Source: Syntrophaceae bacterium
Lineage (GTDB): Bacteria; Desulfobacterota; Syntrophia; Syntrophales; UBA5619
Length of the DNA: 64,000 nt
Assembly (NCBI GenBank): GCA_003141195.1
Contig: PLLC01000106.1
Span: 2,745 to 66,744 of the forward strand
Direction of reading: 5' to 3'
In this document: in pieces, positions 1 through 64,000 of the stretch
How positions within the stretch are numbered: the stretch's first letter is position 1
Layout: each line of letters begins with the position of its first letter
Position numbers and translations under genes: made by a program
The notes under the pieces: model-generated
The model's input: the letters and a program-made list of their open reading frames with translations, nothing else
The model's database searches: none
Told to the model about the DNA's origin: nothing

Positions 1-258
1 CGGGGAGCCGAGGAGGATGCCGTCCGCCGCGCGCATCTTGTCGATGCAGTCGTTCACGATATCGCCGGTCACCGCGCAGTGGCCGTCGGCCTTCTCGAAA
101 CACTTGTAGCAGGCCCGACAGCCGGGAACGTCCTTCCCCGCAAGCGTGACGAGTTCCGTCTCGATGCCTTCTTTCCTGAGCTCATCCAGAACCACGTTCA
201 ACAGGATGGCCGTGTTCCCCTTTGCGCGGGCACTGCCGTTGAATGCGACGACTTTCAT
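1..258 (-). CDS. Flavodoxin-like / NADPH-dependent FMN reductase family protein (iron-sulfur flavoprotein-like); N-terminal part only, gene runs off the window
   Basis: Absent from the ORF track because it is truncated by the window edge. Reverse translation from ATG at 258: MKVVAFNGSARKGNTAILLNVVLDELRKEGIETELVTLAGKDVPGCRACYKCFEK...ADGILLGSP. AGGAGG at 265-270 (reverse strand), 6 nt before the ATG. Confidence 0.75.
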   Translation of the reverse strand, partial: MKVVAFNGSARAKGNTAILLNVVLDELRKEGIETELVTLAGKDVPGCRACYKCFEKADGHCAVTGDIVNDCIDKMRAADGILLGSP

Positions 259-288
259 GATCTGCCTCCTTGACACTCGTTCGTTGGC

Positions 289-313
289 GGGGACAGATTT
301 CAAATCTGTCCCC
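289..313. repeat. 25-nt perfect palindromic element GGGGACAGATTTCAAATCTGTCCCC (copy 1)
   Basis: Read directly. 12-bp arms around a single central base. Intergenic, between two minus-strand genes. Confidence 0.9.
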
Positions 314-501
314 ATTCTGCCCGTTCCATAAATGAATCTGGTACGCCGGAGGTTGTGAGAATAATGAAAATCTCTCCCTCTGTCAAGGTGGATGCGCTCG
401 AAAAAAAACGACTGCCGCTGTCACTCCTGCGCAAGCGGGAGCAAACAAGTTTTCCGGTTCATCCGGTTGATGCCGGACACGGAGGATTCCGGGGAAATGT
501 C

Positions 502-1563
502 TTACCGCCTGAAACCCCGCCTCAAAAGCGGCGGCATTACCAGCAGAATGCTGAACAGCCTGAAAAGCTGATAGGACAGAACGAAGGTTACATCGGCGCC
601 AAGCGCCAGGGCGACGATGCCCATCTCGGCCAGTCCCCCGGCCGCCGTGCCCAGAAAGGCGCTGAGCAGATTGGCGGGGGTGACGATCGTAAGACCGAAT
701 GCGACCAGATAGGTGAAGGCCACCAGCAGGACCGCGCCGCCGACGGCGTAGGGCAGCACCTTGCCGAGGCGCCTCAGGCTCTCCAGCGTGATGACGATCC
801 CCATGTAGATCCCGAAGAAGAGCTGCGCCGTGCGGATCAGGGGGCCGGGCGCCGGCGGGGCCGGACAGCCGGCGAGGACGGCGGCCGTCGTGGCGAAGAT
901 GGGGCCCAGCAGAAAGGGGATCGGCAGCTTCAGCAGGTAAGCCAGCCAGGCCCCCAGGGGCGCGGCCAGGATGGCCGGCAGAACGGCGAGGTTCCAGGGG
1001 ACCGCCGTTCCGGATAGCGGGAGCACCCCGCTGTGCGGGTGGGTCATCCCGTGGATGGCGGCGAAAGGGACGATGAAGACCACTGCCAAGACCCGGGTCA
1101 TCTGCATGAGGGTGACGACGGTCACATCCGCATCCCTGACCTCCTCGCTCAGGATGATCATCTGAGCCAGGCCGCCGGGCATGCTGCCCAGGACACCGCT
1201 CGCCAGGCTGATCCCCGTCCGCCTATGGGTGATGTAACCCGTCCCCAGACAGAACAGGACCGTTAGCAGCGTCGCCGCGGCCATCCCCGGCAGGTTGGCC
1301 AGGATCTGTTGGGTGGTCTCAAAGCTGACGGTCCTGCCCATCGAATAGCCGATGACGATCAGGCCGGCGTTCCGGAAGCGGACCGGCCAGCGGGCCCGCT
1401 GGCCGCTGAAGGCGTTGTAGAGCAGGGTGACCGTCAGCGGTCCGAGCATCCAGGGCAGGGGGATGCGCAGGAAATCAAAGAGTAGCCCCCCGGGGATTGC
1501 GACCAGGCCAGTGGTGAGAATCGGCCATGTTTTTAAGGGCGTTTCCTTCAAGATCGATCTCAT
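502..1563 (-). CDS. AbrB-duplication family membrane protein (COG3180-type; sometimes annotated putative ammonia monooxygenase)
   Basis: ORF 502..1653, trimmed to the ATG at 1563 (MRSILKETPLKTWPILTTGLVAIPGGLLFDFLRIPLPWMLGPL...). Polytopic hydrophobic protein with an internal duplication (GSMPGGLAQM / GTAAGGLAEM). Confidence 0.8.
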   Translation of the reverse strand: MRSILKETPLKTWPILTTGLVAIPGGLLFDFLRIPLPWMLGPLTVTLLYNAFSGQRARWPVRFRNAGLIVIGYSMGRTVSFETTQQILANLPGMAAATLLTVLFCLGTGYITHRRTGISLASGVLGSMPGGLAQMIILSEEVRDADVTVVTLMQMTRVLAVVFIVPFAAIHGMTHPHSGVLPLSGTAVPWNLAVLPAILAAPLGAWLAYLLKLPIPFLLGPIFATTAAVLAGCPAPPAPGPLIRTAQLFFGIYMGIVITLESLRRLGKVLPYAVGGAVLLVAFTYLVAFGLTIVTPANLLSAFLGTAAGGLAEMGIVALALGADVTFVLSYQLFRLFSILLVMPPLLRRGFRR

Positions 1564-1751
1564 TTCGTTTCCGTTCGGTTCCGTGTCGGATCTCATAGGT
1601 CCGCGGACGCCCGGCTGCATGCCGGGGGATCCACGAGCCACATGGTGCTCCATACACCATCTGCCTTCCCTGATGCGAGTAAAATCGCCCCGGCGCCGGT
1701 CGGAAAGTCGGACCTAAACTCCTCACCCACTCGCCCAACAGCGGGTAAAAA

Positions 1752-1784
1752 GGGGACAGATTTATTTTCTTGGATCTGCCCCCC
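1752..1784. repeat. Imperfect variant of the GGGGACAGAT...ATCTG(T)CCCC palindromic element (copy 2, enlarged loop)
   Basis: GGGGACAGATttattttcttggATCTGCCCC: same arms with one bulge and a 13-nt loop. Sits in a divergent intergenic region. Confidence 0.5.
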
Positions 1785-2087
1785 TTTTTATGTTGTCCCC
1801 TCGCTATTTTCAATTTTCCTTCTTCAGGATGTCATACGTTCCGATCCGGCGAAAGAGCACTCGTCCCGCCTCAATAGGAAATGATTGACGGGCAGCTTCG
1901 TCATAATTATGATATGTAAGTCCTAAAGGAATCGCCAAAGTGACCATCTGCGGCGACTGAATAAACGGATACCTGCTTGACATATTGTGGCACCATCGGC
2001 AAAACAGGCTGCAAAAGGAGAAAACAAACATCAACCTGTCGCGGCGGAAGAAGCCGGTCTACTCGACTTAAAAGACTGGAAGAACAC

Positions 2088-3206
2088 ATGACCAAACTAC
2101 CAGATTGGATCGAGAATCTCTTTAACCAGGCGGATATCCGCATCAACGGCAACCGCCCCTGGGATCTGCAATGCCACGATGAAGCCGCCTATGAGCACAT
2201 CGCCGGCGATGTTTCGTTAGGACTTGGAGAATCCTACATGGACGGCTTGTGGGACTGCGAGGCCCTGGACCAGTTCTTCGACCGGGTGCTTTCCGCCCAT
2301 CACGACAGGAAGGTCCGCCCCAGCCCCGCTATACTCGTCGGTGTGGCCAAGGCGAGGCTTCTCAACCGGCAGAGCAAGCAACGCTCGCTCGAGGTTGCCA
2401 AGGTCCACTACGACATCGGCAATGCATTCTACGAAGCCATGCTCGATCCCTACATGCAATACACGTGCGCTTACTGGAACGGGGCCGCCAAGGACCTTGC
2501 CTCCGCCCAGGAAGCCAAGCTCGACCTTATCTGCCGGAAACTGGCCCTCGCACCCGGCGAAAAGATCCTGGAGCTCGGATGCGGGTGGGGTGGTTTCGCG
2601 CGCTATGCGGCGGAACATTATGGCGTACAGGTGATTGCATACAACATTTCCATCGCGCAGGTCGAATGGGCCCGTGCCAAGTGCAAAGGCCTCCCCGTGG
2701 AATTCCGCCTCCAGGACTACCGGGAAGCCACGGGCACCTTCGACAAGGTAGCCGCGATTGGCCTGTGCGAGCATGTAGGCTACAAGAACTACCGGAGTTT
2801 CATCGAACTCGCCCACCGCCGCCTCAGGCCGGGGGGGATTTTCCTTCTGCATACCATCGGTAGAAACCGTTCCGTCCATCACCTGGATGCCTGGATGGAC
2901 CGCTACATATTCCCGGGCGGCATGCTTCCCTCGGCCGCACAGCTTGGTCAAGCCATGGATGACCTCTTTGTCCTGGAAGACTGGCACAGCTTCGGCACCG
3001 ACTATGACCGCACCCTGATGGCCTGGCATGCAAATTTCGAGAAATCGTGGCCACGCTTCTCCGCGGAATACGGCGAACGATTCTACCGCATGTGGCGGTA
3101 TTACCTCCTCTCGTGTGCGGGCGCCTTTCGCAGCCGGCAAATCCAGCTCTGGCAATTGGTGCTCTCGAAGGATGGAATCCGCGGCGGATGGAAAGGCGTC
3201 CGCTGA
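2088..3206 (+). CDS. cfa: Cyclopropane-fatty-acyl-phospholipid synthase family SAM-dependent methyltransferase
   Basis: ORF 1977..3206, trimmed to the ATG at 2088 (MTKLPDWIENLF...). Family motifs VAKVHYDIGNAFYEAMLDPYMQYTCAYW, SAM site ILELGCGWGG, GLCEHVGYKNY, YIFPGGMLPS, RMWRYYLLSCAGAFR. Confidence 0.9.
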   Translation: MTKLPDWIENLFNQADIRINGNRPWDLQCHDEAAYEHIAGDVSLGLGESYMDGLWDCEALDQFFDRVLSAHHDRKVRPSPAILVGVAKARLLNRQSKQRSLEVAKVHYDIGNAFYEAMLDPYMQYTCAYWNGAAKDLASAQEAKLDLICRKLALAPGEKILELGCGWGGFARYAAEHYGVQVIAYNISIAQVEWARAKCKGLPVEFRLQDYREATGTFDKVAAIGLCEHVGYKNYRSFIELAHRRLRPGGIFLLHTIGRNRSVHHLDAWMDRYIFPGGMLPSAAQLGQAMDDLFVLEDWHSFGTDYDRTLMAWHANFEKSWPRFSAEYGERFYRMWRYYLLSCAGAFRSRQIQLWQLVLSKDGIRGGWKGVR

Positions 3207-4600
3207 TGGACCGGAATCGCTCGGACCTCTTCGATAGCTGGGAATCCTATCGCAAGACCTGCCGGGAACTATCCCACGCCATGGCAAGCCGGACAGGCGC
3301 TCAGGTCCGCCTGGCGAAGAAAACCTCGAACCTGTTCCGTACGCGCAGGGAAGCCGCAGCCAAAAATCTCGACGTCCGACGCCTCCACAGGGTCATCGAA
3401 ATCGATCCGGAAAGCAGGATCGCCGAGGTGGAAGGGATGACCACCTTCGAGGACTTCGCCGACGCGACTCTCCTGAAAGGCCTGCGTCCACCCGTGGTTC
3501 CGGAGCTGAAGACCATCACCGTCGGTGGTGCGGTCTCCGGGCTTGGCATCGAAGCGTCATCGTTCCGGCATGGGCTCGCGCACGAGATGGTCGAAGAGAT
3601 GGATATACTCTGCGGCGATGGAACCATCCGCATCTGCCGTCCCGACAACGAGAACGCAGACCTCTTCCATGCCATCCCGAATTCCTACGGATCCCTCGGC
3701 TACATCCTTCGCCTGCGCGTGAAGCTCCTGCCTGCAAGTCCGTTTGTAAAGCTCACCCACCAGCGCTTCTTCGATCGCATATCATTCCTGTCTGCAATTG
3801 AAGCAGCCTGCGCACAGAGCCCTCATACACCGGACTTCGTCGAGGGGGTCGCCTTCACACCCGACGACTTTGTGCTCACCATGGCACGACTCAGCCATGA
3901 ACGTGGCCCGGTCAACGATTATAAAGGCCTGCAGATCTACTACCAATCCCTGCGGCATCGTACGGAGGATCTCCTGACCATGAGGGATTTCTTCTGGCGG
4001 TGGGATCCGGACTGGTTCTGGTGTTCCCGGAGTTTTGGCATGCAGAATCCCCTGCTGCGCCGTCTGCTTGGACACTGGATGCTGCGTTCCAGCTCCTACT
4101 GGAAGATCCAATCCCTGTACCGGAAATGGAAGGTTGCGGAACGAGGATATGCAATCCGTAAAGCCCTGCATTTGCCCATCGAACTGTTCGAACCGGTGAT
4201 CCAGGATGTCGAGATCCCCATTGAGAAGTCTCTGGAATTCCTCGAGTTCTATTTTCGCGAGATTGACATCCGGCCTTGCTGGATCTGCCCGATGCGCCCC
4301 CTTGAGGCAGCCAGGAACTGGACGCTCTACGCCATGGAACCAGGGGCACTCTACCTGAACTTCGGGTTCTGGGGAAGTGTCCGAACCTCTTCAGACAAGG
4401 CCGACGGACATTTCAACCGCCGCATAGAACGTATCGTGCAGGAGCTCGGTGGCCGCAAGTCGCTCTATTCGACCTCCTTTTTCCCCGAAGACGAATTCTG
4501 GCGCATATACAACGGTGATGCCTACCATAAGCTCAAGTTGAAATTCGATCCACAGGGCGCCTTCCGCAACCTGTATCAGAAGACGGTTCTTGGGCATTGA
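3206..4600 (+). CDS. FAD-binding (PCMH/FAD_binding_4-type, DWF1/DHCR24-like) oxidoreductase
   Basis: ORF 3047..4600. The ATG at 3206 overlaps the cfa stop (TGATG, 3204-3208); an alternative ATG lies at 3188. Motifs: RVIEIDPESRIAEVEGMTTFEDFADATL, TITVGGAVSGLGIEASSFRHGL, ADLFHAIPNSYGSLGYILRLRVKL. Confidence 0.85.
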   Translation: MDRNRSDLFDSWESYRKTCRELSHAMASRTGAQVRLAKKTSNLFRTRREAAAKNLDVRRLHRVIEIDPESRIAEVEGMTTFEDFADATLLKGLRPPVVPELKTITVGGAVSGLGIEASSFRHGLAHEMVEEMDILCGDGTIRICRPDNENADLFHAIPNSYGSLGYILRLRVKLLPASPFVKLTHQRFFDRISFLSAIEAACAQSPHTPDFVEGVAFTPDDFVLTMARLSHERGPVNDYKGLQIYYQSLRHRTEDLLTMRDFFWRWDPDWFWCSRSFGMQNPLLRRLLGHWMLRSSSYWKIQSLYRKWKVAERGYAIRKALHLPIELFEPVIQDVEIPIEKSLEFLEFYFREIDIRPCWICPMRPLEAARNWTLYAMEPGALYLNFGFWGSVRTSSDKADGHFNRRIERIVQELGGRKSLYSTSFFPEDEFWRIYNGDAYHKLKLKFDPQGAFRNLYQKTVLGH

Positions 4601-4624
4601 CAGGCTGCGAACGGACGAAGCTGA

Positions 4625-4925
4625 CACCGGTGGTGGTTCTCCTTTCTTCCAGGGAAGACCGGGATCGAATTGAAAGCACAGGCGGCTATCCAATCCGGTA
4701 TTGCCGCGGCAAAAAACATCTTCCGACAAATCGATGGAAAACCGCTGCAGCCCTTTCGTTATCTTGATCGGAGATCGATGATCGCCATTGGCCGCAATGC
4801 CGCAGGGGCGGCCATCGGTTGAATTCAGGGACCTTTCCACGAGGTTTCTCTGGCCTCTCTCCGGGATAAAGTCGTCTGCTCGACCGAGACGCGGCTGCTG
4901 AAGCGCGGGGCTGCGCAAGTTTCGT
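4625..4925 (+). pseudogene. Remnant of the C-terminus of a type II NADH dehydrogenase (NDH-2 / pyridine nucleotide-disulfide oxidoreductase)
   Basis: One frame reads ...LPGKTGIELKAQAAIQSGIAAAKNIFRQIDGKPLQPFRYLDRRSMIAIGRNAAGAAIG*. This matches the conserved NDH-2 tail (AQvAiQqG...GkPl.PFrY.d.GsmatIGr.aAv). The next frame continues EFRDLSTRFLWPL (compare lrfsGflAWl). No N-terminal ~350 aa; stop and frameshift present. Confidence 0.55.
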
Positions 4926-4956
4926 GATTACCGATTTCGGTATGATATTGCCTGCC

Positions 4957-7900
4957 TCAATGGTTTTTTAAGCAGTTGTAATTGGTCGCCATCATATATT
5001 GATGGAAGCGATCTGCTCTGAGAAGAAAGGTTTCTAGCTTGGCGTTGATCAGCTGCGGGAAAGGTGAACCGTCGCTCTCTATGGCTAAAAACGGCAAATC
5101 GTCAATGTCGGTCAGAACTTCCTGCAGCTTTTGGTTTGTTGGATCGGTCGCCAGTTTCTTTCCTGCCGTCATAATTTCACCGAGAATGGCCTCCGAAATG
5201 CGATTCGGCATACAACCGAATGGCCCGATGGCGATGACCCCGCAGGAGTGAGTGACGACCTCTGAGAGGGCGCCGCCTACCGTGAGGATGGCCTCGCCGG
5301 GAAGGGCGAGCGAAATATACGGACTGGCATTTTTGATGATGCCGGCGATATCAAGCGCTTCGGCATGAACAAGCCCGGACTTGGAGAGTATCGACTTTAT
5401 CCGTTTCTCGTAATGTCTCTGGAAGAGATTTCGGATCTTGAGCTTGAATTTCTGAGCAATCGTCAAATGATCCAGATTGAACCCCCGATCCGTAAGGTAA
5501 TGGCAATAGTAAACCCACTCGGACACTGGTGCACAGACGGTGGCAAATCCTTTCTCGGCGAGGTATTCCGTCAGATACTGGCGGGAGAGGGCATCTCGGC
5601 GAACAAATATTTCACCGGTCAGCGTGATCACGGCCACACTGTGCACTGAACGCTTCAGCGGTATGGCGCTCAGGCGGTCGGCGCACTCGGACAGCTGTGC
5701 TGTCAGAATATCAAAGTTTCCCTTCTCCAGGGCCAGAAGAATCTTCCGCCATTCATCAGAGTAGATGGCCCCGGCGGCAATGGGATCGACGCTGTTTGCA
5801 AGAAGCATCGAACGGATGTCCTCCATGACATCGGAAACAACCACCGCCCACCAGGCATGACGTTCGAAATGCTTGTCCATGCCCGAATAGGAATTATCCG
5901 AGGACAGCGAAAGCAGCGCCACATCAGGTATTCCCAGTCTCCGGATCAAGTCCTCCATGTAAACTGCGTACTGGCCGAAGCGGCAGGGACCGGCGCCGGT
6001 CGGCATGAAGTAAACCAGAATCTCGCCCTTACGTCTGCCGTTGTTGATGTAGCTCAACAGGGTTCCGGTGGTCAGGATCAACGGCAAGCATTCCTTGCAG
6101 GAGGTGTTTGCCCGACCGAGCTTGAGGATGGCTTTGTCGTTTTCTCGCAGAGCCCTGGCATTACACCCGCACCCCCTTAAAGTCGCGGCAAACGCCTCTG
6201 TTCCGAACTTTCCCATCGAAGGGATGAGTATTTCCACCCGCGGGTCGGTCAGGGCCAATGTCTTTCCCGACGACGTGACGACTCTGGTCGAGCCGTTTTC
6301 GAGAATCACCCGGGCGGGGTTGAACGTGCGCTGTCGCGGTGAGATCAGCCGCCTTGCCATCAGTTGACGGTAGCTCCGGACGATATCAAGAAAAGCCTCC
6401 ACCCTGGTCTCGATGCCGGCATCGGCGGTGTGGCTGTCAAGCTCCAAGGTAAGGGAGGGCTTACGTCCCATGATATCGCGAAAGTAGCTGATGATAAAAG
6501 AATCCGGTCCGCAGGAAAAATTGGTGATATAGGCGCCAAAGAGCTGAGGGTGCTTTTCCACAAAACATGCAGCCTTAAGTATAAGATCTCCCATGCCCCA
6601 GTACATGTGTCTTTTTGAGCGCTCCTGTTCCAGATCGAGGAAATCGATGGGAATCACGGGAATTCCCCGGGTGGCGAATTTGTGAGGGATGCCCATGTGA
6701 GCTTCCCCGGTAAATCCGTTGTACGGTCGTGCGAAGATGACAACCCCAAATTTATCCGGATCCGATTCGAGCTCAGAGAGCATTCGCCTGCCTGTTTCTT
6801 TCATATTTAAGAAACAGTCTCGCTGCTTCTGCAGGGCAACGGCGAAGGCCTCTCGCGCCGCCCGGCGGCCGACTCCCATATGGCGCGCTGTTCCTATTAA
6901 AGGTTCTTCAGCGCTCTCAATCCCGCCGGATAAGTCTAAGAGCGGCGTTAAGAGTCGGGCGCCTCCTCCGATGAGTTGACCGAGTTTTCCGCTAAAGGCG
7001 GTCTGAAGGTAGAAAGTCTCCCCCTGCACCAGGGGGCATACCTGGGACTGGGAACTGCTGCCTTCATTCTGGCCTGGGATGGCTTTGAAGTGGGGCAGAA
7101 ACAGAAAATCCGGGGGATTTTCACTCTCAAGGAGCGAACAGATGAACCCGTGAGCCAGTTCTACCGGGTAACAGAAAGGCGCGCCGCACTGATCAATGCC
7201 TTCCTGACTGGGGTGATCGGGCAGAACGACGTCAAAACCCAGTTCGTTGAAAAAATTGGAGTATAGCGGATAATAGGTGTTGACGAGAAAGCTGCGGTTG
7301 AGCCCCACCCGGCCTTTATAGGATCGAACTTTCTCCTTATCCGGCGGTGCGCCATATGTTTGAAAGATAAGCTTCTGGCGGATCCGCACCAGATCGAGTC
7401 TCTCCGTGTCGTAGTGCACGTTCCGGCGGATGTTGTAATAGCGATTGCAGGCGCCTCCGAACGGGTATTTTTGTCCCTCCACCTGGATGACGGCGATCGG
7501 GCACCGCCGATCGCACTTTTCCTTCCCGCCCCGGCAGGTGAATGTCTTTCCGTAAGCGACCTCCCGTCGGGCAAGGGTTTCGAGATCGAAGGGCTTCGCC
7601 GCCATGAGACCCTCTTCAATCCGTTTCTGGACTTCCAGGGCGACGCCGAACGCGCCCATCAACCCGGGTTCCGGCGGGACGATGATCGGTTTGCCGATCA
7701 ACGCCCCCATCGCCAGCGGTACCGCGCTGTTATAGCATACTCCGCCTTGCATGAAGATTTTTTCCCCGACCGGCCGGTTGCCTTTGACGCGGTTGGAGTA
7801 GTTCATGCAGATCGAGTATACCAGTCCGGAAGCGATGTCCTCGCGGGCCACCCCTTCGTGGATCGCGTTCTTGATATCCGAGCCGATAAAAGCAGCGCAC

Positions 7901-9336
7901 TGGTCGTTGAAGTTGGGCGGACGCTTCCCTCGGAAGGCCGTCTCAGCAATATCATCCATTTTCAACCCCAACGTCTCGTGGGCCGATTCTTCCAGGAATG
8001 AGCCGGTGCCCGCCGAACACGCTTCGTTCATGGCGTAGTCGGAGGGGACAGAATTGATGATATAGGTGTATTTGGCGTCCTGGCCGCCGATTTCAAAAAT
8101 GGTGTCCACCTGGGGATCAAAATAGACGGCGGCCGTGGCGTGGGCAACGATCTCGTTGATGACCCCTTCCGTGAGGGCGTGCAGCCCCGCAATCTGCCTG
8201 CCCGAGCCGCAGACGCCCAAGCCTTCGATGCGGATCGCTTGCGGATCGACCTTCTGCCGGACCTGCTCGAAAAGCGAGCGATAGCATTGGCGGGAGGCGC
8301 CCACCGGATCTCCGTTAGTGCGCAAATATACGGAAACCAAAAGGGCATGGTCCGATCGGCGCACGAGCACGGCTTTTGTGGTGGTGGAGCCGACATCGAG
8401 ACCCAGAACGCAGGCATCCCCAGGCCGGATGGTATCCCGTTCCATCGTTTTGAACTCAACCTGGCCGGCGAAATCAGTCAGTGGCGGCAGGCTGTCGAAG
8501 GAGGTTGCTCTCGTGACAAAGAGCTCGGCAAACCCTGGAAAACGAGCGGTTTCATGGGACAGACCCCATAGGGCAGCCCCCAGGGCTTCCAGATAGGATG
8601 CCGTCTCCGGCACGACCAGGCCGGGGATCTCCTGGCGGAGGTATTCGATCATCATGCGGTTCTGGGCCGCACCGCCGATGATCATGATGTTGCGCCGCTC
8701 CACCTTTTTCAACAGCTCCAGGATCTTGTCGGCCATCATTTTACACAGGCCGGCGGTCACCTGCGGCTTGGGAATACCCTTGTTGGTGGCATGGGTGCAG
8801 TCCGACTTGCAAAACACCGAGCAGCGGCCCGACACGTGATATGGTGTCTCCACTCCCGCCCATTGCGCAGCCTCCTCCAAGCTCACATTCATGCGGCGCA
8901 ACTGCTGCAAAAAAAACTCGCCGGTCCCGGAGGCGCACTTGTTGCCGGTGACCACGTTTGTGATGCGTCCCGACCGATTCAGCACATACACCATGAAAGT
9001 TTCGCCGCCGGCTGATACGATGGCTGGGCAGTCGATATCGGGTGGCTTAACGAAGGCGTAGGCACACTCCACCGCCTCCGGTTCCGGGATGGACGTTAAA
9101 TTGACGAACCGTCGGAACTTGCGGCCGGTGGCGGTAATCCGATCGAAGAACTGTATATCCACGCCTTTGAGAGCCTGAACCAGGCAGCGTTTGGGATCGC
9201 CCTCATGAGCCTGAAGGGAATGGGCGCTAATGTGTGGTGAAAGCACCCGATTGTCTTCCAGTTCCTGCTCCACTTGAACGAGAGAAATAGTCGATGCCCC
9301 TAAGCACAGACCAAGCGACTTCAGTTTGACGGCCAT
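4957..9336 (-). CDS. Acyl-CoA dehydratase activase-related fusion protein (two BadF/BadG/BcrA/BcrD-type ATPase modules plus a DUF2229/HgdB-like C-terminal region)
   Basis: ORF 4957..9345 (GTG); first ATG at 9336. Module 1: LGLCLGASTISLV...GNKCASGTGEFF...GRCSVFCKSD. Module 2: LGLDVGSTTTKAVLV...EIGGQDAKY...NEACSAGTGSFLEE...NDQCAAFIGSD. Then a Cys-rich linker (TCRGGKEKCDRRCPI...GGACNRYYN) and a long dehydratase-subunit-like tail. Confidence 0.85.
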   Translation of the reverse strand: MAVKLKSLGLCLGASTISLVQVEQELEDNRVLSPHISAHSLQAHEGDPKRCLVQALKGVDIQFFDRITATGRKFRRFVNLTSIPEPEAVECAYAFVKPPDIDCPAIVSAGGETFMVYVLNRSGRITNVVTGNKCASGTGEFFLQQLRRMNVSLEEAAQWAGVETPYHVSGRCSVFCKSDCTHATNKGIPKPQVTAGLCKMMADKILELLKKVERRNIMIIGGAAQNRMMIEYLRQEIPGLVVPETASYLEALGAALWGLSHETARFPGFAELFVTRATSFDSLPPLTDFAGQVEFKTMERDTIRPGDACVLGLDVGSTTTKAVLVRRSDHALLVSVYLRTNGDPVGASRQCYRSLFEQVRQKVDPQAIRIEGLGVCGSGRQIAGLHALTEGVINEIVAHATAAVYFDPQVDTIFEIGGQDAKYTYIINSVPSDYAMNEACSAGTGSFLEESAHETLGLKMDDIAETAFRGKRPPNFNDQCAAFIGSDIKNAIHEGVAREDIASGLVYSICMNYSNRVKGNRPVGEKIFMQGGVCYNSAVPLAMGALIGKPIIVPPEPGLMGAFGVALEVQKRIEEGLMAAKPFDLETLARREVAYGKTFTCRGGKEKCDRRCPIAVIQVEGQKYPFGGACNRYYNIRRNVHYDTERLDLVRIRQKLIFQTYGAPPDKEKVRSYKGRVGLNRSFLVNTYYPLYSNFFNELGFDVVLPDHPSQEGIDQCGAPFCYPVELAHGFICSLLESENPPDFLFLPHFKAIPGQNEGSSSQSQVCPLVQGETFYLQTAFSGKLGQLIGGGARLLTPLLDLSGGIESAEEPLIGTARHMGVGRRAAREAFAVALQKQRDCFLNMKETGRRMLSELESDPDKFGVVIFARPYNGFTGEAHMGIPHKFATRGIPVIPIDFLDLEQERSKRHMYWGMGDLILKAACFVEKHPQLFGAYITNFSCGPDSFIISYFRDIMGRKPSLTLELDSHTADAGIETRVEAFLDIVRSYRQLMARRLISPRQRTFNPARVILENGSTRVVTSSGKTLALTDPRVEILIPSMGKFGTEAFAATLRGCGCNARALRENDKAILKLGRANTSCKECLPLILTTGTLLSYINNGRRKGEILVYFMPTGAGPCRFGQYAVYMEDLIRRLGIPDVALLSLSSDNSYSGMDKHFERHAWWAVVVSDVMEDIRSMLLANSVDPIAAGAIYSDEWRKILLALEKGNFDILTAQLSECADRLSAIPLKRSVHSVAVITLTGEIFVRRDALSRQYLTEYLAEKGFATVCAPVSEWVYYCHYLTDRGFNLDHLTIAQKFKLKIRNLFQRHYEKRIKSILSKSGLVHAEALDIAGIIKNASPYISLALPGEAILTVGGALSEVVTHSCGVIAIGPFGCMPNRISEAILGEIMTAGKKLATDPTNQKLQEVLTDIDDLPFLAIESDGSPFPQLINAKLETFLLRADRFHQYMMATNYNCLKNH

Positions 9337-9665
9337 GGATAACACCTTTTGCCAGAGCGGGCACTTAAAAAACTGTCTTAGATAAATTCTATCAGAAATT
9401 TGTTCCTTACGGGAAGTTTTATTGTCTCGGCAACTAATGAGATTTTTGGTTGGTAATCGTTACACGCAGGCGAGATCAAGGGCGTAAACCCTCTTCCCGA
9501 ATTCGTTAATTGACAGATTGTGATAAGTATTGCTAAAAGAGCGCATGATTACAACCTGAAAGTGATGCTGCTTGCTATCGGGCTTTGATCTCATCCTTTT
9601 TCACGAAGTACGCATCAACCGGATGAACCAGTTTTTTGAACCACCCGAAGAAAGGAGACCGGAAC

Positions 9666-10538
9666 ATGATTATTGATTGCCATTATCACCTGGAGGAGAG
9701 GCTTCTCAGCCGGGAGGAGCTCCTGCAACGGATGGACGAAGCCGGTGTAGAGAAGGCGGCGCTCATGGGAGCGATGGTGGACCCTTTCCCGGAACCGGCC
9801 CGTCCGCTGATCGGACTTCTCCAGATCCTCATCACCCACCGGTCGCTTCGCGCCATTGGGCGGCTGATGATCGACAGTTTCACGAAGGAGGGCGACGTTA
9901 AACTCCCGCTCGGTGTTTTCCGGATCGAACCCGATCCCGACAACGATGCCGTCTTCGTAGCCGTACGGGGCTGCCCGCAGCGATTTGCCGGCTGGGTTTT
10001 CGTCAACCCCCGCGGGCGGCGCGACCCTGTCCGGGAAATGGAGCGGTGGCAAAACGAACCCGGTTTCGTGGGGGCGAAGGCCCATCCCTTCTGGCACCGG
10101 TATCCGCCGGAGGAGCTCGCACCCGTCGCCCGTCTCCTCTCCTCCCTCGGCAAGCCGCTCCTGATCCATGCCGGGTTTGGTTCCCACGGCGATTATGAGG
10201 CCCTTCTGCGGCAGGTCCCCGACCTCACGCTGATCCTCGCCCATGGCGCCTTTCCGCTGTTTTCCGACGCATGGCCGGCAATCCGCGAGCGGAAGAATAT
10301 CTTCGTGGACCTCTCCCAGTCGACCTACCTCGGTGACAGGACGACCCGGGAGGCGGTTGCCTTCCTCGGCCCGGAACGCTGCCTTTTCGGCACGGACGGC
10401 CCCTTCGGTTTCCCGGCCGCCGACGGCAAGTTCGATTACGGCTTCCTCAAGCGGCGGATCGAGCGTCTCTTCCCGGATCCGGGCATGCGGCGGCGGCTAC
10501 TGGGCGAAAATTTCGCCGACCTCTCCGGAATCGGCTGA
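9666..10538 (+). CDS. Amidohydrolase-2 family metal-dependent hydrolase (TIM barrel)
   Basis: ORF 9636..10538 (TTG), trimmed to the ATG at 9666 with GAAAGGAG upstream. MIIDCHYHLEE..., GFVGAKAHPFWH, PLLIHAGFG, LILAHGAFP, CLFGTDGPFG metal-ligand pattern. Confidence 0.8.
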   Translation: MIIDCHYHLEERLLSREELLQRMDEAGVEKAALMGAMVDPFPEPARPLIGLLQILITHRSLRAIGRLMIDSFTKEGDVKLPLGVFRIEPDPDNDAVFVAVRGCPQRFAGWVFVNPRGRRDPVREMERWQNEPGFVGAKAHPFWHRYPPEELAPVARLLSSLGKPLLIHAGFGSHGDYEALLRQVPDLTLILAHGAFPLFSDAWPAIRERKNIFVDLSQSTYLGDRTTREAVAFLGPERCLFGTDGPFGFPAADGKFDYGFLKRRIERLFPDPGMRRRLLGENFADLSGIG

Positions 10539-10570
10539 GGCCGCCGGTTACGTCCGCGGGGATTTTCGTT

Positions 10571-11233
10571 TCATCCGGTGCAGTCAGCGGAAATGAGGGT
10601 AGCGGGATCGAAGGCGAAGGCCGCAAATCGGCCGTCGTGGCTGAGGCTGACCTCTGCGGCGAGCAGGTCTCCGCGGAAAAGGACGCGGGGAGCGCCGAGA
10701 CCGTCGGGGTTTTTGACGACGGACAGATCGCCAACAGGACAATCGAGACGGCGCGCGATCTCCCGGAGGAGCGCCCCCCGGACGAAGGCCGAGGGATTTA
10801 CGTCGCTCCCCGTCCCTTCTCGTAGCTCCACGTGCTGACAGATCCTCTCGATATCTTCCTCCGATCCCGCCGCCAGCGCATGAACCCAGTCTGCCGTTAG
10901 GGCGATCCGGAGCACCAGTTCTCCCCCGGGGGTGATCACTTTCCCTGCGAGACGGGCGGCTGTTCCCGCCGCATTCCCCGTATCCAGAACCACACGGTAT
11001 TGCCGGGGGATCGAACAGACCGCCGGATCAGCGCGGCTGACGGCCTTGTAGGCCGCCTCCTTCGCCGCCCAGAACGCCCAGAGGAGCCCGTCGGGTCGCG
11101 CCGCCCCGGCAATGATAGCCCGTTCCTCCGCGGTGAAGACGCGGCCGCAGAAGCGGCTGTCCCCGCTCTTGTCGAGGTTGCCGGGCGCCGCGAGATCGAC
11201 GACGTCGTTACCCACGGGAGGCAAAGCAGGCAT
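10571..11233 (-). CDS. 4'-phosphopantetheinyl transferase
   Basis: ORF 10571..11287, trimmed to the ATG at 11233 (GGAGG upstream). Motifs VGNDVVDL, FTAEERA, WAAKEAAYKA, SLSHDGRFAAFAF. Confidence 0.8.
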   Translation of the reverse strand: MPALPPVGNDVVDLAAPGNLDKSGDSRFCGRVFTAEERAIIAGAARPDGLLWAFWAAKEAAYKAVSRADPAVCSIPRQYRVVLDTGNAAGTAARLAGKVITPGGELVLRIALTADWVHALAAGSEEDIERICQHVELREGTGSDVNPSAFVRGALLREIARRLDCPVGDLSVVKNPDGLGAPRVLFRGDLLAAEVSLSHDGRFAAFAFDPATLISADCTG

Positions 11234-11948
11234 CCTCCAATGCAGCGAGCCGTTCCACGATCCGCCGCGCATATTCCCGCTGGACACGGAGTCCCCCGCC
11301 GTTCGCCCTTCCCGGATCGAAGACCTCCGCGGTTATCGTGAACCGTTCCCCGAACCGGGGCATCGTCCCGTAGGTCTCCTGCCCGTCGCCCCGGAGATAG
11401 ACGAGCATCACCCGGCAACGGTTGCATTTGTCGATGAAGCGGCCGACGCCGTAGGAGAAGTTCTCCCGGTTTACCCGCCCCGAATGCGACCTCCCCCCTT
11501 CCGAAAAAATCATCAGCCCCTGCCCCCAATCCAGAACCCGGCAGCACTTTTCGAGGAGCCGATGGAGCCCTTCGCGGCTTCCGCCCCGGTCGACTGGCAG
11601 GCACTTCAGCAAATAGCACAGGAGGGCGATGAAGGGGTTCTGCTGAAAATTCTTCCGTTCCGGCAGGTTCCAGGGAACCCGCCGGAAATGGAGGATATGA
11701 TCCGCCAGGGAAGCCATCCCATAGCTGATCACGAACGAATCGATCAGGGTCAAGTGGTTCGGGCAGACAAGCCAAGGCCCCTCGTGCTCCCGGTACATGC
11801 GCTTGACTTCGTTCCGGATCCGCTTCAGGTCGCGGATGCGATAGCCCATCAGGCGGACGAAGAGGAAGCAGAGCGGTGCCGTCGCGAGGACGGCGATTCG
11901 CCCCAGAACGTACTGCAACCCGAGAAGAAAACGCTCCCGCTTTTCCAT
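11208..11948 (-). CDS. PlsC/LPLAT-family acyltransferase (1-acyl-sn-glycerol-3-phosphate acyltransferase-like)
   Basis: ORF 11208..12056, trimmed to the ATG at 11948 (MEKRERFLLG...). HX4D motif CPNHLTLIDS, then LMIFSEGGRSHSG. N-terminal hydrophobic segment. 26-nt overlap with the PPTase start. Confidence 0.8.
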   Translation of the reverse strand: MEKRERFLLGLQYVLGRIAVLATAPLCFLFVRLMGYRIRDLKRIRNEVKRMYREHEGPWLVCPNHLTLIDSFVISYGMASLADHILHFRRVPWNLPERKNFQQNPFIALLCYLLKCLPVDRGGSREGLHRLLEKCCRVLDWGQGLMIFSEGGRSHSGRVNRENFSYGVGRFIDKCNRCRVMLVYLRGDGQETYGTMPRFGERFTITAEVFDPGRANGGGLRVQREYARRIVERLAALEDACFASRG

Positions 11949-11956
11949 GACCGGCT

Positions 11957-12205
11957 TTACGCCGCCTTCTGCTGGATCAGAAGTACCGCGTCCCCGATCG
12001 TCGCGATCCGATCGGCCTCGTCGTCGTCGATCATGGTCCCGAACACGTCCTCGCACTTGATGATGATGTCCACGAGCCTCGCCGAATTGACCCGCAGGTC
12101 CTTGAGGATGTGGGTTTTGGGCGTCGCCTTCTCCAGAAGGGCCGAATCCTTCACGTACCCCCGCAGGATGTCGATGATCTTCTTCGTAATCTGTTCTTCA
12201 CTCAT
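11957..12205 (-). CDS. Acyl carrier protein (dedicated, divergent)
   Basis: 82 aa. Phosphopantetheine-attachment region KDLRVNSARLVDIIIKCEDVFG (Ser in the helix-2 DSL-equivalent position). Acidic small protein between the KS and the acyltransferase. Confidence 0.8.
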   Translation of the reverse strand: MSEEQITKKIIDILRGYVKDSALLEKATPKTHILKDLRVNSARLVDIIIKCEDVFGTMIDDDEADRIATIGDAVLLIQQKAA

Positions 12206-12245
12206 GATCTTTCCTCTCTCTTTCTGTTTGTTGAAAAAGTCCCAT

Positions 12246-13523
12246 TCATGGTTCCCATTTTCTGAAAATAAGACAGCTGTTCACATCGCCGAAGCCGAAG
12301 CCGGCCTTGGCCACGACCTTGAGATCCGGACAGGCTACGGCGGAATGAGGGATCCTCCGTTCGTAGGGGGCGATCTCCGGATGGAGATCCCCGCAGTTCA
12401 GCGACGGATGTACAAATCCGTCCCGGAGCTGCAGGACGACGGCCACGCATTCGATTGCGCCGGCCGCCCCCAGGCAGTGTCCGATCATCGACTTGGTCGA
12501 GTTGATCCAGGGAAAATCTTCCGGACCCCGCTCCAGGGCGGCCGACCAGTTCTTCACCTCTATCGGATCGGCGTAGGTTGCCGTCAGGTGGCCGTTGATG
12601 GCGTCGATCTCGCGAGGCGAAATCCCCGCGTCGGCCACGGCCCCGCGGATGCACCGCTTCACCCCCTCCGGGTTCGGCGCGGTGATGGTGCCCCCCATCC
12701 GGTGGCCGCCGCAGTTCACCATCCCGCCCAGCACCTCGGCGTAGATCCGCGCTCCCCGCGACCGGACCGATCCCAATTCCTCCAGGAGAAGGAACGCCCC
12801 GCCCGCACCGGGGACAAAACCGGCGGCGGTCGCGCTCATCGGCCGGGAGGCCTCTTCCGGCCGGTCGTTGAACTTCCGGCAGATCACTCGCATCGCATCA
12901 AAACCGGCCCAGATGTAAGGCGAGGCCCCCTCCGAGCCGCCCGCCAGCATCCGGGTGGCCAGTCCGAGCCGGATGCGCGCCACCGCTTCAATGACTGCCT
13001 CGTTTCCGGTGCTGCACGCCGAGGAATTCGAAGTCACCTGGTTTCCCAGGGCCAGCAGTCCCGCGACCCGCGCGCTCGTCCCGCTGTTCATCACCTGCTC
13101 GACGATCCTGCTCCCCATACGCCGGACCTTCCCTTCGTTCACCATCGGAACCACTGTCCGGGCGATCGTGTCCATCCCGCCGATCCCTGAGCCGGCGATT
13201 ACCCCGGTCTCCCAATCCACGCGGTCGTCTTCGGCCTCGGGGACGGCGAAACCCGCATCGGTCCAGGCATCCACGGCCGCCACGGAGGCATAGCCGATGT
13301 TGTCGTTGAGCGACAGGAGCTTCTCATGATCGAAATAGCGCTGCCGTATCGCATCGAATCCCTCCGGAACGCCCCCGACCTGGCAGCCGAAGTTCAACGC
13401 CGCCAATTCCGGAATATGACGGATACCCGAACGCCCTTCCCGCAGGGCCTGTGCGAATACATCCAGTCCGTGGCCGTTCGGTGCGACCACCCCCATCCCC
13501 GTAACGACGACCCTGCGTTTCAT
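12246..13523 (-). CDS. Beta-ketoacyl-ACP synthase (FabF/KAS II-like)
   Basis: 425 aa. VVVTGMGVVAPNG, active-site Cys SSACSTGNEA, His motifs NGHLTATYADP and TKSMIGHCLGAAGAIE. Confidence 0.9.
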   Translation of the reverse strand: MKRRVVVTGMGVVAPNGHGLDVFAQALREGRSGIRHIPELAALNFGCQVGGVPEGFDAIRQRYFDHEKLLSLNDNIGYASVAAVDAWTDAGFAVPEAEDDRVDWETGVIAGSGIGGMDTIARTVVPMVNEGKVRRMGSRIVEQVMNSGTSARVAGLLALGNQVTSNSSACSTGNEAVIEAVARIRLGLATRMLAGGSEGASPYIWAGFDAMRVICRKFNDRPEEASRPMSATAAGFVPGAGGAFLLLEELGSVRSRGARIYAEVLGGMVNCGGHRMGGTITAPNPEGVKRCIRGAVADAGISPREIDAINGHLTATYADPIEVKNWSAALERGPEDFPWINSTKSMIGHCLGAAGAIECVAVVLQLRDGFVHPSLNCGDLHPEIAPYERRIPHSAVACPDLKVVAKAGFGFGDVNSCLIFRKWEP

Positions 13524-14062
13524 AATCTTGTCTCCTCTTTGACCCGCCCCGCGAGGATCGGCGCGGGACCCCGTTCCTTCTGTTCCATAAACTTTTCCAA
13601 CGGGACCCCTTTCCCCGCAAGGATGCCGGAACAGACCTCCTCGCCGTCCGGCCGCGTCATGATGCAGTTGACCTTGAGCTGATTTCCGCGGAAATAAACC
13701 TTCCGTCCCGTAACCCGGACGAACTCGCCGGGGCAGACCACGCCGCTGAACTCCACCTTTTCCATGAGCGTAAACAACGTGACGGGATCCTCGATCTTCT
13801 TCTCCCCCTCCCTTCGGAGCAGGTTCAGGTAGAGGCCGAAGGCCACGACGCCCGTCTGGGCCATCGTCTCGATCAGAATGACCCCCGGCGTGATGGGAAG
13901 GCCCGGAAAATGGCCCGGGTAGAAATATTCATCGCTGCGGAAGCGGTAGACGCCGACGACGTGTTCCTCGTCCAGTTCCAGGATCTCCTCGATGAACCGG
14001 AAAGGGTGCCGCTGGGGTACCATCTCCAGAATCCGCCCCCGCAGGATGCGATCAGCCTCCAT
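13520..14062 (-). CDS. FabZ-like 3-hydroxyacyl-ACP dehydratase (hotdog fold)
   Basis: ORF 13520..14074. I prefer the ATG at 14062 (GGAGG 5 nt upstream). PQRHPFRFIEEI...YFYPGHFPGLPITPGVILIETMAQ. The stop overlaps the KS start (ATGA). Confidence 0.85.
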   Translation of the reverse strand: MEADRILRGRILEMVPQRHPFRFIEEILELDEEHVVGVYRFRSDEYFYPGHFPGLPITPGVILIETMAQTGVVAFGLYLNLLRREGEKKIEDPVTLFTLMEKVEFSGVVCPGEFVRVTGRKVYFRGNQLKVNCIMTRPDGEEVCSGILAGKGVPLEKFMEQKERGPAPILAGRVKEETRL

Positions 14063-14780
14063 ACAGTCCTCCATTCACATGAATCACCGTTCCGGTAATG
14101 TACGAGCCCGCCGTGGCCAGAAAACCGACCATCTGCGCAACCTCCTCGGGCCGCCCCATCCGGCCGAGGGGAATCCGGTCGAGGATGCCCGCCCGGACCC
14201 CTTCGGGCAGGCGGGAGGTCATCTCCGTTGCGATGAACCCGGGGGCGACCGAATTGACCAGGATGTTCCGACCCCGGAGCTCGGCAGCCAGCGATTTCGT
14301 CAGCGCGTCCATCGCTGCCTTTTCCATTGCGTAGGGAATCTGGCCGGCGTTCCCCGTATGGCCGACGACGCTCGAAATGTTGATGATCCGGCCGCTATCC
14401 GCGCGGAGCATGTATTGCCTGAGGACGCGCTTCGTCAGGTACCAGGTGCCCCGCAGCAGGGTGCGCTGCATGTCGAACTGTTCGATCCGCATCCGCTGCA
14501 TGTCGGCGTCGATTGCGACCCCGGCGTTGTTCACGAGGACGTCGAGGCGATCCGTCTGCGCCTTCAGCCGTTCCATCAAGGCATCCACCTGATCGATTGT
14601 GGCCAGGTCCGCCGGAAGGAGGAATCCGTCGCCGATCTCCGCAAGCAGGGAAACCGCGGCCGCCGCGCTCGTCCGGTAGTGGATCCCTACGCGAAAACCC
14701 TTCGCCGCCAGCTCCCGCACGCAGGCCGCCCCGATCCCCGTTGCGCCTCCCGTCACCAAAGCCACCTTCTTTTCACTCAT
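14052..14780 (-). CDS. 3-oxoacyl-ACP reductase (FabG-like SDR)
   Basis: ORF 14052..15404, trimmed to the ATG at 14780 (MSEKKVALVTGGATGIGAA...). NNAG, catalytic S...YxxxK (ISSVVGHTGNAGQIPYAMEKAA), PGFIATEM. Confidence 0.9.
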   Translation of the reverse strand: MSEKKVALVTGGATGIGAACVRELAAKGFRVGIHYRTSAAAAVSLLAEIGDGFLLPADLATIDQVDALMERLKAQTDRLDVLVNNAGVAIDADMQRMRIEQFDMQRTLLRGTWYLTKRVLRQYMLRADSGRIINISSVVGHTGNAGQIPYAMEKAAMDALTKSLAAELRGRNILVNSVAPGFIATEMTSRLPEGVRAGILDRIPLGRMGRPEEVAQMVGFLATAGSYITGTVIHVNGGLYGG

Positions 14781-14806
14781 TGAGCAACTCCCTTTTGCTC
14801 TCTCCC

Positions 14807-14831
14807 GGGGACAGATTTCAAATCTGTCCCC
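14807..14831. repeat. 25-nt palindromic element GGGGACAGATTTCAAATCTGTCCCC (copy 3), intra-operonic
   Basis: Identical to copy 1. Lies in the 53-nt gap between the FabA-like stop (14834) and the FabG-like start (14780). Confidence 0.9.
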
Positions 14832-14833
14832 CA

Positions 14834-15427
14834 CTATTTTCGATCCATCCGACCGCCGACGGCGTTCGCCGACCGACGGGGGTAGTCCGGATAGGCGATT
14901 CCCTGAAAGACGCCCGTCCGCGCCCCATGGATCTCGGCGATCTCCCCGCCGTCGACGGAGACCCGCCCCTCGCCGACGACGAGGCTCGCTCCCGATTCCT
15001 TGAGATGGGTAAAGCGCCGCACCTTGATCTCGTAGCGCACGAGCCGGTTGAAGGGCCGGATCTGGCCGCTGAAGACCACCTCGCTGCAACCGAGCGCCCG
15101 GCCGGAACCGAGCGCCCCCCGCCAGACGCAAAAGAAACCGAGAAGCTGCCAGATGGCGTCCACGCAGAGGCAGCCGGGCTGGACCGGATCGCCGGGCATG
15201 TGGCACTGGAAGTACCAGGCATCGAGGCGAATATCCTGCTCGGCCGTGATCCTCCCCTGACGGCCATCCCTCCGGATTTCGAGGATCCGGTCCGCCATCA
15301 AAAAAGGCGGCGCCGGCAAGCGGGCCACAAAGCCTCCCGGGGGGTCTTCCACCAGGGTCCCGTAGGCAAATGCGATGAGCTCCTCCTGTCCGAAATGGGA
15401 ACACTCCTGAAACTCTTCGTAGGTCAT
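14834..15427 (-). CDS. FabA-type 3-hydroxyacyl-ACP dehydratase (possible dehydratase/isomerase)
   Basis: ORF 14834..16141, trimmed to the ATG at 15427 (MTYEEFQE...). FabA signature LPAPPFLMADRI...DAWYFQCHMPGDPVQPGCLCVDAIWQLLGF...GRALG..EVVFSGQIRP. Confidence 0.85.
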   Translation of the reverse strand: MTYEEFQECSHFGQEELIAFAYGTLVEDPPGGFVARLPAPPFLMADRILEIRRDGRQGRITAEQDIRLDAWYFQCHMPGDPVQPGCLCVDAIWQLLGFFCVWRGALGSGRALGCSEVVFSGQIRPFNRLVRYEIKVRRFTHLKESGASLVVGEGRVSVDGGEIAEIHGARTGVFQGIAYPDYPRRSANAVGGRMDRK

Positions 15428-16434
15428 GACGCCCTCCGATTTTCTTCGACGGCGAGAAGCAGATGAACCCACGTCAGGCCGGCGCCTACGAGGCAAATGG
15501 CCACGCGGTCGCCGGGAGACAGCTCTTCCCAGTGCCGACTCAGAACCGCGGGCGCTCCGGCGCAGCCCGTATTCCCTAATTCGTCCACGTTGTACCAGTG
15601 CTGCTCCTCCGGGATCGCCGCCCGTTCGCAGACGGTCCTGAGGGCCATCAGGTTCGCCTGGTGGCCGATGAAACGGAACCGCTCGCCATTGCCATTGCCG
15701 TTGCCCGGAACGGACATGAGGCAACGGACGGACTCCGTCATCCGGCGGATGGCGAACCCCTGGACGGCATGGCCGTCCTGACGGAAATGGCCCATCGGGG
15801 GAATATTCACCTTCTCCCAGGCCGAGGCGTTCGTCCCGCAACGGGATACCACAAAGGCCGCCCGCGCCTTCACCGAGGCCGAAACGATGGCGGCGGCGCT
15901 CCCGTCGCCGAACAGAACGGCTGTGGAGCGGTCGCTGAAGTCGATAGCGCGGGTGATATTCTCCGGCTGGACGATGAGTACGTATGGGGGAAGTCGGTCC
16001 GCCGCCATCCGGCTGAGCAGATCGATCTGCATCCCGAAGCTCGTGCAGGCCGAATTCACGTCGAGACAGGGGGCGTCGATCCCCAGTTCCGCCGCCACCG
16101 TGGCCGCCTCCGCCGGCGTCGAGCAGGAGGGGGCGCAGCAACCCGAGATGACAAGGCCGATGTCGTCAGGTCTGAGGCCCGCCCGGTCGAGGGCCATCCG
16201 CGCCGCGGCCGCAGCGGTCTCGGCGTTCCGGTAGAGGCTCGCCTCATGGGCCGCACGCGGATCGTGGTTCTTCGTCCGGCGGATATAATCCAGGGAGAGG
16301 ACCGTCCGTCGCTCGCGGATCCCCACGCGTTCGAGGATCCAGGCCTCGTCGGTCCCGATCCCGAGCTCCTCCAGAAACCGGTTTGTGATGACGTTCTCCG
16401 GATGAAAATGGCCGATGCCGTGCAGGTAGAGCAT
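15424..16434 (-). CDS. 3-oxoacyl-ACP synthase III (FabH-like initiating KS)
   Basis: ORF 15424..16710, trimmed to the ATG at 16434 (MLYLHGIGHFHPEN...). Cys-His-Asn triad contexts DVNSACTSFG, FIGHQANLMAL, ELGNTGCAGAP. ATGA overlaps at both ends. Confidence 0.85.
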   Translation of the reverse strand: MLYLHGIGHFHPENVITNRFLEELGIGTDEAWILERVGIRERRTVLSLDYIRRTKNHDPRAAHEASLYRNAETAAAAARMALDRAGLRPDDIGLVISGCCAPSCSTPAEAATVAAELGIDAPCLDVNSACTSFGMQIDLLSRMAADRLPPYVLIVQPENITRAIDFSDRSTAVLFGDGSAAAIVSASVKARAAFVVSRCGTNASAWEKVNIPPMGHFRQDGHAVQGFAIRRMTESVRCLMSVPGNGNGNGERFRFIGHQANLMALRTVCERAAIPEEQHWYNVDELGNTGCAGAPAVLSRHWEELSPGDRVAICLVGAGLTWVHLLLAVEENRRAS

Positions 16435-17633
16435 CAGACCAACTCCCGGCCGATGATCATGTTCTGGACCTCGCGGACCCCTTCGTAGATGTCGATAATC
16501 TGGGCGTCCCGGATGAGCTTCGAGATCTCGTATTCCGAGATGAAGCCGTATCCGCCGTGGAGGTGCAACCCCTCCGTCGCGCAGAAGACGGCCGCCTCTG
16601 CGGCCAGATTCTTGGCGAGCGAGGCGTAAACGCCCCGATCGGGCGCCCCCTTCTGGACCAGGAAGGCCGCCTTCATCAGGGCCATCTCCGCCAGTTCGAC
16701 CCGTTTCCACATGGCAACCAAGGTCTCCCGCGCGACGGGCATGTCGCAGATCCGCTGGCCGAACTGGCGGCGCTCCCGCGTGTAGGCCAGGGTGAGGTCC
16801 AGTGCGCGCCGGGCGAGACCGACGCCGATCGCGGCCACCATGGGACGCGCGTAGTCGAGGACGTCGGTGAGGTACTGGAAGCCGAGCCGCCGGTCGCCGA
16901 TGATCTGATCGTTGCTGATCTCAACGTCCTCGAAGGTGACGGTCGCCGTATTGGAGAGGCGCTGTCCCAACTTGTCCTCCGGCTTTCCCGTCACGATCCG
17001 CCCCCCGCATGGAAGCGGGATCTCCCGGCAGGCCTGGGAGCCGGCCTCCGCCGTATCCGGTTCCACGGCCAGCGCGGGGACGACGACGCAGGCGATGAAG
17101 GGCGAAGAGGGTTTGCCGACCTTGCAAAAGACGGTAAACTGTGAGGCAAACGAGGCGTTCGTGATGAAGCATTTCGCTCCGTTGAGCAGGTATTTCCCGT
17201 CCTTTCCTTTCCGAATGGCGGTCATCATGGCGGAGTTGTCTGAACCCGCCCCCGGTTCCGTAAGGCAGAAAGAGGCCAGGAGCGGCCGCTCCACGAAGGG
17301 AACTAAGAAGGACTGTTGCTGCGCCTCCGTACCGTGCATGGCGATCACGGCATTGGCCAGATCATTGCACATGGCCGACGTGGCAATGCCGCTGTCCCCG
17401 TACGAAAGCTCCCGAATGATCAGGGCCGTCGAGATAAGGTCGAGGCTGTAACCCTTGACGGTCTCCGGGATGGAGAGGTTCAGGATGCCGAGGTCCCAGG
17501 CCTTCCGGATGATGTCAAAGGGGAAGGCGTGGCCCTTCTCCAGGGTCATGACACGGGGTGTGATCTCCCGGCCGACGAAACGGCGGACGGTTTCCAGGTA
17601 TTGTTTCTGCTCTTCGCTCAGATTGAAATCCAT
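16434..17633 (-). CDS. Acyl-CoA (or acyl-ACP) dehydrogenase family flavoprotein
   Basis: ORF 16434..18293, trimmed to the ATG at 17633 (MDFNLSEEQKQYLETVRRF...). CLTEPGAGSD, FITNA, RRQFGQ, IYEGVREVQ (catalytic Glu context). Carries an insertion ~VVPALAVEPDTAEAGSQACREIPLPCGG. Confidence 0.85.
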   Translation of the reverse strand: MDFNLSEEQKQYLETVRRFVGREITPRVMTLEKGHAFPFDIIRKAWDLGILNLSIPETVKGYSLDLISTALIIRELSYGDSGIATSAMCNDLANAVIAMHGTEAQQQSFLVPFVERPLLASFCLTEPGAGSDNSAMMTAIRKGKDGKYLLNGAKCFITNASFASQFTVFCKVGKPSSPFIACVVVPALAVEPDTAEAGSQACREIPLPCGGRIVTGKPEDKLGQRLSNTATVTFEDVEISNDQIIGDRRLGFQYLTDVLDYARPMVAAIGVGLARRALDLTLAYTRERRQFGQRICDMPVARETLVAMWKRVELAEMALMKAAFLVQKGAPDRGVYASLAKNLAAEAAVFCATEGLHLHGGYGFISEYEISKLIRDAQIIDIYEGVREVQNMIIGRELV

Positions 17634-17726
17634 GAGAAAACGCCTCGCTCCATTGCCTTTTTCTGTCCCCCGCGCGGGCCGCGGACGTAACAATCCGGTG
17701 CCGCACCGGCCGGTTGCACGGTAATG

Positions 17727-17742
17727 AGCATCAACCGTGCCA
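17727..17742 (-). promoter_or_regulatory. Sigma-54 (-24/-12) promoter candidate for the ACAD/FAS-like operon
   Basis: The reverse strand reads TGGCACGGTTGATGCT. The GG and GC doublets are separated by 10 nt as in TGGCAC-N5-TTGC. It lies 94 nt upstream of the ACAD ATG (17633). An inverted repeat TGCGTAAC-N22-GTTACGCA at 17854-17891 sits about 110-150 bp further upstream. Confidence 0.6.
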
Positions 17743-17943
17743 CAACATTGGATGGGACCGTAGATACCCCAAAAGCACAACCGGGACGGACCGTTGGCGT
17801 TGAACGACGCCGCTTTCGGGAGGGGCTTCCGCCCCGTAGATACGGCCTCCGGGTGCGTAACAACCGGTCGGAGTGCGAAGCCCGTTACGCAGCGCCGCTC
17901 ACCCTTCTTGACTTCCCGACGGGGATTACGGTATGCGTTCCCT

Positions 17944-19437
17944 ATGGAAATTTTCATGCTGACGGCGGTGGGCATCACGGTGTCCGTCGCCCTGATGATC
18001 AATAAGAAGCGGGAGCCACTGCACCTCTCCTTCGCCGCCCTCTGCCTGGCCATCGCCTTCCACAAGGGGGGCGTCTTCTTCAACCCGTTCTTCCATTCCG
18101 GCGCCTGGCTTCTCGTCGAAGGTCTGGGGCTCCTTGCCATCCCCCCCCTCACGATCAAGTTCAGCCGGGACTTCTGTGAGGAGCAGACCCTGCTCCGGAA
18201 GCGGGACGTCCGCAACACGCTCCTGTTCAGCACCGGGTTCGCCGCGGTCCTCTTCACCCCCGTCGCGGGCTGGAAGTACCTGGGGACGTTCATGTACCTC
18301 TACGCGGACGCGGTTTTGCTCCTGTGCTATCTCTCCCTGATTGCCTATGCAAAAAAGAAAGCGGCGGGCGCGGAAAAGAAGCGCATCGTCTACCTCATCA
18401 TCGCCTGCACCGCGGCCATCGCCACCTACAGCATCCCGCCCCTGTTCAACCTGGTCGTCGCCGGCATGCTCTATTTCATCCTGATCATGATCACCCACCC
18501 CCATCTGACGGAGCTCCACGACATCATGACCCGTGCCTTGGTGATCCTGGTCGTCACCCTCTTCACGACCATCGTCTTCTACCTCGTCATCGGCTTCTTC
18601 GGAAAGGGGCCCGCGCCGCCGTTCACGCTCGTCTTCATGGTCTCCTTCCTCATCGTCATCGCCATCGGACCGTTCCAGGTTATCCTGAAACGGCTGCTCA
18701 CGACAATTTACCCCGAGATCAAGGACGTCTTCACCTCGCCCTATGACCTGGACGAGAAGTTGGAGAGGGAAAAGGCGCTCCTTCTGGAGAAGATGGCCCC
18801 CGTCCTCGCCCACGAGATCCGGAACCCCCTCGGTTCGATCAAGGGGGCCGCCCAGGTCCTCCGTTCGGAGGTGGAGGGAGAGGAGCAGCGGAAACTTCTC
18901 GACGTGATCACCGAGGAGGTGAACCGCCTGAACCGGGTTGTCTCGCAGTTTCTCGATTACGCCCGGCCCTACGCGCCGGAGCTCCGCCCGCGACCGATCA
19001 ACGCGGTCATCGAAAAGGCCATGGCCCTCATCGAGGCGGACAGAATTTCGGCCCGTATCCATATCCAGTTGGAGCTCCATCCTCATCTGCCGCCGGTCCC
19101 CATGGATCAGGAACAGATTCACCAGGTGATTCTGAACATCGCCCTCAACGCGATCGAGGCGATGCCGGAGGGCGGCATGCTGACCATCCGGACGTCGCGG
19201 ATCGAAAGCGACGCCGGCGACGCGGTGGGCATTTCCATCCGGGATACGGGTCTGGGAATTCGCCGCGAGGCGCTCAAACAGATCTTCACCCCCTTCTTCA
19301 CGACCAAGGAGCGGGGGGTCGGGCTGGGGCTGGCCGTCTGCCAGCGGATCATCCGGAACCACGGCGGGCGGATCCGGGTGAAGTCGATCCCCGGCCAGGG
19401 GACGATCTTCTACATCCGCCTCGAAACGGTGCGGTAG
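17944..19437 (+). CDS. Sensor histidine kinase with polytopic membrane N-terminal domain
   Basis: ORF 17794..19437, trimmed to the ATG at 17944 (MEIFMLTAVGITVSVAL...). About 7 hydrophobic segments with no large periplasmic loop. H-box LAHEIRNPLGSIKG; ATPase boxes NIALNAIEAM, IRDTGLGI, GVGLGLAVC. Confidence 0.85.
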   Translation: MEIFMLTAVGITVSVALMINKKREPLHLSFAALCLAIAFHKGGVFFNPFFHSGAWLLVEGLGLLAIPPLTIKFSRDFCEEQTLLRKRDVRNTLLFSTGFAAVLFTPVAGWKYLGTFMYLYADAVLLLCYLSLIAYAKKKAAGAEKKRIVYLIIACTAAIATYSIPPLFNLVVAGMLYFILIMITHPHLTELHDIMTRALVILVVTLFTTIVFYLVIGFFGKGPAPPFTLVFMVSFLIVIAIGPFQVILKRLLTTIYPEIKDVFTSPYDLDEKLEREKALLLEKMAPVLAHEIRNPLGSIKGAAQVLRSEVEGEEQRKLLDVITEEVNRLNRVVSQFLDYARPYAPELRPRPINAVIEKAMALIEADRISARIHIQLELHPHLPPVPMDQEQIHQVILNIALNAIEAMPEGGMLTIRTSRIESDAGDAVGISIRDTGLGIRREALKQIFTPFFTTKERGVGLGLAVCQRIIRNHGGRIRVKSIPGQGTIFYIRLETVR

Positions 19438-19481
19438 GAAGACGGAATTTGACGCTCTCGTAAAAAGTCGCAAAAAACATT

Positions 19482-19506
19482 GGGGACAGATTTGAAATCT
19501 GTCCCC
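19482..19506. repeat. 25-nt palindromic element GGGGACAGATTTGAAATCTGTCCCC (copy 4; central base G instead of C)
   Basis: Lies between the HK stop (19437) and the RR start. Followed by a partial extra half-copy, aaatctgttagagctgtccc (19507-19526). Confidence 0.9.
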
Positions 19507-19558
19507 AAATCTGTTAGAGCTGTCCCATCGACTTAAGATATACGAGGGATAGCAGAGA

Positions 19559-20986
19559 ATGGAAATCGCGCGGGAACGAAAGAAAAAGAACGGCACCGGC
19601 ATGAAGGCGGCGAAGATCCTCGTTGTGGACGACGAGCTGAATATGCGATTGGTCCTCAAAGCCATGCTGAAAAAGGAGGGTTATGAGGTGGTCACGGCCG
19701 CGGACGGCCTGGAGGCCCTGAAGATCCTCCGGGAGGAGAAGATCGCCGCCGTCGCCACGGACCTCAAGATGCCGGGGCTCGACGGCATGGGTCTCCTCGA
19801 CCGGATCATGCAGGACGATCCCTCCCTGCCCGTCATCATTCTCACCGCCCATGGCACCGTGGCAAACGCCGTAGACGCCCTGAAGAAGGGGGCCTTCGAT
19901 TACCTCACCAAACCCTTCGAACAGGATGAACTCAAGACGGTCATCCTGAAGGCGGTCAAGACCCGGCAACTCGGCGACCGCGACCTCTCGGCGGCGGCTG
20001 GCGATGCCGATCCCGACCGAATCGTCGGGGAGAGCTGCCGCATGGCCGAGATTCATGAGATCGTCCGGAAGGTCTCCCCCGCGATGACTACCGTACTCAT
20101 CACAGGGGAGACGGGGACGGGCAAGGAGCTGATCGCCCGCGCCATCCACCGGCACAGCGCCCGGAAAGAACAGCCCTTCATCAAGATCAACTGCGCCGCC
20201 ATTGCGGAGAACCTCGTGGAAAGCGAGCTCTTCGGATACGAAAAGGGGGCTTTCACCGGCGCCGTTGCCGCGAAACCGGGGAAGTTCGAGCTGGCCCACC
20301 GGGGAACCCTCTTCCTGGACGAGGTCGGGGAGATCCCGCGGGACATGCAGGCGAAGCTCCTCCAGGCAATCCAGGACCAGAGCTTCGAACGCGTCGGCGG
20401 CCTGAAGACGATCTCGGTGGATGTGCGTCTGATCGCCGCCACGAACCGAAATCTCGTGCAGGAGGTTCGGGAGGGAAAATTCCGTGAGGACTTCTTCTAC
20501 CGCCTGAACGTCTTCCCCATACAGGTCCCGGCGCTCCGGGAGCGGCCCGAGGACATTCTTCCCCTGGCGGACCATTTTCTCACGAAGTTCAACCGGAAGC
20601 TGGGCAGGCAGGTCAATGGTCTCGATCCGGAGGTCCGGGACTGCCTCCTCGCCTACCCTTGGCCGGGGAACATCCGGGAGCTGGAACACCTCATCGAACG
20701 GATGGTTCTGATGGCGGAGGAACCCCTCCTTACGATGGCGCTCGTCCCACCGGAGGTCGCGCAGGCCGCGCGGGAACCCCGCCCGGCAACGTCAGCTCTT
20801 GCGGAAACGTCCGGACGCGACGCGCTGAGAAGCCACATGGAGGAGATGGAAAAACAGATTATCGCCCGCTGCATCGAGGAGTGCGACGGCAACGTCACAC
20901 GAGCGGCCGAGCGGCTGGGGCTGAGCAGGAAGGGCCTCCAGCTCAAGATGATCAAGCACCGACTCCGGAAGCGGGAAGAGGGATAA
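19559..20986 (+). CDS. Sigma-54-dependent response regulator (NtrC family bEBP)
   Basis: Receiver domain (ILVVDDE...TDLKMPGLDG...LTKPF). AAA+ domain with Walker A GETGTGKE and the sigma-54 contact loop GAFTGA (YEKGAFTGAV). C-terminal HTH (NVTRAAERLGLSRKGLQLKM). Alternative start at ATG 19601 (MKAAKILVVDD). Confidence 0.9.
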   Translation: MEIARERKKKNGTGMKAAKILVVDDELNMRLVLKAMLKKEGYEVVTAADGLEALKILREEKIAAVATDLKMPGLDGMGLLDRIMQDDPSLPVIILTAHGTVANAVDALKKGAFDYLTKPFEQDELKTVILKAVKTRQLGDRDLSAAAGDADPDRIVGESCRMAEIHEIVRKVSPAMTTVLITGETGTGKELIARAIHRHSARKEQPFIKINCAAIAENLVESELFGYEKGAFTGAVAAKPGKFELAHRGTLFLDEVGEIPRDMQAKLLQAIQDQSFERVGGLKTISVDVRLIAATNRNLVQEVREGKFREDFFYRLNVFPIQVPALRERPEDILPLADHFLTKFNRKLGRQVNGLDPEVRDCLLAYPWPGNIRELEHLIERMVLMAEEPLLTMALVPPEVAQAAREPRPATSALAETSGRDALRSHMEEMEKQIIARCIEECDGNVTRAAERLGLSRKGLQLKMIKHRLRKREEG

Positions 20987-21266
20987 CATCCTTCCCGGGT
21001 TCGAGAGACGAATACCGTGATGCGGAGGGAGATCCCGGCATTCATCGGCAACCCTCCCTCCCATTGTTAAGAAGAAGGTACGGGCCAGAATGCGCAATGT
21101 AAATTCAAATCGAAAAAATGAAAATGGATCATTTACTTTCCAATATCAACATATTACATGGTGCTTATCTAACTTTAACCGGACAGCCGTGATTGTCAAC
21201 AATAAATTATGACCGTGTAAATCCCCCCGTTTGCTATTTGGACAGGAATGCTGTAAAGATACCCCC

Positions 21267-22682
21267 ATGAAGACGACGCCGGCCGAATATGCGGGAATTT
21301 ACCAGGGGATGGCGCTGATCGCCGATCCCATATACCGGTACGCCTCCTTCACCGTCCCCGCGGGGAACGGCGGCGAAAAAACCGAGAAGGACCTGATCGA
21401 CTCTCCCTGGGTGCAACGTCTCCGGCGGATTTACCAACTCCAGAGCGCCCGCTGGGTTTATCCGGCGGCCGAGCATACACGGTTTCAGCATTCCCTGGGA
21501 ACGATGCACATGGCGGGCGAGTTCGGCCGCCATCTCTACCCGTCCCTGAAGGAGGTCTGTCCGGACGCCCCCTCCCCGAACTGCGTGGAGGAGCTCCTCC
21601 GGGTGGCCGGTCTCCTCCATGACGTGGGTCACGGCCCCTACGGTCACTTCTTCGACGACCATTTTCTCGACGGCTACGGCATCACCCACGAAGACCTCGG
21701 CCGCCTGATCATCTGCCGGAAACTGGGCAGGGTGATCTCCCGGATCCGGCGGAGCCCGTCGGGACCCTTTGCCGAAGGCGAGACGCTGGATCCCGCTCAA
21801 GTGGCCTTCCTGATCCGGATGCCGGAGGAACGAGACGACGGCGCGCCCCGGTGGCTTCAACTGCTCCGCCAGCTCTTCTCGGGCACCTACACCGTCGATA
21901 ATCTGGACTACGTCCAGCGCGACGCCTTCATGACGGGGTTTTCTCTCGATATCGTGGACATCGTCCGGCTTCGCTTCTACACCTTCTTTACAAAGGAAGG
22001 CCTCACGCTTCACCAGGCGGGCGTCTCGGCGCTCAGCCGCTTTTTGAACGCGAGATTGAACCTCTATTCCAACGTTTATTTCCACCGGACGACGCGGGCG
22101 CTCGACCTCCACCTCCAGGAGATCTTCCGGGATACGATGGACATGATCCTGCCCTTGAATCCCGCCGAAGACCTGGATACGTACCTGGATTGCGACGAGT
22201 GGCAGCTCTTCTCGGAGGTCCGGTCGTGGCTGGACAGCGAAGATCCGCAGCGGCAGATGCTTGCGCGGGAGTGGGAAAAACTCCACCGCCGGGAGGTCAA
22301 GTGGAAGATGTCCTTCGCGGCGGAGCTCTCCATCGACCAGCTCCAGAAGGGGACCCGTTTTTCCGGCGCCGGGGATTACGAGGCCCGGATCCGCTCCTTT
22401 CTTCCCGGGGCGCTGAAGAACAAGGTCTTCCGCGTCGATCTGGCGACGCAGGACCCGCGACCGATCAACCCGATGGCGGAGACGGAAAAACGGGTGAACA
22501 TCTTCGACCCCGCGACGGGGACGACCTCCCCCGAGCCCCTCCGGGAGATCTACCGCTTCATCCCGGCCCGGGTTGTCCATCTCCGGGTCTTTTCCCTGAA
22601 CCACGACCACGACGACCTCCTCGCCCGCGCGGCGGAGCGCACCCTCGGCGCCGTGGACGGGGCTTCCCGAACCAACATTTGA
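21267..22682 (+). CDS. HD-domain phosphohydrolase (SAMHD1/dNTP triphosphohydrolase-like, COG1078 type)
   Basis: ORF 21231..22682, trimmed to the ATG at 21267. WVQRLRRIYQLQSARWVYPAAEHTRFQHSLGTMHMA...LLHDVGHGPYGHFFD...YTVDNLDYVQRDAFMTG. Confidence 0.8.
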   Translation: MKTTPAEYAGIYQGMALIADPIYRYASFTVPAGNGGEKTEKDLIDSPWVQRLRRIYQLQSARWVYPAAEHTRFQHSLGTMHMAGEFGRHLYPSLKEVCPDAPSPNCVEELLRVAGLLHDVGHGPYGHFFDDHFLDGYGITHEDLGRLIICRKLGRVISRIRRSPSGPFAEGETLDPAQVAFLIRMPEERDDGAPRWLQLLRQLFSGTYTVDNLDYVQRDAFMTGFSLDIVDIVRLRFYTFFTKEGLTLHQAGVSALSRFLNARLNLYSNVYFHRTTRALDLHLQEIFRDTMDMILPLNPAEDLDTYLDCDEWQLFSEVRSWLDSEDPQRQMLAREWEKLHRREVKWKMSFAAELSIDQLQKGTRFSGAGDYEARIRSFLPGALKNKVFRVDLATQDPRPINPMAETEKRVNIFDPATGTTSPEPLREIYRFIPARVVHLRVFSLNHDHDDLLARAAERTLGAVDGASRTNI

Positions 22683-22690
22683 ACCTGAAT

Positions 22691-24760
22691 ATGGCGACCG
22701 ATCCGGAAACCACCGACATCACGCTTTTCGTCCGGACCTCCGGCGAGGAGGCCGTCCGCTGGAACCGCCGGAGGATCGTCGAGGCCCTGATCCGCGAGAC
22801 GGGGATCGAAGAAGAGACCGCCGAGGCGATCAGCCGGGAGGTGGAAAAACAGATCGTCTCCTCCGGGATCAGCCTCCTCACGACGGCGCTCATCCGGGAA
22901 CTCGTGGATGCAAAGCTGATTGAGAGGGGGTTGGAACAGGCGCGTCGGCTCCACGCCCGCCTCGGTTTCCCCCTCTACGACGTCCGGCAGCTTATCTTCC
23001 ACCAGAACAAGGAAAACGCGAACGTTCCCCACGCCCCCGAGGGGACGAGCCTGGCCCTCGTCGAGGGGATCAAGCGGGAATATGCCCTCCACGACGTCTT
23101 CTCTCGGGAGATCGGAGACGCCCATGTCTCCGGCGATCTTCACCTCCACGGTCTGGGCTACATCGACCGGCCCTACAGCGCCTTCCAGTCGCTCGAGTAT
23201 CTCAAACGGTTCGGCCTGAAGCTCCCCCATTCCGTGACGGTTGCCGGGCCGGCGCGTCATGCGGAGGTCCTCCTTGCCCACATGGTCCGTTTCGGGGCCT
23301 CGCTCCAGGGACATTTCGCCGGCGTGATCGGCTGGGATTCGGTTAACCTCTCCTTCGCTCCCTATCTGACGGGGATGGGGGAGCGGGAGGTCGAGCAGTT
23401 CGCCCAGATGCTGATCTATGAATTTTCCCAGCTCACCTCCGCCCGCGGGGGGCAGGCGATCTTCACCGACATCCATCTTTCCTGGGAGGTCCCCCCTTCT
23501 CTGGCCGAGCTGCCCGTGGTCGGTCCCGGCGGAAGGCCCATCGGCCGGACCTTCCGGGAGTACGGGGAGGAAGCCCGGCGTTTTGCCCGGGCGCTCATGG
23601 CGGTTTACCGTCAGGGAGACGCCACCGAAAAGCCGTTCATCTTTCCGCGGCCGATTCTCCACATCACGAACGAATTCTTCCACACCCCCGGCAACGGGGA
23701 GTTTCTGGAGGAGGTCTGCGGCGTCGCCGCAGCGAAGGGGAATCCCTGCATCGTTCTGGATCGGGAGCAGGGCGCCCGCATCGCCTCCTGCGGCTGCATG
23801 GACCCGGAGGGTGAAGCGACGGGAGGAGGCGAGCCCTGGGAAAGGAGATGCGCGTCGATTCAGAACGTCACCCTCAACCTTCCCCGCCTCGGATACCGGG
23901 CTTGGGAAAGCGACGACGGCAAACTTTTTTCTCTGCTCGACGAGATGATGGGGCTCGCGGCCCAGGCCCACATCCAGAAACGCGGCTTCATCGAAAAACT
24001 GTTCTCCCTGGGCGACGCCGGACCGCTCGCCATGCTGGCGATGCAAAACGACGGGTCGCCCTATCTCGGGATGACGGAAGCGACGTATCTCATCGGGGTG
24101 ACGGGGCTCAACGAACTCGTCCAGATCCGCAAGGGACGGCAGCTTCACGAGTCGGAAGAGGCCCTGGCTTGGGGCCTTTCGGTCATCGGCCATATCCGGA
24201 AGGAGGCCGAAAGGCTCGGCGGTGTCCACGGGATGAAATTGATCCTGGAACAGACCCCCGCAGAGACGACCGCCTACCGTTTTGCCCGTCTCGACCTGAA
24301 GCAGTTCTCCCCGCTGCCGGGCCGTTACGTCCGGGGCGATCTTGCCAAGGGGGAGATCTACTACACCAATTCATCCCATCTGCACCCGGCGGCGCCGGTC
24401 GATCCGCTGACGCGGATCCGGATGGAGGGACGCTTCCACCCCTTCTTCCGGGGGGGAGCCGTAACCCACATCGAGCTGGGGGCCGCCGAGCCCCCGGCGG
24501 GCGTCCTGGCCGCCCTGGTCGTCCGGGCATTTCGCGAGACCCAGAGCAACCAGATCGTCTTTTCCCCCGAGTTCACCTCCTGCGCCGGCTGCGGCGCCAC
24601 CCTGCGGGGACTCTTGGAGAAATGCAGCCATTGCGGTTCCGCCGAGGTGGACGGCCTCGCCCGGATCACCCAGTATATGAGCTGGGTCTCCGGCTGGAAC
24701 CGGGGGAAGCGCGCCGAGCTCCGCGACCGTAACCGCAACAAGGACGCCTTTACCGTCTAA
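22691..24760 (+). CDS. Anaerobic ribonucleoside-triphosphate reductase (class III, NrdD) homolog lacking the glycyl-radical glycine
   Basis: ORF 22190..24760, trimmed to the ATG at 22691 (8 nt after the HD gene stop). N-terminal ATP-cone-like segment (RWNRRRIVEALIRETGI...). VTLNLPRLGY. C-terminal Zn ribbon CAGCG...CSHCGS. Tail ARITQYMSWVSGWNRGKRAELRDR, where canonical proteins have R-I/V-x-G-Y; the Gln codon CAG is at 24671-24673. Confidence 0.8.
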   Translation: MATDPETTDITLFVRTSGEEAVRWNRRRIVEALIRETGIEEETAEAISREVEKQIVSSGISLLTTALIRELVDAKLIERGLEQARRLHARLGFPLYDVRQLIFHQNKENANVPHAPEGTSLALVEGIKREYALHDVFSREIGDAHVSGDLHLHGLGYIDRPYSAFQSLEYLKRFGLKLPHSVTVAGPARHAEVLLAHMVRFGASLQGHFAGVIGWDSVNLSFAPYLTGMGEREVEQFAQMLIYEFSQLTSARGGQAIFTDIHLSWEVPPSLAELPVVGPGGRPIGRTFREYGEEARRFARALMAVYRQGDATEKPFIFPRPILHITNEFFHTPGNGEFLEEVCGVAAAKGNPCIVLDREQGARIASCGCMDPEGEATGGGEPWERRCASIQNVTLNLPRLGYRAWESDDGKLFSLLDEMMGLAAQAHIQKRGFIEKLFSLGDAGPLAMLAMQNDGSPYLGMTEATYLIGVTGLNELVQIRKGRQLHESEEALAWGLSVIGHIRKEAERLGGVHGMKLILEQTPAETTAYRFARLDLKQFSPLPGRYVRGDLAKGEIYYTNSSHLHPAAPVDPLTRIRMEGRFHPFFRGGAVTHIELGAAEPPAGVLAALVVRAFRETQSNQIVFSPEFTSCAGCGATLRGLLEKCSHCGSAEVDGLARITQYMSWVSGWNRGKRAELRDRNRNKDAFTV

Positions 24761-24897
24761 TCCCTTCCTTGCATCCTTTTGCAGTTCCTGAGGGGGGAGT
24801 ATCTATTCTTGATTGAAGAGGGATTACATCAAGATCCGGCTGATCTCTCGCCTTCACCTACAAGTCCACGACAGACGGTATCGAATTGAGGTGAGGA

Positions 24898-26364
24898 TTA
24901 CCGCTTATAATCAAGTCCTTCGAGCTTAAAACCTTTTTCCCGAAATAATCTTAGACAGGCATCTGCTACAGCATCGTCGTAACAGATTCCTCTATTCTTC
25001 TCGATTTCATTCAGAGCTGCATCAATGCCCAGGCCGGGACGATAAGGTCGGTGGGAAGCCATGGCTTCCATCACGTCGGCAACAGCAAGAATTCGGGCCT
25101 CTATGAGAATTTCTTCCCCCTTCAGGTGTCTTGGATAGCCGGACCCATCCATCCGCTCATGGTGCTGATAGACTATCTCCGCCAGCGGCCAGGGCGATTC
25201 CACATCCTTCAGCATCTCGAATCCTTTTTGGGCGTGTTCTTTAATCAATGAAAACTCAAGTTCGGACAGTTTTGTCGGCTTGGACAATATCTCCGCGGGT
25301 ATCGATAATTTCCCAATGTCATGGATGGAACCGGCCATCCGGATGCCCTCGATCTTTTCCGGGGAAAGTCCAATCTCCGTGGCAATGGCACGGGCAAGAT
25401 CCGCGGACCGGATCTGGTGACCGGCGGTGTAAGGATCTCTCGTTTCCACCGCGGACACCATAACCTGAATGGTCGTGTTCACTGCTTTCCTGAGATTTTC
25501 GATGGTACGTAGAAGTTCCTTATCCACCCGCTTGCGCGCCGTGATGTCCTTGCCCTCAGCAAGAATGCCCGTCGCCTTTCCCTGCTCGTCCCTGATGAAC
25601 TGTAATGAGCAGTCAAGCCAGATGGTATGGCCGCCTTTACAGTAGAACTCCAGCTCCCTTGACAGGATGCCATCGGGTTCTGAATTGCGTCCTTCCTTCT
25701 CAAGACGCATTAATTTTCCAAGCCAGTTCACTGCTTTTCCAAGCGACTCAGGTGTCAACTGCCTGTCCAAGGGCAGCGCAGATATTTCGTCCACGCTGAA
25801 TCCCCTTGCTTTCATGGCTGACGGGCTTAACCAGGTAACGTTCAGGTCCAGATCCATCATCCACACAATGTCCGTCATGTGCTCCGCCAGCAGGCTATAC
25901 TGTGCCGCGCTCTCCCCCAGTGCTTCCTCCGCCCGCTTGCGCTCGGTGACATCGCGAACAATGCCCCGGAAACCGGTCGGTTGCCCAACGGAATCCCTCA
26001 TCAGTGCAACTGACGTTTCCACATACAGTTTGCTCCCGTCCTTCTCTATTTGTTCATAATCCACTTTTGATGAGATGCCAGTCCGATAGACCTCATTAAA
26101 ATCACGAAAAATCTTTTTGGCGTTTTCTTTGTCCGTATATAGGCGGTAGTTCATGCCCATCATTTCTTCTTTGCTATAGCCGAGGATTTTAGACATGGAA
26201 GAATTAAAGAAAGTATAATTACCGGCCAAATCCACTTCATAATAGCCTTCTTGGATGTTTTCAAGGATGGTCCAGCCGCTTTCCTCACTCTCCTTTAAAG
26301 CCTGCTCCACCTTTCTGCGCTCTGATTCCGATCGCGCCTGATTTGTCTTGGATTGATCTTTCAT
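24898..26364 (-). CDS. PAS-domain HD-GYP phosphodiesterase (c-di-GMP)
   Basis: ORF 24898..26406, trimmed to the ATG at 26364. PAS repeats, then HD-GYP: GHQIRSADLA...GSIHDIGKLSIP...HHERMDGSGYPRHL. Confidence 0.85.
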   Translation of the reverse strand: MKDQSKTNQARSESERRKVEQALKESEESGWTILENIQEGYYEVDLAGNYTFFNSSMSKILGYSKEEMMGMNYRLYTDKENAKKIFRDFNEVYRTGISSKVDYEQIEKDGSKLYVETSVALMRDSVGQPTGFRGIVRDVTERKRAEEALGESAAQYSLLAEHMTDIVWMMDLDLNVTWLSPSAMKARGFSVDEISALPLDRQLTPESLGKAVNWLGKLMRLEKEGRNSEPDGILSRELEFYCKGGHTIWLDCSLQFIRDEQGKATGILAEGKDITARKRVDKELLRTIENLRKAVNTTIQVMVSAVETRDPYTAGHQIRSADLARAIATEIGLSPEKIEGIRMAGSIHDIGKLSIPAEILSKPTKLSELEFSLIKEHAQKGFEMLKDVESPWPLAEIVYQHHERMDGSGYPRHLKGEEILIEARILAVADVMEAMASHRPYRPGLGIDAALNEIEKNRGICYDDAVADACLRLFREKGFKLEGLDYKR

Positions 26365-26390
26365 CGCGTTGTCCCCTTTGTGATGAGAGG

Positions 26391-28514
26391 TTACGACTCG
26401 GAACAAACCCTGTCTTTTCCGTTCTTCTTTCCCTGGTACATGAGTTGGTCAACCCGGTGAACGAAGGCCTTCATCTCTTCCTGCGGCTTGTACTGCGCAA
26501 TTCCGATGCTCACTGTCACCTGGACGTCTTGACCCGGCGCCGGGGAGAAAGTCTCCTTTTTGAATTCTGTCCGGATTCTTTCCGCTGTAACGGCGCCGTC
26601 CGCGCTTGTTGTCATGGGCAGGAGGATGGTGAATTCTTCGCCGCCATAACGATAAGCGAAATCCGTCTCGCGCAGGCATCTTTTGACCACCTGGCCGAGT
26701 CGCCATAAGACATGGTCTCCCTCGACATGACCGTAGGCGTCGTTGAATGCCTTGAAATTGTCGAGATCAAGAAGGAGGAGGGTTAAAGGCTGTTCATAGC
26801 GGTTCGACCGGTCTAATTCGATTTTAAGCTGAAAGTAAAAATGCCGGGAATTGTAGAGCTGCGTGAGGCCATCGATAATACTGAGTTCTCGGTATTTTTT
26901 TTCACTGTCCCTCAGCGCCTTCTCCACCTTCTTTCGATCGGTGATGTCGCGGACGACACAAATCAACCCCCCATTAGCCGTAGCCGTTAAGGATAGCTCC
27001 TGCGGAAACTTGCCCCCATTTTTTTTCGTACCTATGGTTTCGCCATACCAATCTCCTTTTCGACTAAATTCAGGCATGATTTCTTGCTCAAAGCGTTGAA
27101 GGACATCAGAATCATAGAGAATCCTCCATGACTTTCCAATAAGTTCTCCGGCATCCTCATAACCATAAAGCTTGGCATGCGCTTTGTTTAAGTAGACGTA
27201 TTCCCCTTCTTCATTGAGGAGGGCCATCCCATCGATCGCCGCCTCCATGGCATCGGTTTGTTGTCGGAGTTTTGCCTCCACCCGCTTGCGATCGGTGATG
27301 TCGCGGAAAATCCCAAAAACGTGAGTCTCGCCTCGGTATTTGACAGGCACACCGGTGGACTCAACATGCACCACCTGCGCATCCAGGGCCAAAAGTCGGT
27401 GTTCACGGGGAGGTGCAATCCAGTTTTCATCCAGGGTCTTTTTCACCCGTTCGGTTGATATGGCCAAGTCGTCGGGATGAACCAGGTCTAAGTATCGTTT
27501 TCCAATCAAATCTTCCGGATGATTCGCCCGAAAAAGTTTGAGCGCGGCCGGGTTCGCGTAGATGATAATCTCTTTGGAGCGGAGGAGAACGGCGTCGCTC
27601 GAGGCTTCAACGATTCTGCGGTATCTTTCTTCGCTGTCTTTCAGTTCTTTCTCAATCCGCTTGCGATCGGTGATGTCGCGGGACGCCGCCTGGAAACCGA
27701 CCACATGGCCATTTTCCACGATCAACTGCGTATTTTGCCCAAGCCAGACCTCATGGCCGTCTTTCGCAATAATGGGATATTCGGAATAGGTATTTTGAAT
27801 CCCCTTTACGAACTGACGGCCGAAGAACTTCATGGCTTCCTCACGCATATCCGGGCTGATCAATGTCGGATAATGTATCCCGATAGCCTCGTCTTCCCGG
27901 TATCCAGTAATCCGGAGCGCCACCGAATTTATGAAGGTGAAATGTCCTGTGCTGTCCGTCGTGAAGACGATATCACTCGCATTTTCCACCAAGACCCGAT
28001 ACCGCTCCTCACTCTCCCTCAGCGCCTTCTCCGCCTGCTTGCGCTCGGTAACATCGCGCACATTCATCACAAAACCGGCAACAACCGGATTATCCAGGAG
28101 ATTCTTTCCGAAACCCTCCAGAATGCGTTCGGTGCCATCTTTATGCCTGATACGGAAAGCGTCAGGAATGACGATTTCTTTTGTCAGCAACGCCCTGCCA
28201 AAATCCTCAACGGCTTTCGGCTTATCGTCCGATAGAATCAGATCCAAACTTCTCTTTCCGATCAACTCGTCCGGCTTGTAGCCGAGAAAACGTTCAACGG
28301 AGGGACTCGCATAGGCAATGGTTCCCAGCCCATCCAAGATAAAGATGATATCAGATGAGTTCTGGGTGATCGCATTGAAGTACTCCTCGCTCTTCCGTAG
28401 TGCTCCAGAGGCTCTCTTGCGCTCCGATTCCGACTGTTCAAGTTCCCGGATTCTCTGCTTTAAAAAAGATATCTCTTCGATCAATTCCGCATTTGTCTTG
28501 GCTTGGTCGTTCAT
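26391..28514 (-). CDS. Multi-PAS diguanylate cyclase (GGDEF)
   Basis: 707 aa. Four PAS/PAC-like repeats (recurring DITERK/DITDRKR boundaries), then GGDEF: DLDNFKAFNDAYGHVEGD...RYGGEEFTILL. Confidence 0.9.
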   Translation of the reverse strand: MNDQAKTNAELIEEISFLKQRIRELEQSESERKRASGALRKSEEYFNAITQNSSDIIFILDGLGTIAYASPSVERFLGYKPDELIGKRSLDLILSDDKPKAVEDFGRALLTKEIVIPDAFRIRHKDGTERILEGFGKNLLDNPVVAGFVMNVRDVTERKQAEKALRESEERYRVLVENASDIVFTTDSTGHFTFINSVALRITGYREDEAIGIHYPTLISPDMREEAMKFFGRQFVKGIQNTYSEYPIIAKDGHEVWLGQNTQLIVENGHVVGFQAASRDITDRKRIEKELKDSEERYRRIVEASSDAVLLRSKEIIIYANPAALKLFRANHPEDLIGKRYLDLVHPDDLAISTERVKKTLDENWIAPPREHRLLALDAQVVHVESTGVPVKYRGETHVFGIFRDITDRKRVEAKLRQQTDAMEAAIDGMALLNEEGEYVYLNKAHAKLYGYEDAGELIGKSWRILYDSDVLQRFEQEIMPEFSRKGDWYGETIGTKKNGGKFPQELSLTATANGGLICVVRDITDRKKVEKALRDSEKKYRELSIIDGLTQLYNSRHFYFQLKIELDRSNRYEQPLTLLLLDLDNFKAFNDAYGHVEGDHVLWRLGQVVKRCLRETDFAYRYGGEEFTILLPMTTSADGAVTAERIRTEFKKETFSPAPGQDVQVTVSIGIAQYKPQEEMKAFVHRVDQLMYQGKKNGKDRVCSES

Positions 28515-28724
28515 CCGGGCCCTCTGTTTTAATAAATGGTGCCGGTCGGGAAGAAATACGGTTGGTGTCTGTTACGAGACTTTTTAACTCCTTGCGCAGG
28601 CTACCGGATACCCATTGAGATGTCAAATGGATTGTAGCCCATAAGATACTGTTTACCGTCTGAAATCATCAATTTTTTATGGCTATGCCGGTTTGTGAGT
28701 TACAGGAAGAAGGCAAGCGCCGTC

Positions 28725-29009
28725 TCACTTGAACATGGATGCCAGCTTTGTCTTTGCGGGATCTCCGGCATCCTTTCCCTGATGGCCGGACGCGGTATCC
28801 CGAAAGATGAAATAATCGCAGAAATTGCCCCGTTCCTTTTCAACCGCCCTCTCGGCCTGAGGTTCCCTGCACTCATTGTAGGTCCCCGGCGCATGGAATG
28901 TGCAATTGAGACAGCAGCGCAGGTCGGATCCGCAGGAGGGGCAGACATCCTTCCTTCCCAACGGGGTCTTGATTTCCAGATCCTTCAGACATTTATGGCA
29001 TTTTTTCAT
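28725..29009 (-). CDS. Small Cys-rich zinc-ribbon protein (function unknown)
   Basis: ORF 28725..29063, trimmed to the ATG at 29009: MKKCHKCLKDLEIKTPLGRKDVCPSCGSDLRCCLNCTFHAPGTYNECREPQAE...NFCDYF. CxxC...CxxC...CxxC pattern and good GC3 bias. Confidence 0.65.
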   Translation of the reverse strand: MKKCHKCLKDLEIKTPLGRKDVCPSCGSDLRCCLNCTFHAPGTYNECREPQAERAVEKERGNFCDYFIFRDTASGHQGKDAGDPAKTKLASMFK

Positions 29010-29157
29010 CTTGCTTCCTGCCCATCGGGATGATGTAGACCGGCTGCTCGCTTTCGGGAACATTCAGCACCTTCCGCACATCTTCATCCCTGAATCCGCC
29101 CATGACCACGGCCCCGATTTTCCGGGAATGGGCCTGCAGAAGGATATTCTGTGGGGT
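28993..29157 (-). pseudogene. C-terminal remnant of a nitroreductase-family gene
   Basis: The reverse frame reads TPQNILLQAHSRKIGAVVMGGFRDEDVRKVLNVPESEQPVYIIPMGRKQDEKMP*, a typical nitroreductase C-terminus, bounded upstream by TAA. A possible decayed N-terminal piece (ATG at 29300, MQNPDQPAVDPAPHAARWVFV...) is in another frame. The middle of the gene is missing. Confidence 0.5.
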
Positions 29158-29338
29158 TTATTTTCAATCTGACATACAATTCAGGATCCGTCAATGAAGG
29201 ATGCCGGATCTGAATCACGGAGAATCCACAGATGTTTGACAAAAACCCAGCGGGCGGCATGCGGTGCGGGATCAACGGCAGGTTGATCCGGGTTTTGCAT
29301 GGACGCCAGGGGCGGGGAATTAAATCGTCCAGCCTCCC

Positions 29339-29367
29339 TTGACAGGGTCCGGGCCGATTCTTATATT
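29339..29367 (+). promoter_or_regulatory. Sigma-70-type promoter candidate for gmhA-grpE-dnaK
   Basis: TTGACA (29339-29344), 17 nt, TATATT (29362-29367). Located 46 nt upstream of the gmhA ATG. Confidence 0.6.
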
Positions 29368-29412
29368 AGGCGCGGTTTTGAGGGATACGTTAAAAATGTC
29401 AGGAAGAACGCG

Positions 29413-29997
29413 ATGGAAGATTACATCATCAAGATATTCCGGGAGTCGGGCCAGGTCAAGGAGGTTTTCGTCAACGAAAACCTCAACCGGATCGTGGCCG
29501 TGGTCGAGGCGGTTACGACGGCTCTGAAGGCGGGAAACAAGATTCTGCTCTTCGGAAACGGCGGGTCCGCGGCGGACGCCCAGCACCTTGCAGCGGAATT
29601 CGTGAACCGGTTCGTGATCGAGAGGCCGCCCCTTCCCGCCATTGCGCTGACGACGGATACGTCGATCATTACCAGCATCGGGAATGACTACGATTTCGCG
29701 GACATCTTCAGCAGGCAGATCCGGGCCATCGGCCAGAAGGGCGATATTGCCTGGGGAATGAGCACCAGCGGGACCTCCATGAACGTGGTCAAGGGTCTGG
29801 AGGCGGCCAAGAAGATCGGCATGGTCACGATCGGTCTGACCGGACGGGACGGCGGTGATGTTGCGAAGATCGCGGATCACGCCCTGAACGTCTCCTCGAC
29901 CAGCACCCCCCGCATCCAGGAGGTGCACATCACGGTGGGGCACGTGATCTGCGAGATGGTGGATTTCAAGCTCTTTCAGAGACCGGATATGAAATAG
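29413..29997 (+). CDS. gmhA: D-sedoheptulose-7-phosphate isomerase (SIS domain)
   Basis: ORF 29299..29997, trimmed to the ATG at 29413. ILLFGNGGSAADAQHLAAEFVNRF, ALTTDTSIITSIGNDYDF, GMSTSGTSMNV, IGLTGRDGG, QEVHITVGH. Confidence 0.85.
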   Translation: MEDYIIKIFRESGQVKEVFVNENLNRIVAVVEAVTTALKAGNKILLFGNGGSAADAQHLAAEFVNRFVIERPPLPAIALTTDTSIITSIGNDYDFADIFSRQIRAIGQKGDIAWGMSTSGTSMNVVKGLEAAKKIGMVTIGLTGRDGGDVAKIADHALNVSSTSTPRIQEVHITVGHVICEMVDFKLFQRPDMK

Positions 29998-30004
29998 GAG
30001 AGAC

Positions 30005-30640
30005 ATGGTCGCAAAGGTGAAAAAAGATACGGCAGAGGCCAGAGAAGGTCTTCCGAAAAAAACGGGGGAACCGCACGCGGCGGTTGGCGAGACTGTAGCG
30101 GAAGTTCCCGGTAAGACGGATAAGGCAGAAGATCTGATGGTGAAACTTCAGGACGCGGAGAACAAGGCCGCGGAAAATTACGACAAATACGTGCGCGCCG
30201 TTGCCGAACTCGAAAATTATCGGAAACGCGCCGTCCGGGAGAAGGCGGACGCGATTCAATACGGCAACGAGACCCTGCTGCGGGACATCCTGCCGCTGGT
30301 CGACGGCATGGACCGCGCCTTGGAACATGCCTGCAATTCGGAAGACTTCGAGGCCTTCAAAAAGGGGCTCAAGCTGCTTCAAGGGCAGCTCCTGGGTTGT
30401 CTGCAGAAACACGGTGTGGAGATGATCGATACGGCGGGGAAGGATTTCGATCCGCATGTACATGAGGCGATGATGCAGGTGGAGAGCGCCGAACATGAGG
30501 ATAGCCAGGTAGTCGGCGAGTTCGAGCGGGGGTATCTGCTCAACGGCAGGCTGCTCCGGCCGGCGAAGGTATCCGTCTGCAAACGTTCTTCGATGGGCGG
30601 TGATCCGGAAAATAATTGCGAAGAAGCTAAGAATCATTAA
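30005..30640 (+). CDS. grpE: Nucleotide exchange factor GrpE
   Basis: YVRAVAELENYRKRAVREK...LLRDILPLVDGMDRAL...FDPHVHEAMMQVES...VVGEFERGYLLNGRLLRPAKV. Confidence 0.95.
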   Translation: MVAKVKKDTAEAREGLPKKTGEPHAAVGETVAEVPGKTDKAEDLMVKLQDAENKAAENYDKYVRAVAELENYRKRAVREKADAIQYGNETLLRDILPLVDGMDRALEHACNSEDFEAFKKGLKLLQGQLLGCLQKHGVEMIDTAGKDFDPHVHEAMMQVESAEHEDSQVVGEFERGYLLNGRLLRPAKVSVCKRSSMGGDPENNCEEAKNH

Positions 30641-30658
30641 AGAGGAGGAATCGTTATC

Positions 30659-32596
30659 ATGGGAAAGATTATCGGAATCGATCTGGGAACAACCAACTCG
30701 TGCGTCGCGGTGATGGAAGGCGGGGACCCCGTCGTGATTGCGAACCAAGAGGGGAATCGGACGACCCCATCGATGGTGGCCTTTACGGAGAGCGGGGAGC
30801 GGCAGGTGGGGCAGGTCGCCAAGCGGCAGGCCGTCACCAACTCGGAGAACACCGTCTATGCGATCAAGCGGCTCATCGGGAGAAAATACAATTCGAAAGA
30901 GGTTCAGTACGACAAAACGGTCAGCCCGTTCAAGATCACCGAGGCCGGAAACGGAGACGCCCAGGTGACGATCCGGGGGCGGAACTACAGCCCGGCGGAG
31001 ATCTCCTCGATGATCCTGACGAAGATGAAGCAGACCGCGGATGATTACCTCGGGGAGAAAATCACCGATGCGGTCATCACGGTGCCCGCCTACTTTAACG
31101 ACTCCCAGCGGCAGGCGACGAAGGACGCCGGCAAGATCGCGGGGCTGAACGTCTTGCGGATCATCAACGAGCCGACGGCGGCGGCCCTGGCCTATGGCCT
31201 GGACAAGAAGAAGGACGAGAAGATCGCCGTCTTCGACCTGGGCGGCGGGACGTTTGACATCTCGATCCTCGAACTGGGCGACGGGGTTTTTGAAGTCAAG
31301 TCCACGAACGGCGACACCCACTTGGGCGGCGAGGATTACGACCAGCGGCTGATCGAGTACCTGGCCACCGAATTCAAGAAGGACCAGGGTATCGACATCC
31401 GGAAGGACAAGATGGCTTTGCAGCGAATCAAGGAGGCGGCGGAGAAGGCGAAGATGGAACTCTCCAGCTCGATGGAGACGGACGTCAACCTGCCCTTCAT
31501 CACGGCCGACGCCTCGGGTCCCAAACACATGAACATCAAGCTGACCCGGGCGAAGCTGGAGGCCCTCGTCGAGGACCTGATCGAAAAGATGGTGCCGCCC
31601 TGCCTGACGGCCCTCCAGGACGCGAAACTCAAGACAAGCGAAATCGACGAGGTAATCCTCGTCGGCGGGATGACCCGGATGCCCCGCGTCCAGCAGAAGG
31701 TGAAGGAGATCTTCGGGAAGGAGCCCAACAGAGGAGTCAACCCGGATGAGGTGGTCGCGGTCGGCGCGGCGATCCAGGGCGGAGTCCTGACCGGCGACGT
31801 GAAGGACGTCCTGCTCCTTGACGTGACGCCGCTTTCCCTCGGCATCGAGACGCTGGGCGGCGTCATGACGAGGCTGATCGAAAAGAACACGACGATTCCG
31901 ACCAAGAAGAGCCAGGTCTTTTCGACGGCGGCCGACAACCAGCCGGCGGTGAGCATCCATGTCCTCCAGGGGGAACGCTCTATGGCGGGCGACAACCGGA
32001 CGCTCGGGCGGTTCGAACTGGTGGGGATCCCCACGGCGCCGCGCGGCGTGCCGCAGATCGAGGTGACCTTCGACATCGACGCGAACGGCATCGTTCACGT
32101 CTCGGCGAAGGATTTGGGGACCGGGAAGGAGCAGAGCATCAAGATCACCGCTTCCAGCGGTCTTTCCGAAGAGGAGATCAGGAAGCTGGTGAAGGATGCC
32201 GACGCCCACGCCGAGGAAGACAAGAAGAAGAAGGAGCTCATCGAGGCGCGGAACCATGCGGACGCAATGGCCTACAGCGTGGAGAAGAACATCAAGGAGT
32301 TCGGGGACAAGATCGACGCCGCCGAGAAGGCGAAGATCGAAGAGGGCATCGCCAAGGTGAAGAAGGCGATCGAGGGCGACGACCTTGAGGCGATCAAGAC
32401 GGCTCAGGAGGAGCTGACCAACGCCTCCCACAAACTGGCGGAGGCGATGTACGCCAAGACCGCGCAGCAGCAGCCGGGTGCGGGCGCCGGTCCCCAACCG
32501 GGTGCGGAAGCCGGTCCGGGCGCAGGTGCGCAGGCGGGCGGCGGCAAGAAGGATGACGACGTGGTCGACGCCGATTTCGAGGATGTGAAGAAGTAA
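30659..32596 (+). CDS. dnaK: Molecular chaperone DnaK (Hsp70)
   Basis: [21 protein letters not shown]..., [26 protein letters not shown]. 645 aa, full length. Confidence 0.98.
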
Positions 32597-32617
32597 ATTT
32601 TGTTTGAGACCCAACGG

Positions 32618-32651
32618 CCCGGGCGTCCCTCGCGGATGCCCGGGTTTTTTT
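32618..32651 (+). terminator. Rho-independent terminator after dnaK
   Basis: CCCGGGC (32618-32624) pairs with GCCCGGG (32638-32644), followed by TTTTTTT (32645-32651). Lies 22 nt after the dnaK stop. Confidence 0.8.
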
Positions 32652-32753
32652 ATCGACGACGGGTTCCGTATGGTATAAGGGATCATGAAAAAAGGAAGAG
32701 ATTCCTCCCTCAGGGGAGGGTAAAGAGCAGGGGAACTGGAGTAGGCGATCGTG

Positions 32754-33356
32754 ATGAGCCTTTTGCACAGGGTGATGCGATGGATGGCGCCGGCGGCGGT
32801 TCTGCTGATCCTTCTGGTTCTTCCGCCAGCGGGGGACGCCGCGCAACCCGGAGGCAAGGCCGCGGTCACTTCACCGCAGGCGGTTGTGGAGGCGAAACTG
32901 CTCCTGGACCGGGATTACTTCACCGCCCTCCTGGACGGCGTCGATCGCGCCCGATCGGAGATCTTCCTTTCCGCCTACCTGTTCCGGACGATCGAGAATG
33001 CGAAGGGTTATCCCGAGGCGGTTCTGAAACGCCTTCTCGCGGCGGCGAAGCGGGGAGTTCGGGTTGATGTGGTCGTCGAACGGAATCAGGATGCAGACGA
33101 CCTCAACCGGAGCAATGCCGAGACGGCGGAGAGGCTGAAACAGGGTGGAATCCGAGTCTGCATGGACGCCCCGGACCGGGTGATGCACACGAAGCTCGTA
33201 GTGATCGACCGGCGGTACGTCCTGATCGGGAGCCACAACCTGACGCAGTCGGCCCTGAAGTACAACCACGAGGCCTCCGTCTGGATCGATTCGGCCCCAC
33301 TGGCCGAAGAGGCGCTGCTCTATATGAAGTCCCTCTGCCCCGGAGAGTGGAAGTGA
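32754..33356 (+). CDS. Secreted phospholipase D-like / Nuc-family HKD-domain protein
   Basis: Signal-like N-terminus (MRWMAPAAVLLILLVLPPAGDA). Single HKD motif HTKLVVIDRRYVLIGSHNLT. GTG at 32751 or ATG at 32754. Confidence 0.8.
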   Translation: MSLLHRVMRWMAPAAVLLILLVLPPAGDAAQPGGKAAVTSPQAVVEAKLLLDRDYFTALLDGVDRARSEIFLSAYLFRTIENAKGYPEAVLKRLLAAAKRGVRVDVVVERNQDADDLNRSNAETAERLKQGGIRVCMDAPDRVMHTKLVVIDRRYVLIGSHNLTQSALKYNHEASVWIDSAPLAEEALLYMKSLCPGEWK

Positions 33357-33483
33357 AAACAGTGACGCAGCGAAAATGATAGCAATTTTCCCTCCCCAAA
33401 CGGGAGTCAGGGGGGGTTATCTGCGGGATTGCTTATACACGTCTTGACGGTCAATGACGGCCGGATCATCGAGGTAAAATCGG

Positions 33484-34281
33484 ATGGCAAAACGTTTTCT
33501 TCTGACCAACGACGACGGAATCTATGCGCGGGGGCTTCTCGCCCTCTATCAGGAGCTCTCCCGGGACGCGGAGTGCCTCATCGTGGCGCCCGAGGTCGAA
33601 CAAAGCGCCGTCGGCCACGCGATCACGATCGCCCGGCCGCTGATGGTCCGGAAGGCCCGGAAGAATGGGTGTTTCCTCGGCTATGCCGTCCTCGGGACGC
33701 CGGCCGACTGCGTCAAGATCGGCCTTGGCGAGCTGGCGGGGGGGCCGGTCGATCTGGTCGTCTCCGGGATTAACCGCGGCGCCAACGTGGGGATCAACAT
33801 CCTCTATTCGGGGACCGTTTCCGCGGCGACGGAGGCGGCGATTCAGGGGGTGCCGTCGCTCGCGATTTCCCTGGATACTCACGAGGAGGCGGACTACACG
33901 ACGGCCGCCCGTTTTGCCCGGAAGATGGCCGCCTTTCTCCTGGAAAACCCCCTGCCGAACGTCGCGCTGAATGTGAACGTCCCGGCGGTCCCGGAAGAGG
34001 AGATCCGGGGCGTCGTGGTCGCGAAACAGGGGCGGGCGCGCCTGATGGAGAGCTTCGACAAGAGGGTCGATCCGCGCGACAACACCTATTACTGGCTGGC
34101 CGGCGAGACGGAGCTCCCCTCGCAGGAGCAGGACGATACGGACGCCAGCACCCTGAAGCGGGGGATGATCACCGTCACCCCGATCTATTACGACCTCACC
34201 CGCCATGACCTCTTGGACGGTCTGAGAACCCGCGTCAAGGAATACTTCCGACCGATTGTAAAAAAGCCATATTTTATATAG
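33484..34281 (+). CDS. surE: 5'/3'-nucleotidase SurE
   Basis: FLLTNDDGIYARGL...VVAPEVEQSAVGHAIT...VVSGINRGANVGINILYSGTVSAATEAA. Confidence 0.93.
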   Translation: MAKRFLLTNDDGIYARGLLALYQELSRDAECLIVAPEVEQSAVGHAITIARPLMVRKARKNGCFLGYAVLGTPADCVKIGLGELAGGPVDLVVSGINRGANVGINILYSGTVSAATEAAIQGVPSLAISLDTHEEADYTTAARFARKMAAFLLENPLPNVALNVNVPAVPEEEIRGVVVAKQGRARLMESFDKRVDPRDNTYYWLAGETELPSQEQDDTDASTLKRGMITVTPIYYDLTRHDLLDGLRTRVKEYFRPIVKKPYFI

Positions 34282-34287
34282 GATCCC

Positions 34288-34316
34288 TTGACAACCTCCC
34301 TTCCTGCCATTATATT
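34288..34316 (+). promoter_or_regulatory. Sigma-70-type promoter candidate for the ars operon, with CTGAT repeats just downstream
   Basis: TTGACA (34288-34293), 17 nt, TATATT (34311-34316). CTGAT at 34326-30 and 34335-39, and the inverted ATCAG at 34351-55, overlap the expected transcription start region. Confidence 0.6.
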
Positions 34317-34381
34317 CAGCATAATCTGATGTTGCTGATATATCAATATTATCAGAAATAAACAACGAATGGAGATTTTCA

Positions 34382-34666
34382 ATGGAGAAAGACAATTCAA
34401 AAGCGTCCTGCTGCGAGGGCGGGAGTGCCGGCATGAGCTGCTGCCGCGTCGAGGCGCTTCTCGGCGTCGACGAGCGGGGCCAGATGGTGCTTCCCAAGGA
34501 ATTGAGGGACAGGGCAAACATCAAGGCGGGCGACAAACTGGCGATTGTCAGTTGGGAAAAGGACGGGGAGATCTGCTGCCTTGCCCTGATCAAAGCCGAC
34601 AATCTCGCCGAGCGGGTGAGGGAGTTTCTCGGTCCGGTCATGCGAGAGGGTGGTTCGGGTTCATAG
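34382..34666 (+). CDS. AbrB/MazE/SpoVT-type DNA-binding protein with three vicinal Cys pairs
   Basis: 94 aa. SpoVT-AbrB core VDERGQMVLPKELRDRANIKAGDKLAIV. CC pairs at SCCEGG, SCCRVE, ICCLAL. GGAG 9 nt upstream of the ATG. Confidence 0.75.
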   Translation: MEKDNSKASCCEGGSAGMSCCRVEALLGVDERGQMVLPKELRDRANIKAGDKLAIVSWEKDGEICCLALIKADNLAERVREFLGPVMREGGSGS

Positions 34667-34744
34667 ACACAGAAACGAAGACGCCCCCGAGGAGTCACTG
34701 TGGGGGCGATTAACGAAGGCATCTGAAAAGGGAGGATTGAAACG

Positions 34745-35590
34745 ATGGAACAGGGAGAAATCAGGAAGGCCGTCCGGGACGGTTATGGACAGATCGCGAA
34801 GAATTCAGGAAGTTGTTGCCTTCCCGGGGCATCGTGCGACGGCGGTGTCAGTTCGGTGGAAAAAATCAGCCAGGGGATCGGTTACAGCCCGGAGGAGATG
34901 CAGGCCGTTCCGGAAGGGGCGAACCTCGGCCTGGGCTGCGGAAATCCGGTGGCGCTGGCGTCACTGAAAGAGGGGGAAACGGTGGTGGATCTGGGGTCCG
35001 GCGCCGGTTTCGATGCTTTCCTCGCCGCCCGGGCCGTGGGGAAAAGCGGGCGGGTGATCGGCGTGGATATGACGCCCGAGATGCTCGACAAGGCGCGGGG
35101 AAACGCCCGGAAGGGCGACTACGGAAACGTGGAATTCCGTCTGGGGGAAATCGAGAACCTCCCCGTCGCCAACCGGACTGCGGATATCATTATCTCGAAT
35201 TGCGTCATTAACCTCTCCCCCGACAAGGAGCGGGTCTTCAGGGAGGCGTTCCGGGTTCTCAAGCCTGGCGGCAGACTGATGGTCTCGGATATCGTTCTAT
35301 TGAACCGGCTGTCCAATGCGCTGAAAGAATCCATCGAGGCCTATGTCGGCTGCGTTGCCGGCGCTGTGATGAAAGAGGACTACCTTCAGGCGATCCGGGG
35401 GGCCGGTTTCGAGGAAGTGGGGATCATCGACGAAACAACCTTTCCCGTGAAGGAGCTTATCAGTCATCCCGCGGTACAGGAGCACTTCGGGCAGGTGGAT
35501 CAGATGGAGTCGCAGATCGAAGAAATCAGCTCCTCCATCGCCAGCATCAAGGTTTATGCCGTGAAGCCGGCGGCGAACAAAGGGCATTGA
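34745..35590 (+). CDS. arsM: Arsenite S-adenosylmethionine methyltransferase
   Basis: VRDGYGQIAK...SCC..., GLGCGNP, SAM site VVDLGSGAGFD, RVIGVDMTPEML, IISNCVINLSPDK, LKPGGRLMVSD, YVGCVAGA (conserved As-binding Cys positions). Confidence 0.9.
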   Translation: MEQGEIRKAVRDGYGQIAKNSGSCCLPGASCDGGVSSVEKISQGIGYSPEEMQAVPEGANLGLGCGNPVALASLKEGETVVDLGSGAGFDAFLAARAVGKSGRVIGVDMTPEMLDKARGNARKGDYGNVEFRLGEIENLPVANRTADIIISNCVINLSPDKERVFREAFRVLKPGGRLMVSDIVLLNRLSNALKESIEAYVGCVAGAVMKEDYLQAIRGAGFEEVGIIDETTFPVKELISHPAVQEHFGQVDQMESQIEEISSSIASIKVYAVKPAANKGH

Positions 35591-35709
35591 AAAATGCTCC
35601 TTATCTTTTTCTCCGCGCGTTCCCGCCGGGCGCCCCCGGATTTTACGTTACCCGGGCGGCTGTCCGGCGAGGACGAGACGGAAAACCTGACGTGAGGAGG
35701 TGTTTTATC

Positions 35710-35955
35710 ATGTCGAAAAAGATCATCATCTACGGGACAGATACCTGACCTTTCGCGAAACAGGCCAAGTCGGCCTATGGAGAGCGGGCGGTCTTTGTCA
35801 ATGTCGATGCGGACCCGGAGAAAAGGAAGGAGATGCTCGCCCTGACCGGGGGAAGGGAGCAGGTGCCCGTGATCGTGGACGGCGGGAAGGTCACGATCGG
35901 ATTCCTGGGAGAGGTCTCCCTGCGCGGCGCGGTTCCGCTGTTCGGCGGCACCTGA
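35710..35955 (+). CDS. Glutaredoxin-like (YruB/NrdH-like) protein with in-frame UGA at the redox-active position: candidate selenoprotein
   Basis: Not in the ORF track because an in-frame TGA splits it. ATG at 35710 (GGAGG at 35696-35700). Reads MSKKIIIYGTDT[TGA 35746-48]PFAKQAKSAYGERAVFVNVDADPEKRKEMLALTGGREQVPVIVDGGKVTIGFLGEV...*. The TGA sits where Grx-like proteins carry the first Cys of CPxC. Hairpin AGGCC-aaguc-GGCCU at 35762-35776. Confidence 0.6.
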
Positions 35956-36177
35956 CCGGTCTGAAGGCCTCCCGTGGGGAGGCCACGATTCACAAACTGA
36001 AAAATTGACGAGACGGCGAAACGATCCATCCCGATCCAACGCCCTCCAGCGCCGGAATGTGTGAAAGGAGGCTCGACCGATTTGGCCATTGGCGGGATAT
36101 TGCTAAAAACAGTTGCCCGGCAGCAAAATGAGTGAACAAACCAGGTTCGACAATACAATCCCAAGGAGGTCTGTATT

Positions 36178-36606
36178 ATGAAGATGGTTCCCAAGTTTAC
36201 CCTCGACGATGCCCGCGTCATGATGGACGCGGCGGAGGCAAAGGCGCGTGAGATCGGTGTTGACATGGATATCGCCATCACCGATGACGGCGGTTCCCTG
36301 CTGATGTTTCACCGCATGGACAACGCGCGCATCACCAGTATCGATATCGCGATCAGCAAGGCCTTTACGGCCGCCGCCGCACGCAAGTCCACGCGCGCGT
36401 ACGGGGAGACAAGCATGCCGGGCGGGCCCTCATACGGCATTCATGTCAGCAACCAGGGACGATTCATGATCGTCGCGGGCGGACTCCCCGTTTTCTACGA
36501 CGGTCATATCATCGGCGGCATCGGATGCAGCTCGGGCCATGCCGATCAGGATGAGGTGATCGCCCGGGCGGGGGTCGACGCCCTCATGGAGAGTCTGAAG
36601 AGGTGA
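36178..36606 (+). CDS. GlcG/HbpS-family heme-binding protein (DUF336)
   Basis: 142 aa. LDDARVMMDAAEAKAREIGVDMDIAITDDGGSLLMFHRMD...IAISKAFTAA...GGLPVFYDGHIIGGIGCSSG. Confidence 0.8.
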   Translation: MKMVPKFTLDDARVMMDAAEAKAREIGVDMDIAITDDGGSLLMFHRMDNARITSIDIAISKAFTAAAARKSTRAYGETSMPGGPSYGIHVSNQGRFMIVAGGLPVFYDGHIIGGIGCSSGHADQDEVIARAGVDALMESLKR

Positions 36607-36653
36607 GGCCGTTCTGACAGGATAGGGCATCCACAGGGAAAGGACAGCAGGGC

Positions 36654-37256
36654 ATGGCAAAGAGAAAATGCATCGAAAAACAATCCTGGAAGCCCGGGAA
36701 CGTTCTGTCTCCGGCGCCGCCGGTTTTGGTGAGTTGCGGCGGGACGCAGGGGTGGAAACCAAACCTGATCACCATTGCGTGGGCAGGAAACGTTTGCAGC
36801 GATCCCCCCATGCTGTCGATCTCCGTCCGTCCCGAGCGGTATTCCCATGAAATCATCCGGACCACGCGTGAATTTGTGGTGAATGTGCCCTCGTTCAGGC
36901 AGGCGAAGGCGGTGGACTGGTGCGGTGTGGTTTCCGGGCGGAGCGAGGACAAATTTGCCGGTGCGGGGCTGACGCCTGCCCCGGCCCTGAAAGTTTATCC
37001 GCCGATCGTTCTGGAGTGCCCGCTCAACATCGAATGTCGGGTGCAGCAATCGCTGGAACTGGGCTCGCATACGATGTTCGTGGCGGAGGTGGTCGCCGTG
37101 CAGGTCTCTGCGGACCTGGTAGACGGAAAGGGGCGGCTCCGCCTGGAAAAATGTGGCCTGCTGGCGTTCGCCCACGGGCAGTATTTCGTACTGGGGCGCT
37201 GCATCGGACGCTTTGGTTTCTCCGTCCGGAAGCGCAGCCGCGAGGTCCGTCGCTGA
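36654..37256 (+). CDS. Flavin reductase-like FMN-binding domain protein
   Basis: 200 aa. PAPPVLVSCGG...NLITIAWAGNVCSDPPMLSISVRPERYSHEIIRTTREFVVNV...MFVAEVVAVQV. Confidence 0.8.
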   Translation: MAKRKCIEKQSWKPGNVLSPAPPVLVSCGGTQGWKPNLITIAWAGNVCSDPPMLSISVRPERYSHEIIRTTREFVVNVPSFRQAKAVDWCGVVSGRSEDKFAGAGLTPAPALKVYPPIVLECPLNIECRVQQSLELGSHTMFVAEVVAVQVSADLVDGKGRLRLEKCGLLAFAHGQYFVLGRCIGRFGFSVRKRSREVRR

Positions 37257-37419
37257 GCGCGGTGCGACCCTTTCCAACGGAAGCCCACCCATGTGCTGAT
37301 CATTTCGCATAAGCGGGGATGCCGGCCCGGGATTCGCTTCCGAACCTGCCCTCTGTCTCAGGTGATTCAGAAGCGATGCGCGCGACACTCAAACCCTGAC
37401 TCATTCCGCGGTCAATCTT

Positions 37420-38648
37420 TCAGGCACTGTTCCCCCGCCGGTCGTACCTCCTGAACAGCAATGCGAAGAAGACAATCATGGCGATCGTGACCCAGCCGCA
37501 GAACTGCATGAGGAATGCGCCGCCCCATCGCTCGATCAGCACGCTTCCCAGAATACCCCCCAGGGCGGAGGCCAAAGACATCCGTGCCACATTCGTGATG
37601 CTCAGGTAGGTGGCGCGCATGGCCGGATGGGCCCGCCGGTCCACGAAGTCGATGATTCCGAGTTGAGAGAGCCCGAAGCCGGGTCCCTGCAGGAGCGCCG
37701 CGGCCCACTTCCAGACGAACGGCGTTTCCAGGGTGAAGAAAGAGAAAAGAAGCAGGCGGACACCGCTCAATAACAGTCCGGATACGATCAGCCACCGGTT
37801 TCCGAACCGGTCGATCAGTTCCCGGGAAAACATCATCACGGGGATTTCGAAGATCGTCCAGGTGCCCAGGATGAATCCGATTTCCAGCGGCGTCTTCAGG
37901 ACGTCGTCAAAGAAGTAGCCGGTATAGGTGAAAGAGGAGGTGGTCACCACCCCGTGGAGAAAAATGAAGAGGAGAAACCACCGGAAAAGGATGTCTTTTT
38001 TCAGGTGATTCCAGGGGATGATGATCGGGGCAGCCGCCGGCTTGGCCTCGATACCGGACCAGGAGGCAAATCCCAGAACGGCGAACGCCAGGGCGGCGCA
38101 ATAAAAGATCAGGGGGTCGTGACGGAAAAAGAAGAGCAAGACTCCCATCAGGATCGAGGAAACACTCCAGCCGTAGGTGCCCACAACCGGTAGGCGCCGT
38201 AGAACTCCCTCCGGGAGTGTCTGTTGAGAAACAGCAGGGTTTCCGCGTCGAGCATGGGCATGATCGGATAGAAGGAGCAGTTGAGAAAGAATAGCAGCGC
38301 GAATATATAGATGAATTTGCCGTTCGCCGTCCAGCCGTGCGCGAAATCCTCGCCGGCCAATCCGATCAGTGCCGTAAACAGGGCGACGCCGAAACAGAAA
38401 AGGGTGATCAGGTGCTTCCCCGAATGGAATTTGTCCGCCAGAATACCCGCGGGGAGGTTTGCGACAAGGCTGACCAGCGGCATCACGAAGAAGATGAGGC
38501 CGATCAGGCCGATGGCGGGGGTTCCGTCCGCACTGACAATGACGTGTTTGTAGAAGATGCCGAAATACGGCGAGCTGATCCCCAAGCCGACGAAGAATAG
38601 AAAGAAGAGCGTTTTCAGATAGACCGACTGTTTCCTGACGGGATCCAT
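37420..38648 (-). pseudogene. MFS transporter interrupted by a 1-nt frameshift in a G/C run (or sequencing error)
   Basis: The N-terminal 166 aa (ORF 38148..38648) end ...REFYGAYRLW. The C-terminal ~250 aa continue in another frame (tail of ORF 37420..39162) from GTYGWSVSSILMG.... The joined sequence YGAYRLWGTYGWSV is a coherent MFS motif. The shift maps to CCC at 38180-38182 (GGG on the coding strand). Confidence 0.75.
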
Positions 38649-38657
38649 AGGAGGTGC

Positions 38658-39500
38658 TCAGCGCGTCAGGAGGACCGGAATTGGGCTCTTTCGGATGACC
38701 GAGGAGGTCGTCGAGCCGACCATGAGTTCCCGGAAGCGGTTGTGTCCGTAAGCCCCCATGACGAGGAGCTCCACTGCCCCCTCTCGGATGAACTTGAGGA
38801 GTTCCTTGTCCTCCTTGCCCGGGAGGATGAGGGTGGCGCTGTCGATCTTGAGGGACGCCAGGAATTCCTCCGCCTTCTTCGAGGTCTTCTCCCCCAGGGA
38901 CGGATCGGTCGTGATGATGACGACGGACAGCGGCCAGGCGGCCCGCTCCGACAGTTCGGCGGCGAGCTTCAGGGCCTTGTGGGCCGGGGCGCTCCCGTCG
39001 TAGGCGACAGCCATGCTTTCGATCTCCCGGAAATGTTCCGGGGTAACGAGGACCGGTTTTCCGGAGCGCCGGACGACGGACTGGGCCGTGGAACCGAGGA
39101 TGGCGCCTCCGTTGATGTGGAAGTGTTCGCCCCGCTGGGCGAGGAGGATCCAGTCGCAGCACTTCCGCCCCTCCTCGATGATCGTCTCATCGATCACCCC
39201 CGTGACCTTCATCGTTTCGGGATGCACCCCCGCCGCTTCGCACATCCCGCGGAAATCCTGGAGGATCGCGTCGGCCTTGGCGTCGAGGCCGCTTTCAATG
39301 GCCGGAAGGAACTCCTGATACGGGGGGAGTCCGACGGAGCCGGAGATATCCGTGAAGACGGGACCCCGGATGAGGCGGATGTCCACGACGTGAAGCCCGG
39401 TCAGTTGCGCGTCCAATTTCCGGGCGATATAGATGCCGTAGGCGATGGCCGTTTTCCCGTAATCGGAGCCATCGGTGGGAATGAGGATGTTTTGAATCAT
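38658..39500 (-). CDS. Tandem universal stress protein (2 x UspA domains)
   Basis: 280 aa. ILIPTDGSDYGKTA...GGAILGSTAQSVVRRSGKPVLV, then a second domain VAYDGSAPAHKAL...LLVMGAYGHNRFRELMVGSTTSSVIRKSPIPVLL. Confidence 0.9.
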   Translation of the reverse strand: MIQNILIPTDGSDYGKTAIAYGIYIARKLDAQLTGLHVVDIRLIRGPVFTDISGSVGLPPYQEFLPAIESGLDAKADAILQDFRGMCEAAGVHPETMKVTGVIDETIIEEGRKCCDWILLAQRGEHFHINGGAILGSTAQSVVRRSGKPVLVTPEHFREIESMAVAYDGSAPAHKALKLAAELSERAAWPLSVVIITTDPSLGEKTSKKAEEFLASLKIDSATLILPGKEDKELLKFIREGAVELLVMGAYGHNRFRELMVGSTTSSVIRKSPIPVLLTR

Positions 39501-39599
39501 GATGTCTCCCTTCTGAAATACATGACTGCTTTTTTTCGGAAAGCTCTGTTTCGGCTTGCAAAAACCGTTGCACCGCCCGCCGTCGCATCGCCCGGAAGA

Positions 39600-40283
39600 T
39601 TACGGCTTGTTGAAATTCTGCAGATTCTTCAGCAGATCGTCCACCGCCTTCTCCCGGTCCTCCCGGTCGCCGTCCATGCCATCGGGCGACAGCGCATTCA
39701 CTCCGTTCATTTCCCCGGCGGTCGCGCCTTCCATCGCAAGGGTCATGAATTTTCCGACAAGCTTCCCGTTTCGATACAGGGCCTTTTCCCGAAGCCTTCC
39801 GTCCCGGTCATAGGCCTCGTATTCGCCGTCCCTCTGGTCGTTCCGGAAAGCGCCCCGCTCCCGGAGCCGGCCGTTTTTGTAGTAGGAGCGGTATTCGCCC
39901 TCGAACTTTCCCATCCGGAAATTCTCCTCGTCGCGGATCCGGCCATTCCGGAAGTAAAAGACGTAAGGACCATCGAGGAGGCCGTTCAGATAGGTTTCCC
40001 GCTCGTGGAGACCGCCGTTTTCGTACCAGGAGAGGCACTCCCCCGCTAACTTGTCGTTTATAAAAAGCCCTTTTTCCCGCATCTGCCCGTCGGGGTAGAA
40101 GGAAACCGCCTCACCCTCCTTCCGGCCGTTGCGGAAACTTATCCGGACCATCATCTGGCCGTTCCCGAAGAAAGAGGTGTACTCCCCCTCGATCTTTCCG
40201 CGGAGGGTGAATTTCCGCTCCCGGAGACGTCCCCGGTCGTCCCGGTTGACCTCTTCCCGGGGCTCGGCAGGCGGCTCGGCCAT
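39600..40283 (-). CDS. MORN-variant / YwqK-like repeat protein
   Basis: 227 aa. Repeated ~23-aa units of the form G(E/P)Y.(S/F)(Y/F)Y.NG....E..F.NG...G (for example GEYRSYYKNGRLRERGAFRNDQRDGEYEAYDRDGRL). Confidence 0.7.
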   Translation of the reverse strand: MAEPPAEPREEVNRDDRGRLRERKFTLRGKIEGEYTSFFGNGQMMVRISFRNGRKEGEAVSFYPDGQMREKGLFINDKLAGECLSWYENGGLHERETYLNGLLDGPYVFYFRNGRIRDEENFRMGKFEGEYRSYYKNGRLRERGAFRNDQRDGEYEAYDRDGRLREKALYRNGKLVGKFMTLAMEGATAGEMNGVNALSPDGMDGDREDREKAVDDLLKNLQNFNKP

Positions 40284-40298
40284 CGGTGAACCCTCCCT

Positions 40299-40634
40299 TT
40301 ATTCGACCCCGGTCGGGATCAGGCAGATGAAACGCAGCACGTTCGCGCCCTGGTTGATCAGGCAGTGGTTTTCCCCCCCGGGGATGAAGACGGTCGTTCC
40401 TTCGCCGATCGGGGTTTCTGTCCCGTCCTTATCCCGTACGACCCCCTTGCCGGCGAGAATGAAGATCTCGTGTTCCCAGAAGTGGGCGTGGTCGGGACTC
40501 GTATGACCGGGTTCAATCTCGAAGACGCGCATGATGAAGTTTTGCGCCCCGTCATCGGGGCCAATCAGCACCCTCTTTGTGACCCCGGGCAGCGGCGCCG
40601 TGGCCGGAACCTTGCGGTAATCAACTATTTTCAT
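40299..40634 (-). CDS. Cupin-2 domain protein
   Basis: 111 aa. FEIEPGHTSPDHAHFWEHEIFILAGKG...GTTVFIPGGENHCLINQG. Confidence 0.8.
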   Translation of the reverse strand: MKIVDYRKVPATAPLPGVTKRVLIGPDDGAQNFIMRVFEIEPGHTSPDHAHFWEHEIFILAGKGVVRDKDGTETPIGEGTTVFIPGGENHCLINQGANVLRFICLIPTGVE

Positions 40635-40852
40635 GAGAAATTTCCCCCTTTCAGCTTGTGTGGATCGGATAGCGATGCAATCTTGACAATGCAGATTTTA
40701 AATATTCCATCTTCATGGTGATTGCAATCAATTTCCGGCGGCCTCTTGTATTTCGGCTTGGCGAGGGATACGAGTGGTTTCTCTCGACTCCTGAACATTG
40801 TTGTCTTTCGGGATAGGAATGGGCGACCCGTGAGCCGCCGCTTCCTATCCCT

Positions 40853-42850
40853 TCAGTATGCCCAGTATGGACCGTTACCTAAGCTGGACGCCGAGCCCTC
40901 GTACCCGATAACGACATTTCGTCCGAAGAAGAAGGGAAGGCCCCAGTCGAAATTTCCCGGGAAAGCACCCCCGATTTCGGCAAACACCCTGATGAAGGAG
41001 TTCGTAGTGAGATCTACCAGATTGCCGATATGAAATGGAACCAAACCGCTCGGTGCGCCGGAGGCGCCGGTATTGGTGGCCGAAAGGCTTACGGTGGTTG
41101 CGGGGCAGTACCAGCCCGTATTGGGAGCGGCGCAGTTGGGAAGTTGGCTTGCAGAAGGTGGGGTGAAGAATAGCCCGCTTGAACCGCTGTCGATGAAACT
41201 GTTGTAGGTGCGGCCGCTGAATTGCGTCGTAAATTCACCCGTCGTTGCGCTGGCGGAATAGGCCGTCACCGAAGTAGGCACGTTGTTCGACTGGGTGTCG
41301 ATCCCGAATATGAGACTGCCGTTGACCGCGGATGTCCCGCCGAGGGGAACGCTCGGGAGCTGCACGATCACGCCGTTGTTGTCCCGGGGGAGGAGCGCCG
41401 CAGGGTTCTGGACTTGGCTGGAAAGGGGGACGGTTGTCCCGCTGCATCTCGCCCCGTTGCAGGCGTAATACTGCCCATTGTTCGCACTGCTGGCACAGGT
41501 CGTTCCGCAGTCGTCCGTGAAGAGACCCACCCCCAGGATGCCGTTGAATCCGGCGGCTGCCGGAGTTGGATCCGCAGTGGAGCATCCGGCGGAACGGGTG
41601 CCAAACGTGGAATCGACAACTTGTATCGAGACCTGAACCGCGGGCTCATTGGCCAGGATGATGCTTGCCGTCTGAACAGGGCCCCATATCGACGAGCCGT
41701 CTCCGAACTGGACGCACTCGGCAATCGATCCGGAAGCGCCGGCTACCTGCGAAAGCGATACGGCCAACGCCTGTTTAAAGATCCGCAGCCCGTAACTTCC
41801 CGTATCGAGCAGGATGTCGTTGATTGTTTGGCAGGTTGAGGTCCCGGGGGTGCAAAGGGTCACGCTGACGCAGGGTTTGTTGAAATAGGAGTCCGCCGAA
41901 CAGAGCGAGCCGTTGACGGTGATGGGGATGACATTATTCGCTGCACCGCTGGTCACCCTCAGGGTGGTTGACGCCGAGACGCCACCGACCGCCGCGGTGA
42001 TCGTCGTTGTGCCGTCGGCAACCGAGGTGGCGCGCCCGTTCGTACCGGCCGCATTGCTGATGGTGGCGACCGAGGTGACCGACGACGTCCAAGTCGCCGC
42101 TATCGTCAGGTCCTGCGTGCTGCTGTTTGAATAAGTACCAGTGGCGATAAACTGCTGGGTTGTTCCCAGAGCGATGGTCCGATTCGTCGGGCTGATGGCA
42201 AGGGAGAGGAGTGCCGGCGGGGTCACCGTCAGGGTGGTCAATCCCGAGACGCCTCCGACCGTCGCGGTGATCGTCGTTGTGCCGGTGGCTACCGAGGTGG
42301 CGAGCCCCCTGGAACCGGCTGCATTGCTGATGGTGGCTACCGCGGCAGCCGACGATGTCCAGTTCGCCGATGTCGTCAGGACCTGCGTGCTGCTGTCCGA
42401 ATAGGTGCCCGTGGTGGTAAACTGCAGGGTTGTCCCCAGAGCGATGCTCGGATTCGTCGGGCTAATTGCGAGGGACACGAGTGTCGCCGTAGTCACCGTC
42501 AGCGTGGTTGACGCCGAGACGCCACCGACCGCGGCGGTGATCGTCGTTATACCGGCGGCAACCGCCGTGGCGCTCCCGTTGGAGCCGGCCGCATTGCTGA
42601 TGGTGGCGACCGCGGTGTCTGATGAAGTCCAGGTCGCCGATGTCGTTACGTCCTGCGTACTGTTGTCCGAATACGTTCCCGTGGCGGTAAACTGCTGAAC
42701 GGCCCCTTTGGAAATGGAAGGATTGATCGGTGACAGAGCGAGTGAAACAAGCGTCTTAGTTGCTGGACTGCTGCCTCCGCCCTCCCCGCCGCCGCAACCG
42801 GTCATCAGTGCGAGGATCAGAGCACAAATTAGTATATTACTTGATTTCAT
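40853..42850 (-). CDS. Lipoprotein with three Big_2 (bacterial Ig-like) repeats and a C-terminal DUF3443-like domain carrying DTGS/DSGS motifs
   Basis: Lipobox ALMTGC. Three 88-aa repeats (LVSLAISPTNPSIALGTT.QF..TGTYSD.STQ..T..A.WTSS...VATISNAAG..G.AT.VA.GTTTITA.VGGVS..TTL.VT). C-terminal domain with ILLDTGSYGLRIF and NSFIDSGSSGLFF. Confidence 0.85.
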   Translation of the reverse strand: MKSSNILICALILALMTGCGGGEGGGSSPATKTLVSLALSPINPSISKGAVQQFTATGTYSDNSTQDVTTSATWTSSDTAVATISNAAGSNGSATAVAAGITTITAAVGGVSASTTLTVTTATLVSLAISPTNPSIALGTTLQFTTTGTYSDSSTQVLTTSANWTSSAAAVATISNAAGSRGLATSVATGTTTITATVGGVSGLTTLTVTPPALLSLAISPTNRTIALGTTQQFIATGTYSNSSTQDLTIAATWTSSVTSVATISNAAGTNGRATSVADGTTTITAAVGGVSASTTLRVTSGAANNVIPITVNGSLCSADSYFNKPCVSVTLCTPGTSTCQTINDILLDTGSYGLRIFKQALAVSLSQVAGASGSIAECVQFGDGSSIWGPVQTASIILANEPAVQVSIQVVDSTFGTRSAGCSTADPTPAAAGFNGILGVGLFTDDCGTTCASSANNGQYYACNGARCSGTTVPLSSQVQNPAALLPRDNNGVIVQLPSVPLGGTSAVNGSLIFGIDTQSNNVPTSVTAYSASATTGEFTTQFSGRTYNSFIDSGSSGLFFTPPSASQLPNCAAPNTGWYCPATTVSLSATNTGASGAPSGLVPFHIGNLVDLTTNSFIRVFAEIGGAFPGNFDWGLPFFFGRNVVIGYEGSASSLGNGPYWAY
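41968..42760 (-). repeat. Three tandem 264-bp coding repeats (Big_2 domains) inside the lipoprotein gene
   Basis: Protein repeats of 88 aa. The period also shows in antisense ORFs starting 42141 and 42405 (264 bp apart) with near-identical translations. Confidence 0.85.
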
Positions 42851-43307
42851 CGACGCTCACTCCGGAAGGGATTAAGGCAGGGACGTAGGCCCGGCCCTGC
42901 AGATTCCGCATGTGGCCCCATTTTTCTACGACGACCCGGTTCGTCTCCACTTGACGGTTCCTGCGGCCGGGTTCGCGCGAGGCATGCAGCATGGCTGTCT
43001 CGTATTCGTCGGCATACGTTCCCAACAGCGGCGTAAGATCGGGGTGGATCAGTCCGTTCCAGGCGATAGCGAATACAACACCGGTTGGAGCAATATACTC
43101 CCGCACGGTGACGGAATCGGACCGGAGCTCTTGGACGGTATAGCCGTTGCGGACTGTTTTGGAAACCCTCTTCGCCACGAGGGCCGTTTCATCCGAGAGG
43201 ACCGAATCTTCCACTTCTCCGAGCGTTGCCTCGACACGCCCGGCAGATGTAAGATAAGCCGCAGCGAGTCCGAGGCCGATGAGCAGGGCAGAGAGTCTTC
43301 TTTTCAT
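42837..43307 (-). CDS. Secreted DUF2844-like protein
   Basis: 156 aa. Signal peptide MKRRLSALLIGLGLAAAYL. GYTVQELRSDSVTVREYIAPTGVVFAIAWNG...VVVEKWGHMRNLQGRAYVPALIP. 14-nt overlap with the downstream lipoprotein gene. The family name is from memory and needs an HMM check. Confidence 0.65.
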   Translation of the reverse strand: MKRRLSALLIGLGLAAAYLTSAGRVEATLGEVEDSVLSDETALVAKRVSKTVRNGYTVQELRSDSVTVREYIAPTGVVFAIAWNGLIHPDLTPLLGTYADEYETAMLHASREPGRRNRQVETNRVVVEKWGHMRNLQGRAYVPALIPSGVSVDEIK

Positions 43308-43791
43308 GGTTGAGGAACCCTCCCACAGACATTGAGTACCGGTTACAGTACAATCGAAAAAAGCTTTTTGGAAAGTACCTGTTTACAGGAATATAGTAAA
43401 GGGGTCAGACTCCTTTTTGATAAGAATTTCCTTTTTCGGGTAGGGAGTATAGCAGAAGTGCCCTTGTATGTCATGATGAATTTGGCCACAAGATGTGGGG
43501 TGTGGCGCTGACGATCATGGAAGAGATGTGTAACACAGTGGCTGGCTGCTTGAAAAATCGGCACATTCTTAGACCGATTTATAAGGCAGGGAAGCCTTTT
43601 CGCCTGTATTTCAGACAGACCTCTCCGGCACGCCTCAATTCTCAAAGCGTTATGCCTGGATGTATTCATCCCAAAAGTATTAGGGGTCGCAATAAAGACG
43701 GCCACCATTGATTCCCGATTGAAATCATGCATATTTATCAAAATCCGTCAATGATTGAGTATAGGAAGAAAGAAATTTTCTTCTCGGATGT

Positions 43792-44160
43792 TCAAATCTG
43801 ATCAACGACGTTTCCCGTTTCGTGCATCTCGTTGCCTCCCATTGCCAGGACCTTCTGCTGGAAGGCGTCGGAGCCGATGATGTCGAGCAGGAGGAGGATC
43901 TTTTCATCTTCGAGATAGGCGCTTGGGATGACGAGATCGTAGCGTCGTGGGCGACGGGAACGAAGTCGAGCGAGAACGCCTGCGCGGCGGCGTGGATGCC
44001 GAGGCCGGCGTTCGCCGCGGCCAGGAGCGCGGGCTTTCCGGGCATGACGGTGATGCCGTGAACGGCAGTTTGCCGAGTTCCTTCATGAGGGCGGGGGTGA
44101 AGTCTTCCGAACTGGCGGATGAGCCAGCGATCGGCATGATAATGTTGGGCCGGAAGGTTC
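43792..44160 (-). pseudogene. Heavily decayed MoeA (molybdopterin molybdenum/tungsten transferase) - PBP-domain fusion gene remnant
   Basis: Three reverse frames carry consecutive fragments. The first two are NIIMPIAGSSASSEDFTPALMKELGKL | VHGITVMPGKPALLAA (MoeA domain III: GGtSvG..Df...l.elG...fhGvamkPGkP). The third is NAGLGIHAAAQAFSLDFVPVAH | RYDLVIPSAYLEDEKILLLLDIIGSDAFQQKVLAMGGNEMHETGNVV*. This last part parallels the C-terminus of the adjacent TunR-like protein (DAGIATAAVSSLLGLDFVPIT.ERFDMVL...). Confidence 0.6.
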
Positions 44161-44261
44161 GTATTGGTATGAATTGGTAATAATAAGTTTGCATATGTCA
44201 TTTTTGTGTTGAAATTCCCTTCTCCATCGTTTATGCTGCCGCCCGGTTGAAGGAGTGAATC

Positions 44262-45179
44262 ATGTCGGACGAGATGATGAACACCAAAGAGGTCGCTGGC
44301 TACCTGGGCATCCACGAAAAGCAGGTTTACGCCCTGATCAAGACGGGGCGCATGCCGGCGACGCGCGTCACGGGGAAGTGGATATTCCCGAAGAAGGTGA
44401 TCGACGGCTGGATCGAGTCGAACGCCAGATCAGGTCTCGAACAGGCCAGACAGAAGAGCGGACGGATCCCAGGCGCCCTGCTGGCCTCGGGCAGCAACGA
44501 TCCGGTTCTCGACATCCTCCAGACTTGCCTGCGGAAAGCCCATCCGGAGTTCTACATCTTCTCGGCCAATACGGGAAGCCGGGAGGGTCTGATCGCCCTG
44601 GAAAAGGGCTTTACCGACATTGCCTGGACCCACCTGCTCGATCCCGAAACGGGGGAGTACAACATCCCCTACCTGGACAGGCTGGTTCCGGGAGTCAAGG
44701 CCGTGGTCGTGAACCTTTTCTTCCGGGAACTTGGTTTTGTGATCGCCCGGGGAAATCCCCGGCGCATCCGGAAATTTGCGGATCTCGTCCGGAAGGGGGT
44801 CCGTTTCGTCAACCGCCAGACCGGTTCGGGGACGCGCCTGCTGCTGGATCACCATCTGGAGAAGGCCGGGATTCTCGCCGCCCGGATCGCCGGTTATGAC
44901 CGGGAGGTCTTCACCCATATCGAAATCGGCATCGCCGTCCTCTCCGGAGAGGCGGATGCGGGAATCGCCACGGCGGCGGTTTCGAGCCTGCTCGGCCTCG
45001 ATTTTGTTCCCATAACCAAAGAGCGGTTCGACATGGTCCTCGATCAGTCGGTCTTCTTTCAGAAAGGGGTCCAGGCCCTCATGGAAACGCTGGGCGGGGA
45101 AGAGTTCCGAAAAAGGGTCGGGAAGCTGGGGAGCTATGACTTCCGGAGTTCAGGAAAGATTCTCTATTCAAAGCCATAG
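44262..45179 (+). CDS. TunR-like regulator: excisionase/MerR-type HTH fused to a periplasmic-binding-protein-like (molybdate/tungstate) domain
   Basis: 305 aa. N-terminal HTH MNTKEVAGYLGIHEKQVYALIKTGRMPATRVTGKWIFPKKVIDGW, then a PBP-like domain (LLASGSNDPVLD...GFTDIAWTHL...VNRQTGSGTRLLLD). Directly upstream of tupA/B/C. Confidence 0.75.
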   Translation: MSDEMMNTKEVAGYLGIHEKQVYALIKTGRMPATRVTGKWIFPKKVIDGWIESNARSGLEQARQKSGRIPGALLASGSNDPVLDILQTCLRKAHPEFYIFSANTGSREGLIALEKGFTDIAWTHLLDPETGEYNIPYLDRLVPGVKAVVVNLFFRELGFVIARGNPRRIRKFADLVRKGVRFVNRQTGSGTRLLLDHHLEKAGILAARIAGYDREVFTHIEIGIAVLSGEADAGIATAAVSSLLGLDFVPITKERFDMVLDQSVFFQKGVQALMETLGGEEFRKRVGKLGSYDFRSSGKILYSKP

Positions 45180-45211
45180 ACAGTTTTGATGAATCGGAAA
45201 AGGAGTCGGAG

Positions 45212-46063
45212 ATGAAAAAATGGGTATTCGCGGTTTTGTTTGCCCTGGCGATCCTTCTTCCCTGCTCGGGGTACGCGCAGGACGGGAAGTTCGTTCTTCT
45301 GGCCAGCACGATCGGGCCGATCGACGCCGGCATTGTCGGGGCGCTGGAGAAGGGATTCGAACAAGAGACGGGAATCCGGGTGCGACACGTGGGCGCCGGG
45401 ACGGGCGCGGCCCTCAAGATGGCCGAGGGCGGGCAGTTCGACCTGGTCCTTGTCCATGCCAAGGCGCTGGAGGAGAAGTTCGTGCAGGGCGGTTTCGGGA
45501 CGCAGCGGGTGCCCCTGATGTACAATGACTTCGTCATCGTGGGGCCGGCGGCCGATCCGGCGGGGATCCGGGGGATGAAGACGGCGGCCGAGGCGCTCAA
45601 AACCATCGCCGCCAAAGGGGTGACCTTCATCACCCGCGGGGACCAATCGGGAACGCATGTCGCCGAGCTGGATCTCTGGGTGAAGTCGGGCGTCAAGCCC
45701 GCCGGTCCCTGGTATGTCACCTACGAGAAGGGATCGACCGGGAACGTTCCGACCCTCCTCTTTACGGATGAAAAGCAGGCCTACACGGTGATCGACCGGG
45801 CGACCCAACTTTCTGTCCGCAACAAGATCAAGCTCGCCATCCTCGTGGAGAACGAAGAGGCGATGCTGAATTTCATCTCGCTCATCCCCGTCAATCCGGC
45901 GAAGTTTCCCCGCGTCAACGCGGCGGCGGCGATGCAGTTCGTGGAGTGGATGACGGCCCCGGAGAAGGGGCAGGTGATCATCCGGGATTTCGGAAAGGAC
46001 CAATACGGTGCGCCGATGTTCTTCCCCAATTCCGACGCCTGGCGGAAAAAAATGGGGAAGTAA
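45212..46063 (+). CDS. TupA-like periplasmic oxyanion-binding protein, divergent paralog
   Basis: 283 aa, signal peptide. Overall collinear with the next gene (MYNDFVIVGPAADPAGI, TRGDQSGTHVAE, INPAKFPRVN). The N-terminal anion-binding motif reads LLASTIGPIDAGIV rather than LATTTSTQDSGLL. Confidence 0.8.
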   Translation: MKKWVFAVLFALAILLPCSGYAQDGKFVLLASTIGPIDAGIVGALEKGFEQETGIRVRHVGAGTGAALKMAEGGQFDLVLVHAKALEEKFVQGGFGTQRVPLMYNDFVIVGPAADPAGIRGMKTAAEALKTIAAKGVTFITRGDQSGTHVAELDLWVKSGVKPAGPWYVTYEKGSTGNVPTLLFTDEKQAYTVIDRATQLSVRNKIKLAILVENEEAMLNFISLIPVNPAKFPRVNAAAAMQFVEWMTAPEKGQVIIRDFGKDQYGAPMFFPNSDAWRKKMGK

Positions 46064-46089
46064 TGGTTTTTTAATAAAAGGAGAAGAAA

Positions 46090-46947
46090 ATGAAACGACA
46101 ATGGCAGAAGGTTTTGGGCGCGGCGCTCATCGCCGCGGCATTGATGATCGGCATGGCGCTGCCCGCCTCCGCGGCGGGGCCGGCACAGAAGAACCTGATC
46201 CTTGCGACGACGACCAGCACCCAGGATTCGGGGCTCTTGGACGTCCTGATCCCGGTGTTTGAAAAGAAGACCGGCTATTTCGTCAAAACGATCGCCGTAG
46301 GCTCCGGTCAGGCGATGGCGATGGGGCAGAAGGGCGAGGCGGACGTCCTGCTGGTCCATTCACCCGATGCGGAAAAGAAGTTCATGGCGGAGGGAAGCGG
46401 TGTGAACCGGCTGATCGTCATGCACAACGACTTCATCGTCGTCGGACCGCCCGCCGATCCGGCCGCGATCAATGGGGCCAAGAGCACGGTTGAGGCCTTC
46501 AAAAAGATCGCCGCAGCCGGTTCACTCTTCCTGTCGCGGGGGGATAACTCCGGGACCCACGCCAAGGAGCAGGGGATCTGGAAGGCGGCCGGGATCAACC
46601 CCGAGAGACAGAAGTGGTACCAGCAGACCGGCCTCGGGATGGGGCAGACCCTGAACGTTGCGGCCGAGAAGAAGGGTTACATCCTTGCCGACCGGGGGAC
46701 CTGGCTTTCCCTGCAGCAGAAGCTCGGCCTTCCCATCCTCAAGGAGGGGGATCCGATCCTGTTGAACGTCTATCACGTTATCCAAGTGAACCCGGCCAAG
46801 TGGCCGAAGGTGAATGCCGACGGCGCGAAGGTCTTCTCCGACTTCATGGTCTCCGCGGAAACCCAGGGGATCATCAAGACCTTCGGCGTGGAGAAGTACG
46901 GAGGGGCGCTCTTCTTCCCCGACGCGGGCAAGCCGGAGTACGACTAA
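46090..46947 (+). CDS. tupA: Tungstate ABC transporter substrate-binding protein
   Basis: 285 aa, signal peptide. Canonical motifs LATTTSTQDSGLLDVL, MHNDFIVVGPPADPA, SRGDNSGTHAKE. Confidence 0.85.
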   Translation: MKRQWQKVLGAALIAAALMIGMALPASAAGPAQKNLILATTTSTQDSGLLDVLIPVFEKKTGYFVKTIAVGSGQAMAMGQKGEADVLLVHSPDAEKKFMAEGSGVNRLIVMHNDFIVVGPPADPAAINGAKSTVEAFKKIAAAGSLFLSRGDNSGTHAKEQGIWKAAGINPERQKWYQQTGLGMGQTLNVAAEKKGYILADRGTWLSLQQKLGLPILKEGDPILLNVYHVIQVNPAKWPKVNADGAKVFSDFMVSAETQGIIKTFGVEKYGGALFFPDAGKPEYD

Positions 46948-47036
46948 TCATTGATGTAAGAAAGTGAAAACGGGCGTCGCGGGGCGGGATCTGCGCCCCG
47001 GCGACGCCCGCCGGAACACGGCAGGCGGTGTATTTG

Positions 47037-47735
47037 ATGGATTTGATTCTGGAAGGGATCCTGAAGGCCTTTTATCTCATCTTTACGCTGGACGCGGAGG
47101 TCCTAGGGATCACGCTCCTGTCCCTGAAGGTGTCGGGGACGGCGACGCTGATCAGCCTCTTCATCGGGATCTCCGCCGGGACGGCCGTGGCCCTCTCCCG
47201 GTTTCCGGGGAGGCAACTGGTCGTGAGCCTGATCAACACGGGGATGGGCCTCCCGCCGGTGGTCGTGGGCCTCTTCGTGACGATCTTCCTCTGGCGGAAC
47301 GGGCCGCTCGGTTTCCTGGAGATCCTTTACACCCCGACGGCTATCATCCTGGCTCAGGCCGTCATCGCCACCCCGATTGTCACGGGGATCACCCTGGCGT
47401 CCATCCAGCATCTACCGGCGAACCTCCGCCTCCAGATCCTCGCCCTGGGTGCGACGCGCGTCCAGATGGTCTGGCTCCTGGTCAAGGAAGCGCGCCTGCC
47501 TCTCCTGGCGGCCGTGATGGCCGGCTTCGGCGGAGTCATCTCGGAGGTCGGGGCCTCCATCATGGTCGGCGGCAACATCAAGGGCTACTCCCGGGTCCTG
47601 ACGACGGCGACCGTGATGGAGACGAGCCGGGGTAATTTCGATATTGCGATCGCCCTCGGAATCATTCTCCTGCTTCTCGCGTTTCTCGTCAACGCGATCC
47701 TCACGCAGATCCAGCAGCGGGAGAGGCCCCGATGA
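47037..47735 (+). CDS. tupB: Tungstate ABC transporter permease
   Basis: ORF 47028 (GTG) / 47037 (ATG)..47735. Five or six TM segments. BPD-transporter EAA-like region LQILALGATRVQMVWLLVKEARLPL. Confidence 0.85.
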   Translation: MDLILEGILKAFYLIFTLDAEVLGITLLSLKVSGTATLISLFIGISAGTAVALSRFPGRQLVVSLINTGMGLPPVVVGLFVTIFLWRNGPLGFLEILYTPTAIILAQAVIATPIVTGITLASIQHLPANLRLQILALGATRVQMVWLLVKEARLPLLAAVMAGFGGVISEVGASIMVGGNIKGYSRVLTTATVMETSRGNFDIAIALGIILLLLAFLVNAILTQIQQRERPR

Positions 47736-48847
47736 GCTCAAAAGACAATCCCGCGATTCTGCTGAAAGCCGAAGAGCTCCAGGTCCGCCGGGGCGGGGCG
47801 CTCGTCCTCGACATCCCGGCCCTGGACATTTTCCCGGGTCAGGTTCTTGCCCTGATCGGTCCGAACGGCGCAGGGAAATCGACCCTCCTGTTGACGCTCG
47901 CCTGCCTGCTGAAACCTTCACGGGGCCGCTTTTCCTTCAACGGGCGGGAGATCGACGCCGGACGCGGCGATGTCGATTACCGGCGGCGCGTCGCGATGGT
48001 CTTCCAGGAACCGCTTCTCTTCGACGCGACAGTCTTCGACAACGTGGCCGCCGGTCTCCGGATCCGCGGTGTGGGACGAGCGGAGATCGGGCGGGCCGTT
48101 CCCGGTTATCTGGAACTTTTCGGTATTGCTCCCCTGGCGATGCGTTCCGCCCGGAAGATCTCCGGAGGGGAGGCGCAGCGGACTAGCCTCGCCCGGGCCT
48201 TCGTGACGGAACCGGAGATCGTGTTCCTCGACGAGCCTTTTTCCTCGCTCGATCCGCCGACGCGTGAGGCCCTGCTTGGCGATCTCGAAAGGATCATACG
48301 CGAGACGCGCACGACGGCGGTGGCGTCGACCCATGACCAGACGGAGGCCCTCCGGCTGGCCGACCGGATGGCGGTGATGAATGAAGGGAAAATCGTCCAG
48401 ATCGGGCCGGTCGCCGAGGTGATCAACCGGCCGGCGGACGGTTTCGTTGCCTCCTTTGTGGGGGTGGAAACGGTCCTGCCGGGATGCGTCCTCCGGAGTT
48501 CCGACGGGGTATTCACGGCTGCTGTGGAAGGCGGCGAGATCCAGGCGGTCGGCCATCTCCGTCCTAGAGAAAGGGTTCTCTGCTGCATCCGGCCGGAGCA
48601 TGTGACCCTCTCCACGAACACCCCGTTTCCGGAGTCCAGTGCGCGGAACGTCTTTTCGGGAACGATCCGAAAGATCACGCCGCTCGGCCTCTTCCACCGG
48701 GTCCGCGTGGATTGCGGCTTCGACCTGGTCGTCTATGTGACCCGCCAGTCCATCGAAGAGCTTTCCCTGGAGGAGGGGAAAACCGTCATCGCCTCGTTCA
48801 AGGCGACGGCGGTCCATGTTATCCCCCGCGGGGCGCCGCCGAATTGA
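47732..48847 (+). CDS. tupC: Tungstate ABC transporter ATP-binding protein with C-terminal TOBE-like domain
   Basis: Walker A GPNGAGKST, signature ISGGEAQR, Walker B IVFLDEPFSSLD. ATGA overlap with tupB. C-terminal ~120 aa beta-rich TOBE-like tail. Confidence 0.9.
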   Translation: MSSKDNPAILLKAEELQVRRGGALVLDIPALDIFPGQVLALIGPNGAGKSTLLLTLACLLKPSRGRFSFNGREIDAGRGDVDYRRRVAMVFQEPLLFDATVFDNVAAGLRIRGVGRAEIGRAVPGYLELFGIAPLAMRSARKISGGEAQRTSLARAFVTEPEIVFLDEPFSSLDPPTREALLGDLERIIRETRTTAVASTHDQTEALRLADRMAVMNEGKIVQIGPVAEVINRPADGFVASFVGVETVLPGCVLRSSDGVFTAAVEGGEIQAVGHLRPRERVLCCIRPEHVTLSTNTPFPESSARNVFSGTIRKITPLGLFHRVRVDCGFDLVVYVTRQSIEELSLEEGKTVIASFKATAVHVIPRGAPPN

Positions 48848-49016
48848 AAGAGGTTTGCCTTTTCCGCGAAGAATCGCCGCCACTCCACGAGGCGACCGAT
48901 TACCCTTTTCCCAATCGTTCATGTTTTCCGCCCGTTCATCATCCTTGACAAAACGGACTGATAAAGTTTAGTGTTTAGGCAGATCGGTAATCATATTAAC
49001 AGCAAGGGGGTATGTG

Positions 49017-49160
49017 ATGGGCGGTTCAGAGGAGCTGCATCAGATCGGGCGTTTCGTTCTGATCAACCGCGAGGATATGGTCAAGGCGCTGGAGGAGCAC
49101 AAACTGAAGGTGGCGGGTCTCGTGGAGGAGGGGGATCGGCGGAGCTCGGTCAATGGCTGA
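49017..49160 (+). CDS. Small hypothetical ORF A (47 aa), or the 5' part of a frameshifted ~110-aa gene
   Basis: ATG at 49017 with AAGGGGG upstream: MGGSEELHQIGRFVLINREDMVKALEEHKLKVAGLVEEGDRRSSVNG*. Strong GC3 bias. The stop TGA overlaps the next ATG (TGATG at 49158-49162). Confidence 0.4.
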   Translation: MGGSEELHQIGRFVLINREDMVKALEEHKLKVAGLVEEGDRRSSVNG

Positions 49161-49348
49161 TGGCCGGGGAGATCGTCACCGGAAGGCTGGCCAGGCTTGG
49201 CGGCGCCAGCATTCTCCTGACGAAGCGGACGGATCTCCAGACGATGAGCACCCGCGCCGTTGGATCGCTGAAATGCTCCTCCGGGAAGGAAGAGGAACTG
49301 CTCGACGGGATGCCCGACCTGGCACGGCGCCTGGTCGAGGCCCGGTAA
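49160..49348 (+). CDS. Small hypothetical ORF B (62 aa), or the 3' part of a frameshifted gene
   Basis: MAGEIVTGRLARLGGASILLTKRTDLQTMSTRAVGSLKCSSGKEEELLDGMPDLARRLVEAR*. Strong GC3 bias. This frame is open upstream past a G5 run at 49130-49134. Confidence 0.4.
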   Translation: MAGEIVTGRLARLGGASILLTKRTDLQTMSTRAVGSLKCSSGKEEELLDGMPDLARRLVEAR

Positions 49349-49400
49349 AGAAAACGGACGCCCTCCTGGAGGCGGGCGAAGATCCGGGAAAGAACCTGAT

Positions 49401-50360
49401 ATGCGCATCGATGTAAGGAATGTGAAACTGCCCGCGGCGGGCATGGAAAGGAAGCCGGACAAGCCGGGACCGATCCGGCCGCAGGGAACCTCCTCGCGCC
49501 TGCCGTTCCTCCTGTTCGTTGCGCTCGTTGCGGCGCTTTTCATCGGTTACCGTTATGTCACGGATTCGGAGATGTACCGGACGGCCGAGACCTTCGTCCG
49601 CCAGAACGAGGAGATCCGGACCACATTCGGGGAGGTGCGCCACTGCCGTCTCTGGTTTCCCTTTAAGGTTGATTTTCCGGATGACGCCCCGCGGATTCAT
49701 CTGACCCTGCAAGTCGAAGGGGCGAAGGCCGACACGGTAGCCTACGTCACGCTGACGAGGGAGGGGACAAAATGGCGCGTCGTCGCCGCCTCCTATGAGG
49801 ACGGTCGGGGGCAGATCCGGCCTCTCCTGAAGGTGGAAAAGTCGCCCGCGGCGAAGGGAAAGGCGGGGCAAACGGCCGCACCGCAGACCAAACCGAAGGC
49901 AAAGAGTTCTCCCGAAGGTGAGGAACTGAAAAAAGGCCACAGAGCGTACAGGGAGAAAAACTTCGATCAGGCGATCGCCGCGTATGACCGGGCTATCCTG
50001 CTCGCCCCGGACAGTTTCGTCGCCTTCTACTGGCGCGGCCGGGCCTTTGCGGAGAAGGGACTCGACGATAAGGCGCTCGCTGACATGCAGAAAACCATTC
50101 AGCTCCGGCTGGACCACATCGGCGCTTGGCGGTGGCTCGGCTACCTCCAGGGGAAAAACAACCGCTTCGACGACTGCGTTGCCTCGCTCACAAAGGCGAT
50201 CGATCTCCAGGCAGACCACGCCTGGACCTACTATAACCGCGGCCGCTGCTACTTCAAAAAGGGCGACTCCGCAAAGGCCTTGGAGGATGCAAAGAAATCG
50301 TGCAGCCTCGGCTTGAAGGAAGGCTGTCGGATCGCCGAGCAGATCAAGGCGAGGAAGTAG
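49401..50360 (+). CDS. Membrane-anchored TPR repeat protein
   Basis: 319 aa. TM segment LPFLLFVALVAALFIGY, a small N-terminal domain, a Lys/Pro-rich linker, then TPR units (AYREKNFDQAIAAYDRAI..., WRGRAFAEKG..., YYNRGRCYFKKGDSAKALEDAKKSC). Alternative start at ATG 49443. Confidence 0.75.
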   Translation: MRIDVRNVKLPAAGMERKPDKPGPIRPQGTSSRLPFLLFVALVAALFIGYRYVTDSEMYRTAETFVRQNEEIRTTFGEVRHCRLWFPFKVDFPDDAPRIHLTLQVEGAKADTVAYVTLTREGTKWRVVAASYEDGRGQIRPLLKVEKSPAAKGKAGQTAAPQTKPKAKSSPEGEELKKGHRAYREKNFDQAIAAYDRAILLAPDSFVAFYWRGRAFAEKGLDDKALADMQKTIQLRLDHIGAWRWLGYLQGKNNRFDDCVASLTKAIDLQADHAWTYYNRGRCYFKKGDSAKALEDAKKSCSLGLKEGCRIAEQIKARK

Positions 50361-50361
50361 T

Positions 50362-52146
50362 CTATTTGTACATCCCGGCGATCACATCCTTGTACTTCTC
50401 GTTGATGACCTTTCGTTTGAGCTTCATGGTCGGTGTCATCTCGCCGTTCTCCTGGGTGAACGGGTGGGGGAGAAGATGGAATTTCTTGACCGTTTCGTAG
50501 CGGGCGAGTTCCTTCGTGTTCTCCCGGATCCGCTTCTCGTAGAACTGGACGATCTCGGGATTTTGAATCAGTTCCTCACGGGAGGGAAAGAGGATGTTGT
50601 GCTTCCGGGCGTACTCCTCCAGCGGGTCGAAGGCGGGAACGATAAGGGCCGTCACGTACTGTCGAAGGTCGCCGATGATCGAGACCTGATCCACGTAGTA
50701 GTCGTTTCCGATCAGGGTTTCGACGAGCTGCGGGGCGATGTATTTCCCGCCCGAGGTCTTCATCAGGTCCTTGATCCGGTCGGTGATCGAGAGAAAGCCG
50801 TCCTCGATGACGCCCACATCCCCCGTCCGGAACCAGCCGTCCGCGGTGAACGCCTCGGCCGTCGCCTCCGGCTTTTTGTAGTAGCCCTTCGTGACCGTTC
50901 CCCCTTTCACCTGGATTTCACCGGACTCGCCGATCCTGACCTCCACGCCCGGGATCGGTTTCCCGACGGTGCCGGGACGGGAATGGTACTTCTCATGGCA
51001 GGTCACGGTGGCGCAGGTCTCGGTGAGGCCGTAGCCGTAGGCGATGGTCACCCCGGCTGCGTGGAAGAACTCTTCGATCTTCTTCGAGAGGGGCGCCCCG
51101 GCGCAGGGGAAGAAGCGGATGCGGCCGCCGACGACTCCCCGGATCTTCTTCAACACCAGGGCCTCGGCGATCTTGTGCTTGATGTTCAGGATGGGTGGAA
51201 CCGGCAGTTGTTCCTTCCTCAGGAGGAAGACCTGCTCGCCCACCTTGATCGCCCACAGGAAGAGCTTCTTTTTCGCGGGCGGCGCACTTTCCAGCTTTTC
51301 GAAGACCGTCGCGTAGATCTTCTCGTAGAAGCGGGGGACGGCGCACATGATCGTCGGATGCTCGTGTTGCATGTATTCGACGATCTTCGCCGTGTCGTCG
51401 CAGCAGCTCACTAGCATCCCCTGGTTCAGGGCGAAGCGGGTCCACGCCAGCTCGAAGATGTGGGAGAGGGGGAGAAAGCACATCGAGACGTCGCGGTCGC
51501 TCACCTCCAGCCGCTTTTTGTGGGCGACGAAGCAGTGGTAGAAGGTGGAGTGGTGAAGCATGACCCCCTTGGGTTCCCCGGTCGTCCCCGAGGTATAGAT
51601 CAGGGTTGCCAGGTCGTCCATGGAAGCGCGCTGGAGTCTCTGGTCGATCCCGGCATCCCCGCCGGCCCTCCGGCCTTCTTTCAGAAAATCCTTGAAATAG
51701 ACGGCGTTTTCCGCACCGGCAAGGTTTACGCCCTCATTGAAGACAATGATCCTTTTGAGTTTGGGGGAGCCGCCGTGCATGGCGCGGATATGGTCGTACT
51801 GCTCCTGGGCGCCGGCAAAGACGACGCCGATTTCCGCTTCATCCACGATGTATTCGGCCTGCTTCGGCGTGTTGGTGGCATAGATCGGCACGGAAACGCC
51901 GCGGAGGCAGAGGATCGCGTAGTCGGCGACAATCCACTCCGGGCAGTTCTGGGAAAAGATGCTGACCATTTCGCCTTCTTTGACACCCATCGCCAGCAGC
52001 CCCTTGGCCGCCGCCCGGACCTGTTCACCGAGGCTGTTCCATGAGATTTCTCGCCAGACGCAGTTTTGACGGTACCGGATGGCGGTGCGGTCGCTGTATT
52101 TATCGATGCGTTCGAAGAGAGCGGTTGCCAGATGGAATTGGGTCAT
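50362..52146 (-). CDS. Long-chain fatty acid-CoA ligase (AMP-dependent synthetase)
   Basis: 594 aa. AMP-binding motif IYTSGTTGEPKGVMLHH, YGLTETC, GWFRTGDVG, SGGKYIAPQ. Confidence 0.9.
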   Translation of the reverse strand: MTQFHLATALFERIDKYSDRTAIRYRQNCVWREISWNSLGEQVRAAAKGLLAMGVKEGEMVSIFSQNCPEWIVADYAILCLRGVSVPIYATNTPKQAEYIVDEAEIGVVFAGAQEQYDHIRAMHGGSPKLKRIIVFNEGVNLAGAENAVYFKDFLKEGRRAGGDAGIDQRLQRASMDDLATLIYTSGTTGEPKGVMLHHSTFYHCFVAHKKRLEVSDRDVSMCFLPLSHIFELAWTRFALNQGMLVSCCDDTAKIVEYMQHEHPTIMCAVPRFYEKIYATVFEKLESAPPAKKKLFLWAIKVGEQVFLLRKEQLPVPPILNIKHKIAEALVLKKIRGVVGGRIRFFPCAGAPLSKKIEEFFHAAGVTIAYGYGLTETCATVTCHEKYHSRPGTVGKPIPGVEVRIGESGEIQVKGGTVTKGYYKKPEATAEAFTADGWFRTGDVGVIEDGFLSITDRIKDLMKTSGGKYIAPQLVETLIGNDYYVDQVSIIGDLRQYVTALIVPAFDPLEEYARKHNILFPSREELIQNPEIVQFYEKRIRENTKELARYETVKKFHLLPHPFTQENGEMTPTMKLKRKVINEKYKDVIAGMYK

Positions 52147-52442
52147 GGTCGTCTCCTGCTGGATGGGATGCCTGTCAAGGTTATGGGCCGGTGGAACGCC
52201 TTCCCGGGAGAAAGTAGCGGAAAGCGTCTGGCGGCCGCCTCAAGCGACTCCGCCCTGGGGCTTTACAAAAATATGTGGTTAGTATAGGTTGTCTCTCGTT
52301 CCATGTCAAAGGCCTTTTTACATGCAAAAGCGGAAACAGCCCGGGACGCGTTTTCGTGTTTCGGTCCGTTTCGGCGGCCGGTGCTATCGTCGGCGTCAGC
52401 TTGTGTTGGCAATCCGGCGAAGGAAATCTAAGGAGGCGTCAA

Positions 52443-52994
52443 ATGGCCAGAAAGAAAGTTGAGAAGATATCCCTCGGCCAGAGGATGAAGACCGGCCGGG
52501 AGAAGATGGGGATGAGCATCGAGGACCTCGCCCTGGAAACGGGGTACCTGCCGGAGATCCTTGCCGGGGTCGAAGAGAATCGGACCGTGCCTCCGGTGTC
52601 GCTCGTCCTTCAGCTCAGCCGCGTCCTGAAACTGAGCATGGACGAGTTGGAGACACAAGAGGAGGCGCAGGCGACGAAGAGGCGCACCAAAAGCCACAAA
52701 AAACGGGTCGATTCCTACGCCTACATTCCGCTCAGCAAGCCGGGACCAGACAAGCGCCTGCGGGGCTACCTGGTCACGATCGACGCCCTCACCGACCACA
52801 AGGGGGTGGAGTACCATCACGAGGGGGAGGAGTTCGTCTTCGTCCTCAAGGGGAGGATCACCATCCGGATCGGCGAGAACGTCACCCGGCTTGCCAGGGG
52901 GGAGAGCATCCATTTCAATTCCGCCCTCCATCACACGTTGAGCAACCCCGATACCGAGGCTGCCAAGCTGCTGGTCGTTGTCTACGTGCCCTGA
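52443..52994 (+). CDS. XRE-family HTH regulator with C-terminal cupin domain
   Basis: ORF 52275..52994, trimmed to the ATG at 52443 (AAGGAGG upstream). HTH LGQRMKTGREKMGMSIEDLALETGYLPEILAGVE. Cupin HHEGEEFVFVLKGRI...GESIHFNSALHHTL. Confidence 0.8.
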   Translation: MARKKVEKISLGQRMKTGREKMGMSIEDLALETGYLPEILAGVEENRTVPPVSLVLQLSRVLKLSMDELETQEEAQATKRRTKSHKKRVDSYAYIPLSKPGPDKRLRGYLVTIDALTDHKGVEYHHEGEEFVFVLKGRITIRIGENVTRLARGESIHFNSALHHTLSNPDTEAAKLLVVVYVP

Positions 52995-53005
52995 AGGAGG
53001 ATGCG

Positions 53006-54145
53006 ATGTCCTTTCAACTGACCACGGAACAGGAGATGATCCGGCTGATGGCCCGCGACTTCGCGAAGAAGGAGTTAGAGCCCTTCGCCGGAAAGTGGGA
53101 CCGGGAAGAGACCTTCCCGGAGAAGGCCGTCCAAAAGATGGGGGGGCTGGGGCTCATGGGGATGATGATCCCCGTCGAGTACGGCGGCGCGGGGGCGGGG
53201 GCGGTCAGCTATTCCCTTGCCCTCCAGGAGATCGCCTACGCCTGCGCCTCCACAGCGGTGACGATGTCGGTGACGAACCTCTCCTCCGATCCGATCCTCA
53301 AGTTCGGAAGCGAGGAGCAGAAAGAGCGTTACCTGATGCCGCTCGCCCGCGGGGAGATGCTCGGGGCCTTTGCCGTCACGGAGCCGGAGGCGGGTTCCGA
53401 CCCGGGGGGCATGACGACGCGCGCGGAGGACCGCGGCGACCACTACCGGGTCAACGGCTCGAAGATCTTCATCACCAACGGTTCTTACGCCGACGTGATC
53501 GTTCTGATCGTCCGGACGGGATCTGAAAAGTCGAACCGGGCGCTTTCCGCCTTTCTCCTCACGAAGGGGACTCCGGGGTTCCGGATCGGCCGGAGCGAGG
53601 ATAAGATGGGACTGCGCGCCTCCAATACCGTGGAACTCCTCTTTGACGACTGTCGGATACCGAAGGAGAACCTGCTGGGGAAGGAGGGGATCGGCTTCAA
53701 GATCGCGATGGTGGCCCTTGACAGCGGCCGGATCGGGATCGCCTCCCAGTCCCTCGGGATCGCCCGGGCCTGCCTCCACGAGGCCGTGGCGTACGCGAAG
53801 ACGCGCAAACAGTTCGGGAAGAACATCGGCTCCTTCCAGGCGATCCAGTGGATGATTGCCGACACCGCTGCGGAGATCGAGGCGGCCCACTGGCTCACCC
53901 TCTACGCCGCCGATAAGAAGGATCAGGGGCTCCCCTTCACCCGGGAGGCGTCGATGGCGAAGCTCTTCGCCTCCGAGATGGCGAACCGCGCCGCCTACCG
54001 TGCCGTCCAGATTCACGGCGGCTACGGCTACATGAAGGAGTTCAAGGTGGAGCGGCTCTACCGGGACGCGCGGGTCACCGCGATCTACGAGGGGACCTCC
54101 GAAGTCCAGCGGATCGTGATTGCCCGCGAGGTGATGGAAAGTTGA
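53006..54145 (+). CDS. Acyl-CoA dehydrogenase (short/medium-chain type)
   Basis: 379 aa. MSFQLTTEQEMI..., AVTEPEAGSDPG, KIFITNG, RKQFGKNIGSFQAIQ, IYEGTSEVQRIVIA. Confidence 0.92.
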   Translation: MSFQLTTEQEMIRLMARDFAKKELEPFAGKWDREETFPEKAVQKMGGLGLMGMMIPVEYGGAGAGAVSYSLALQEIAYACASTAVTMSVTNLSSDPILKFGSEEQKERYLMPLARGEMLGAFAVTEPEAGSDPGGMTTRAEDRGDHYRVNGSKIFITNGSYADVIVLIVRTGSEKSNRALSAFLLTKGTPGFRIGRSEDKMGLRASNTVELLFDDCRIPKENLLGKEGIGFKIAMVALDSGRIGIASQSLGIARACLHEAVAYAKTRKQFGKNIGSFQAIQWMIADTAAEIEAAHWLTLYAADKKDQGLPFTREASMAKLFASEMANRAAYRAVQIHGGYGYMKEFKVERLYRDARVTAIYEGTSEVQRIVIAREVMES

Positions 54146-54150
54146 ACTCC

Positions 54151-55362
54151 ATGTTGTGGAATCCATGGAATCCGTCTCTTGATCCGGGCAGAATCGCCAT
54201 CATCGGTCCGGGCCGTCTGGGAACCGCCTTTGCCTACCGGTTTGGCAGGGACAACAAGCGGGTGATCGTCTATTACCACGACATCGACGTCTGCAAGGCG
54301 ATCAACCGGGAGCACCTGAACCCCCGGCATCTGACGGAGGACCTCGCGCGGCGACTCGGCGGCATGGACAAGGTTCCGCGCCTCTCGCAAAAAGTATATG
54401 CAACGAACAACCTGGAGCAGGTCATCGAGGACAACGATTTTATCTTCCTCTCCGTCACGATGGATCGGCTTCCCGAGATTCTCAACCACACCCGGCCGAT
54501 CCTGGAGAGGAAGGGTACGAACACCTGTTTCATCTCGGCGATCAAAGGGCTCACCGCCGACGAGATCACCCGCCAGCTCATCACCCCTTCCCAGCTCATC
54601 CGCAACAATTACTTCCGGTTTAAGGATCGATTTGACGTGGTTTCCATCGGCGGGCCGTTCTTCGATACGGATATCGCGCTGGGGAATCCGGTCTGTCTGA
54701 CCGTCGCCGGGGCGAAGAGAATCTGCCGGATCGTCCGGAAGGAGTTCCTCGGCTCCAACCGGCGGGAGCTGACCTCCCTTTACAATTTCGACGCCGTCGG
54801 GGTTGAGGCCTGTGGCGCCCTGAAGAACATCGTGGCCAACGTCAAGGGGTTGGCGGACCGCCTGGACCTCGGCGATTCGATCCCGGGGACTCTTTTTTCG
54901 CGCGCCGGGGTGGAGGTCCGGTCGATCTCCCGGATCCTCGGCGGGAGCTTTCAGGCCTTCCAGAGCCAGGCCGGCGTGGGGGACATGTATGTCACCCTTT
55001 CCTCGGATGCGAGCAAGAACCACCGCTACGGCCGCTTCTTCTACGAACTCTTCACCGGGAATGCGCTGGAGACTCATCTCAAGGTCCTGCAGAAAATCGA
55101 TGGGAAGCCGGAGGGGCCCAACACGATCCTCAATGTCCACAAGTTCCTCGAGAAGCGGAACATGTACAGCCCGATCTTTCATTGCGCCTACAAGATCTTC
55201 AACGAGGAGCGGAGCCGGGAGGAGATCCGGGAGCAGATCCTCCAGGCGACGCAGTTCGACCGCCGGACGAAGGAGTACATCAGACCCGTTTCGAGGCTTC
55301 TCTACCGCCTGTTCCCGAACCTCTGGTACCGACGGCAACGCGGCCTCCTCGCCAATCCGTGA
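54151..55362 (+). CDS. NAD(P)H-dependent glycerol-3-phosphate dehydrogenase (GpsA)-like protein with C-terminal extension
   Basis: ORF 54142 (TTG, overlaps the ACAD stop) / ATG 54151. Rossmann IAIIGPGRLGTAF. GpsA-like ACGALKNIVA...GTLFSRAGVEVRSI. About 60-70 aa longer than a typical GpsA. Confidence 0.7.
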   Translation: MLWNPWNPSLDPGRIAIIGPGRLGTAFAYRFGRDNKRVIVYYHDIDVCKAINREHLNPRHLTEDLARRLGGMDKVPRLSQKVYATNNLEQVIEDNDFIFLSVTMDRLPEILNHTRPILERKGTNTCFISAIKGLTADEITRQLITPSQLIRNNYFRFKDRFDVVSIGGPFFDTDIALGNPVCLTVAGAKRICRIVRKEFLGSNRRELTSLYNFDAVGVEACGALKNIVANVKGLADRLDLGDSIPGTLFSRAGVEVRSISRILGGSFQAFQSQAGVGDMYVTLSSDASKNHRYGRFFYELFTGNALETHLKVLQKIDGKPEGPNTILNVHKFLEKRNMYSPIFHCAYKIFNEERSREEIREQILQATQFDRRTKEYIRPVSRLLYRLFPNLWYRRQRGLLANP

Positions 55363-55381
55363 ATAAATGCTGAATAAATGC

Positions 55382-55411
55382 TTGACATCCCTTTTTCCCT
55401 TGTGTTATGGA
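55382..55411 (+). promoter_or_regulatory. Sigma-70-type promoter candidate for the trpB2 leader
   Basis: TTGACA (55382-55387), 18 nt, TATGGA (55406-55411). Confidence 0.45.
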
Positions 55412-55438
55412 AACCGAAAAACAGGGAGTGTTGAAACC

Positions 55439-55507
55439 GTGAAGATGGATGTAAGAATCATTTCGTTGTTCTGGTGGTGGCAGACCTCAAAAGTCTGCCC
55501 GCTATAG
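55439..55507 (+). CDS. Trp-rich leader peptide (attenuation leader) upstream of trpB2
   Basis: GTG at 55439 (GGGAG at 55424-28) or ATG at 55445: (MK)MDVRIISLFWWWQTSKVCPL*. Three consecutive TGG codons at 55472-55480. Below the ORF-track length cutoff. Confidence 0.7.
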   Translation: MKMDVRIISLFWWWQTSKVCPL

Positions 55508-55570
55508 TTCTATGTAAATTGAGCCGTGGGCAGGGAGACCCCTTCCCATGTTTCGAAATGAAAGTGCATG

Positions 55571-55600
55571 AAGCCATGGGAAGTTCCCATGGCTTTTTTA
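55571..55600 (+). terminator. Attenuator terminator of the trpB2 leader
   Basis: AAGCCATGGGAA (55571-82) pairs with TTCCCATGGCTT (55585-96), followed by a T run to 55599. An upstream CTTCCCATG (55542-50) is complementary to the left arm CATGGGAAG (55575-83), giving an antiterminator option. Lies 32 nt before the trpB2 ATG. Confidence 0.75.
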
Positions 55601-55631
55601 GTTTTTGACTACATGAAAAAGGAGACGGATT

Positions 55632-56993
55632 ATGGAACAGACCAAGGTAGTTCTGACGGATCAGGAAATCCCGAAGCAATGGTACAACATCCAGGCGGAT
55701 TTGCCCAAACCCATGAGCCCCCCCCTCCATCCGGGGACGGGGAAACCGGTCGGGCCGGAAGACCTGGCGCCGATCTTCCCGATGAACCTCATCGAGCAGG
55801 AGGTGAGCCAGGAGCGGTGGATCGACATCCCCGGCGAGGTCCTCGAGAAATATCTGATTTGGAGGCCTTCTCCTCTCTGCCGGGCGGTGAATTTCGAGAA
55901 GCTCTTAGACGCCCCGGTGAAGATCTATTACAAGAACGAGGGAATGAGCCCCGCCGGTTCCCACAAACCGAACACCGCCATCGCGCAAGCCTACTACAAC
56001 AAAGCCTTCGGCGTGAAGCGGCTCTCCACGGAGACCGGCGCCGGCCAGTGGGGAAGCGCGCTGGCGATGGCCTGCAAGATGTTCGACCTGGAGTGCCGGG
56101 TTTTTATGGTCCGGGTGAGCTATGATCAGAAGCCTTATCGGCGGATGATGATGAACACCTGGGGCGCCGAGTGCATCGCGAGCCCCAGCGACCGGACCGA
56201 GGCGGGGCGGAAAGTCCTGGCGGAGCATCCCGATTCCCCGGGGAGCCTCGGGATGGCGATCAGCGAGGCGGTGGAGGATGCCGTATCCCGGGAGAATTCC
56301 CGTTATTCGCTGGGCAGCGTCCTGAACCACGTCCTGCTGCACCAGACGATCATCGGTCTGGAGGCGCAAAAGCAGCTTGAAAAGATCGGGGTCTATCCCG
56401 ACGTGGTGATTGGCTGCGCCGGCGGCGGGAGCAATTTTGCCGGCGTCGCGCTCCCGTTCGTCCGGGACAAGATCCACGGGAAGCAGATAAGGATCATCGG
56501 CGCCGAACCGACCTCCTGCCCGACGATGACAAGAGGGCCTTTCGCCTACGATTTCGGCGATCTGGCCAAGAAGACGCCGCTGTTGCCGATGTACACGCTC
56601 GGCCACGACTATGTGCCCGCGCCGATCCACGCCGGGGGGCTCCGCTACCACGGGATGGCGCCGATCGTAAGCCACCTCCTCCGGGAAGGGCTGATCGAGG
56701 CCAAGGCCTATGACCAGATCGAGACCTTCGAGGCGGGCGTGAAGTGGGCGCGGACCGAGGGCTTTATCCCCGCCCCGGAGACCAACCACGCCATCGCCGC
56801 GGTCATCGCAGAGGCGCGGCGAGCGAAGGAAGAGGGGAAGGAGAGGACGATCCTCTTCAACTGGAGCGGCCATGGGTTGGTCGATCTGGCGTCCTACGAC
56901 GCGTACCTCACCGGGAAACTCATCCCCTACGCACTTCCCGACGAGGAGATCCAGCGGGCGTTGAAGGCGATCGAAGGTTTCCCGAAGCCGTAA
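55632..56993 (+). CDS. trpB: TrpB2-type tryptophan synthase beta subunit-like PLP enzyme
   Basis: 453 aa (long TrpB2 form). [18 protein letters not shown] (PLP Lys), [35 protein letters not shown]. No trpA adjacent. Confidence 0.9.
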
Positions 56994-57063
56994 ACATTCC
57001 CCGGTTCCCATCGCCAAATTCCTCCGCTGGAGGCGAAAGGGACGCAGGGTATCCTCTCCGATA

Positions 57064-57101
57064 TTCTTTGGGACCGCCCCGGCCGGGGCGGTCCCAAAGA
57101 A
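57064..57101. terminator. 38-nt perfect GC-rich palindrome after trpB2 (terminator-like hairpin, no clear U tract)
   Basis: TTCTTTGGGACCGCCCCGG / CCGGGGCGGTCCCAAAGAA, read directly. Lies 71 nt after the trpB2 stop. Confidence 0.5.
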
Positions 57102-57303
57102 TTCCCCTTGCAACCACCCGTCCCATCCGATAGACTTTTCATGAAAGAGGGGGGGGGATAGCGCCCTGTTTCCCCGGGATGCTCGAATGCCGGGGAATCG
57201 CTTTTTGTCCACCTTGCCGGCGGGAAAACTCAGGCGTGAAATCGTTCTCTTCCGCTGTTCGGTACGTTGGTTGAAAACCCGCATGAAGGCGTCTGGTCAT
57301 GAA

Positions 57304-58233
57304 ATGAGAAAAGCCGTACCTGCGATCATCATCTTCCTGCTGTTCACTTTCATGGCAGGACCAACCCCCGCCGCCGGGGAGCTCCGGCTGGAGAATGGCC
57401 GCTTCGTCATCCGCTACGCCGCGGTGGATGAGCGGCTCGCAGCGGAACTGGCGCGCGAATCCCTCCGAATCCGGGAGAGGGTCATCGCCGACATCGGGGT
57501 GGATTTTCCGGAAAAGACGGAGGTCCGGATTTGTCCCAGCATCGAGGCGTTCCGGGAAGCGCAGCCGCAAGGAACGTGGATTCCCCTATGGGCGGTCGGT
57601 GTGGCCTATCCCGGGGAGAATCTGATTGTCCTTCGCGCGCCGCGGGCCGTCAAAGGAAGCCGGATCGATGTGCTCGACGTTTTTGCCCATGAGTTCAGTC
57701 ACATCTCCCTGGGTCGCGCCCTCGCGGGGGTGAGGGTTCCGGTCTGGCTCAACGAAGGGCTCGCAATCTACGAGGCTCGAGAGTGGACCTTTTCCCGGAT
57801 CTCCGTCCTGACGAGGGCCTCCCTCATGGACCGGCTGATCCCACTGCCCGTTCTCACCCTGTCGTTTCCGGCGGAGGAGGGACTGGCCGAACTGGCTTAT
57901 GCGGAGAGTTTCATGTTCGTCTCCTTCCTGATCAACAAGGTGGGTCGGGAGGCCTTCCATCGCCTGATCCGGGACTACACCCGTTATGGGGATCTGGAGG
58001 GGGCCCTCCGGCGGGGGACCGGGATGACTCTCGCCGACCTGGAGGAACGGTGGCTGGTCTATCTGAAGCTCCGCGTCTCCTGGATACCGATCATTACGAG
58101 CGTCTCGGCACTCTGGTTCATTGCGGCACTCATCTTCATTTACGGGTACATGCGGAAGAAACGACAGGCGGAACGGCGTCTGATAGAGATGGGGAAGGAG
58201 GAGGCATCCGAAGAGTGGCATCCAAACGACTGA
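57304..58233 (+). CDS. Peptidase MA-like zinc metallopeptidase with C-terminal TM anchor
   Basis: ORF 57187..58233, trimmed to the ATG at 57304 (alternative 57283). Signal/TM AVPAIIIFLLFTFMAG. HEXXH (FAHEFSHISL) plus downstream NEGLAIYEA. C-terminal TM ITSVSALWFIAALIFIYGY. Confidence 0.75.
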   Translation: MRKAVPAIIIFLLFTFMAGPTPAAGELRLENGRFVIRYAAVDERLAAELARESLRIRERVIADIGVDFPEKTEVRICPSIEAFREAQPQGTWIPLWAVGVAYPGENLIVLRAPRAVKGSRIDVLDVFAHEFSHISLGRALAGVRVPVWLNEGLAIYEAREWTFSRISVLTRASLMDRLIPLPVLTLSFPAEEGLAELAYAESFMFVSFLINKVGREAFHRLIRDYTRYGDLEGALRRGTGMTLADLEERWLVYLKLRVSWIPIITSVSALWFIAALIFIYGYMRKKRQAERRLIEMGKEEASEEWHPND

Positions 58234-58562
58234 TCATCACAGGTCTTGTCCTGATCTTTTTCGGAACGACTTTGCTTTCTTGAAGCGTGCCGCTCCCCGT
58301 GGCGTCCGGACCGGAATGGTCCACCCGGGAAGGGGAGATGCCTGCGCCGCAGGTGAAAAATGAATTCAAAAACGGCCTGATTTCCCTGAAGTTCGGGATG
58401 CCGAGATCGGGGAGGCCCTCGAGGCCGTCGCGGAAAAGACGGGGATCGGCCTCGCCAAAGCGATCTATGGCCTTCAGGTCCGCTCCGGTCTCCGCAAGTG
58501 AGGACTGCGCAATGGGAACGGATCAAGATAAGGATCGTGCGTGTCCGCCTGTTTCAAATGTG

Positions 58563-58588
58563 GTCAAAATCCTCTGTCAAAATCCTCT
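58563..58588 (+). repeat. Perfect tandem 13-bp direct repeat GTCAAAATCCTCT x2 abutting a promoter-like -35 box
   Basis: 58563-58575 and 58576-58588 are identical. The last T is the first base of TTGACA at 58588. Confidence 0.85.
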
Positions 58589-58616
58589 TGACACACAAAA
58601 CCCTTCTTCATATACT
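58588..58616 (+). promoter_or_regulatory. Promoter-like element P1 (TTGACA-N17-TATACT) in a convergent intergenic region
   Basis: TTGACA 58588-93, 17-nt spacer, TATACT 58611-16. Confidence 0.5.
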
Positions 58617-58646
58617 CTTATCGCGAAAAAGGAATTGCTTATAAAT

Positions 58647-58675
58647 TTGACACACAAGACTCCTTTCCGTATCCT
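58647..58675 (+). promoter_or_regulatory. Promoter-like element P2 (TTGACA-N17-TATCCT), a duplicate of P1 59 bp downstream
   Basis: TTGACACACAAG...TATCCT at 58647-75. It shares TTGACACACAA with P1. Downstream hairpin ACTTAC-gcaaaa-GTAAGT (58677-94) and a T7 run at 58768-74. Confidence 0.5.
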
Positions 58676-58777
58676 CAACTTACGCAAAAGTAAGTTCTCA
58701 TCAATTCAATAAATTCAATTCAATCAATCTGGGAACAAAGTATCCATCCGCTGGGTCTATGTTCGCCTTTTTTTCCG

Positions 58778-60151
58778 CTATCGTTTTTTGAACCTTGTGA
58801 AGCACAGGTCGTCCGACGGCACATACTGCTTGAACTCAGGGTATCGGACCAGATTCACTCCCAGGCGTGAGAGCCACCAAGCATTGATCATAGGCCATTC
58901 CTGGACGAAGGCGATGTTGTGCTGATCATCGGCACGTGCCAGGCGGATGTAGTGTGCTGCATGGTGAGAGGCAGGATCCATGAAAACGGTTCCCTCAGGC
59001 GCTTCTATGTGTAGCCCCGATTCGAGAGCCTGGATCACTTCGGCCTGCTGCGTGGTTCCGGCCAGCCGAACCGCATTGGCGTAGAGATGGATCGTAAAGT
59101 AAGTGTTCTGCGCCTCTTGGCCGATATAGGGATCCTCGGGAAAAAGATTGAACCAGCGTTTGACAAATGCCCGATTGCGTATCGTGGCGATTTCCATCAT
59201 GTAGTTGACGGCATTGTGCAGACCTGCCAGGGCCGGGGGCCTGAACTTGACATGTTCGTATCCCTGGGCCATATTCACGGTGGAGGCCATGGGAAAACGG
59301 AGACCCGCATCCGCCGCCTGGGTGTAATAGTTCTGCTGAGCGGCGCCGACCAGGAGCGTCATCACCCAATCCGGTCTGGCCTGTCGGATGCGATTGACCA
59401 CCTCGCCGAACGAGGAAACCCCCAGGGGGATGAACTCCTCGCCGATGATCTCCGCGCCTGCCAGAAGCGCGGTGGCCCGCGTCCAGGCCGCCGTCAGGCG
59501 TCCGAAATTGTAATCGGCCGCGATGATATAAATCCTTGAGCCGTAGGCCTTGACCATGTAATCGACCACCGGGATGACCTGCTGTTCGCATACGGCACCG
59601 GTGAAGAAGGCGTTCTTATCCGCGACGCCCCCTTCGTACTGGTTGGCATAGAAATAGAGCTGACGGTTCTCGTCCACGATGGGTCGGATGGCTTCTCGGG
59701 AAGCGCTGGTGAATCCTGCAACCAGAGCATCGACTTTTTCGCGGCAGATCAGGCGGTCGGCCATCTGTTTCCAGACCTCAATATCCGATCGACCATCCAA
59801 GGCGAACAGCTGGACATCTCTGCCGAGGATGCCCTTCTCCCCGGAACGGACGAGGATCTTGTCCCCCTCAGCGAAAAGTAGTTTGACATTGTTTTTTTCA
59901 CCCCCGCGATCCATAAAGAGGAGCTCTGCCCCTCTGGTTTTCAGCAGGGGAGGCCTCGAGGCATACTGTCCCAGTATCCCCAGTCCCGGAGAGCCCATGT
60001 GTCCGCCCGCCAGCTTGAATCCGGCGTTGATCTCTTTCACGGCAAGCTGGGCGGCGTGCCATTTGGATATCCCGTAGATGGACAGATCACCGGAGAGATC
60101 CTCGATAAAACCAATCTTGACAAGTCCTCTGTCAACCACCTTTTGATCCAT
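58778..60151 (-). CDS. Cytoplasmic AmiC-like / type-1 periplasmic-binding-fold ligand-binding protein (amide/urea/branched-chain amino acid binding family)
   Basis: ORF 58778..60226, trimmed to the ATG at 60151 (MDQKVVDRGLVKIGFIEDLSGDLSIYG...). No signal peptide. VDALVAGFTSASREA, YIIAADYNFGR. Contains a ~70-aa insertion (KLAGGHMGSPGLG...VQLFALDG). Confidence 0.7.
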   Translation of the reverse strand: MDQKVVDRGLVKIGFIEDLSGDLSIYGISKWHAAQLAVKEINAGFKLAGGHMGSPGLGILGQYASRPPLLKTRGAELLFMDRGGEKNNVKLLFAEGDKILVRSGEKGILGRDVQLFALDGRSDIEVWKQMADRLICREKVDALVAGFTSASREAIRPIVDENRQLYFYANQYEGGVADKNAFFTGAVCEQQVIPVVDYMVKAYGSRIYIIAADYNFGRLTAAWTRATALLAGAEIIGEEFIPLGVSSFGEVVNRIRQARPDWVMTLLVGAAQQNYYTQAADAGLRFPMASTVNMAQGYEHVKFRPPALAGLHNAVNYMMEIATIRNRAFVKRWFNLFPEDPYIGQEAQNTYFTIHLYANAVRLAGTTQQAEVIQALESGLHIEAPEGTVFMDPASHHAAHYIRLARADDQHNIAFVQEWPMINAWWLSRLGVNLVRYPEFKQYVPSDDLCFTRFKKR

Positions 60152-60248
60152 AACGAACCGTACCCCCAATGAAATTCGATCGTGCCTCTTGTCCGGCGGG
60201 AGGTCTGCCGTGCCCCGAACCGCCATCTGTGGAACACGCCAGGTCTCC

Positions 60249-62048
60249 CTATTTCAAGGAAAGAAGATGATCGCTCAGATTCTCCGCTTTGTGCCTTATC
60301 CCGATTTTCTTCCGGATGCTCAGTCGGTGAGAGTCGACGGTCCGTGGGGACAGATTCAGGATCTTTGCGATCTCCTTCGTGGATCGACCCTCCCTGAGCA
60401 GATTGGCCACCTGAATCTCCATCGACGACAAGCCGAGCGATGCCGAGGAGAGCTTCAGTGAAAAGGAAGAGAGGAGGTCCTTTGCGGAAGACTCCAGCAG
60501 ATCGAACAGTATCTCCTGCTGCCGGTTCATGCCGCTGAACTTCATCCTTTCCAGGAGCGGATCGAAACGGTGTCTGATATTGGCAAGTATCTTTTCTTCG
60601 ATCTGTGCCCGGTACTCATCCCTCTCCTTTAAAAGAACCTTCATGGCGATGCTCAGCTCGTCGAGTTTCCGGGATTTAAGCTTCAGATCATCTTCCCGCA
60701 TCCGGATGGTCTTCCATGCCTCCCGCAGTTCGGTGATATCCGTCAGGACGGTGCAGTAACCGCAGAAATGGGAGTCATCGTCAAAGATGACCCTCGGGGA
60801 GGCGATGGTCGGGATCTCCCGCCCGTTGCCGCCCGCCCAGGTGATTTCGTACGAGGTTGTTTCTCCGTTCTGAGCCCGCCGATGATGATCGAGAAGGATC
60901 TTCTTGTTGGGCTCATCCAAAAAAAAGCTCACGGGGAGACCGATGATTTCGTCCAGATGATAACCCCACATCTGGCAGAGCTTATGATTGGCATAGATGA
61001 GCGTCAATTCTTCATCAACGATCATGAATCCCTCGTTCATGGTCTCCAGCAGAAGTCGATACTTGCTTTCGCTTTCCCGTAAGGCGTCGACGGCCCGAAC
61101 CCGCGCGATGATGGAGGCCATCCTGCTGCCGATGGCCTCCACGGTGTTACGGACGCTGGCGATCAGAGTGGTTTGTTTCCGGGCGTAGAGGATCAGGGCG
61201 GCAATCACCTGCCCGTTGTAACTCATGGGGATGATGGCCTGACAGGACAAGACACCTTCCTGTCCGATGTCCACGGGTGGGCTGGCGATGTCGATCTTCG
61301 GATGGTTGGAATAGATCGGTTTGCCGATCATAACCAGCCGCGTCTGCTGCGAGGCGAAATCATGGAAATCCATGGACTCCGAGTAGGAAGACAGCAATCC
61401 CCGCGTCAGCCCGAGCTTCAGACCTCCGGTTAGCGGGTCGACAATATAGACGCAGCCCGCATGGATTCCCTCGATCTGGCAGACGAACTTCAGGGCTTGC
61501 CCCATGGCTTCTTTGAGATCCCTTGTCAGTCCAAGGGCAAAACCGAGGTTCTGGATGATGCCGATGAGCTCTTCGGCTGTTTTCATCCGGTAGATATTGC
61601 GAAACGTCCCGCGAAACCCGAAAGGGCGACCTTCCGAGGTTAGGGGTAAGACGTGCAAGAGAACAGGTAAAGGGTTTCCGGTGCTGGTTAACCCGGTCAA
61701 CTCGAGGTGCGGTGGCTGCGGCTGGATGTTCAGCAGGGATTGGAAGTATTTTTCGACCTTTTCTCGGTCATTGGGAACAAAGAGATCCGGAACACGAAGA
61801 CCCCTTTCCAAATCCTTATCCGAATAGCCGAAAAGATCAAGGCCCGCGGAATTGAAACGGACTAGACAACCGTCAAGATCACACTCAAAAAGGCCATCCG
61901 GAAAGAGTGCCGCGACATTCGCAAATCCTACATTGTTTCGCTTCAGAATCAGCTGCAACCGATTGGAGAGCGGTCGTGGATTGACTCTTCCAGGACACTT
62001 TCCCATAAGAAGAACTCCAAGCTGGAACAGACATTTGGGGTGGCCCAT
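60249..62048 (-). CDS. PAS-GAF-PAS sensor fused to a LuxR-type HTH transcriptional regulator
   Basis: 599 aa (alternative start ATG at 62006 with GGAG upstream). C-terminal HTH SSMEIQVANLLREGRSTKEIAKILNLSPRTVDSHRLSIRKKIG. PAS-like segments (FPDGLFECDLDG..., GFMIVDEELTLIYANHKLCQMWGY) flank a GAF-like core. Confidence 0.8.
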   Translation of the reverse strand: MGHPKCLFQLGVLLMGKCPGRVNPRPLSNRLQLILKRNNVGFANVAALFPDGLFECDLDGCLVRFNSAGLDLFGYSDKDLERGLRVPDLFVPNDREKVEKYFQSLLNIQPQPPHLELTGLTSTGNPLPVLLHVLPLTSEGRPFGFRGTFRNIYRMKTAEELIGIIQNLGFALGLTRDLKEAMGQALKFVCQIEGIHAGCVYIVDPLTGGLKLGLTRGLLSSYSESMDFHDFASQQTRLVMIGKPIYSNHPKIDIASPPVDIGQEGVLSCQAIIPMSYNGQVIAALILYARKQTTLIASVRNTVEAIGSRMASIIARVRAVDALRESESKYRLLLETMNEGFMIVDEELTLIYANHKLCQMWGYHLDEIIGLPVSFFLDEPNKKILLDHHRRAQNGETTSYEITWAGGNGREIPTIASPRVIFDDDSHFCGYCTVLTDITELREAWKTIRMREDDLKLKSRKLDELSIAMKVLLKERDEYRAQIEEKILANIRHRFDPLLERMKFSGMNRQQEILFDLLESSAKDLLSSFSLKLSSASLGLSSMEIQVANLLREGRSTKEIAKILNLSPRTVDSHRLSIRKKIGIRHKAENLSDHLLSLK

Positions 62049-62228
62049 TCATCAGGGCCACGCTTTCCTCTCCGGCGGGACTACCTATGTGAGCAGTTTA
62101 CATTAAAAGGTTTTTATGTCAATTGGGATCAGGAGATCCATGGACAACACTTCGCCGACAAGAGGGATGGATCGATTTTGGGCTGCCGCGCGAGTCCCGA
62201 CTGGTGGAACAGGCACGGCAGCCTTATG

Positions 62229-63440
62229 TTATTTAACCTCATATTTCGGCGTGATGAAGCTCAGGATGCACCCAAAAAGCGCTGCAATCCCGAGGACCGC
62301 AAATCCCATGGTCCAGCCTGCGGCCGTTGCCACCGCTGTGGCCAGAAAGGGGGCCAGCGTGCCTCCCACCGCCGCCCCGATCAGGATCATCATGCCAAAG
62401 AGCTTGTTGGCGATGATCGGGTCTTTCAGCATATCCGTCGGAAGCGCTCCGATGGAGGCGTTCGTCATGGGAACCCCTGCCCCTGCCAGGATCACGATGA
62501 ATAGCATGGCGCAATACCCGGCCGGTGCGACAGCCGGAACCAGAAAGGCGGTGATGGCCGCAAGCAGGAAGGCGAAACCCATGATATACGCCCGGACTTT
62601 CACTGCCGAACCACCCTTTCGGACGATCGTATCGCCGATAATTCCCGACAACGGGGTGGTGACCGCGCCGATGAGACCGCAGGCCATCAGCCCCATTCCG
62701 ACCTGTGTCGACTGATAGCCAAGATGGTACAGATAGGGGCCCAGAACCGTGTAGAGACCGATCAGGGAGACGAAGTTGAAAAACAGGGCGAAGGCCACCA
62801 GCCAGCCGGCTGCGTAACTGTAGGGACTAACGGTCGGTCTTGCCGTCGCGGCTGGTCCCTGTGCCGCCTGTTGGGGCGGATCCTTCACGACGACCAGCCA
62901 GATCGCCACAATCACAATGACGATGGCGCCGAAATAGATGAAACTCGTCTGCCAGCTGCCCACTTGCGCAAGCAACCAGCCTGCGATGATCCCACCCATA
63001 CCGACCCCAAAGGGGATGCTGCCGCCGATCACGCCGGCGGCGATCCCCCTCTTTTCAATGGGAAACCAGCCGGTCACCATGCAGACCGTAATGAACCAGA
63101 CGATCCCCCATCCCTGGATGAACCGCAGAAAAAGGATCAGTCCGTAAGAGGGGATATAGGGGATCAGAAACTGCGGGACGAGGAGCATCAGGGCCGCCAG
63201 AATCCCCGTCTTCTTGAGACCGATCCTGGCTGAGAGGATCGACTCAACGAGACTGCCTACGCCGTAACCAAGCATCAGCATCGATCCGCCCAACTGGATC
63301 ATCGTTGCGGAAAGATTGAAGGTCTTCTGGAGATTCGGGATGGCCACGCTCCAGGTGGAAAGACCTGCATAGGCAAAGGCAAGAAAAAGAAAATTCACCA
63401 CCAGCAACGCCGATAAATTCGGAGCTTTCGTTTCATTCAT
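62229..63440 (-). CDS. MFS transporter
   Basis: ORF 62229..63503, trimmed to the ATG at 63440 (MNETKAPNLSALLVVNFLFLAF...). About 12 TM segments with a central loop (KDPPQQAAQGPAATARP). Confidence 0.85.
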   Translation of the reverse strand: MNETKAPNLSALLVVNFLFLAFAYAGLSTWSVAIPNLQKTFNLSATMIQLGGSMLMLGYGVGSLVESILSARIGLKKTGILAALMLLVPQFLIPYIPSYGLILFLRFIQGWGIVWFITVCMVTGWFPIEKRGIAAGVIGGSIPFGVGMGGIIAGWLLAQVGSWQTSFIYFGAIVIVIVAIWLVVVKDPPQQAAQGPAATARPTVSPYSYAAGWLVAFALFFNFVSLIGLYTVLGPYLYHLGYQSTQVGMGLMACGLIGAVTTPLSGIIGDTIVRKGGSAVKVRAYIMGFAFLLAAITAFLVPAVAPAGYCAMLFIVILAGAGVPMTNASIGALPTDMLKDPIIANKLFGMMILIGAAVGGTLAPFLATAVATAAGWTMGFAVLGIAALFGCILSFITPKYEVK

Positions 63441-63532
63441 AGAGTCTTCTCCTTCTCGTCCTTCGTTTGGCGGCGCGGAGACACCACCAAACGAAGGTAT
63501 CAAAACGCCTCAGAGTATCCTGAAGCGCCCGT

Positions 63533-64000
63533 TTATGAGCGAGTAAGATACTTTTTTTCGATGCTCGCCACCAGCGAAAAAGTGGTGTCCACCATATTGC
63601 CCACGTACATGCCGCCGACCTGGGTGAGGAGTTCATAGGCCTCCCACCGGGTAAAACCGAACTCCTCCTCCATCCACAGACAAAGCTCCACATTGGCGAT
63701 CCGTGCGGCATCCTCCATCGGCCTGGCGCTTCCGATCGTCATGATCTTATTAGGCGCAAGGATTCGCGGCCAGGCAATCGATTTCTTCTTGATGACGTTG
63801 AAGACGAGGGTCACTTTGGCGGTGATTTCCAGGGCAACCCCGCAAACCTCGCCCTGTCCCTGATGACCATGGCAATCACCTGTGTAGAAGAGGGCGCCCG
63901 GGTTGAACACCGGCAGATGGATCGTATTGCCCGGCCGCACGTCGGGGACATCCTGATTACCGCCGAACGGTCCCGGTGAGAGTGAGGAAATGGCCTCCAG
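63533..64000 (-). CDS. Acetamidase/formamidase family amidase, C-terminal part (gene continues beyond the window end)
   Basis: The reverse frame is open to the window edge: ...GGNQDVPDVRPGNTIHLPVFNPGALFYTGDCHGHQGQGEVCGVALEITAKVTLVFNVIKK...MEDAARIANVELCLWMEEEFG. This is the FmdA/AmdA-family core. Confidence 0.8.
   Translation of the reverse strand: MEAISSLSPGPFGGNQDVPDVRPGNTIHLPVFNPGALFYTGDCHGHQGQGEVCGVALEITAKVTLVFNVIKKKSIAWPRILAPNKIMTIGSARPMEDAARIANVELCLWMEEEFGFTRWEAYELLTQVGGMYVGNMVDTTFSLVASIEKKYLTRS

Follow-up and report, generated by a model that had tools for sequence, protein, structure and literature searches.

We describe a conserved nine-gene "private" fatty-acid assembly line in an uncultured syntrophic anaerobe, a system that has not previously been described. 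The window analysed is a stretch of 64,000 nucleotides from a Syntrophaceae bacterium. We read the locus as an inducible accessory FAS-II branch, which would build a special, probably cis-unsaturated, chain on a private acyl carrier protein (ACP) and install it in a membrane lipid. This reading, drawn from protein families and gene neighbourhoods, stands for us evenly poised between belief and doubt. The analysis adds to a first-pass annotation of the same DNA a sigma-54 element, an inverted repeat, conservation throughout the Syntrophales, FabD in relatives and family members that bear a reductase.

Organization of the operon

Nine co-directional, tightly packed genes occupy positions 10571-17633 of the minus strand. 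All carry the identities proposed in the first-pass annotation, as judged from Pfam and NCBIfam matches and catalytic motifs. In operon order, with one intergenic element, these are:

16434..17633 (-): ACAD-family flavoprotein (399 aa), first gene, three ACAD Pfam domains
15424..16434 (-): KAS III, FabH-like initiating ketosynthase (336 aa; Cys-His-Asn; PF08545 and PF08541)
14834..15427 (-): FabA-type 3-hydroxyacyl-ACP dehydratase/isomerase (197 aa; NF003509 match)
14807..14831 (.): REP-like perfect palindrome, in the 53-nt gap between FabA and KR
14052..14780 (-): KR, FabG-like 3-ketoacyl-ACP reductase (242 aa; Y-x3-K)
13520..14074 (-): DH, FabZ/ApeI/ApeP-like 3-hydroxyacyl-ACP dehydratase (PF07977; GHFPG...ETMAQ)
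12246..13523 (-): KS, elongating beta-ketoacyl-ACP synthase (425 aa; Cys-His-His)
11957..12205 (-): divergent, private ACP (82 aa; LRVNSARLVD)
11208..11948 (-): PlsC/LPLAT-family acyltransferase (246 aa; PF01553)
10571..11233 (-): 4'-phosphopantetheinyl transferase, PPTase (220 aa; PF01648, E = 1.2e-11), last gene

The junctions are as annotated apart from that between ACAD and KAS III, where position 16434 lies in a TGATG with a 1-nt overlap and not in an ATGA. The ATGA overlaps at 15424-27 and 13520-23 can be read on the sequence, as can the 26-nt overlap of the acyltransferase and PPTase genes at 11208-33. The overlap at 14052 measures 11 nt, or 23 nt if the upstream ATG is used; translation of DH from that upstream codon gives 184 aa, and from the ATG at 14062, 180 aa. 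Further copies of the palindrome lie at 290-312 and 19483-19505, and the gap that it fills is absent in close relatives (FabA and KR abut in locus L001). Public gene callers, applied to identical contigs, gave ACP, acyltransferase and PPTase genes of the same length as ours, and a KS of 425 aa on one contig and 416 aa on the other. The 220-aa PPTase call recurs on public contigs. As had been noted, the locus has neither FabD nor a FabI/K/L/V-type reductase, and both are also missing from the ORFs scanned elsewhere in the 64-kb window.

Proteins of the module

The locus had been proposed to be a dedicated ACP-dependent module of non-housekeeping type, and the scores agree: all proteins except FabA fall under the NCBIfam housekeeping cutoffs. 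KAS III reaches 185 bits on NF006829 (cutoff 249), KR 240 bits on TIGR01830 (cutoff 298), DH 74-77 bits on FabZ models (under their cutoffs) and KS 299 bits on TIGR03150 (cutoff 494) and 244 bits on KAS I. The KS matches FabF in the PDB at about 198 bits and FabB at about 177 bits, and on these scores is equidistant from the two. The FabA-type enzyme scores 187.9 bits on NF003509 (cutoff 124) and, against structures, 118-136 bits with FabA and 32 bits with FabZ; its motifs (CHMPGDPVQPGCL...VDA) include the active-site His and Asp. The catalytic residues of KAS III were read directly (Cys in NSACTSF, His in GHQAN, Asn in GNTGCAG), and the Y-x3-K of KR was read in A3.

The ACP reaches no more than 45.6 bits on any NCBIfam ACP model (cutoff 70) and shares only 31% identity with E. 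coli AcpP; the motif D-L-K/R-V-N-S-A-R-L-V-D replaces the canonical DSLD. This NSARLVD-type motif is essentially invariant across phyla (90 loci). When used as a tblastn query (1e-3), E. coli AcpP had no match in 1.44 Mb of loci.

The acyltransferase has a hydrophobic segment at its N-terminus and the motifs NHLTLID (HX4D) and FSEGGRS (EGGRS); N64, H65 and D70 show no variation among 54 sequences. It matches 384 clusters (50% identity) among 1.84 billion at E <= 1e-3 and is weakly related to T. maritima PlsC (E = 1.5e-4). By these matches, it is a member of a narrow subfamily. The suggested hand-off to a terminal acyltransferase fits well, as an LPLAT-type enzyme is the invariant end of the pathway.

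The ACAD is nearest to medium-chain ACADs (MCAD score 242 bits). Its best NCBIfam match is AcrC, also at 242 bits and far under the AcrC cutoff of 640. The catalytic Glu is kept and lies in IYEGV. The insertion noted previously is present in the middle domain, but it spans about 20-22 residues and not ~30, and its sequence differs between orthologues. The window's other ACAD is 31% identical, with a 20-aa gap.

Regulation

A promoter, a repeat and two divergent genes lie upstream of the operon:

17727..17742 (-): sigma-54 promoter TGGCACggttgATGCT, -24 GG and -12 GC at correct spacing
17854..17891 (.): inverted repeat TGCGTAAC-N22-GTTACGCA, candidate UAS for the activator
17944..19437 (+): histidine kinase (497 aa; HisKA and HATPase_c)
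19559..20986 (+): NtrC-family sigma-54 activator (REC, AAA+ Sigma54_activat and HTH_8)

Counted from its 5' end (17742), the sigma-54 element precedes the ACAD start codon (17633) by 109 nt; it is conserved in A1. Of 55 related loci, 41 have the element at a distance of 60-113 nt ahead of the first operon gene (background expectation 0.006 per 350 nt), and 41 of its 49 matches in 2.9 Mb are in this position. No sigma-70-like site was found in the ACAD/kinase intergenic region. The inverted repeat precedes the -24 element by about 110-150 nt. For 20 of 46 instances of the promoter element, the pattern GCGTA-N(25-29)-TACGC lies 123-235 nt further upstream (background 0.007 per 300 nt), and we infer that the activator binds this repeat.

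The kinase and activator are both as first described, including a sensor that is almost entirely transmembrane. From a start at 17944 (MEIFML...), set by alignment with loci L001 and L003, the N-terminal ~270 residues of the kinase form about 7-8 hydrophobic segments before HisKA. Its core is AtoS/ZraS-like, with a score under the cutoff; the activator is AtoC-like (480 bits, cutoff 714). The kinase is divergent and adjacent to the operon in 29 of 49 loci, and the activator adjoins it in related loci, a conserved pairing. Beside these genes, the conservation of the sigma-54 promoter and the inverted repeat upstream of it strengthen the suggestion of conditional synthesis.

Conservation in the Syntrophales and beyond

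The module is present in over 80 species-level loci of Syntrophales, and an 11-gene arrangement is kept in loci L001-L003 amid unrelated flanks, which makes it a conserved syntenic unit. Among 58 loci, ACAD (wherever that end of the locus is visible), KS, ACP and acyltransferase are found in 58, DH in 57, KR and PPTase in 56, KAS III in 53 and FabA in 38. Hence, ACAD, KR, DH, KS, ACP, acyltransferase and PPTase form the core, while FabA (absent from Smithella-type loci) and KAS III are dispensable. The KS is the best-conserved protein (70-95% identity between loci; 67-92% for ACAD). The absence of FabD, true of the window, is not a general trait: FabD is the first gene of the operon in 33 of 53 related loci, behind the same sigma-54 element, and its absence is therefore lineage-specific. 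FMN_red flavin-reductase genes follow the operon in at least 12 loci.

A family with the order DH-KS-ACP-AT-PPT (AT and PPT being acyltransferase and PPTase) also occurs in Omnitrophica, Spirochaetia and Bacteroidota-like MAGs. In six of seven of these clusters the first gene encodes a FabI/FabL-type reductase, an SDR with Y-x6-K for which FabL is the best model. They lack ACAD, KR and FabD, and must therefore borrow housekeeping enzymes for the last two functions. Lipid-related neighbours of family clusters include MlaE/MlaD, and PLD with RND/MMPL.

Role of the ACAD

The ACAD most likely stands in for an enoyl reductase. It occupies the slot of the FabL-like SDR, which was found in no Syntrophales locus examined, and the two are mutually exclusive between Syntrophales and the other phyla; this equivalence in position is suggestive of equivalent function. 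Further support comes from loci that lack KAS III and/or FabA and still have ACAD, and from the FMN_red genes that follow the operon. Five loci have ACAD and no KAS III, so the flavoprotein is not tied to the primer KS. No genes for Etf or another obvious electron donor were found in the 64-kb window. To our knowledge, enoyl-ACP reduction has been demonstrated for no member of the ACAD family, and the ACAD relatives known to act on carrier proteins are dehydrogenases.

The ACAD could instead run oxidatively, a possibility that we take seriously and yet consider unlikely. As an acyl-ACP dehydrogenase it would introduce a trans-2 bond into a saturated medium-chain acyl-ACP, to be isomerised by the FabA/FabZ-like enzymes and extended by the KS (FabX-like backtracking), or it would leave a 2-enoyl chain as the end product (MbtN type); enoyl reduction would fall to a housekeeping reductase. 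The closeness to medium-chain ACADs, the retained catalytic Glu and the place of the gene two upstream of FabA are consistent with this, and acyl-ACP dehydrogenases of the ACAD family are well known from natural-product pathways. In addition, FabX provides a case of acyl-ACP dehydrogenation feeding unsaturated fatty acid synthesis (PMC8626469). However, FabA already makes trans-2/cis-3 intermediates without backtracking, 20 FabA-less loci still have ACAD, the slot is that of a Y-x6-K reductase in other phyla, and the required electron acceptor would be awkward in a strict syntroph.

Proposed pathway and nature of the product

If the ACAD is reductive, the accessory branch might operate as follows, all chemical steps being assigned from protein families. 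The membrane-embedded kinase, triggered by a putative signal, would activate the NtrC-type regulator, which would bind the inverted repeat and open the sigma-54 promoter ahead of the ACAD gene. The PPTase would generate the holo form of the private ACP. KAS III would prime the chain and the KS extend it with malonyl units, loaded by a FabD presumably encoded elsewhere in this lineage and within the operon in most relatives. KR would reduce the 3-keto group and the FabZ-like and FabA-type enzymes would dehydrate, FabA being able to divert a mid-length intermediate towards a cis-3 double bond. The ACAD would carry out the enoyl-thioester redox step, most likely reductively, in place of the FabI/FabL-type reductase of other phyla. 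The completed chain would probably be monounsaturated where the lineage has FabA. It would not be released: the dedicated LPLAT would take it over from the private ACP and attach it to a lipid acceptor in the membrane, allowing on-demand membrane remodelling. As 20 of the 58 loci have no FabA, an unsaturated product cannot be general.

Three other products or roles deserve mention. The cluster might be a pimeloyl-ACP (biotin precursor) synthase of the Desulfovibrio vulgaris type, which has a similar composition and the same taxonomic setting, the anaerobic Desulfobacterota (PMC10102598). In one Spirochaetia locus (L085), a family cluster even abuts bioB-bioF-bioD-bioA-birA. Nevertheless, we find this highly improbable: apart from that locus, no bio genes adjoin the cluster in the window or in about 95 loci, the invariant LPLAT partner would be useless for pimelate synthesis, sigma-54 and a two-component system, not BirA, exert control, the gene order differs, and the FabA-type enzyme and KAS III are not in the Desulfovibrio set.

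The first-pass annotation leaned towards iteration of KS, KR and DH, giving a conjugated polyene on a lipid, similar to aryl-polyene or flexirubin pigments. Aryl-polyene (ape) clusters, such as that of E. coli CFT073, also have an LPLAT and a private ACP; moreover, DH orthologues match the ApeI-like and ApeP-like Pfam families and the flexirubin FlxB model recognises KR at 190 bits. We now give this idea very little credence. That KR score is below its FabG score and far under the FlxB cutoff (340), the single KS has no chain-length-factor partner, and the window lacks an adenylating/aryl-starter enzyme, a second ACP and the LolA-like, MMPL and glycosyltransferase set. Polyene assembly also has no use for a core ACAD. 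The argument that a locus without enoyl reductase must make a polyene or hydroxy chain is also weakened, given the Y-x6-K reductase within the operon of relatives in other phyla and the ACAD in its slot here.

Finally, that this is the housekeeping fatty acid synthase in an unusual order seems most implausible: KS and ACAD are very strongly conserved, the cluster-linked FabD nears the fabD equivalog cutoff (251 against 261 bits) and the set would be complete with FabD if ACAD reduces, but ACP, KS, KAS III, KR and FabZ are under the housekeeping equivalog cutoffs, the ACP lacks DSLD and is not found by AcpP, the promoter is of a strictly activator-dependent kind, the window lacks FabD and other lineages KR, KAS III or FabA, and a private PPTase and acyltransferase are atypical of housekeeping sets.

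Comparison with known systems

The resemblances to aryl-polyene and AcpXL clusters proposed in the first-pass annotation both fail on defining features. The ape clusters share with the locus the use of private ACP(s), dehydratases of FabZ fold from the ApeI and ApeP families, a FabG-like KR, and an LPLAT through which the product is joined to a lipid. They alone have a pair of KS and chain-length factor, an aryl-adenylating enzyme, a thioesterase and LolA-like and MMPL export, and perform no enoyl reduction, whereas the locus and its family have a single KS, KAS III, FabA and an ACAD or FabL-like reductase. The rhizobial acpXL-fabZXL-fabF2XL-fabF1XL-lpxXL cluster pairs a private ACP and its own DH and KS enzymes with an acyltransferase devoted to placing a special chain in a membrane lipid. 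That acyltransferase is of the LpxXL (lipid A) and not of the PlsC type; the cluster also encodes two FabF proteins and an alcohol dehydrogenase, and it lacks ACAD, KAS III, FabA and PPTase.

For the ACAD, FabX, MbtN, TcsD and PigA/RedW are flavoenzymes that act at the alpha,beta position of carrier-protein-bound acyl chains, as proposed here. All run oxidatively; H. pylori FabX is a FabK-like FMN/[4Fe-4S] enzyme, and the others, which are of ACAD type, belong to siderophore or polyketide pathways and not to a FAS-II-plus-LPLAT operon. Bcd/EtfAB, CarC and AcrC have the ACAD fold and work reductively on enoyl thioesters in strict anaerobes, but they use CoA esters in energy metabolism and are paired with Etf, whose genes the window lacks. 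For the sensor, DesK of B. subtilis is purely transmembrane (5 TM) and, with DesR, a NarL-type regulator of a sigma-A promoter, controls a desaturase and thus acyl-chain unsaturation. The kinase of the locus, with about 8 TM, is paired with an NtrC-type activator and sigma-54 and has no sequence relationship to DesK, so that the likeness would be one of analogy.

The extended bio cluster of D. vulgaris (DVU2560-2563 and DVU1220), proposed on genetic evidence to be a pimeloyl-ACP synthase, comprises a specialised ACP, KS, KR, two FabZ-like proteins and a required flavoprotein, without an enoyl reductase (PMC10102598). It is likewise a dedicated mini-FAS of anaerobic Desulfobacterota, with a flavoprotein implicated in place of the canonical enoyl reductase. 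Compared by description, it differs in gene order, in being bracketed by bioB, bioF, bioD and bioA, in lacking an acyltransferase, PPTase, KAS III, FabA-type enzyme or ACAD, and in control, which does not involve sigma-54 with a two-component system. The accessory unsaturated-chain reading has its precedent in Enterococcus faecalis: there, fabI-fabN-fabO forms a small separate operon that is dedicated to unsaturated fatty acids and includes a reductase (PMC9671860). It uses housekeeping ACP and acyltransferases, and has no private ACP, PPTase, LPLAT or ACAD. Its reductase, dehydratase/isomerase and KS, serving an unsaturated branch of FAS II (PMC9671860), follow the reductase-FabA-DH-KS plan that is archetypal of the family described here.

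Organisation of the operon

ORF listing and translation, together with Pfam and NCBIfam scans, confirmed the nine co-directional minus-strand genes that the first-pass annotation had recognised between 10571 and 17633.

Genes of the operon in the window
16434-17633, minus: acyl-CoA-dehydrogenase-family flavoprotein (ACAD), from Pfam and NCBIfam scans and ORF translation
15424-16434, minus: KAS III, Cys-His-Asn readable in the translation
14834-15427, minus: FabA-type dehydratase, His/Asp readable
14052-14780, minus: FabG-like ketoreductase (KR), Ser-Tyr-Lys, Y-x3-K
13520-14074, minus: FabZ/ApeI-like dehydratase (DH), His/Glu readable
12246-13523, minus: elongating ketosynthase (KS), Cys-His-His
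11957-12205, minus: ACP of 82 residues, KDLRVNSARLVD motif
11208-11948, minus: PlsC/LPLAT-type acyltransferase (AT), HX4D, PF01553
10571-11233, minus: phosphopantetheinyl transferase (PPTase), from Pfam and NCBIfam scans

The gene junctions are as first described, except that ACAD and KAS III overlap in TGATG and not in ATGA. Within the operon only one gap is sizeable, the 53 nt separating FabA from KR; a perfect palindrome, lacking in close relatives, fills it. This 23-25-nt element, GGGACAGATTT(C/G)AAATCTGTCCC, recurs twice elsewhere in the window, giving three copies where none is expected (290-312, 14808-14830 and 19483-19505). All are intergenic, the last lying in the kinase/activator gap. 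Given a T-run antisense to the local genes, they may be copies of a small REP-like dispersed element or act as an antisense terminator.

The ACAD has three domains (PF02771, PF02770 and PF00441) and a catalytic Glu in a Y-E-G motif, around which IYEG(V/T)REVQ is conserved. Its insertion measures about 20 residues instead of the roughly 30 initially estimated, and a metal site there is ruled out because its two Cys are not conserved. We found no gene for FabD, FabI/K/L/V or Etf in the locus or among the ORFs scanned over the rest of the window, and the lone SDR of the operon is of the Y-x3-K and not the Y-x6-K type.

Other genes of the window were noted as well. A cyclopropane-fatty-acyl-phospholipid synthase (CMAS, 280 bits; 1977-3206, plus), some 7 kb away from the operon, is followed by an FAD_binding_4 oxidoreductase (3047-4600, plus). 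The CMAS gene represents another acyl-chain-modifying function, which, if it acts on cis double bonds, needs unsaturated substrates. Just downstream of the operon lies a 1462-aa BcrAD_BadFG/DUF2229 CoA enzyme activase fusion (4957-9345, minus), also present on identical public contigs. Further away, 50362-55362 encodes an AMP-binding acyl-CoA ligase, a cupin/HTH regulator, a glycerol-3-phosphate-dehydrogenase-like protein and a second, canonical ACAD (379 aa, 31% identical to that of the operon and without the insertion). These genes possibly form a set of their own for acyl-CoA catabolism or lipids.

Conservation in Syntrophales

The exact acyltransferase of the window recurs in dozens of metagenome assemblies, and numerous proteins labelled Syntrophales, Syntrophaceae or Syntrophus are related to it at 67-86% identity. 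Two locus contexts showed an identical 11-gene arrangement between unrelated flanks. An alignment of the acyltransferase subfamily, used as query against 185,579 species genomes, retrieved at least 570 relatives, the best 80 of which were all Syntrophales (Syntrophaceae, Syntrophus and Smithella/Smithellaceae).

We then counted genes by tblastn of the eleven window proteins in the 58 loci showing both the ACAD and the acyltransferase. KS and ACP were present in all of them (58/58 each), followed by the FabZ-like DH (57/58), KR and PPTase (56/58 each), KAS III (53/58) and FabA (38/58). FabA is missing from the Smithella-type loci, five of which also lack KAS III. The most conserved proteins are the KS (70-95% identity) and the ACAD (67-92%). 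We considered a role of the ACAD in tailoring the KAS III primer and ruled it out, because L037, L043, L055, L065 and L070, all homologous loci from other genomes, keep the ACAD without KAS III. The module is among the best conserved Syntrophales loci seen in this analysis, and it is wired to a membrane-embedded sensor. The searchable literature yielded no account of this family of operons.

The family outside Syntrophales

Using a 37%-identical acyltransferase as representative of the subfamily, we reached members in Omnitrophica, Spirochaetia and FCB-group/"Bacteroidetes" MAGs. All seven contexts share a collinear DH-KS-ACP-AT core and an invariant NSARLVD motif in the ACP, and PPTase comes next in six of them. 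The window has the same signature: collinear DH-KS-ACP-AT-PPTase, the NSARLVD motif and an acyltransferase of the same narrow LPLAT subfamily. The full form, SDR-KAS III-FabA-DH-KS-ACP-AT-(PPTase), occurs in 5/7 contexts outside Syntrophales, and none of the seven has ACAD or KR in the operon.

The first gene of these operons encodes an SDR, found only in the non-Syntrophales relatives, that has about 315 residues and scores 108-117 bits with the FabL model versus about 70-87 bits with FabG. In the SDR family, Y-x6-K marks the enoyl reductases FabI and FabL, and Y-x3-K the ketoreductases; the motif here is G-Y-A-A-V-S-A-A-K, i.e. Y-x6-K. The archetype of the family thus includes an enoyl reductase and borrows FabG and FabD from the cell, a dependence that marks the family as an accessory of housekeeping FAS II. 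In Syntrophales, the slot of that reductase is taken by the ACAD, with a KR added. The two arrangements, ACAD with KR or SDR reductase, were mutually exclusive in all loci examined.

Some of these operons contain additional genes. In L087 (6636-9525), a UbiA-family prenyltransferase and a YfdI_N membrane protein are inserted between KS and ACP, and in L088 (7132-7884) a SAM methyltransferase lies between FabA and DH. Such insertions suggest that these lineages modify their lipid product further.

Regulation

We read the 310-nt intergenic region between the ACAD and the divergent kinase directly, and found two elements.

Elements upstream of the operon in the window
17727-17742, minus: sigma-54 element TGGCACggttgATGCT, -24 GG and -12 GC correctly spaced, 109 nt upstream of the ACAD start codon
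17891-17854: 8-bp inverted repeat TGCGTAAC-N22-GTTACGCA, candidate activator site

The promoter was found by reading the sequence; the strict pattern TGGCAC-N5-TTGC misses it because its -12 box is ATGC. In 41 of 55 related loci, such a -24/-12 element precedes the first operon gene by 60-113 nt, against a chance rate of 0.006 per 350 nt, and these 41 account for most of the 49 matches in the 2.9 Mb searched. The inverted repeat lies 123-235 nt upstream of the promoter element in 20 of 46 instances (background 0.007). The intergenic region holds no sigma-70-like site, and an Rfam scan of 9-22 kb matched no RNA family, hence no riboswitch in the leader.

The divergent genes encode a histidine kinase of 497 residues, the first 270 or so of which are nearly all transmembrane segments, and an NtrC-family activator with REC, Sigma54_activat (PF00158, E = 1.9e-71) and HTH_8 (PF02954) domains. 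In 29 of 49 loci the kinase gene adjoins the operon in divergent orientation, and many loci where it is not so placed retain the sigma-54 element. We infer that the activator binds the upstream repeat and that the kinase senses the signal.

FabD and variable accessory genes

Clustering all ORFs of the related loci revealed accessory genes around the conserved set. Of the 53 loci in which the DNA upstream of the ACAD is visible, 33 have a FabD gene (PF00698; TIGR00128 251 bits versus a cutoff of 261) directly before the ACAD gene on the same strand, and wherever this FabD gene is present the sigma-54 promoter precedes it. The lack of FabD initially reported thus holds for the window locus and its scanned ORFs, as well as for the closest relatives (L001-L008), but is a lineage-specific state. 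In the window lineage the malonyl transferase must therefore come from elsewhere.

The Smithella-type operons carry a 5S-transcarboxylase/oxaloacetate-decarboxylase-alpha-like gene between FabD and ACAD (NF006761, 646 bits; L043, L045, L048, L051, L053, L063, L065, L067, L069, L070 and L080; e.g. L067 3543-4958), which hints at a private malonyl supply by transcarboxylation. Their downstream additions are a two-domain FMN_red flavin reductase and a further FabG-like SDR. More generally, what follows the PPTase gene in relatives is a variable redox slot, occupied by the two-domain FMN_red flavin reductase in 12 loci (L038 1934-3334 and 11 others), a single-domain FMN_red/flavodoxin-like protein in three (e.g. 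L003 11554-12129), an MDR alcohol-dehydrogenase-type protein in L001 and L002, and the further FabG-like SDR in 19 (L067 11496-12263 and 18 others). None of these types occupies the slot in the window.

Genes for signalling and for lipid transport are also found nearby. A cNMP-binding GGDEF diguanylate cyclase gene lies shortly downstream of the operon in 16 loci (L004 11786-12736 and 15 others; also L092 19070-20014), and the window has PAS-GGDEF and PAS-HD-GYP-type genes near the operon (26391-28514). In the isolate Syntrophus gentianae (L089 11541-14434), which has no recognisable PPTase there, MlaE- and MlaD-like phospholipid-transport genes follow the acyltransferase. Together with PLD and RND/MMPL genes in other relatives, these neighbours fit a membrane-lipid role of the module.

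Proposed mechanism and the direction of the ACAD

The data directly support the gene set, motifs and operon structure, the sigma-54 promoter and its upstream repeat, the conservation of the locus and the presence of a reductase in other phyla. From these we propose a working model. The kinase/activator pair would switch on the operon, after which the PPTase would prime the private ACP. KAS III and KS would build the chain from malonyl units, with KR and the two dehydratases processing every round, and FabA could place a cis-3 bond in chains of medium length. The ACAD would catalyse an enoyl-thioester redox step, probably in the reductive direction, and the LPLAT would take the chain off the private ACP and attach it to a membrane lipid.

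A DH and KS pair is the classical branch point of anaerobic unsaturated fatty acid synthesis. E. faecalis has a separate fabI-fabN-fabO operon for the unsaturated branch (PMC9671860). Given this precedent, the branch-point logic and the invariance of the DH and KS pair, the FabA-bearing lineages would be expected to make a cis-unsaturated chain. The first-pass annotation had deduced a polyene or hydroxy product from the lack of enoyl reductase and FabD. That deduction fails, since the lack of FabD is lineage-specific and the operons of relatives encode a reductase. Its view of the operon as dedicated, conditional and lipid-directed holds, in agreement with the sigma-54 promoter, the non-housekeeping scores and the invariant LPLAT.

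We tentatively propose that the ACAD is the enoyl-ACP reductase of a private FAS II, having displaced the FabL-like enzyme in Syntrophales. We favour the reductive direction because the ACAD positionally displaces the Y-x6-K reductase, because it is kept in loci without FabA or KAS III, because flavin-reductase genes adjoin the operon in at least 12 loci, and because ACAD-fold enoyl-CoA reductases exist in anaerobes; the best NCBIfam match of the window ACAD is AcrC. A serious, though less likely, alternative is that the ACAD works oxidatively as an acyl-ACP dehydrogenase, for which the backtracking FabX (PMC8626469) and ACAD-type dehydrogenases acting on carrier proteins are precedents. If the ACAD is a reductase, it would form a further class of bacterial enoyl-ACP reductases, neither SDR nor FabK, with a flavin, Etf or ferredoxin partner as its possible electron donor. 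Organisms at the thermodynamic limit would then avoid wasting the large potential drop from NADH to the enoyl group, and the whole module, controlled by sigma-54 and a membrane kinase, would be the anaerobic equivalent of membrane adaptation by desaturases.

Housekeeping or accessory synthesis

The cluster is unlikely to be the housekeeping FAS of the organism, because the scores are sub-threshold, the ACP is aberrant, the promoter is activator-dependent and the gene content varies. FabH-type scores (151-185 bits) fall below the NCBIfam equivalog cutoffs (249-292), as do those of the KR with the FabG model (240 versus 298 bits), the DH with FabZ models (74-77 versus 113-155), the KS with FabF (299 versus 494) and the ACP with its model (46 versus 70). 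The KS scores 244 bits with KAS I, and about 198 and 177 bits with the PDB entries of FabF and FabB, which makes it equidistant from the FabF type and the FabB (KAS I) type, the partner that would extend cis-3-decenoyl-ACP in a FabA/FabB module for anaerobic unsaturated fatty acid synthesis. FabA alone passes its curated cutoff (NF003509, the bifunctional dehydratase/isomerase model, 187.9 versus 124 bits); its His/Asp active-site motif CHMPGDPVQPGCL..VDA is present, and comparison with FabA structures gives 118-136 bits. Over 58 residues the ACP shares 31% identity with E. coli AcpP. It has KDLRVNSARLVD at the phosphopantetheine site and does not match canonical AcpP, which combines D-S-L-D there with an acidic helix II.

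We found no second fab set within the 64-kb window or in 1.44 Mb of loci. In this search the only secondary matches of the cluster proteins were to the downstream SDR, and E. coli AcpP matched nothing by tblastn in the window or the 89 loci. A protein search with the cluster-linked FabD retrieved cluster-type FabDs only, at 56% identity or more, and the one context examined (that of the match P0403) was the operon again.

Comparison with known systems

The closest experimentally studied analogue is the pimelate set of Desulfovibrio, with a specialised ACP, two FabZ-like proteins, a KR, a KS, no reductase and a flavoprotein requirement (PMC10102598). The cluster might be a pimeloyl-ACP synthase of this type, and in L085 (11424-16258), a Spirochaetia MAG, a FabD-reductase-DH-KS-ACP-AT-PPTase cluster lies tail-to-tail with a birA-bioA-bioD-bioF-bioB operon. 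We rejected this as the main reading, since no other locus is linked to bio genes and an LPLAT, invariant here, plays no part in pimelate synthesis. The Desulfovibrio-type cluster lies between bioB and bioF/bioD/bioA; neither the window nor the Syntrophales loci contain bio genes.

An aryl-polyene-like pigment system is a very unlikely explanation, because aryl-activating enzyme, export genes and the KS/chain-length-factor pair of ape and flexirubin clusters are absent (there is one FabF/B-type KS and one KAS III) and the operon-encoded reductase of relatives contradicts it. The likeness consists of an ApeI/ApeP-type DH (orthologues of the FabZ-like gene carry PF22818 and PF22817), an LPLAT (PF01553) and a private ACP. 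Genes for the ape adenylating enzyme, thioesterase, LolA-like protein, MMPL or glycosyltransferase were not found in the window at 9.4-21 kb, nor is any of them conserved in the 83 loci. The AcpXL system has an LpxXL lipid A acyltransferase, two FabF and an ADH, whereas the window operon has a PlsC-type acyltransferase, a single KS and no ADH.

Syntrophales are key syntrophs in the methanogenic breakdown of fatty acids, aromatics and alkanes. The family has a wide distribution among anaerobes, from Syntrophales to Omnitrophica, Spirochaetia and FCB-group MAGs, and its acyltransferase subfamily is encoded in more than 570 species-level genomes. Solving the module could identify an unknown membrane lipid or biomarker, reveal how membrane unsaturation is adjusted when needed in strict anaerobes, and tell whether an ACAD can act as enoyl-ACP reductase, a question relevant to the energetics of lipid synthesis and to the target space of antibiotics directed at FabI. 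The AcpXL, aryl-polyene and Desulfovibrio pimelate systems, dedicated lines of ACP-dependent lipid synthesis, each make a distinctive membrane or cofactor molecule. What distinguishes the module described here, a line of this kind as well, is a core ACAD in the place of an SDR enoyl reductase, an ACP motif that is basic and invariant, an LPLAT of a narrow subfamily and, in Syntrophales, sigma-54 control by a membrane-embedded kinase.

Follow-up and report, generated by a model that had tools for sequence, protein, structure and literature searches.

A putative sigma-54 enhancer-promoter region joining a two-component system to a lipid-synthesis operon in Syntrophales

In the NtrB/NtrC-glnAp2 system a -24/-12 promoter is served by two dyad-symmetric sites located more than 100 bp upstream, and activation proceeds through DNA looping and ATP hydrolysis. 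In Bacillus subtilis, the membrane-sensing kinase of the DesK/DesR pair controls a lipid-modifying gene. The sigma-54 promoter of atoDAEB is preceded by two inverted sites of 20 bp to which the response regulator AtoC binds (PMC3118216), and a comparative proposal holds that sigma-54 governs the synthesis of the cell exterior, lipids included (PMC3162934). In the literature, nothing specific was found on sigma-54 control of fabA-type operons or on the kinase/regulator-operon system described here.

That system lies in a stretch of DNA of 64,000 nucleotides that was analysed as a whole (the window), where a 310-bp divergent region separates a lipid operon from the genes of a sensor histidine kinase and a response regulator. 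Sequence and comparison with related loci show a promoter element, palindromes upstream of it, a fixed spacing between the two and their genetic linkage with the kinase/regulator pair. The region would be a standard enhancer-dependent sigma-54 control region, with the adjacent regulator acting at the palindromes and the lipid operon as its target, a reading to which we assign a probability of about 0.8.

The -24/-12 promoter of the lipid operon

Related loci were collected by two scans. With the full-length kinase alignment, generic kinase motifs dominated the search of a genome collection and four orthologues only were obtained; with the kinase sensor domain alone, a metagenome collection gave 70 loci of 96-38% identity. 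Kinase and regulator genes are adjacent in all related loci where DNA was available, and in most of them an operon of conserved gene order (ACAD-KASIII-FabA-FabG) is divergent from the pair.

At 17742->17727 of the minus strand the window contains TGGCACGGTTGATGCT, which has one mismatch to TGGCAC-N5-TTGCW and is the sole match with at most one mismatch in the 64 kb. Its GG (17740-17741) and GC (17728-17729) doublets are exactly 10 bp apart, and the -12 element is ATGCT instead of the consensus TTGCW. The element begins 109 nt and ends 94 nt before the ATG (17633) of the first minus-strand gene, which encodes an acyl-CoA dehydrogenase (ACAD). Taken alone the sequence is not above chance, since chance would give 1.16 matches with at most one mismatch when both strands of 64 kb are counted, and one or more were present in 69 of 100 shuffles; the significance of the promoter, as that of the enhancer, comes from conservation in orthologous loci. 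The family form, TGGCAY-N6-TGCT, occurs once in the window against 0.13 expected.

About 40 orthologous Syntrophales loci were compared, and TGGCA[CT]-N6-TGCT proved to be conserved in front of the first gene of the operon and in operon orientation. Of the 43 loci that could be used (ACAD identity 98% to 63%), 33 have it in ACAD orientation no more than 400 nt ahead of the ACAD start. The orthologous promoters begin 48-169 nt before the ACAD ATG, with GG and GC invariant and the spacer bases variable. Nine of the ten loci lacking an ACAD-proximal promoter have a FabD-type malonyl transacylase gene preceding ACAD, and in all nine the promoter is located upstream of FabD, at -1066 to -1213; in the tenth, L002, an orthologous ACAD is lacking (25% identity). 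Hence the promoter tracks the first gene of the operon, being upstream of FabD wherever FabD comes first. The initial annotation had proposed a -24/-12 promoter at this position with correct GG/GC spacing, and had suggested a check of conservation in orthologous intergenic regions; the element is present as described, and both it and the palindrome discussed below are conserved across some 40 Syntrophales loci. We consider TGGCACGGTTGATGCT to be a genuine sigma-54 promoter of the lipid operon, predicted to be enhancer-dependent. Separately, it was observed that the FabD-type malonyl-CoA:ACP transacylase leading the operon in L098-L100, L106, L112, L115, L001, L147 and L148 is missing from the operon of the window.

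Among the 50 ORFs of the window that were scanned neither rpoN nor any sigma-54 domain was found; the presence of rpoN in the source genome is implied by the intact GAFTGA activator. A generic sigma-70/terminator scan of 17400-18200 gave no sigma-70-like promoter in the spacer, the same scan missing the kinase promoter, and its terminator-like matches were all within the kinase gene.

A transcription start near 17716, expected in the initial annotation as well, is consistent with the geometry of the promoter and is predicted from it, a sigma-54 start lying about 12 nt downstream of the GC; the operon mRNA would then have a 5' leader of 17634..17716 (minus strand). Structured RNA, a riboswitch or a terminator in the region or leader was considered and rejected: there is no Rfam match at E <= 1 in 17300-18300, the leader folds no better than its shuffles (z = +0.98), and neither its length nor its sequence is conserved in relatives. 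Likewise discarded, as not conserved in close relatives, were a ACGTAACAA copy in the leader (D2) and an inverted repeat over the -24 element (I2). A direct repeat, CCGTAGATAC, had also been pointed out at ~17759 and ~17835. Its two plus-strand copies (17758..17767 and 17834..17843) are indeed exact, but it is already altered in relatives of 96-98% identity, copy 2 reading CCGCAGATAC in L081 and L086, and a direct repeat of at least 10 bp appears in 7% of shuffles of the 310-bp spacer. It is judged non-functional, and is probably a chance feature of the sequence.

Tandem palindromes at a fixed distance

When 22 diverged upstream regions, anchored beforehand on the promoter, were aligned with MAFFT, only two blocks were at least 90% conserved, the -24/-12 element and a palindrome about 110-150 nt upstream of it; the DNA outside them was otherwise unalignable. 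The consensus of the upstream block is an 18-bp palindrome, TGCGTA-N6-T[TA]C[GA]CA(C). In the window this candidate enhancer site (site 1, 17874..17891) reads TGCGTA-ACGGGC-TTCGCA on the minus strand. Among 25 distinct sequences its arms vary little or not at all, positions 1-6 and 13-19 being shared by 18-25 of them and nine of these thirteen positions by 24-25, and spacer positions 8-12 are free to vary. Conserved arms around a free spacer are what would be expected for a dimeric helix-turn-helix protein. The pattern TGCGTA-N6-TWCRCA is found at one place in the window, 17874-17891, where it matches both strands, against 0.30 matches expected. In L119 the spacer of site 1 is 1 nt shorter (TGCGTAGCAGCTTCGCA), with all other elements kept.

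A second candidate site (site 2, 17854..17871) abuts the first, in a register 19-20 bp beyond it. Its promoter-proximal arm is kept (TACGCA on the minus strand, that is TGCGTA on the plus strand at 17854-17859), and its other arm, at 17866-17871, is degenerate in the window lineage. All loci have the arm nearer the promoter, TAC[GA]C[AG], at offset 31-33, and both arms are intact in L001, L002, L145/146 and L150. The expectation that enhancer sites would lie some 110-150 bp upstream is borne out by these two abutting, conserved 18-bp sites, 112-149 bp upstream of the -24 element; the dyad-symmetric sites of NtrC-family activators usually number two or more and lie some 80-200 bp before -24. 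The 8-bp inverted repeat pointed out there, TGCGTAAC (17854-17861) and GTTACGCA (17884-17891), is exact, with 22 nt between its arms, but does not stand as a functional unit: one of its arms is the outer arm of site 1, and the other is the arm that survives of site 2. When the 310-bp spacer is shuffled by dinucleotides, 33% of the shuffles contain an 8-bp inverted repeat with a gap of up to 60 nt, and the 8-bp length of the match is peculiar to the window sequence, the closest relatives having TGCGTAGC.

Site 1 starts 149 nt away from the promoter TGGCA in the window, and 147-150 nt away in 29 of 39 loci. The remaining distances are 136-139 nt, approximately one helical turn less, 233-251 nt, or 128 nt in the case of L119, a poorly scored outlier. 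In L084, where ~87 bp are inserted between promoter and enhancer and the two are 236 nt apart, all other elements are in place. The fixed distance suggests that the geometry of the loop is constrained. An IHF site between enhancer and promoter is frequent, though not obligatory, in such systems; its consensus (WATCAR-N4-TTR, at most one mismatch) is absent from this interval in the window and is not enriched across the loci, with matches in 3 of 39 against 5.3 expected.

The kinase/regulator pair and the probable binder of the palindromes

The sensor histidine kinase (17944..19437, plus strand) consists of ~270 amino acids of closely packed membrane helices, 7-9 in number and without a sizeable extramembrane sensor domain, followed by HisKA and HATPase_c; the names of its homologues place the organism in Syntrophales. 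The regulator (19559..20986, plus strand) matches Response_reg, Sigma54_activat (E = 1.9e-71) and HTH_8 in Pfam, and its translation contains GAFTGA, the Walker A motif GETGTGKE and the Walker B motif LFLDEVGE. The GAFTGA loop reported earlier for the adjacent response regulator can thus be read directly, and the protein has the domains of an NtrC-family activator (bacterial enhancer-binding protein), namely REC, AAA+ with GAFTGA and a C-terminal HTH. Its best NCBIfam similarities are to AtoC and NtrC. Assignment as an orthologue of AtoC, NtrC or ZraR was rejected, the scores being below the equivalog cut-offs (480 versus 714, 453 versus 559 and 402 versus 760, respectively).

Besides the divergent arrangement of the window, the related loci present the palindromes in other layouts. 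In L002, L145/146 and L150, where the vicinity contains no lipid operon, the tandem palindromes follow closely on the regulator gene and precede, by 144-148 nt, a TGGCAC-N6-TG[AT]A element ahead of a small unrelated gene. In L001, L147 and L148 they are located between two divergent sigma-54-type promoters, one directed to a FabD-led lipid operon and the other to a gene of the CFRYA[MP]P small-protein family. In distant loci the promoter of the kinase is 650-2000 bp away from the palindromes, and their spacing to the sigma-54 promoter is the same. The second sigma-54-like promoter of the relatives, which the same tandem enhancer would serve too, has a non-canonical -12 (TGGCAC-N6-TGTA or TGAA, without the C), and the small protein behind it, of 116-147 aa and ending in ...CFRYA[MP]P, is encoded by a gene absent from the window; this arrangement is found at 5344-5784 in L001, 3349-3784 in L147/L148, 7189-7840 in L146, 9384-9930 in L002 and 2641 in L150. 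Orthologues of the kinase/regulator pair in L095, L109, L111 and L142 have neither palindrome nor operon nearby. The linkage of the palindromes to the pair is frequent, not universal.

As the sites follow the kinase/regulator pair through three locus layouts, the adjacent regulator is the most economical binder, and the connection between the regulator pair and the lipid operon that the initial annotation had drawn holds as genetic linkage. On these comparisons the operon promoter is most likely driven by the adjacent NtrC-type regulator. We infer the regulator as binder and a dependence on its phosphorylation, and the mechanism would then run as follows. Sigma-54 RNA polymerase would bind TGGCAC-N6-TGCT (17742->17727) to form a closed complex, from which the nine-gene, self-contained type II fatty-acid-synthase-like operon, ACAD to PPTase, would be transcribed starting near 17716. 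The polytopic membrane kinase would phosphorylate the adjacent regulator, whose dimers would bind the two abutting palindromes (TGCGTA-N6-TACGCA type, 17854-17891), 112-149 bp upstream of -24. The bound dimers would assemble an AAA+ ring and reach the promoter by DNA looping, and the GAFTGA loop, together with ATP hydrolysis, would open it.

The kinase gene has a promoter of its own, of sigma-70 type (17908..17937, plus strand), with -35 TTGACT at 17908-17913 and a weak -10 TATGCG at ~17932-17937. Loci both near and far in relationship keep the arrangement TTGACT-N17/18-TAT(CAT/GNN) upstream of the kinase. Between the end of the -10 and the ATG at 17944 there are 6 nt, and the window-lineage kinase has no Shine-Dalgarno sequence upstream of it, which together suggest that the kinase mRNA may be leaderless or near-leaderless in this lineage; in sister lineages the kinase leader is ~50 nt long and carries a GGAAGG Shine-Dalgarno sequence. 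Since the centre of site 1 precedes the kinase ATG and likely start by ~61 bp, autoregulation of the kinase is possible, and the palindromes might serve mainly to autoregulate the kinase/regulator operon through its sigma-70 promoter, their relation to the sigma-54 promoter being secondary. The arm of site 1 does end 16 nt before the -35 TTGACT in the window lineage, a distance kept in close relatives. Against such a primary role, the kinase promoter is 650-2000 bp from the palindromes in more distant loci, where the sigma-54 promoter is still ~149 nt away, and we regard it as improbable; a dual role of the palindromes in the window lineage, acting on the kinase promoter too, is possible.

Slightly less credible is a role of the palindrome as operator for a lipid-responsive repressor of the FabR/DesT type (TetR family) whose gene would be elsewhere in the genome, with the sigma-54 promoter activated through a different site or a different activator. 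Site 1 (TGCGTAACGGGCTTCGCA) and the Escherichia coli FabR motif AGCGTACACGTGTTCGCT, compared as the motif is quoted in PMC4273635 and not through a scored model, are the same at ten out of ten core arm positions and in spacing, and the operon has both a FabA above the FabA cut-off and a FabB/F-type synthase. However, the outer positions 1 and 18 are conserved as T/A here and are A/T in FabR. The sites are tandem, and site 1, instead of covering a -35/-10 or a start, is placed upstream of the promoter at a fixed distance of 149 bp; where a FabR operator would overlap a sigma-70 promoter, it stops 16 nt upstream of the kinase -35. Moreover, the palindromes follow the kinase/regulator pair into loci without fab genes, and no TetR-family (TetR_N) gene is present among the window ORFs scanned. 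That the -24/-12 match is a chance similarity and an unrecognised sigma-70-type promoter transcribes the operon is most improbable: about one such match is expected per 64 kb and the -12 element is imperfect, but the element is conserved across roughly 40 loci with a varying spacer and relocates with the first operon gene, and no sigma-70-like site was seen in 17400-18200.

The lipid operon and comparison with known systems

The operon placed under this putative control (10571..17633, minus strand) comprises nine tightly packed genes, delimited by Pfam and NCBIfam domains, gene junctions and an order kept in relatives; their names rest on these domains, FabA alone being above its curated equivalog cut-off. 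They are, in order of transcription, ACAD (16434-17633), KASIII (15424-16434), FabA (14834-15427), FabG (14052-14780), a FabZ-like hotdog protein (13520-14074), a KAS I/II, that is a FabB/F-type synthase (12246-13523), a divergent ACP-like protein (11957-12205), a PlsC-type acyltransferase (11208-11948) and a PPTase (10571-11233). The TGATG/ATGA gene junctions indicate a single transcription unit. The ACP-like protein is below every NCBIfam ACP cut-off and has no Pfam match at 1e-5; it carries NSA at the phosphopantetheine serine instead of the usual DSL of ACPs, and is paired with a dedicated PPTase.

Several other elements were observed in the window. A perfect 25-nt palindrome, GGGGACAGATTT-N-AAATCTGTCCCC, occupies intergenic spacers at 289-313, 14807-14831 and 19482-19506, with half or near copies at 1752-1763, 8044-8055 and 60346-60357 (9 matches against 0.43 expected). 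One of the perfect copies is located between FabA and FabG in the lipid operon (RNA hairpin z = -5.4) and another separates the kinase and regulator genes. The FabA/FabG spacer of relatives contains 0, 1, 2 or 3 copies, or other large palindromes, and the element looks like a small REP/MITE-like mobile element. At 1977-3206 (plus strand) a methyltransferase of the cyclopropane/mycolic-acid-synthase type adjoins an FAD_binding_4 oxidoreductase (3047-4600, plus strand), a pair that we take to resemble the two-enzyme route to 10-methyl branched fatty acids. A fusion of 1462 aa (4957-9345, minus strand), with two BcrAD_BadFG ATPase modules and DUF2229, is by its domains a putative activase of CoA-substrate radical enzymes; it lies ~1.2 kb past the end of the lipid operon, with a convergent amidohydrolase gene (9636-10538) in between.

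The value of these observations is in annotation and testable predictions: the mechanism is a textbook one, without a new principle, and the design is an ordinary regulatory one, here in an unstudied group of anaerobic bacteria and attached to a lineage-specific operon. For a two-component system that is uncharacterised and widespread in Syntrophales (Syntrophus/Smithella relatives) they supply a well-supported cis-regulatory map, made up of the promoter, two candidate activator sites, the fixed spacing of 149 bp and the promoter of the kinase gene, and they tie that system to a self-contained lipid-synthesis operon. The lipid-operon promoter is consistent with the proposal that sigma-54 governs the cell exterior (PMC3162934). 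A further, speculative and rather unlikely, reading is that the kinase would sense the state of the membrane or a lipid intermediate and, through sigma-54, switch on a FabA/FabB-type acyl-chain pathway having its own ACP, PPTase and acyltransferase. If true, syntrophic anaerobes would have in this system a sigma-54 counterpart of membrane homeostasis as known from DesK/DesR, and the identity of the enhancer with the FabR box in arms and spacing could go back to an old 'fab box' to which unrelated regulators bind.

The arrangement most resembles two systems of the NtrC type. As in AtoS/AtoC-atoDAEB of E. coli, a kinase and a REC-AAA+-HTH regulator are encoded beside a target operon concerned with acyl-CoA/fatty-acid chemistry, the site consists of two adjacent inverted units of ~20 bp upstream of a sigma-54 promoter (PMC3118216), and AtoC gives the best NCBIfam similarity of the window regulator, 480 bits. 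However, this score is below the cut-off of 714, so the regulator is not an AtoC orthologue; the half-site sequence differs, the polytopic membrane domain of the kinase is unrelated to the AtoS sensor, and atoDAEB serves short-chain fatty-acid catabolism, whereas the operon described here is biosynthetic and FAS-like. With NtrB/NtrC-glnAp2 the locus shares the promoter type and the paired distal dyad sites and, as a proposal, activation by looping and ATP. The sites differ in that they abut (19-20 bp register) instead of being ~32 bp apart as at glnAp2, are centred at ~-147 and ~-166 from the inferred start and have the half-site GCGTA instead of GCAC; the signal would be unrelated to nitrogen.

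The other two resemblances are partial. The FabR operator of E. coli fabA/fabB is also an 18-bp palindrome and shares, by coincidence or convergence, the arm cores and their spacing (GCGTA-N6-TTCGC), and there is a FabA in the operon downstream; FabR, though, belongs to the TetR family and represses from a site that overlaps a sigma-70 promoter, whereas the site in the window is distal, tandem and tied to sigma-54 and an NtrC-type regulator. Finally, as in DesK, the kinase sensor is made essentially of transmembrane helices alone and its gene is beside a lipid-pathway target, whereas DesR, a regulator of the NarL type, acts at a sigma-A promoter and has no sequence relationship to the system of the window.

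Follow-up and report, generated by a model that had tools for sequence, protein, structure and literature searches.

The locus consists of two co-oriented genes, an HD-domain gene and, directly downstream, a gene for a homolog of the class III ribonucleotide reductase (RNR) NrdD, here called NrdD* (Table 1). Positions refer to the window, i.e., the whole 64-kb stretch of DNA that was analyzed.

Table 1. Features of the HD-nrdD* locus (window positions)
Feature	Position	Strand	Details
Promoter-like motif	21231..21259	+	TTGCTA, 17 nt, TAAAGA; ends 7 nt ahead of the HD start codon
HD-domain gene	21267..22682	+	471 aa; ATG 21267, TGA 22680-22682; predicted SAMHD1/EF1143-type dNTP triphosphohydrolase-like protein
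HD metal/catalytic motifs	RFQHSLG 21480-21500; LLHDVGHGP 21612-21638; DNLDYVQRD 21897-21923	+	
Intergenic spacer	22683..22690	+	8 nt, HD stop codon to NrdD* start codon
NrdD* gene	22691..24760	+	689 aa; ATG 22691, TAA 24758-24760; putative radical-dead class III RNR paralog
Degenerate ATP-cone-like four-helix region	22730..22936	+	residues 14-82; VRTSG instead of VKRDG
NxN flap motif N109-A-N111	23015..23023	+	retained
HLHG, remnant of HxHD	23141..23152	+	Asp to Gly; G or S across the dead clade
Ser163 at the beta-A cysteine position	23177..23179	+	aligns with E. coli C175 and T. maritima C125
Former finger loop GARIASCGCMDPEGEATGGGEPWERR	23771..23848	+	in place of the S-x-CCRL thiyl-radical motif
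EQTPAE loop (phosphate-binding loop and helix N-terminus)	24248..24265	+	retained
YYTNS motif	24359..24373	+	retained
Zn-ribbon CxxC...CxxC	24581..24634	+	C631, C634, C645, C648; invariant
RITQY, former glycyl-radical motif	24662..24676	+	Gln661 = CAG 24671-24673; next Tyr retained

The HD gene is predicted to encode an intact dNTP triphosphohydrolase-like protein of the SAMHD1/EF1143 type. Its product matches the Pfam families HD (E 2.8e-11) and HD_assoc_2, and the nearest solved structures in the PDB are dNTPases (2Q14, 4e-26; 2HEK, 4e-25; EF1143, about 9e-23, precisely 8.8e-23; SAMHD1, about 1e-15), in agreement with an earlier note, made from the sequence alone, that had placed a SAMHD1-like gene next to NrdD*. 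The H...HD...D metal-binding residues are present, and the catalytic/metal motifs are at least 95% conserved among 61 orthologs. A Dgt-type or anti-phage dGTPase identity was rejected, as the scores lie far under the family cut-offs (28.7 bits against 439 for NCBIfam NF002205 and 16.6 against 400 for antiphage_dGTPase); the PADLOC dGTPase model reaches 24.9 bits, aligned over the HD motif only. An 856-aa reading frame starting from TTG 22190 and overlapping the HD gene is a GC-rich read-through artefact.

The promoter-like motif, which was not called by a generic promoter scan, could be the operon promoter: in the majority of 59 Syntrophales loci, a motif of the form TTG[AC]TATTT-N7-GAATATTGTA is located 10-12 nt 5' of the HD ATG. 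As the motif in the window ends so close to the HD start codon, a leaderless or near-leaderless transcript is suggested.

Fold and lost catalytic residues of NrdD*

NrdD* belongs to the NrdD sequence family and has its 10-stranded barrel in the AF2 model. Residues 108-681 match positions 1-560 of 562 in the Pfam NRDD profile (E 1.9e-122), and the TIGR02487 model is matched with 355 bits, above its cut-off of 326, which bears out the earlier identification of an NrdD homolog. NrdD accounts for all of the top 36 PDB fold matches of the model (pTM 0.75, TM 0.6-0.72), whose confidence is low exactly at the finger loop (pLDDT <50 at residues 368-379) and the former Gly loop. The closest active relatives are P0121 and P0401, with 55% identity. 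An ATP-cone-like N-terminus had been noted previously; helices are indeed modeled at residues 26-88 and a Pfam ATP-cone match exists, but at 22 bits it falls under the 25.8 cut-off, and the region is already degenerate in active sister enzymes, P0121 having the same form.

The closest known systems are the SCCR-type class III RNRs (Neisseria bacilliformis, Thermotoga maritima), with which NrdD* shares the full-length fold and domain order. Common to both are the NxN flap, which has a role in substrate binding (PMC11226230), HxH, the EQTPAE loop, YYTNS, the C-terminal four-Cys Zn ribbon, and the R-I-T-x-Y...WNxGK tail, whereas the radical Gly, the thiyl-Cys motif, the beta-A Cys, and the Asp of HxHD are replaced in NrdD*. 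In total, the dead clade keeps 51 of the 58 positions universal in canonical NrdDs; the seven lost are those of E. coli C175, P381/C384/R385 and G681, one Tyr replaced by Cys, and one conservative Lys to Arg change. The HxHD Asp is missing in the dead clade only, while the NxN flap, HxH, TPAE, and YYTNS remain. As HxHD is the triphosphate-binding motif (PMC4493059, PMC11226230), the loss of its Asp could weaken NTP binding by NrdD*.

In alignments with E. coli NrdD (G681), Prevotella copri (RITGY), and T. maritima (RIVGY), Gln661 falls exactly on the radical glycine, so that RITQY stands where R-[IV]-x-G-Y is found in active enzymes; the Gly to Gln replacement proposed in the earlier note is thereby borne out. 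No alternative Gly motif is hidden in the tail, and the Gly residues of VSGWNRGK also occur in canonical enzymes. Since none of the best 120 database homologs, which stem from many independent assemblies and are 63-97% identical, has Gly at this site (Q 94, R 16, N 4, H 2, L 1, others truncated), the replacement is neither a sequencing error, which had already been considered unlikely, nor chance. Across the clade the old Gly site is occupied by Q, K, R, N, H, or L.

The finger loop, likewise described before as deviant, carries none of the MGCR, MCCR, or SCCR motifs defined for the thiyl-radical cysteine (PMC9669993). E. coli C384/R385 align with G368/C369 within the IASCGCMD stretch; in the dead clade the Cys column reads G, C, gap, F, or R, and the loop is hypervariable in length and sequence. 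The beta-A Cys, reported to be conserved throughout the known RNRs, is present in 19 of 19 canonical sequences and replaced in the 70 dead-clade proteins (S 61, G 4, N 3, A 2). Decay is stepwise among basal members: L064 keeps the full triad, L073 is without the beta-A Cys, L058-61 and L065 have CLSL, and L069 and L072 have CGRL. On this residue pattern, NrdD* is predicted to be a catalytically dead paralog of the double-cysteine (SCCR-type) class III RNR. The loss of the beta-A Cys, of the thiyl-Cys motif, and of the HxHD Asp, together with the selection regime and the HD linkage described below, strengthens the pseudoenzyme reading of the earlier note.

Relatives, HD linkage, and selection

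With E. coli or Syntrophales NrdG as the query, phmmer detected no NrdG-like reading frame in the 64-kb window, in agreement with the earlier note; nor was any credible CX3CX2C reading frame found. Among the 80 Syntrophales loci surveyed, NrdG is missing from 78 and adjoins NrdD* in none; in the remaining two (L047 and L049) canonical nrdD and nrdG lie on the same contig as HD-nrdD*, with NrdG beside the separate canonical nrdD. Canonical nrdDG occurs widely in Syntrophales and Smithella. Unlike its closest Gly-bearing sister P0401, which lacks HD and is followed by nrdG two genes further on, NrdD* is coupled with an HD gene and not with an activase.

This linkage, whose conservation the earlier note had asked about, was surveyed in 80 Syntrophales species genomes, 76 of which have enough upstream sequence: HD lies directly upstream of NrdD* on the same strand in 72; four have no HD upstream. 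The spacing is estimated as at most 20 nt, or the genes overlap, in 46 of the 72; an insertion of 2-9 kb separates them in L002, L003, L055, L042, and L038. Because all 80 loci come from one order, the adjacency could partly reflect shared descent. No HD-NrdD fusion occurs among the proteins retrieved. Housekeeping genes (gmhA/diaA-like, grpE, dnaK, and surE) surround the locus. Five dead NrdD lineages outside the Syntrophales clade have no HD neighbor, and for this reason the dead protein may have a function of its own. One dead NrdD, P0139, lies in an unrelated context, where a SIS_2 gene overlaps its end.

NrdD* is under purifying selection similar to that on the HD gene (dN/dS 0.03-0.20 and 0.05-0.16, respectively), and these low values point to a functional protein. 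Identity across the order Syntrophales is 58-86%, and the reading frames are read through in all of the 80 loci except L055, whose tail contains ambiguous bases (X) beyond which it diverges from the family, and L029, which is truncated at the end of its contig.

Possible roles of the HD-NrdD* pair

Since every residue of the radical chemistry is lost and the protein is nevertheless strongly conserved, together with a SAMHD1-like HD gene, NrdD* is most likely a non-catalytic nucleotide-binding protein and not a maker of DNA precursors. The preferred reading, to which a probability of about 0.5 is given, is that NrdD* is a radical-dead pseudoenzyme and probably a nucleotide-binding partner in dNTP-pool control. 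The dNTPs of the organism would be made by the canonical enzyme, and NrdD* would still bind nucleotides in the old active site and/or the specificity site. It might serve as a non-catalytic sensor or regulatory partner, most plausibly one that modulates the co-expressed SAMHD1/EF1143-like dNTP triphosphohydrolase or acts together with it.

A wider version of this reading is possible and is put forward tentatively: radical-dead NrdD homologs may form a large, unrecognized family of nucleotide-sensing pseudoenzymes, of which the dead RNR in Syntrophales would physically control a SAMHD1-like dNTPase. So defined, the family would include the HD-linked clade of Syntrophales, several lineages that stand alone, and a large group in which true ATP-cones are present and the glycyl-radical domain is missing. 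Such a pair would constitute a bacterial homeostat made of an RNR-fold allosteric sensor and a dNTP hydrolase, in which the allosteric machinery of RNR has been repurposed to regulate the destruction of dNTPs, not their synthesis. No description of a radical-dead NrdD pseudoenzyme, or of an operon of a dNTPase and a dead RNR, was found in the searchable literature.

It seems rather doubtful that the dead NrdD* has an autonomous non-catalytic role unrelated to HD, as a nucleotide-responsive regulator or as a partner of, e.g., the downstream gmhA/diaA-like SIS protein, the HD adjacency being lineage-specific synteny. The dead lineages without HD beyond Syntrophales and the tolerated HD-nrdD* insertions are in line with such a role, as is a SIS_2 gene located 3' of NrdD* in 52 of 70 loci and also found at the end of P0139. 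However, the SIS-grpE-dnaK block represents ordinary housekeeping synteny and is separated from nrdD* by two genes in the window, whereas the very short or overlapping junctions in most HD-linked loci, and a promoter-like motif that is conserved before HD only, argue for a link between the two genes.

An altogether new, non-radical activity on nucleotides in the retained pocket, perhaps on a substrate or product of the HD enzyme, is unlikely. The elements of the substrate pocket are strongly conserved, only the redox and radical residues having changed, the level of purifying selection resembles that of an enzyme, and Gln or Lys/Arg is favored at the old Gly site. Nevertheless, no new invariant cluster of polar or catalytic residues was identified, the loop at the center of the barrel is hypervariable and predicted to be disordered, and different residues occupy the old Gly site.

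The suggestion of an antiviral module, in which NrdD* would sense phage-induced nucleotide changes and switch on the dNTPase to deplete dNTPs, is quite improbable. Defense dNTPases with an accessory regulator provide a precedent (PMC12265719), and the HD protein weakly matches anti-phage dGTPase models; the scores (about 17-25 bits) are, however, far under the cut-offs, and NrdD* has no match to PADLOC models. Besides, the locus is conserved vertically across the whole order in a housekeeping neighborhood, not patchily in defense islands, and no relatives were found in the viral contigs of IMG/VR.

There is very little to be said for NrdD* as a working RNR with a different radical site or source, be it a C-alpha radical located on Gln, of the kind known from aminoacyl radical enzymes, or a cofactor provided by the HD protein: the clade does not conserve the thiyl Cys needed by any RNR, and canonical nrdDG co-occurs, in two genomes on the same contig. 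Activity is known for PFL-type enzymes whose Gly is replaced by Ala, Ser, or Thr (PMC11528403), most substrate-binding motifs have been retained, and the basal L064 has its full triad beside HD; against this stand the lost beta-A Cys, the hypervariable finger loop, the wide variation at the Gly site, and the missing adjacent activase. A decaying, functionless relic turning into a pseudogene, for which the gradual disappearance of catalytic residues within the clade might be adduced, is contradicted by the selection analysis and hardly credible given the intact reading frames, the identity kept across the order, and the retained universal positions.

Parallels with known systems

Herpesviruses encode catalytically inactive homologs of the class I RNR large subunit (M45/UL45; BORF2 of EBV) that are kept for a role other than reduction. 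NrdD* would likewise be a homolog of an RNR catalytic subunit retained for another role; the viral proteins, however, are class I and have host cell-death and APOBEC partners, whereas NrdD* is class III and chromosomal in bacteria. Regulation of another enzyme by EBV BORF2 is mentioned in the literature (PMC9669993).

Aminoacyl radical enzymes resemble NrdD* as homologs of glycyl-radical enzymes with a natural replacement of the radical Gly (PMC11528403). They are active, retain their catalytic Cys, have a dedicated activase, and carry small residues one mutation from Gly; NrdD served only as the outgroup in their study (PMC11528403). In contrast, NrdD* has neither the Cys nor an activase, and the residues at the site are bulky and variable.

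The HD protein shares with the dNTPases SAMHD1, EF1143, and Aq_1910 the fold, the intact H...HD...D residues, and the HD-associated region; it differs in the absence of a SAM domain and in its operon with a dead RNR homolog, and its activity is a predicted one. Clover, a defense system composed of the dNTPase CloA and the accessory regulator CloB, and defense dGTPases are similar to HD-NrdD* in that a dNTPase is encoded with a possible controller in a two-gene arrangement (PMC12265719). The accessory protein of Clover is a nucleotidyltransferase in defense islands, whereas here it would be a dead RNR in a vertically inherited housekeeping locus.

Catalytic residues of NrdD*

Positions 21267-24760 of the window contain two ORFs in the same orientation: an HD gene of the SAMHD1/EF1143 type and, directly downstream, nrdD*, encoding a NrdD paralogue with Gln661 at the radical glycine site (NrdD*; its relatives are referred to as the dead clade). 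An ORF of 856 aa starting at TTG 22190 overlaps the HD gene and was rejected as a GC-rich artefact. The Pfam NRDD match of NrdD* spans the whole profile (E 1.9e-122), and the protein scores 355 bits against TIGR02487 (cut-off 326); its ATP-cone score is below threshold. An AlphaFold2 model built from 57 homologues (pTM 0.75) has class III RNRs as all of its best 36 PDB matches (TM 0.6-0.72), with pLDDT below 50 at the finger loop and the former Gly loop.

When NrdD* is aligned with NrdD from P. copri, T. maritima and E. coli, Gln661 of the tail motif ARITQY (CAG, 24671-24673) falls exactly on the radical glycine, as claimed in the earlier note. Gly is present at this site in none of the 120 closest database proteins (Q in 94, R in 16, N in 4, H in 2, and L in 1), which are 63-97% identical and stem from numerous independent assemblies, chiefly MAGs of Syntrophales or 'Deltaproteobacteria'. 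The substitution in 120 homologues and the agreement of three independent alignments rule out a misaligned Gly or a sequencing error, the latter already considered unlikely at this codon. As the tail glycines in VSGWNRGK are common to active enzymes, no alternative Gly motif is hidden in the tail.

The loss is larger than the earlier note saw, and surgical. The alignment combined the clade and 19 canonical NrdDs ranging from that of E. coli to the closest Gly-bearing sister (P0121/P0401, 55% identity). Among 58 'universal' positions, i.e., those at least 85% conserved in canonical enzymes, the dead clade keeps 51 and has lost seven: the beta-A cysteine (C175 in E. coli numbering, replaced by Ser, Gly, Asn or Ala), P381, C384 (the thiyl cysteine) and R385 of the finger-loop motif S-x-C-R, the radical Gly, one Tyr (replaced by Cys) and, conservatively, a Lys (replaced by Arg). 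The deviant finger loop reported earlier is confirmed: SCGCMD replaces the S[EQ]CCRL of the sisters, and across the clade the loop is hypervariable in both sequence and length (SCGCMD, PGAGFA, PGGRTD, TGPKFA, or deleted). In the dead clade alone, Gly or Ser takes the place of the Asp in the HxHD triphosphate motif. NrdD* retains the NxN flap, HxH, the EQTPAE phosphate loop, YYTNS, the four Zn-ribbon cysteines and the Tyr following the Gly site (motif roles were taken from structural papers on the P. copri and T. maritima enzymes, PMC11226230 and PMC4493059). Since both the thiyl and the reducing cysteine are gone, the established mechanism implies that no radical source would enable NrdD* to perform the radical chemistry shared by every RNR class.

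Distribution, activase and selection

A genome scan with one genome per GTDB species yielded 346 relatives; the best 80 of these, which were examined further, all belong to Syntrophaceae, Smithellaceae or other Syntrophales. In an approximate NJ tree the HD-linked clade branches beside SCCR-type enzymes, and its basal members combine the same gene context with intermediate catalytic states. L064 (Syntrophales bacterium SMAG_U15191, 10001-12040) keeps RPYC, CCRL, RVGGY and HxHD; L073 has lost the beta-A Cys; L058-L061 and L065 carry CLSL, and L069 and L072 carry CGRL with ITGY. None of these loci has an adjacent nrdG. Their products may still be active, or may mark the onset of decay. The remaining members have Q, K, R, N or L at the Gly site. 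With members that range from an intact catalytic triad to none of it, the clade lends itself to studying the conversion of a radical enzyme into a pseudoenzyme.

Further dead lineages occur on related branches (P0134, P0139, P0143, P0149, and P0150). About 40 of 150 representative NrdD-family proteins (e.g., P0156, P0181, and P0194; locus L097) have a genuine ATP-cone and no Zn-ribbon or Gly domain; these proteins of 740-775 aa also have neither the beta-A Cys nor the finger-loop Cys. The P0156 gene is followed by a PRK/uridine-kinase-like gene. Among the 150 closest representative clusters, 53 (P0123-P0133 and others) are at least 1000 aa long and match in 2-4 separate stretches, consistent with inteins in canonical relatives.

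The statement that NrdG is missing from the 64-kb window was corroborated by phmmer searches with E. coli and Syntrophales NrdG and by a CX3CX2C scan, and in none of the 80 loci does nrdG stand beside nrdD*. E. coli NrdA and NrdB queries (phmmer) matched no ORF in the window or the 80 loci; the sensitivity of this search for NrdJ is limited. Two contigs bear a canonical nrdD-nrdG pair 2-4 kb from HD-nrdD* on the opposite strand (L047, 5742-8527; L049, 8946-11758), establishing for these genomes that canonical nrdDG and nrdD* coexist; a comparison of record and MAG names added no further case. Their canonical nrdD encodes a true ATP-cone, SVYC, MCCRL and RVVGY and is followed by nrdG with CNFRCPYC; the pair is strongly conserved (81-94% identity) and widely distributed among Syntrophales and Smithella. 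The Gly-bearing sister P0401 lacks an HD gene, and a radical-SAM activase is encoded two genes downstream of it. In four Smithella and Syntrophales loci (L085, L087, L090, and L091), canonical nrdD-nrdG is followed by a GAF plus HD-GYP (HD_5) gene, which may link c-di-GMP or nucleotide signalling to the real RNR operon.

NrdD* is functional despite its lost catalytic residues: dN/dS is 0.03-0.20 (Nei-Gojobori, 24 pairwise comparisons), similar to that of HD (0.05-0.16), and disfavours a decaying relic. Across the 80 species the ORFs read through, with two exceptions: L029 is cut by the contig end, and in L055 the tail has ambiguous bases (X), after which it no longer follows the family.

The HD gene and its neighbourhood

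The HD protein contains Pfam HD and HD_assoc_2 and matches PDB entries 2Q14 and 2HEK as well as EF1143 (9e-23) and SAMHD1 (~1e-15); across 61 orthologues, conservation of its H...HD...D motifs is 95% or higher. The adjoining co-oriented SAMHD1-like gene described earlier is a stable feature, being found upstream on the same strand in 72 of 80 loci; in four the upstream sequence is too short to judge, and in L007, L048, L068 and L069 no HD lies within 2-10 kb. Of the 72 gene pairs, 46 either overlap or have an estimated gap of at most 20 nt; insertions of 0.7-9 kb part the two genes in a few lineages. In L002/L003 (1058-9327) and L055, a 9-kb two-partner-secretion cassette (TPS exoprotein and ShlB transporter) lies between them. 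No HD-NrdD fusion, i.e., Rosetta-stone link, was present among 420 retrieved proteins.

Most Syntrophales loci (L005-L084) share a TTG[AC]TATTT-N7-GAATATTGTA motif 10-12 nt upstream of the HD start, which differs in the Gly-retaining L064 group. Judging from its promoter-like spacing, transcription would start at the HD ATG and the mRNA is probably leaderless or near-leaderless. The upstream-region alignment of the clade was more useful than a generic promoter and terminator scan, which was uninformative on the + strand. The window contains no NrdR boxes, Rfam families or tRNAs.

Features of the window around HD-nrdD*
Feature	Position	Strand	Remarks
Promoter-like motif	21231-21259		TTGCTA-17 nt-TAAAGA; from clade alignment of upstream regions
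HD gene	21267 (ATG)-22682 (TGA)	+	471 aa
Spacer HD to nrdD*			8 nt
nrdD*	22691 (ATG)-24760 (TAA)	+	689 aa
PAS-HD-GYP gene	24898-26406	-	c-di-GMP signalling
4xPAS-GGDEF gene	26391-28514	-	c-di-GMP signalling
SIS_2 gene	29413-29994		gmhA/diaA-like
grpE	30005-30640
dnaK	30659-32596
surE	33484-34281		5'/3'-nucleotidase

The neighbourhood of nrdD* is housekeeping: 52 of 70 loci have the SIS gene, grpE, dnaK and surE downstream. In the window both c-di-GMP genes separate nrdD* from the SIS gene; in most relatives SIS is directly 3' of nrdD*. In the unrelated context of L095, the same SIS_2 gene (7941-8531) overlaps the 3' end of the gene for P0139, another dead NrdD, a hint that NrdD* and SIS may be linked. 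A PLD-like ORF between dnaK and surE (32751-33356) weakly resembles DISARM DrmC (75 bits, cut-off 133), and surE is followed by an arsenite-methyltransferase-family gene (34745-35590). Directly upstream of the operon, on the same strand, are an AtoS/ZraS-like histidine kinase and a sigma-54-dependent response regulator (17794-20986). As this pair is not conserved beside the operon in relatives (e.g., L001), it probably does not control it.

Possible roles of NrdD*

NrdD* is a radical-dead paralogue under selection; its gene immediately follows, and seems to share a transcript with, an HD gene with intact catalytic motifs. The data support a pseudoenzyme derived from a class III RNR, with a conserved putative dNTPase partner, and the pseudoenzyme reading of the earlier note is extended by the further catalytic residues lost and the low dN/dS. 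NrdD* probably still binds nucleotides and acts non-catalytically in the control of the dNTP pool, most plausibly by sensing for, or regulating, the putative HD dNTPase. The strongest competing explanation is a role independent of HD, suggested by dead NrdDs elsewhere that have no HD: neither HD nor nrdG was found near other dead NrdDs in any of five loci inspected.

Two further proposals of the earlier note fared worse. An RNR using another radical source is disfavoured by the loss of the beta-A and thiyl cysteines and by the co-occurring canonical nrdDG (L047, L049). The aminoacyl radical enzymes are PFL-type proteins that carry Ala, Ser or Thr in place of the glycine but keep the Cys and have a dedicated activase (PMC11528403). 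An antiviral dNTP module is disfavoured by unsupported PADLOC membership, the housekeeping neighbourhood and the absence of relatives from IMG/VR, which also leaves a phage origin unsupported.

A dead RNR sensing nucleotides for a SAMHD1-like dNTPase would, if true, constitute a new mode of bacterial dNTP-pool control and, to our knowledge, the first non-catalytic use of a class III RNR scaffold. Herpesviruses carry inactive class I R1 homologues, the nearest conceptual precedent to NrdD*. The EBV case is cited in PMC9669993. The full-text-searchable literature, including recent RNR phylogenies, a 2026 glycyl-radical-enzyme review and the aminoacyl-radical-enzyme paper (subscription-only papers and RNRdb being outside this scope), mentioned neither NrdD homologues that lack the Gly nor the HD-NrdD pairing. 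Public databases label dead-clade proteins as anaerobic ribonucleoside-triphosphate reductase; given this label and the TIGR02487 score above cut-off, metabolic reconstructions of Syntrophales and related anaerobes count an RNR that is unable to use the canonical glycyl/thiyl-radical mechanism.
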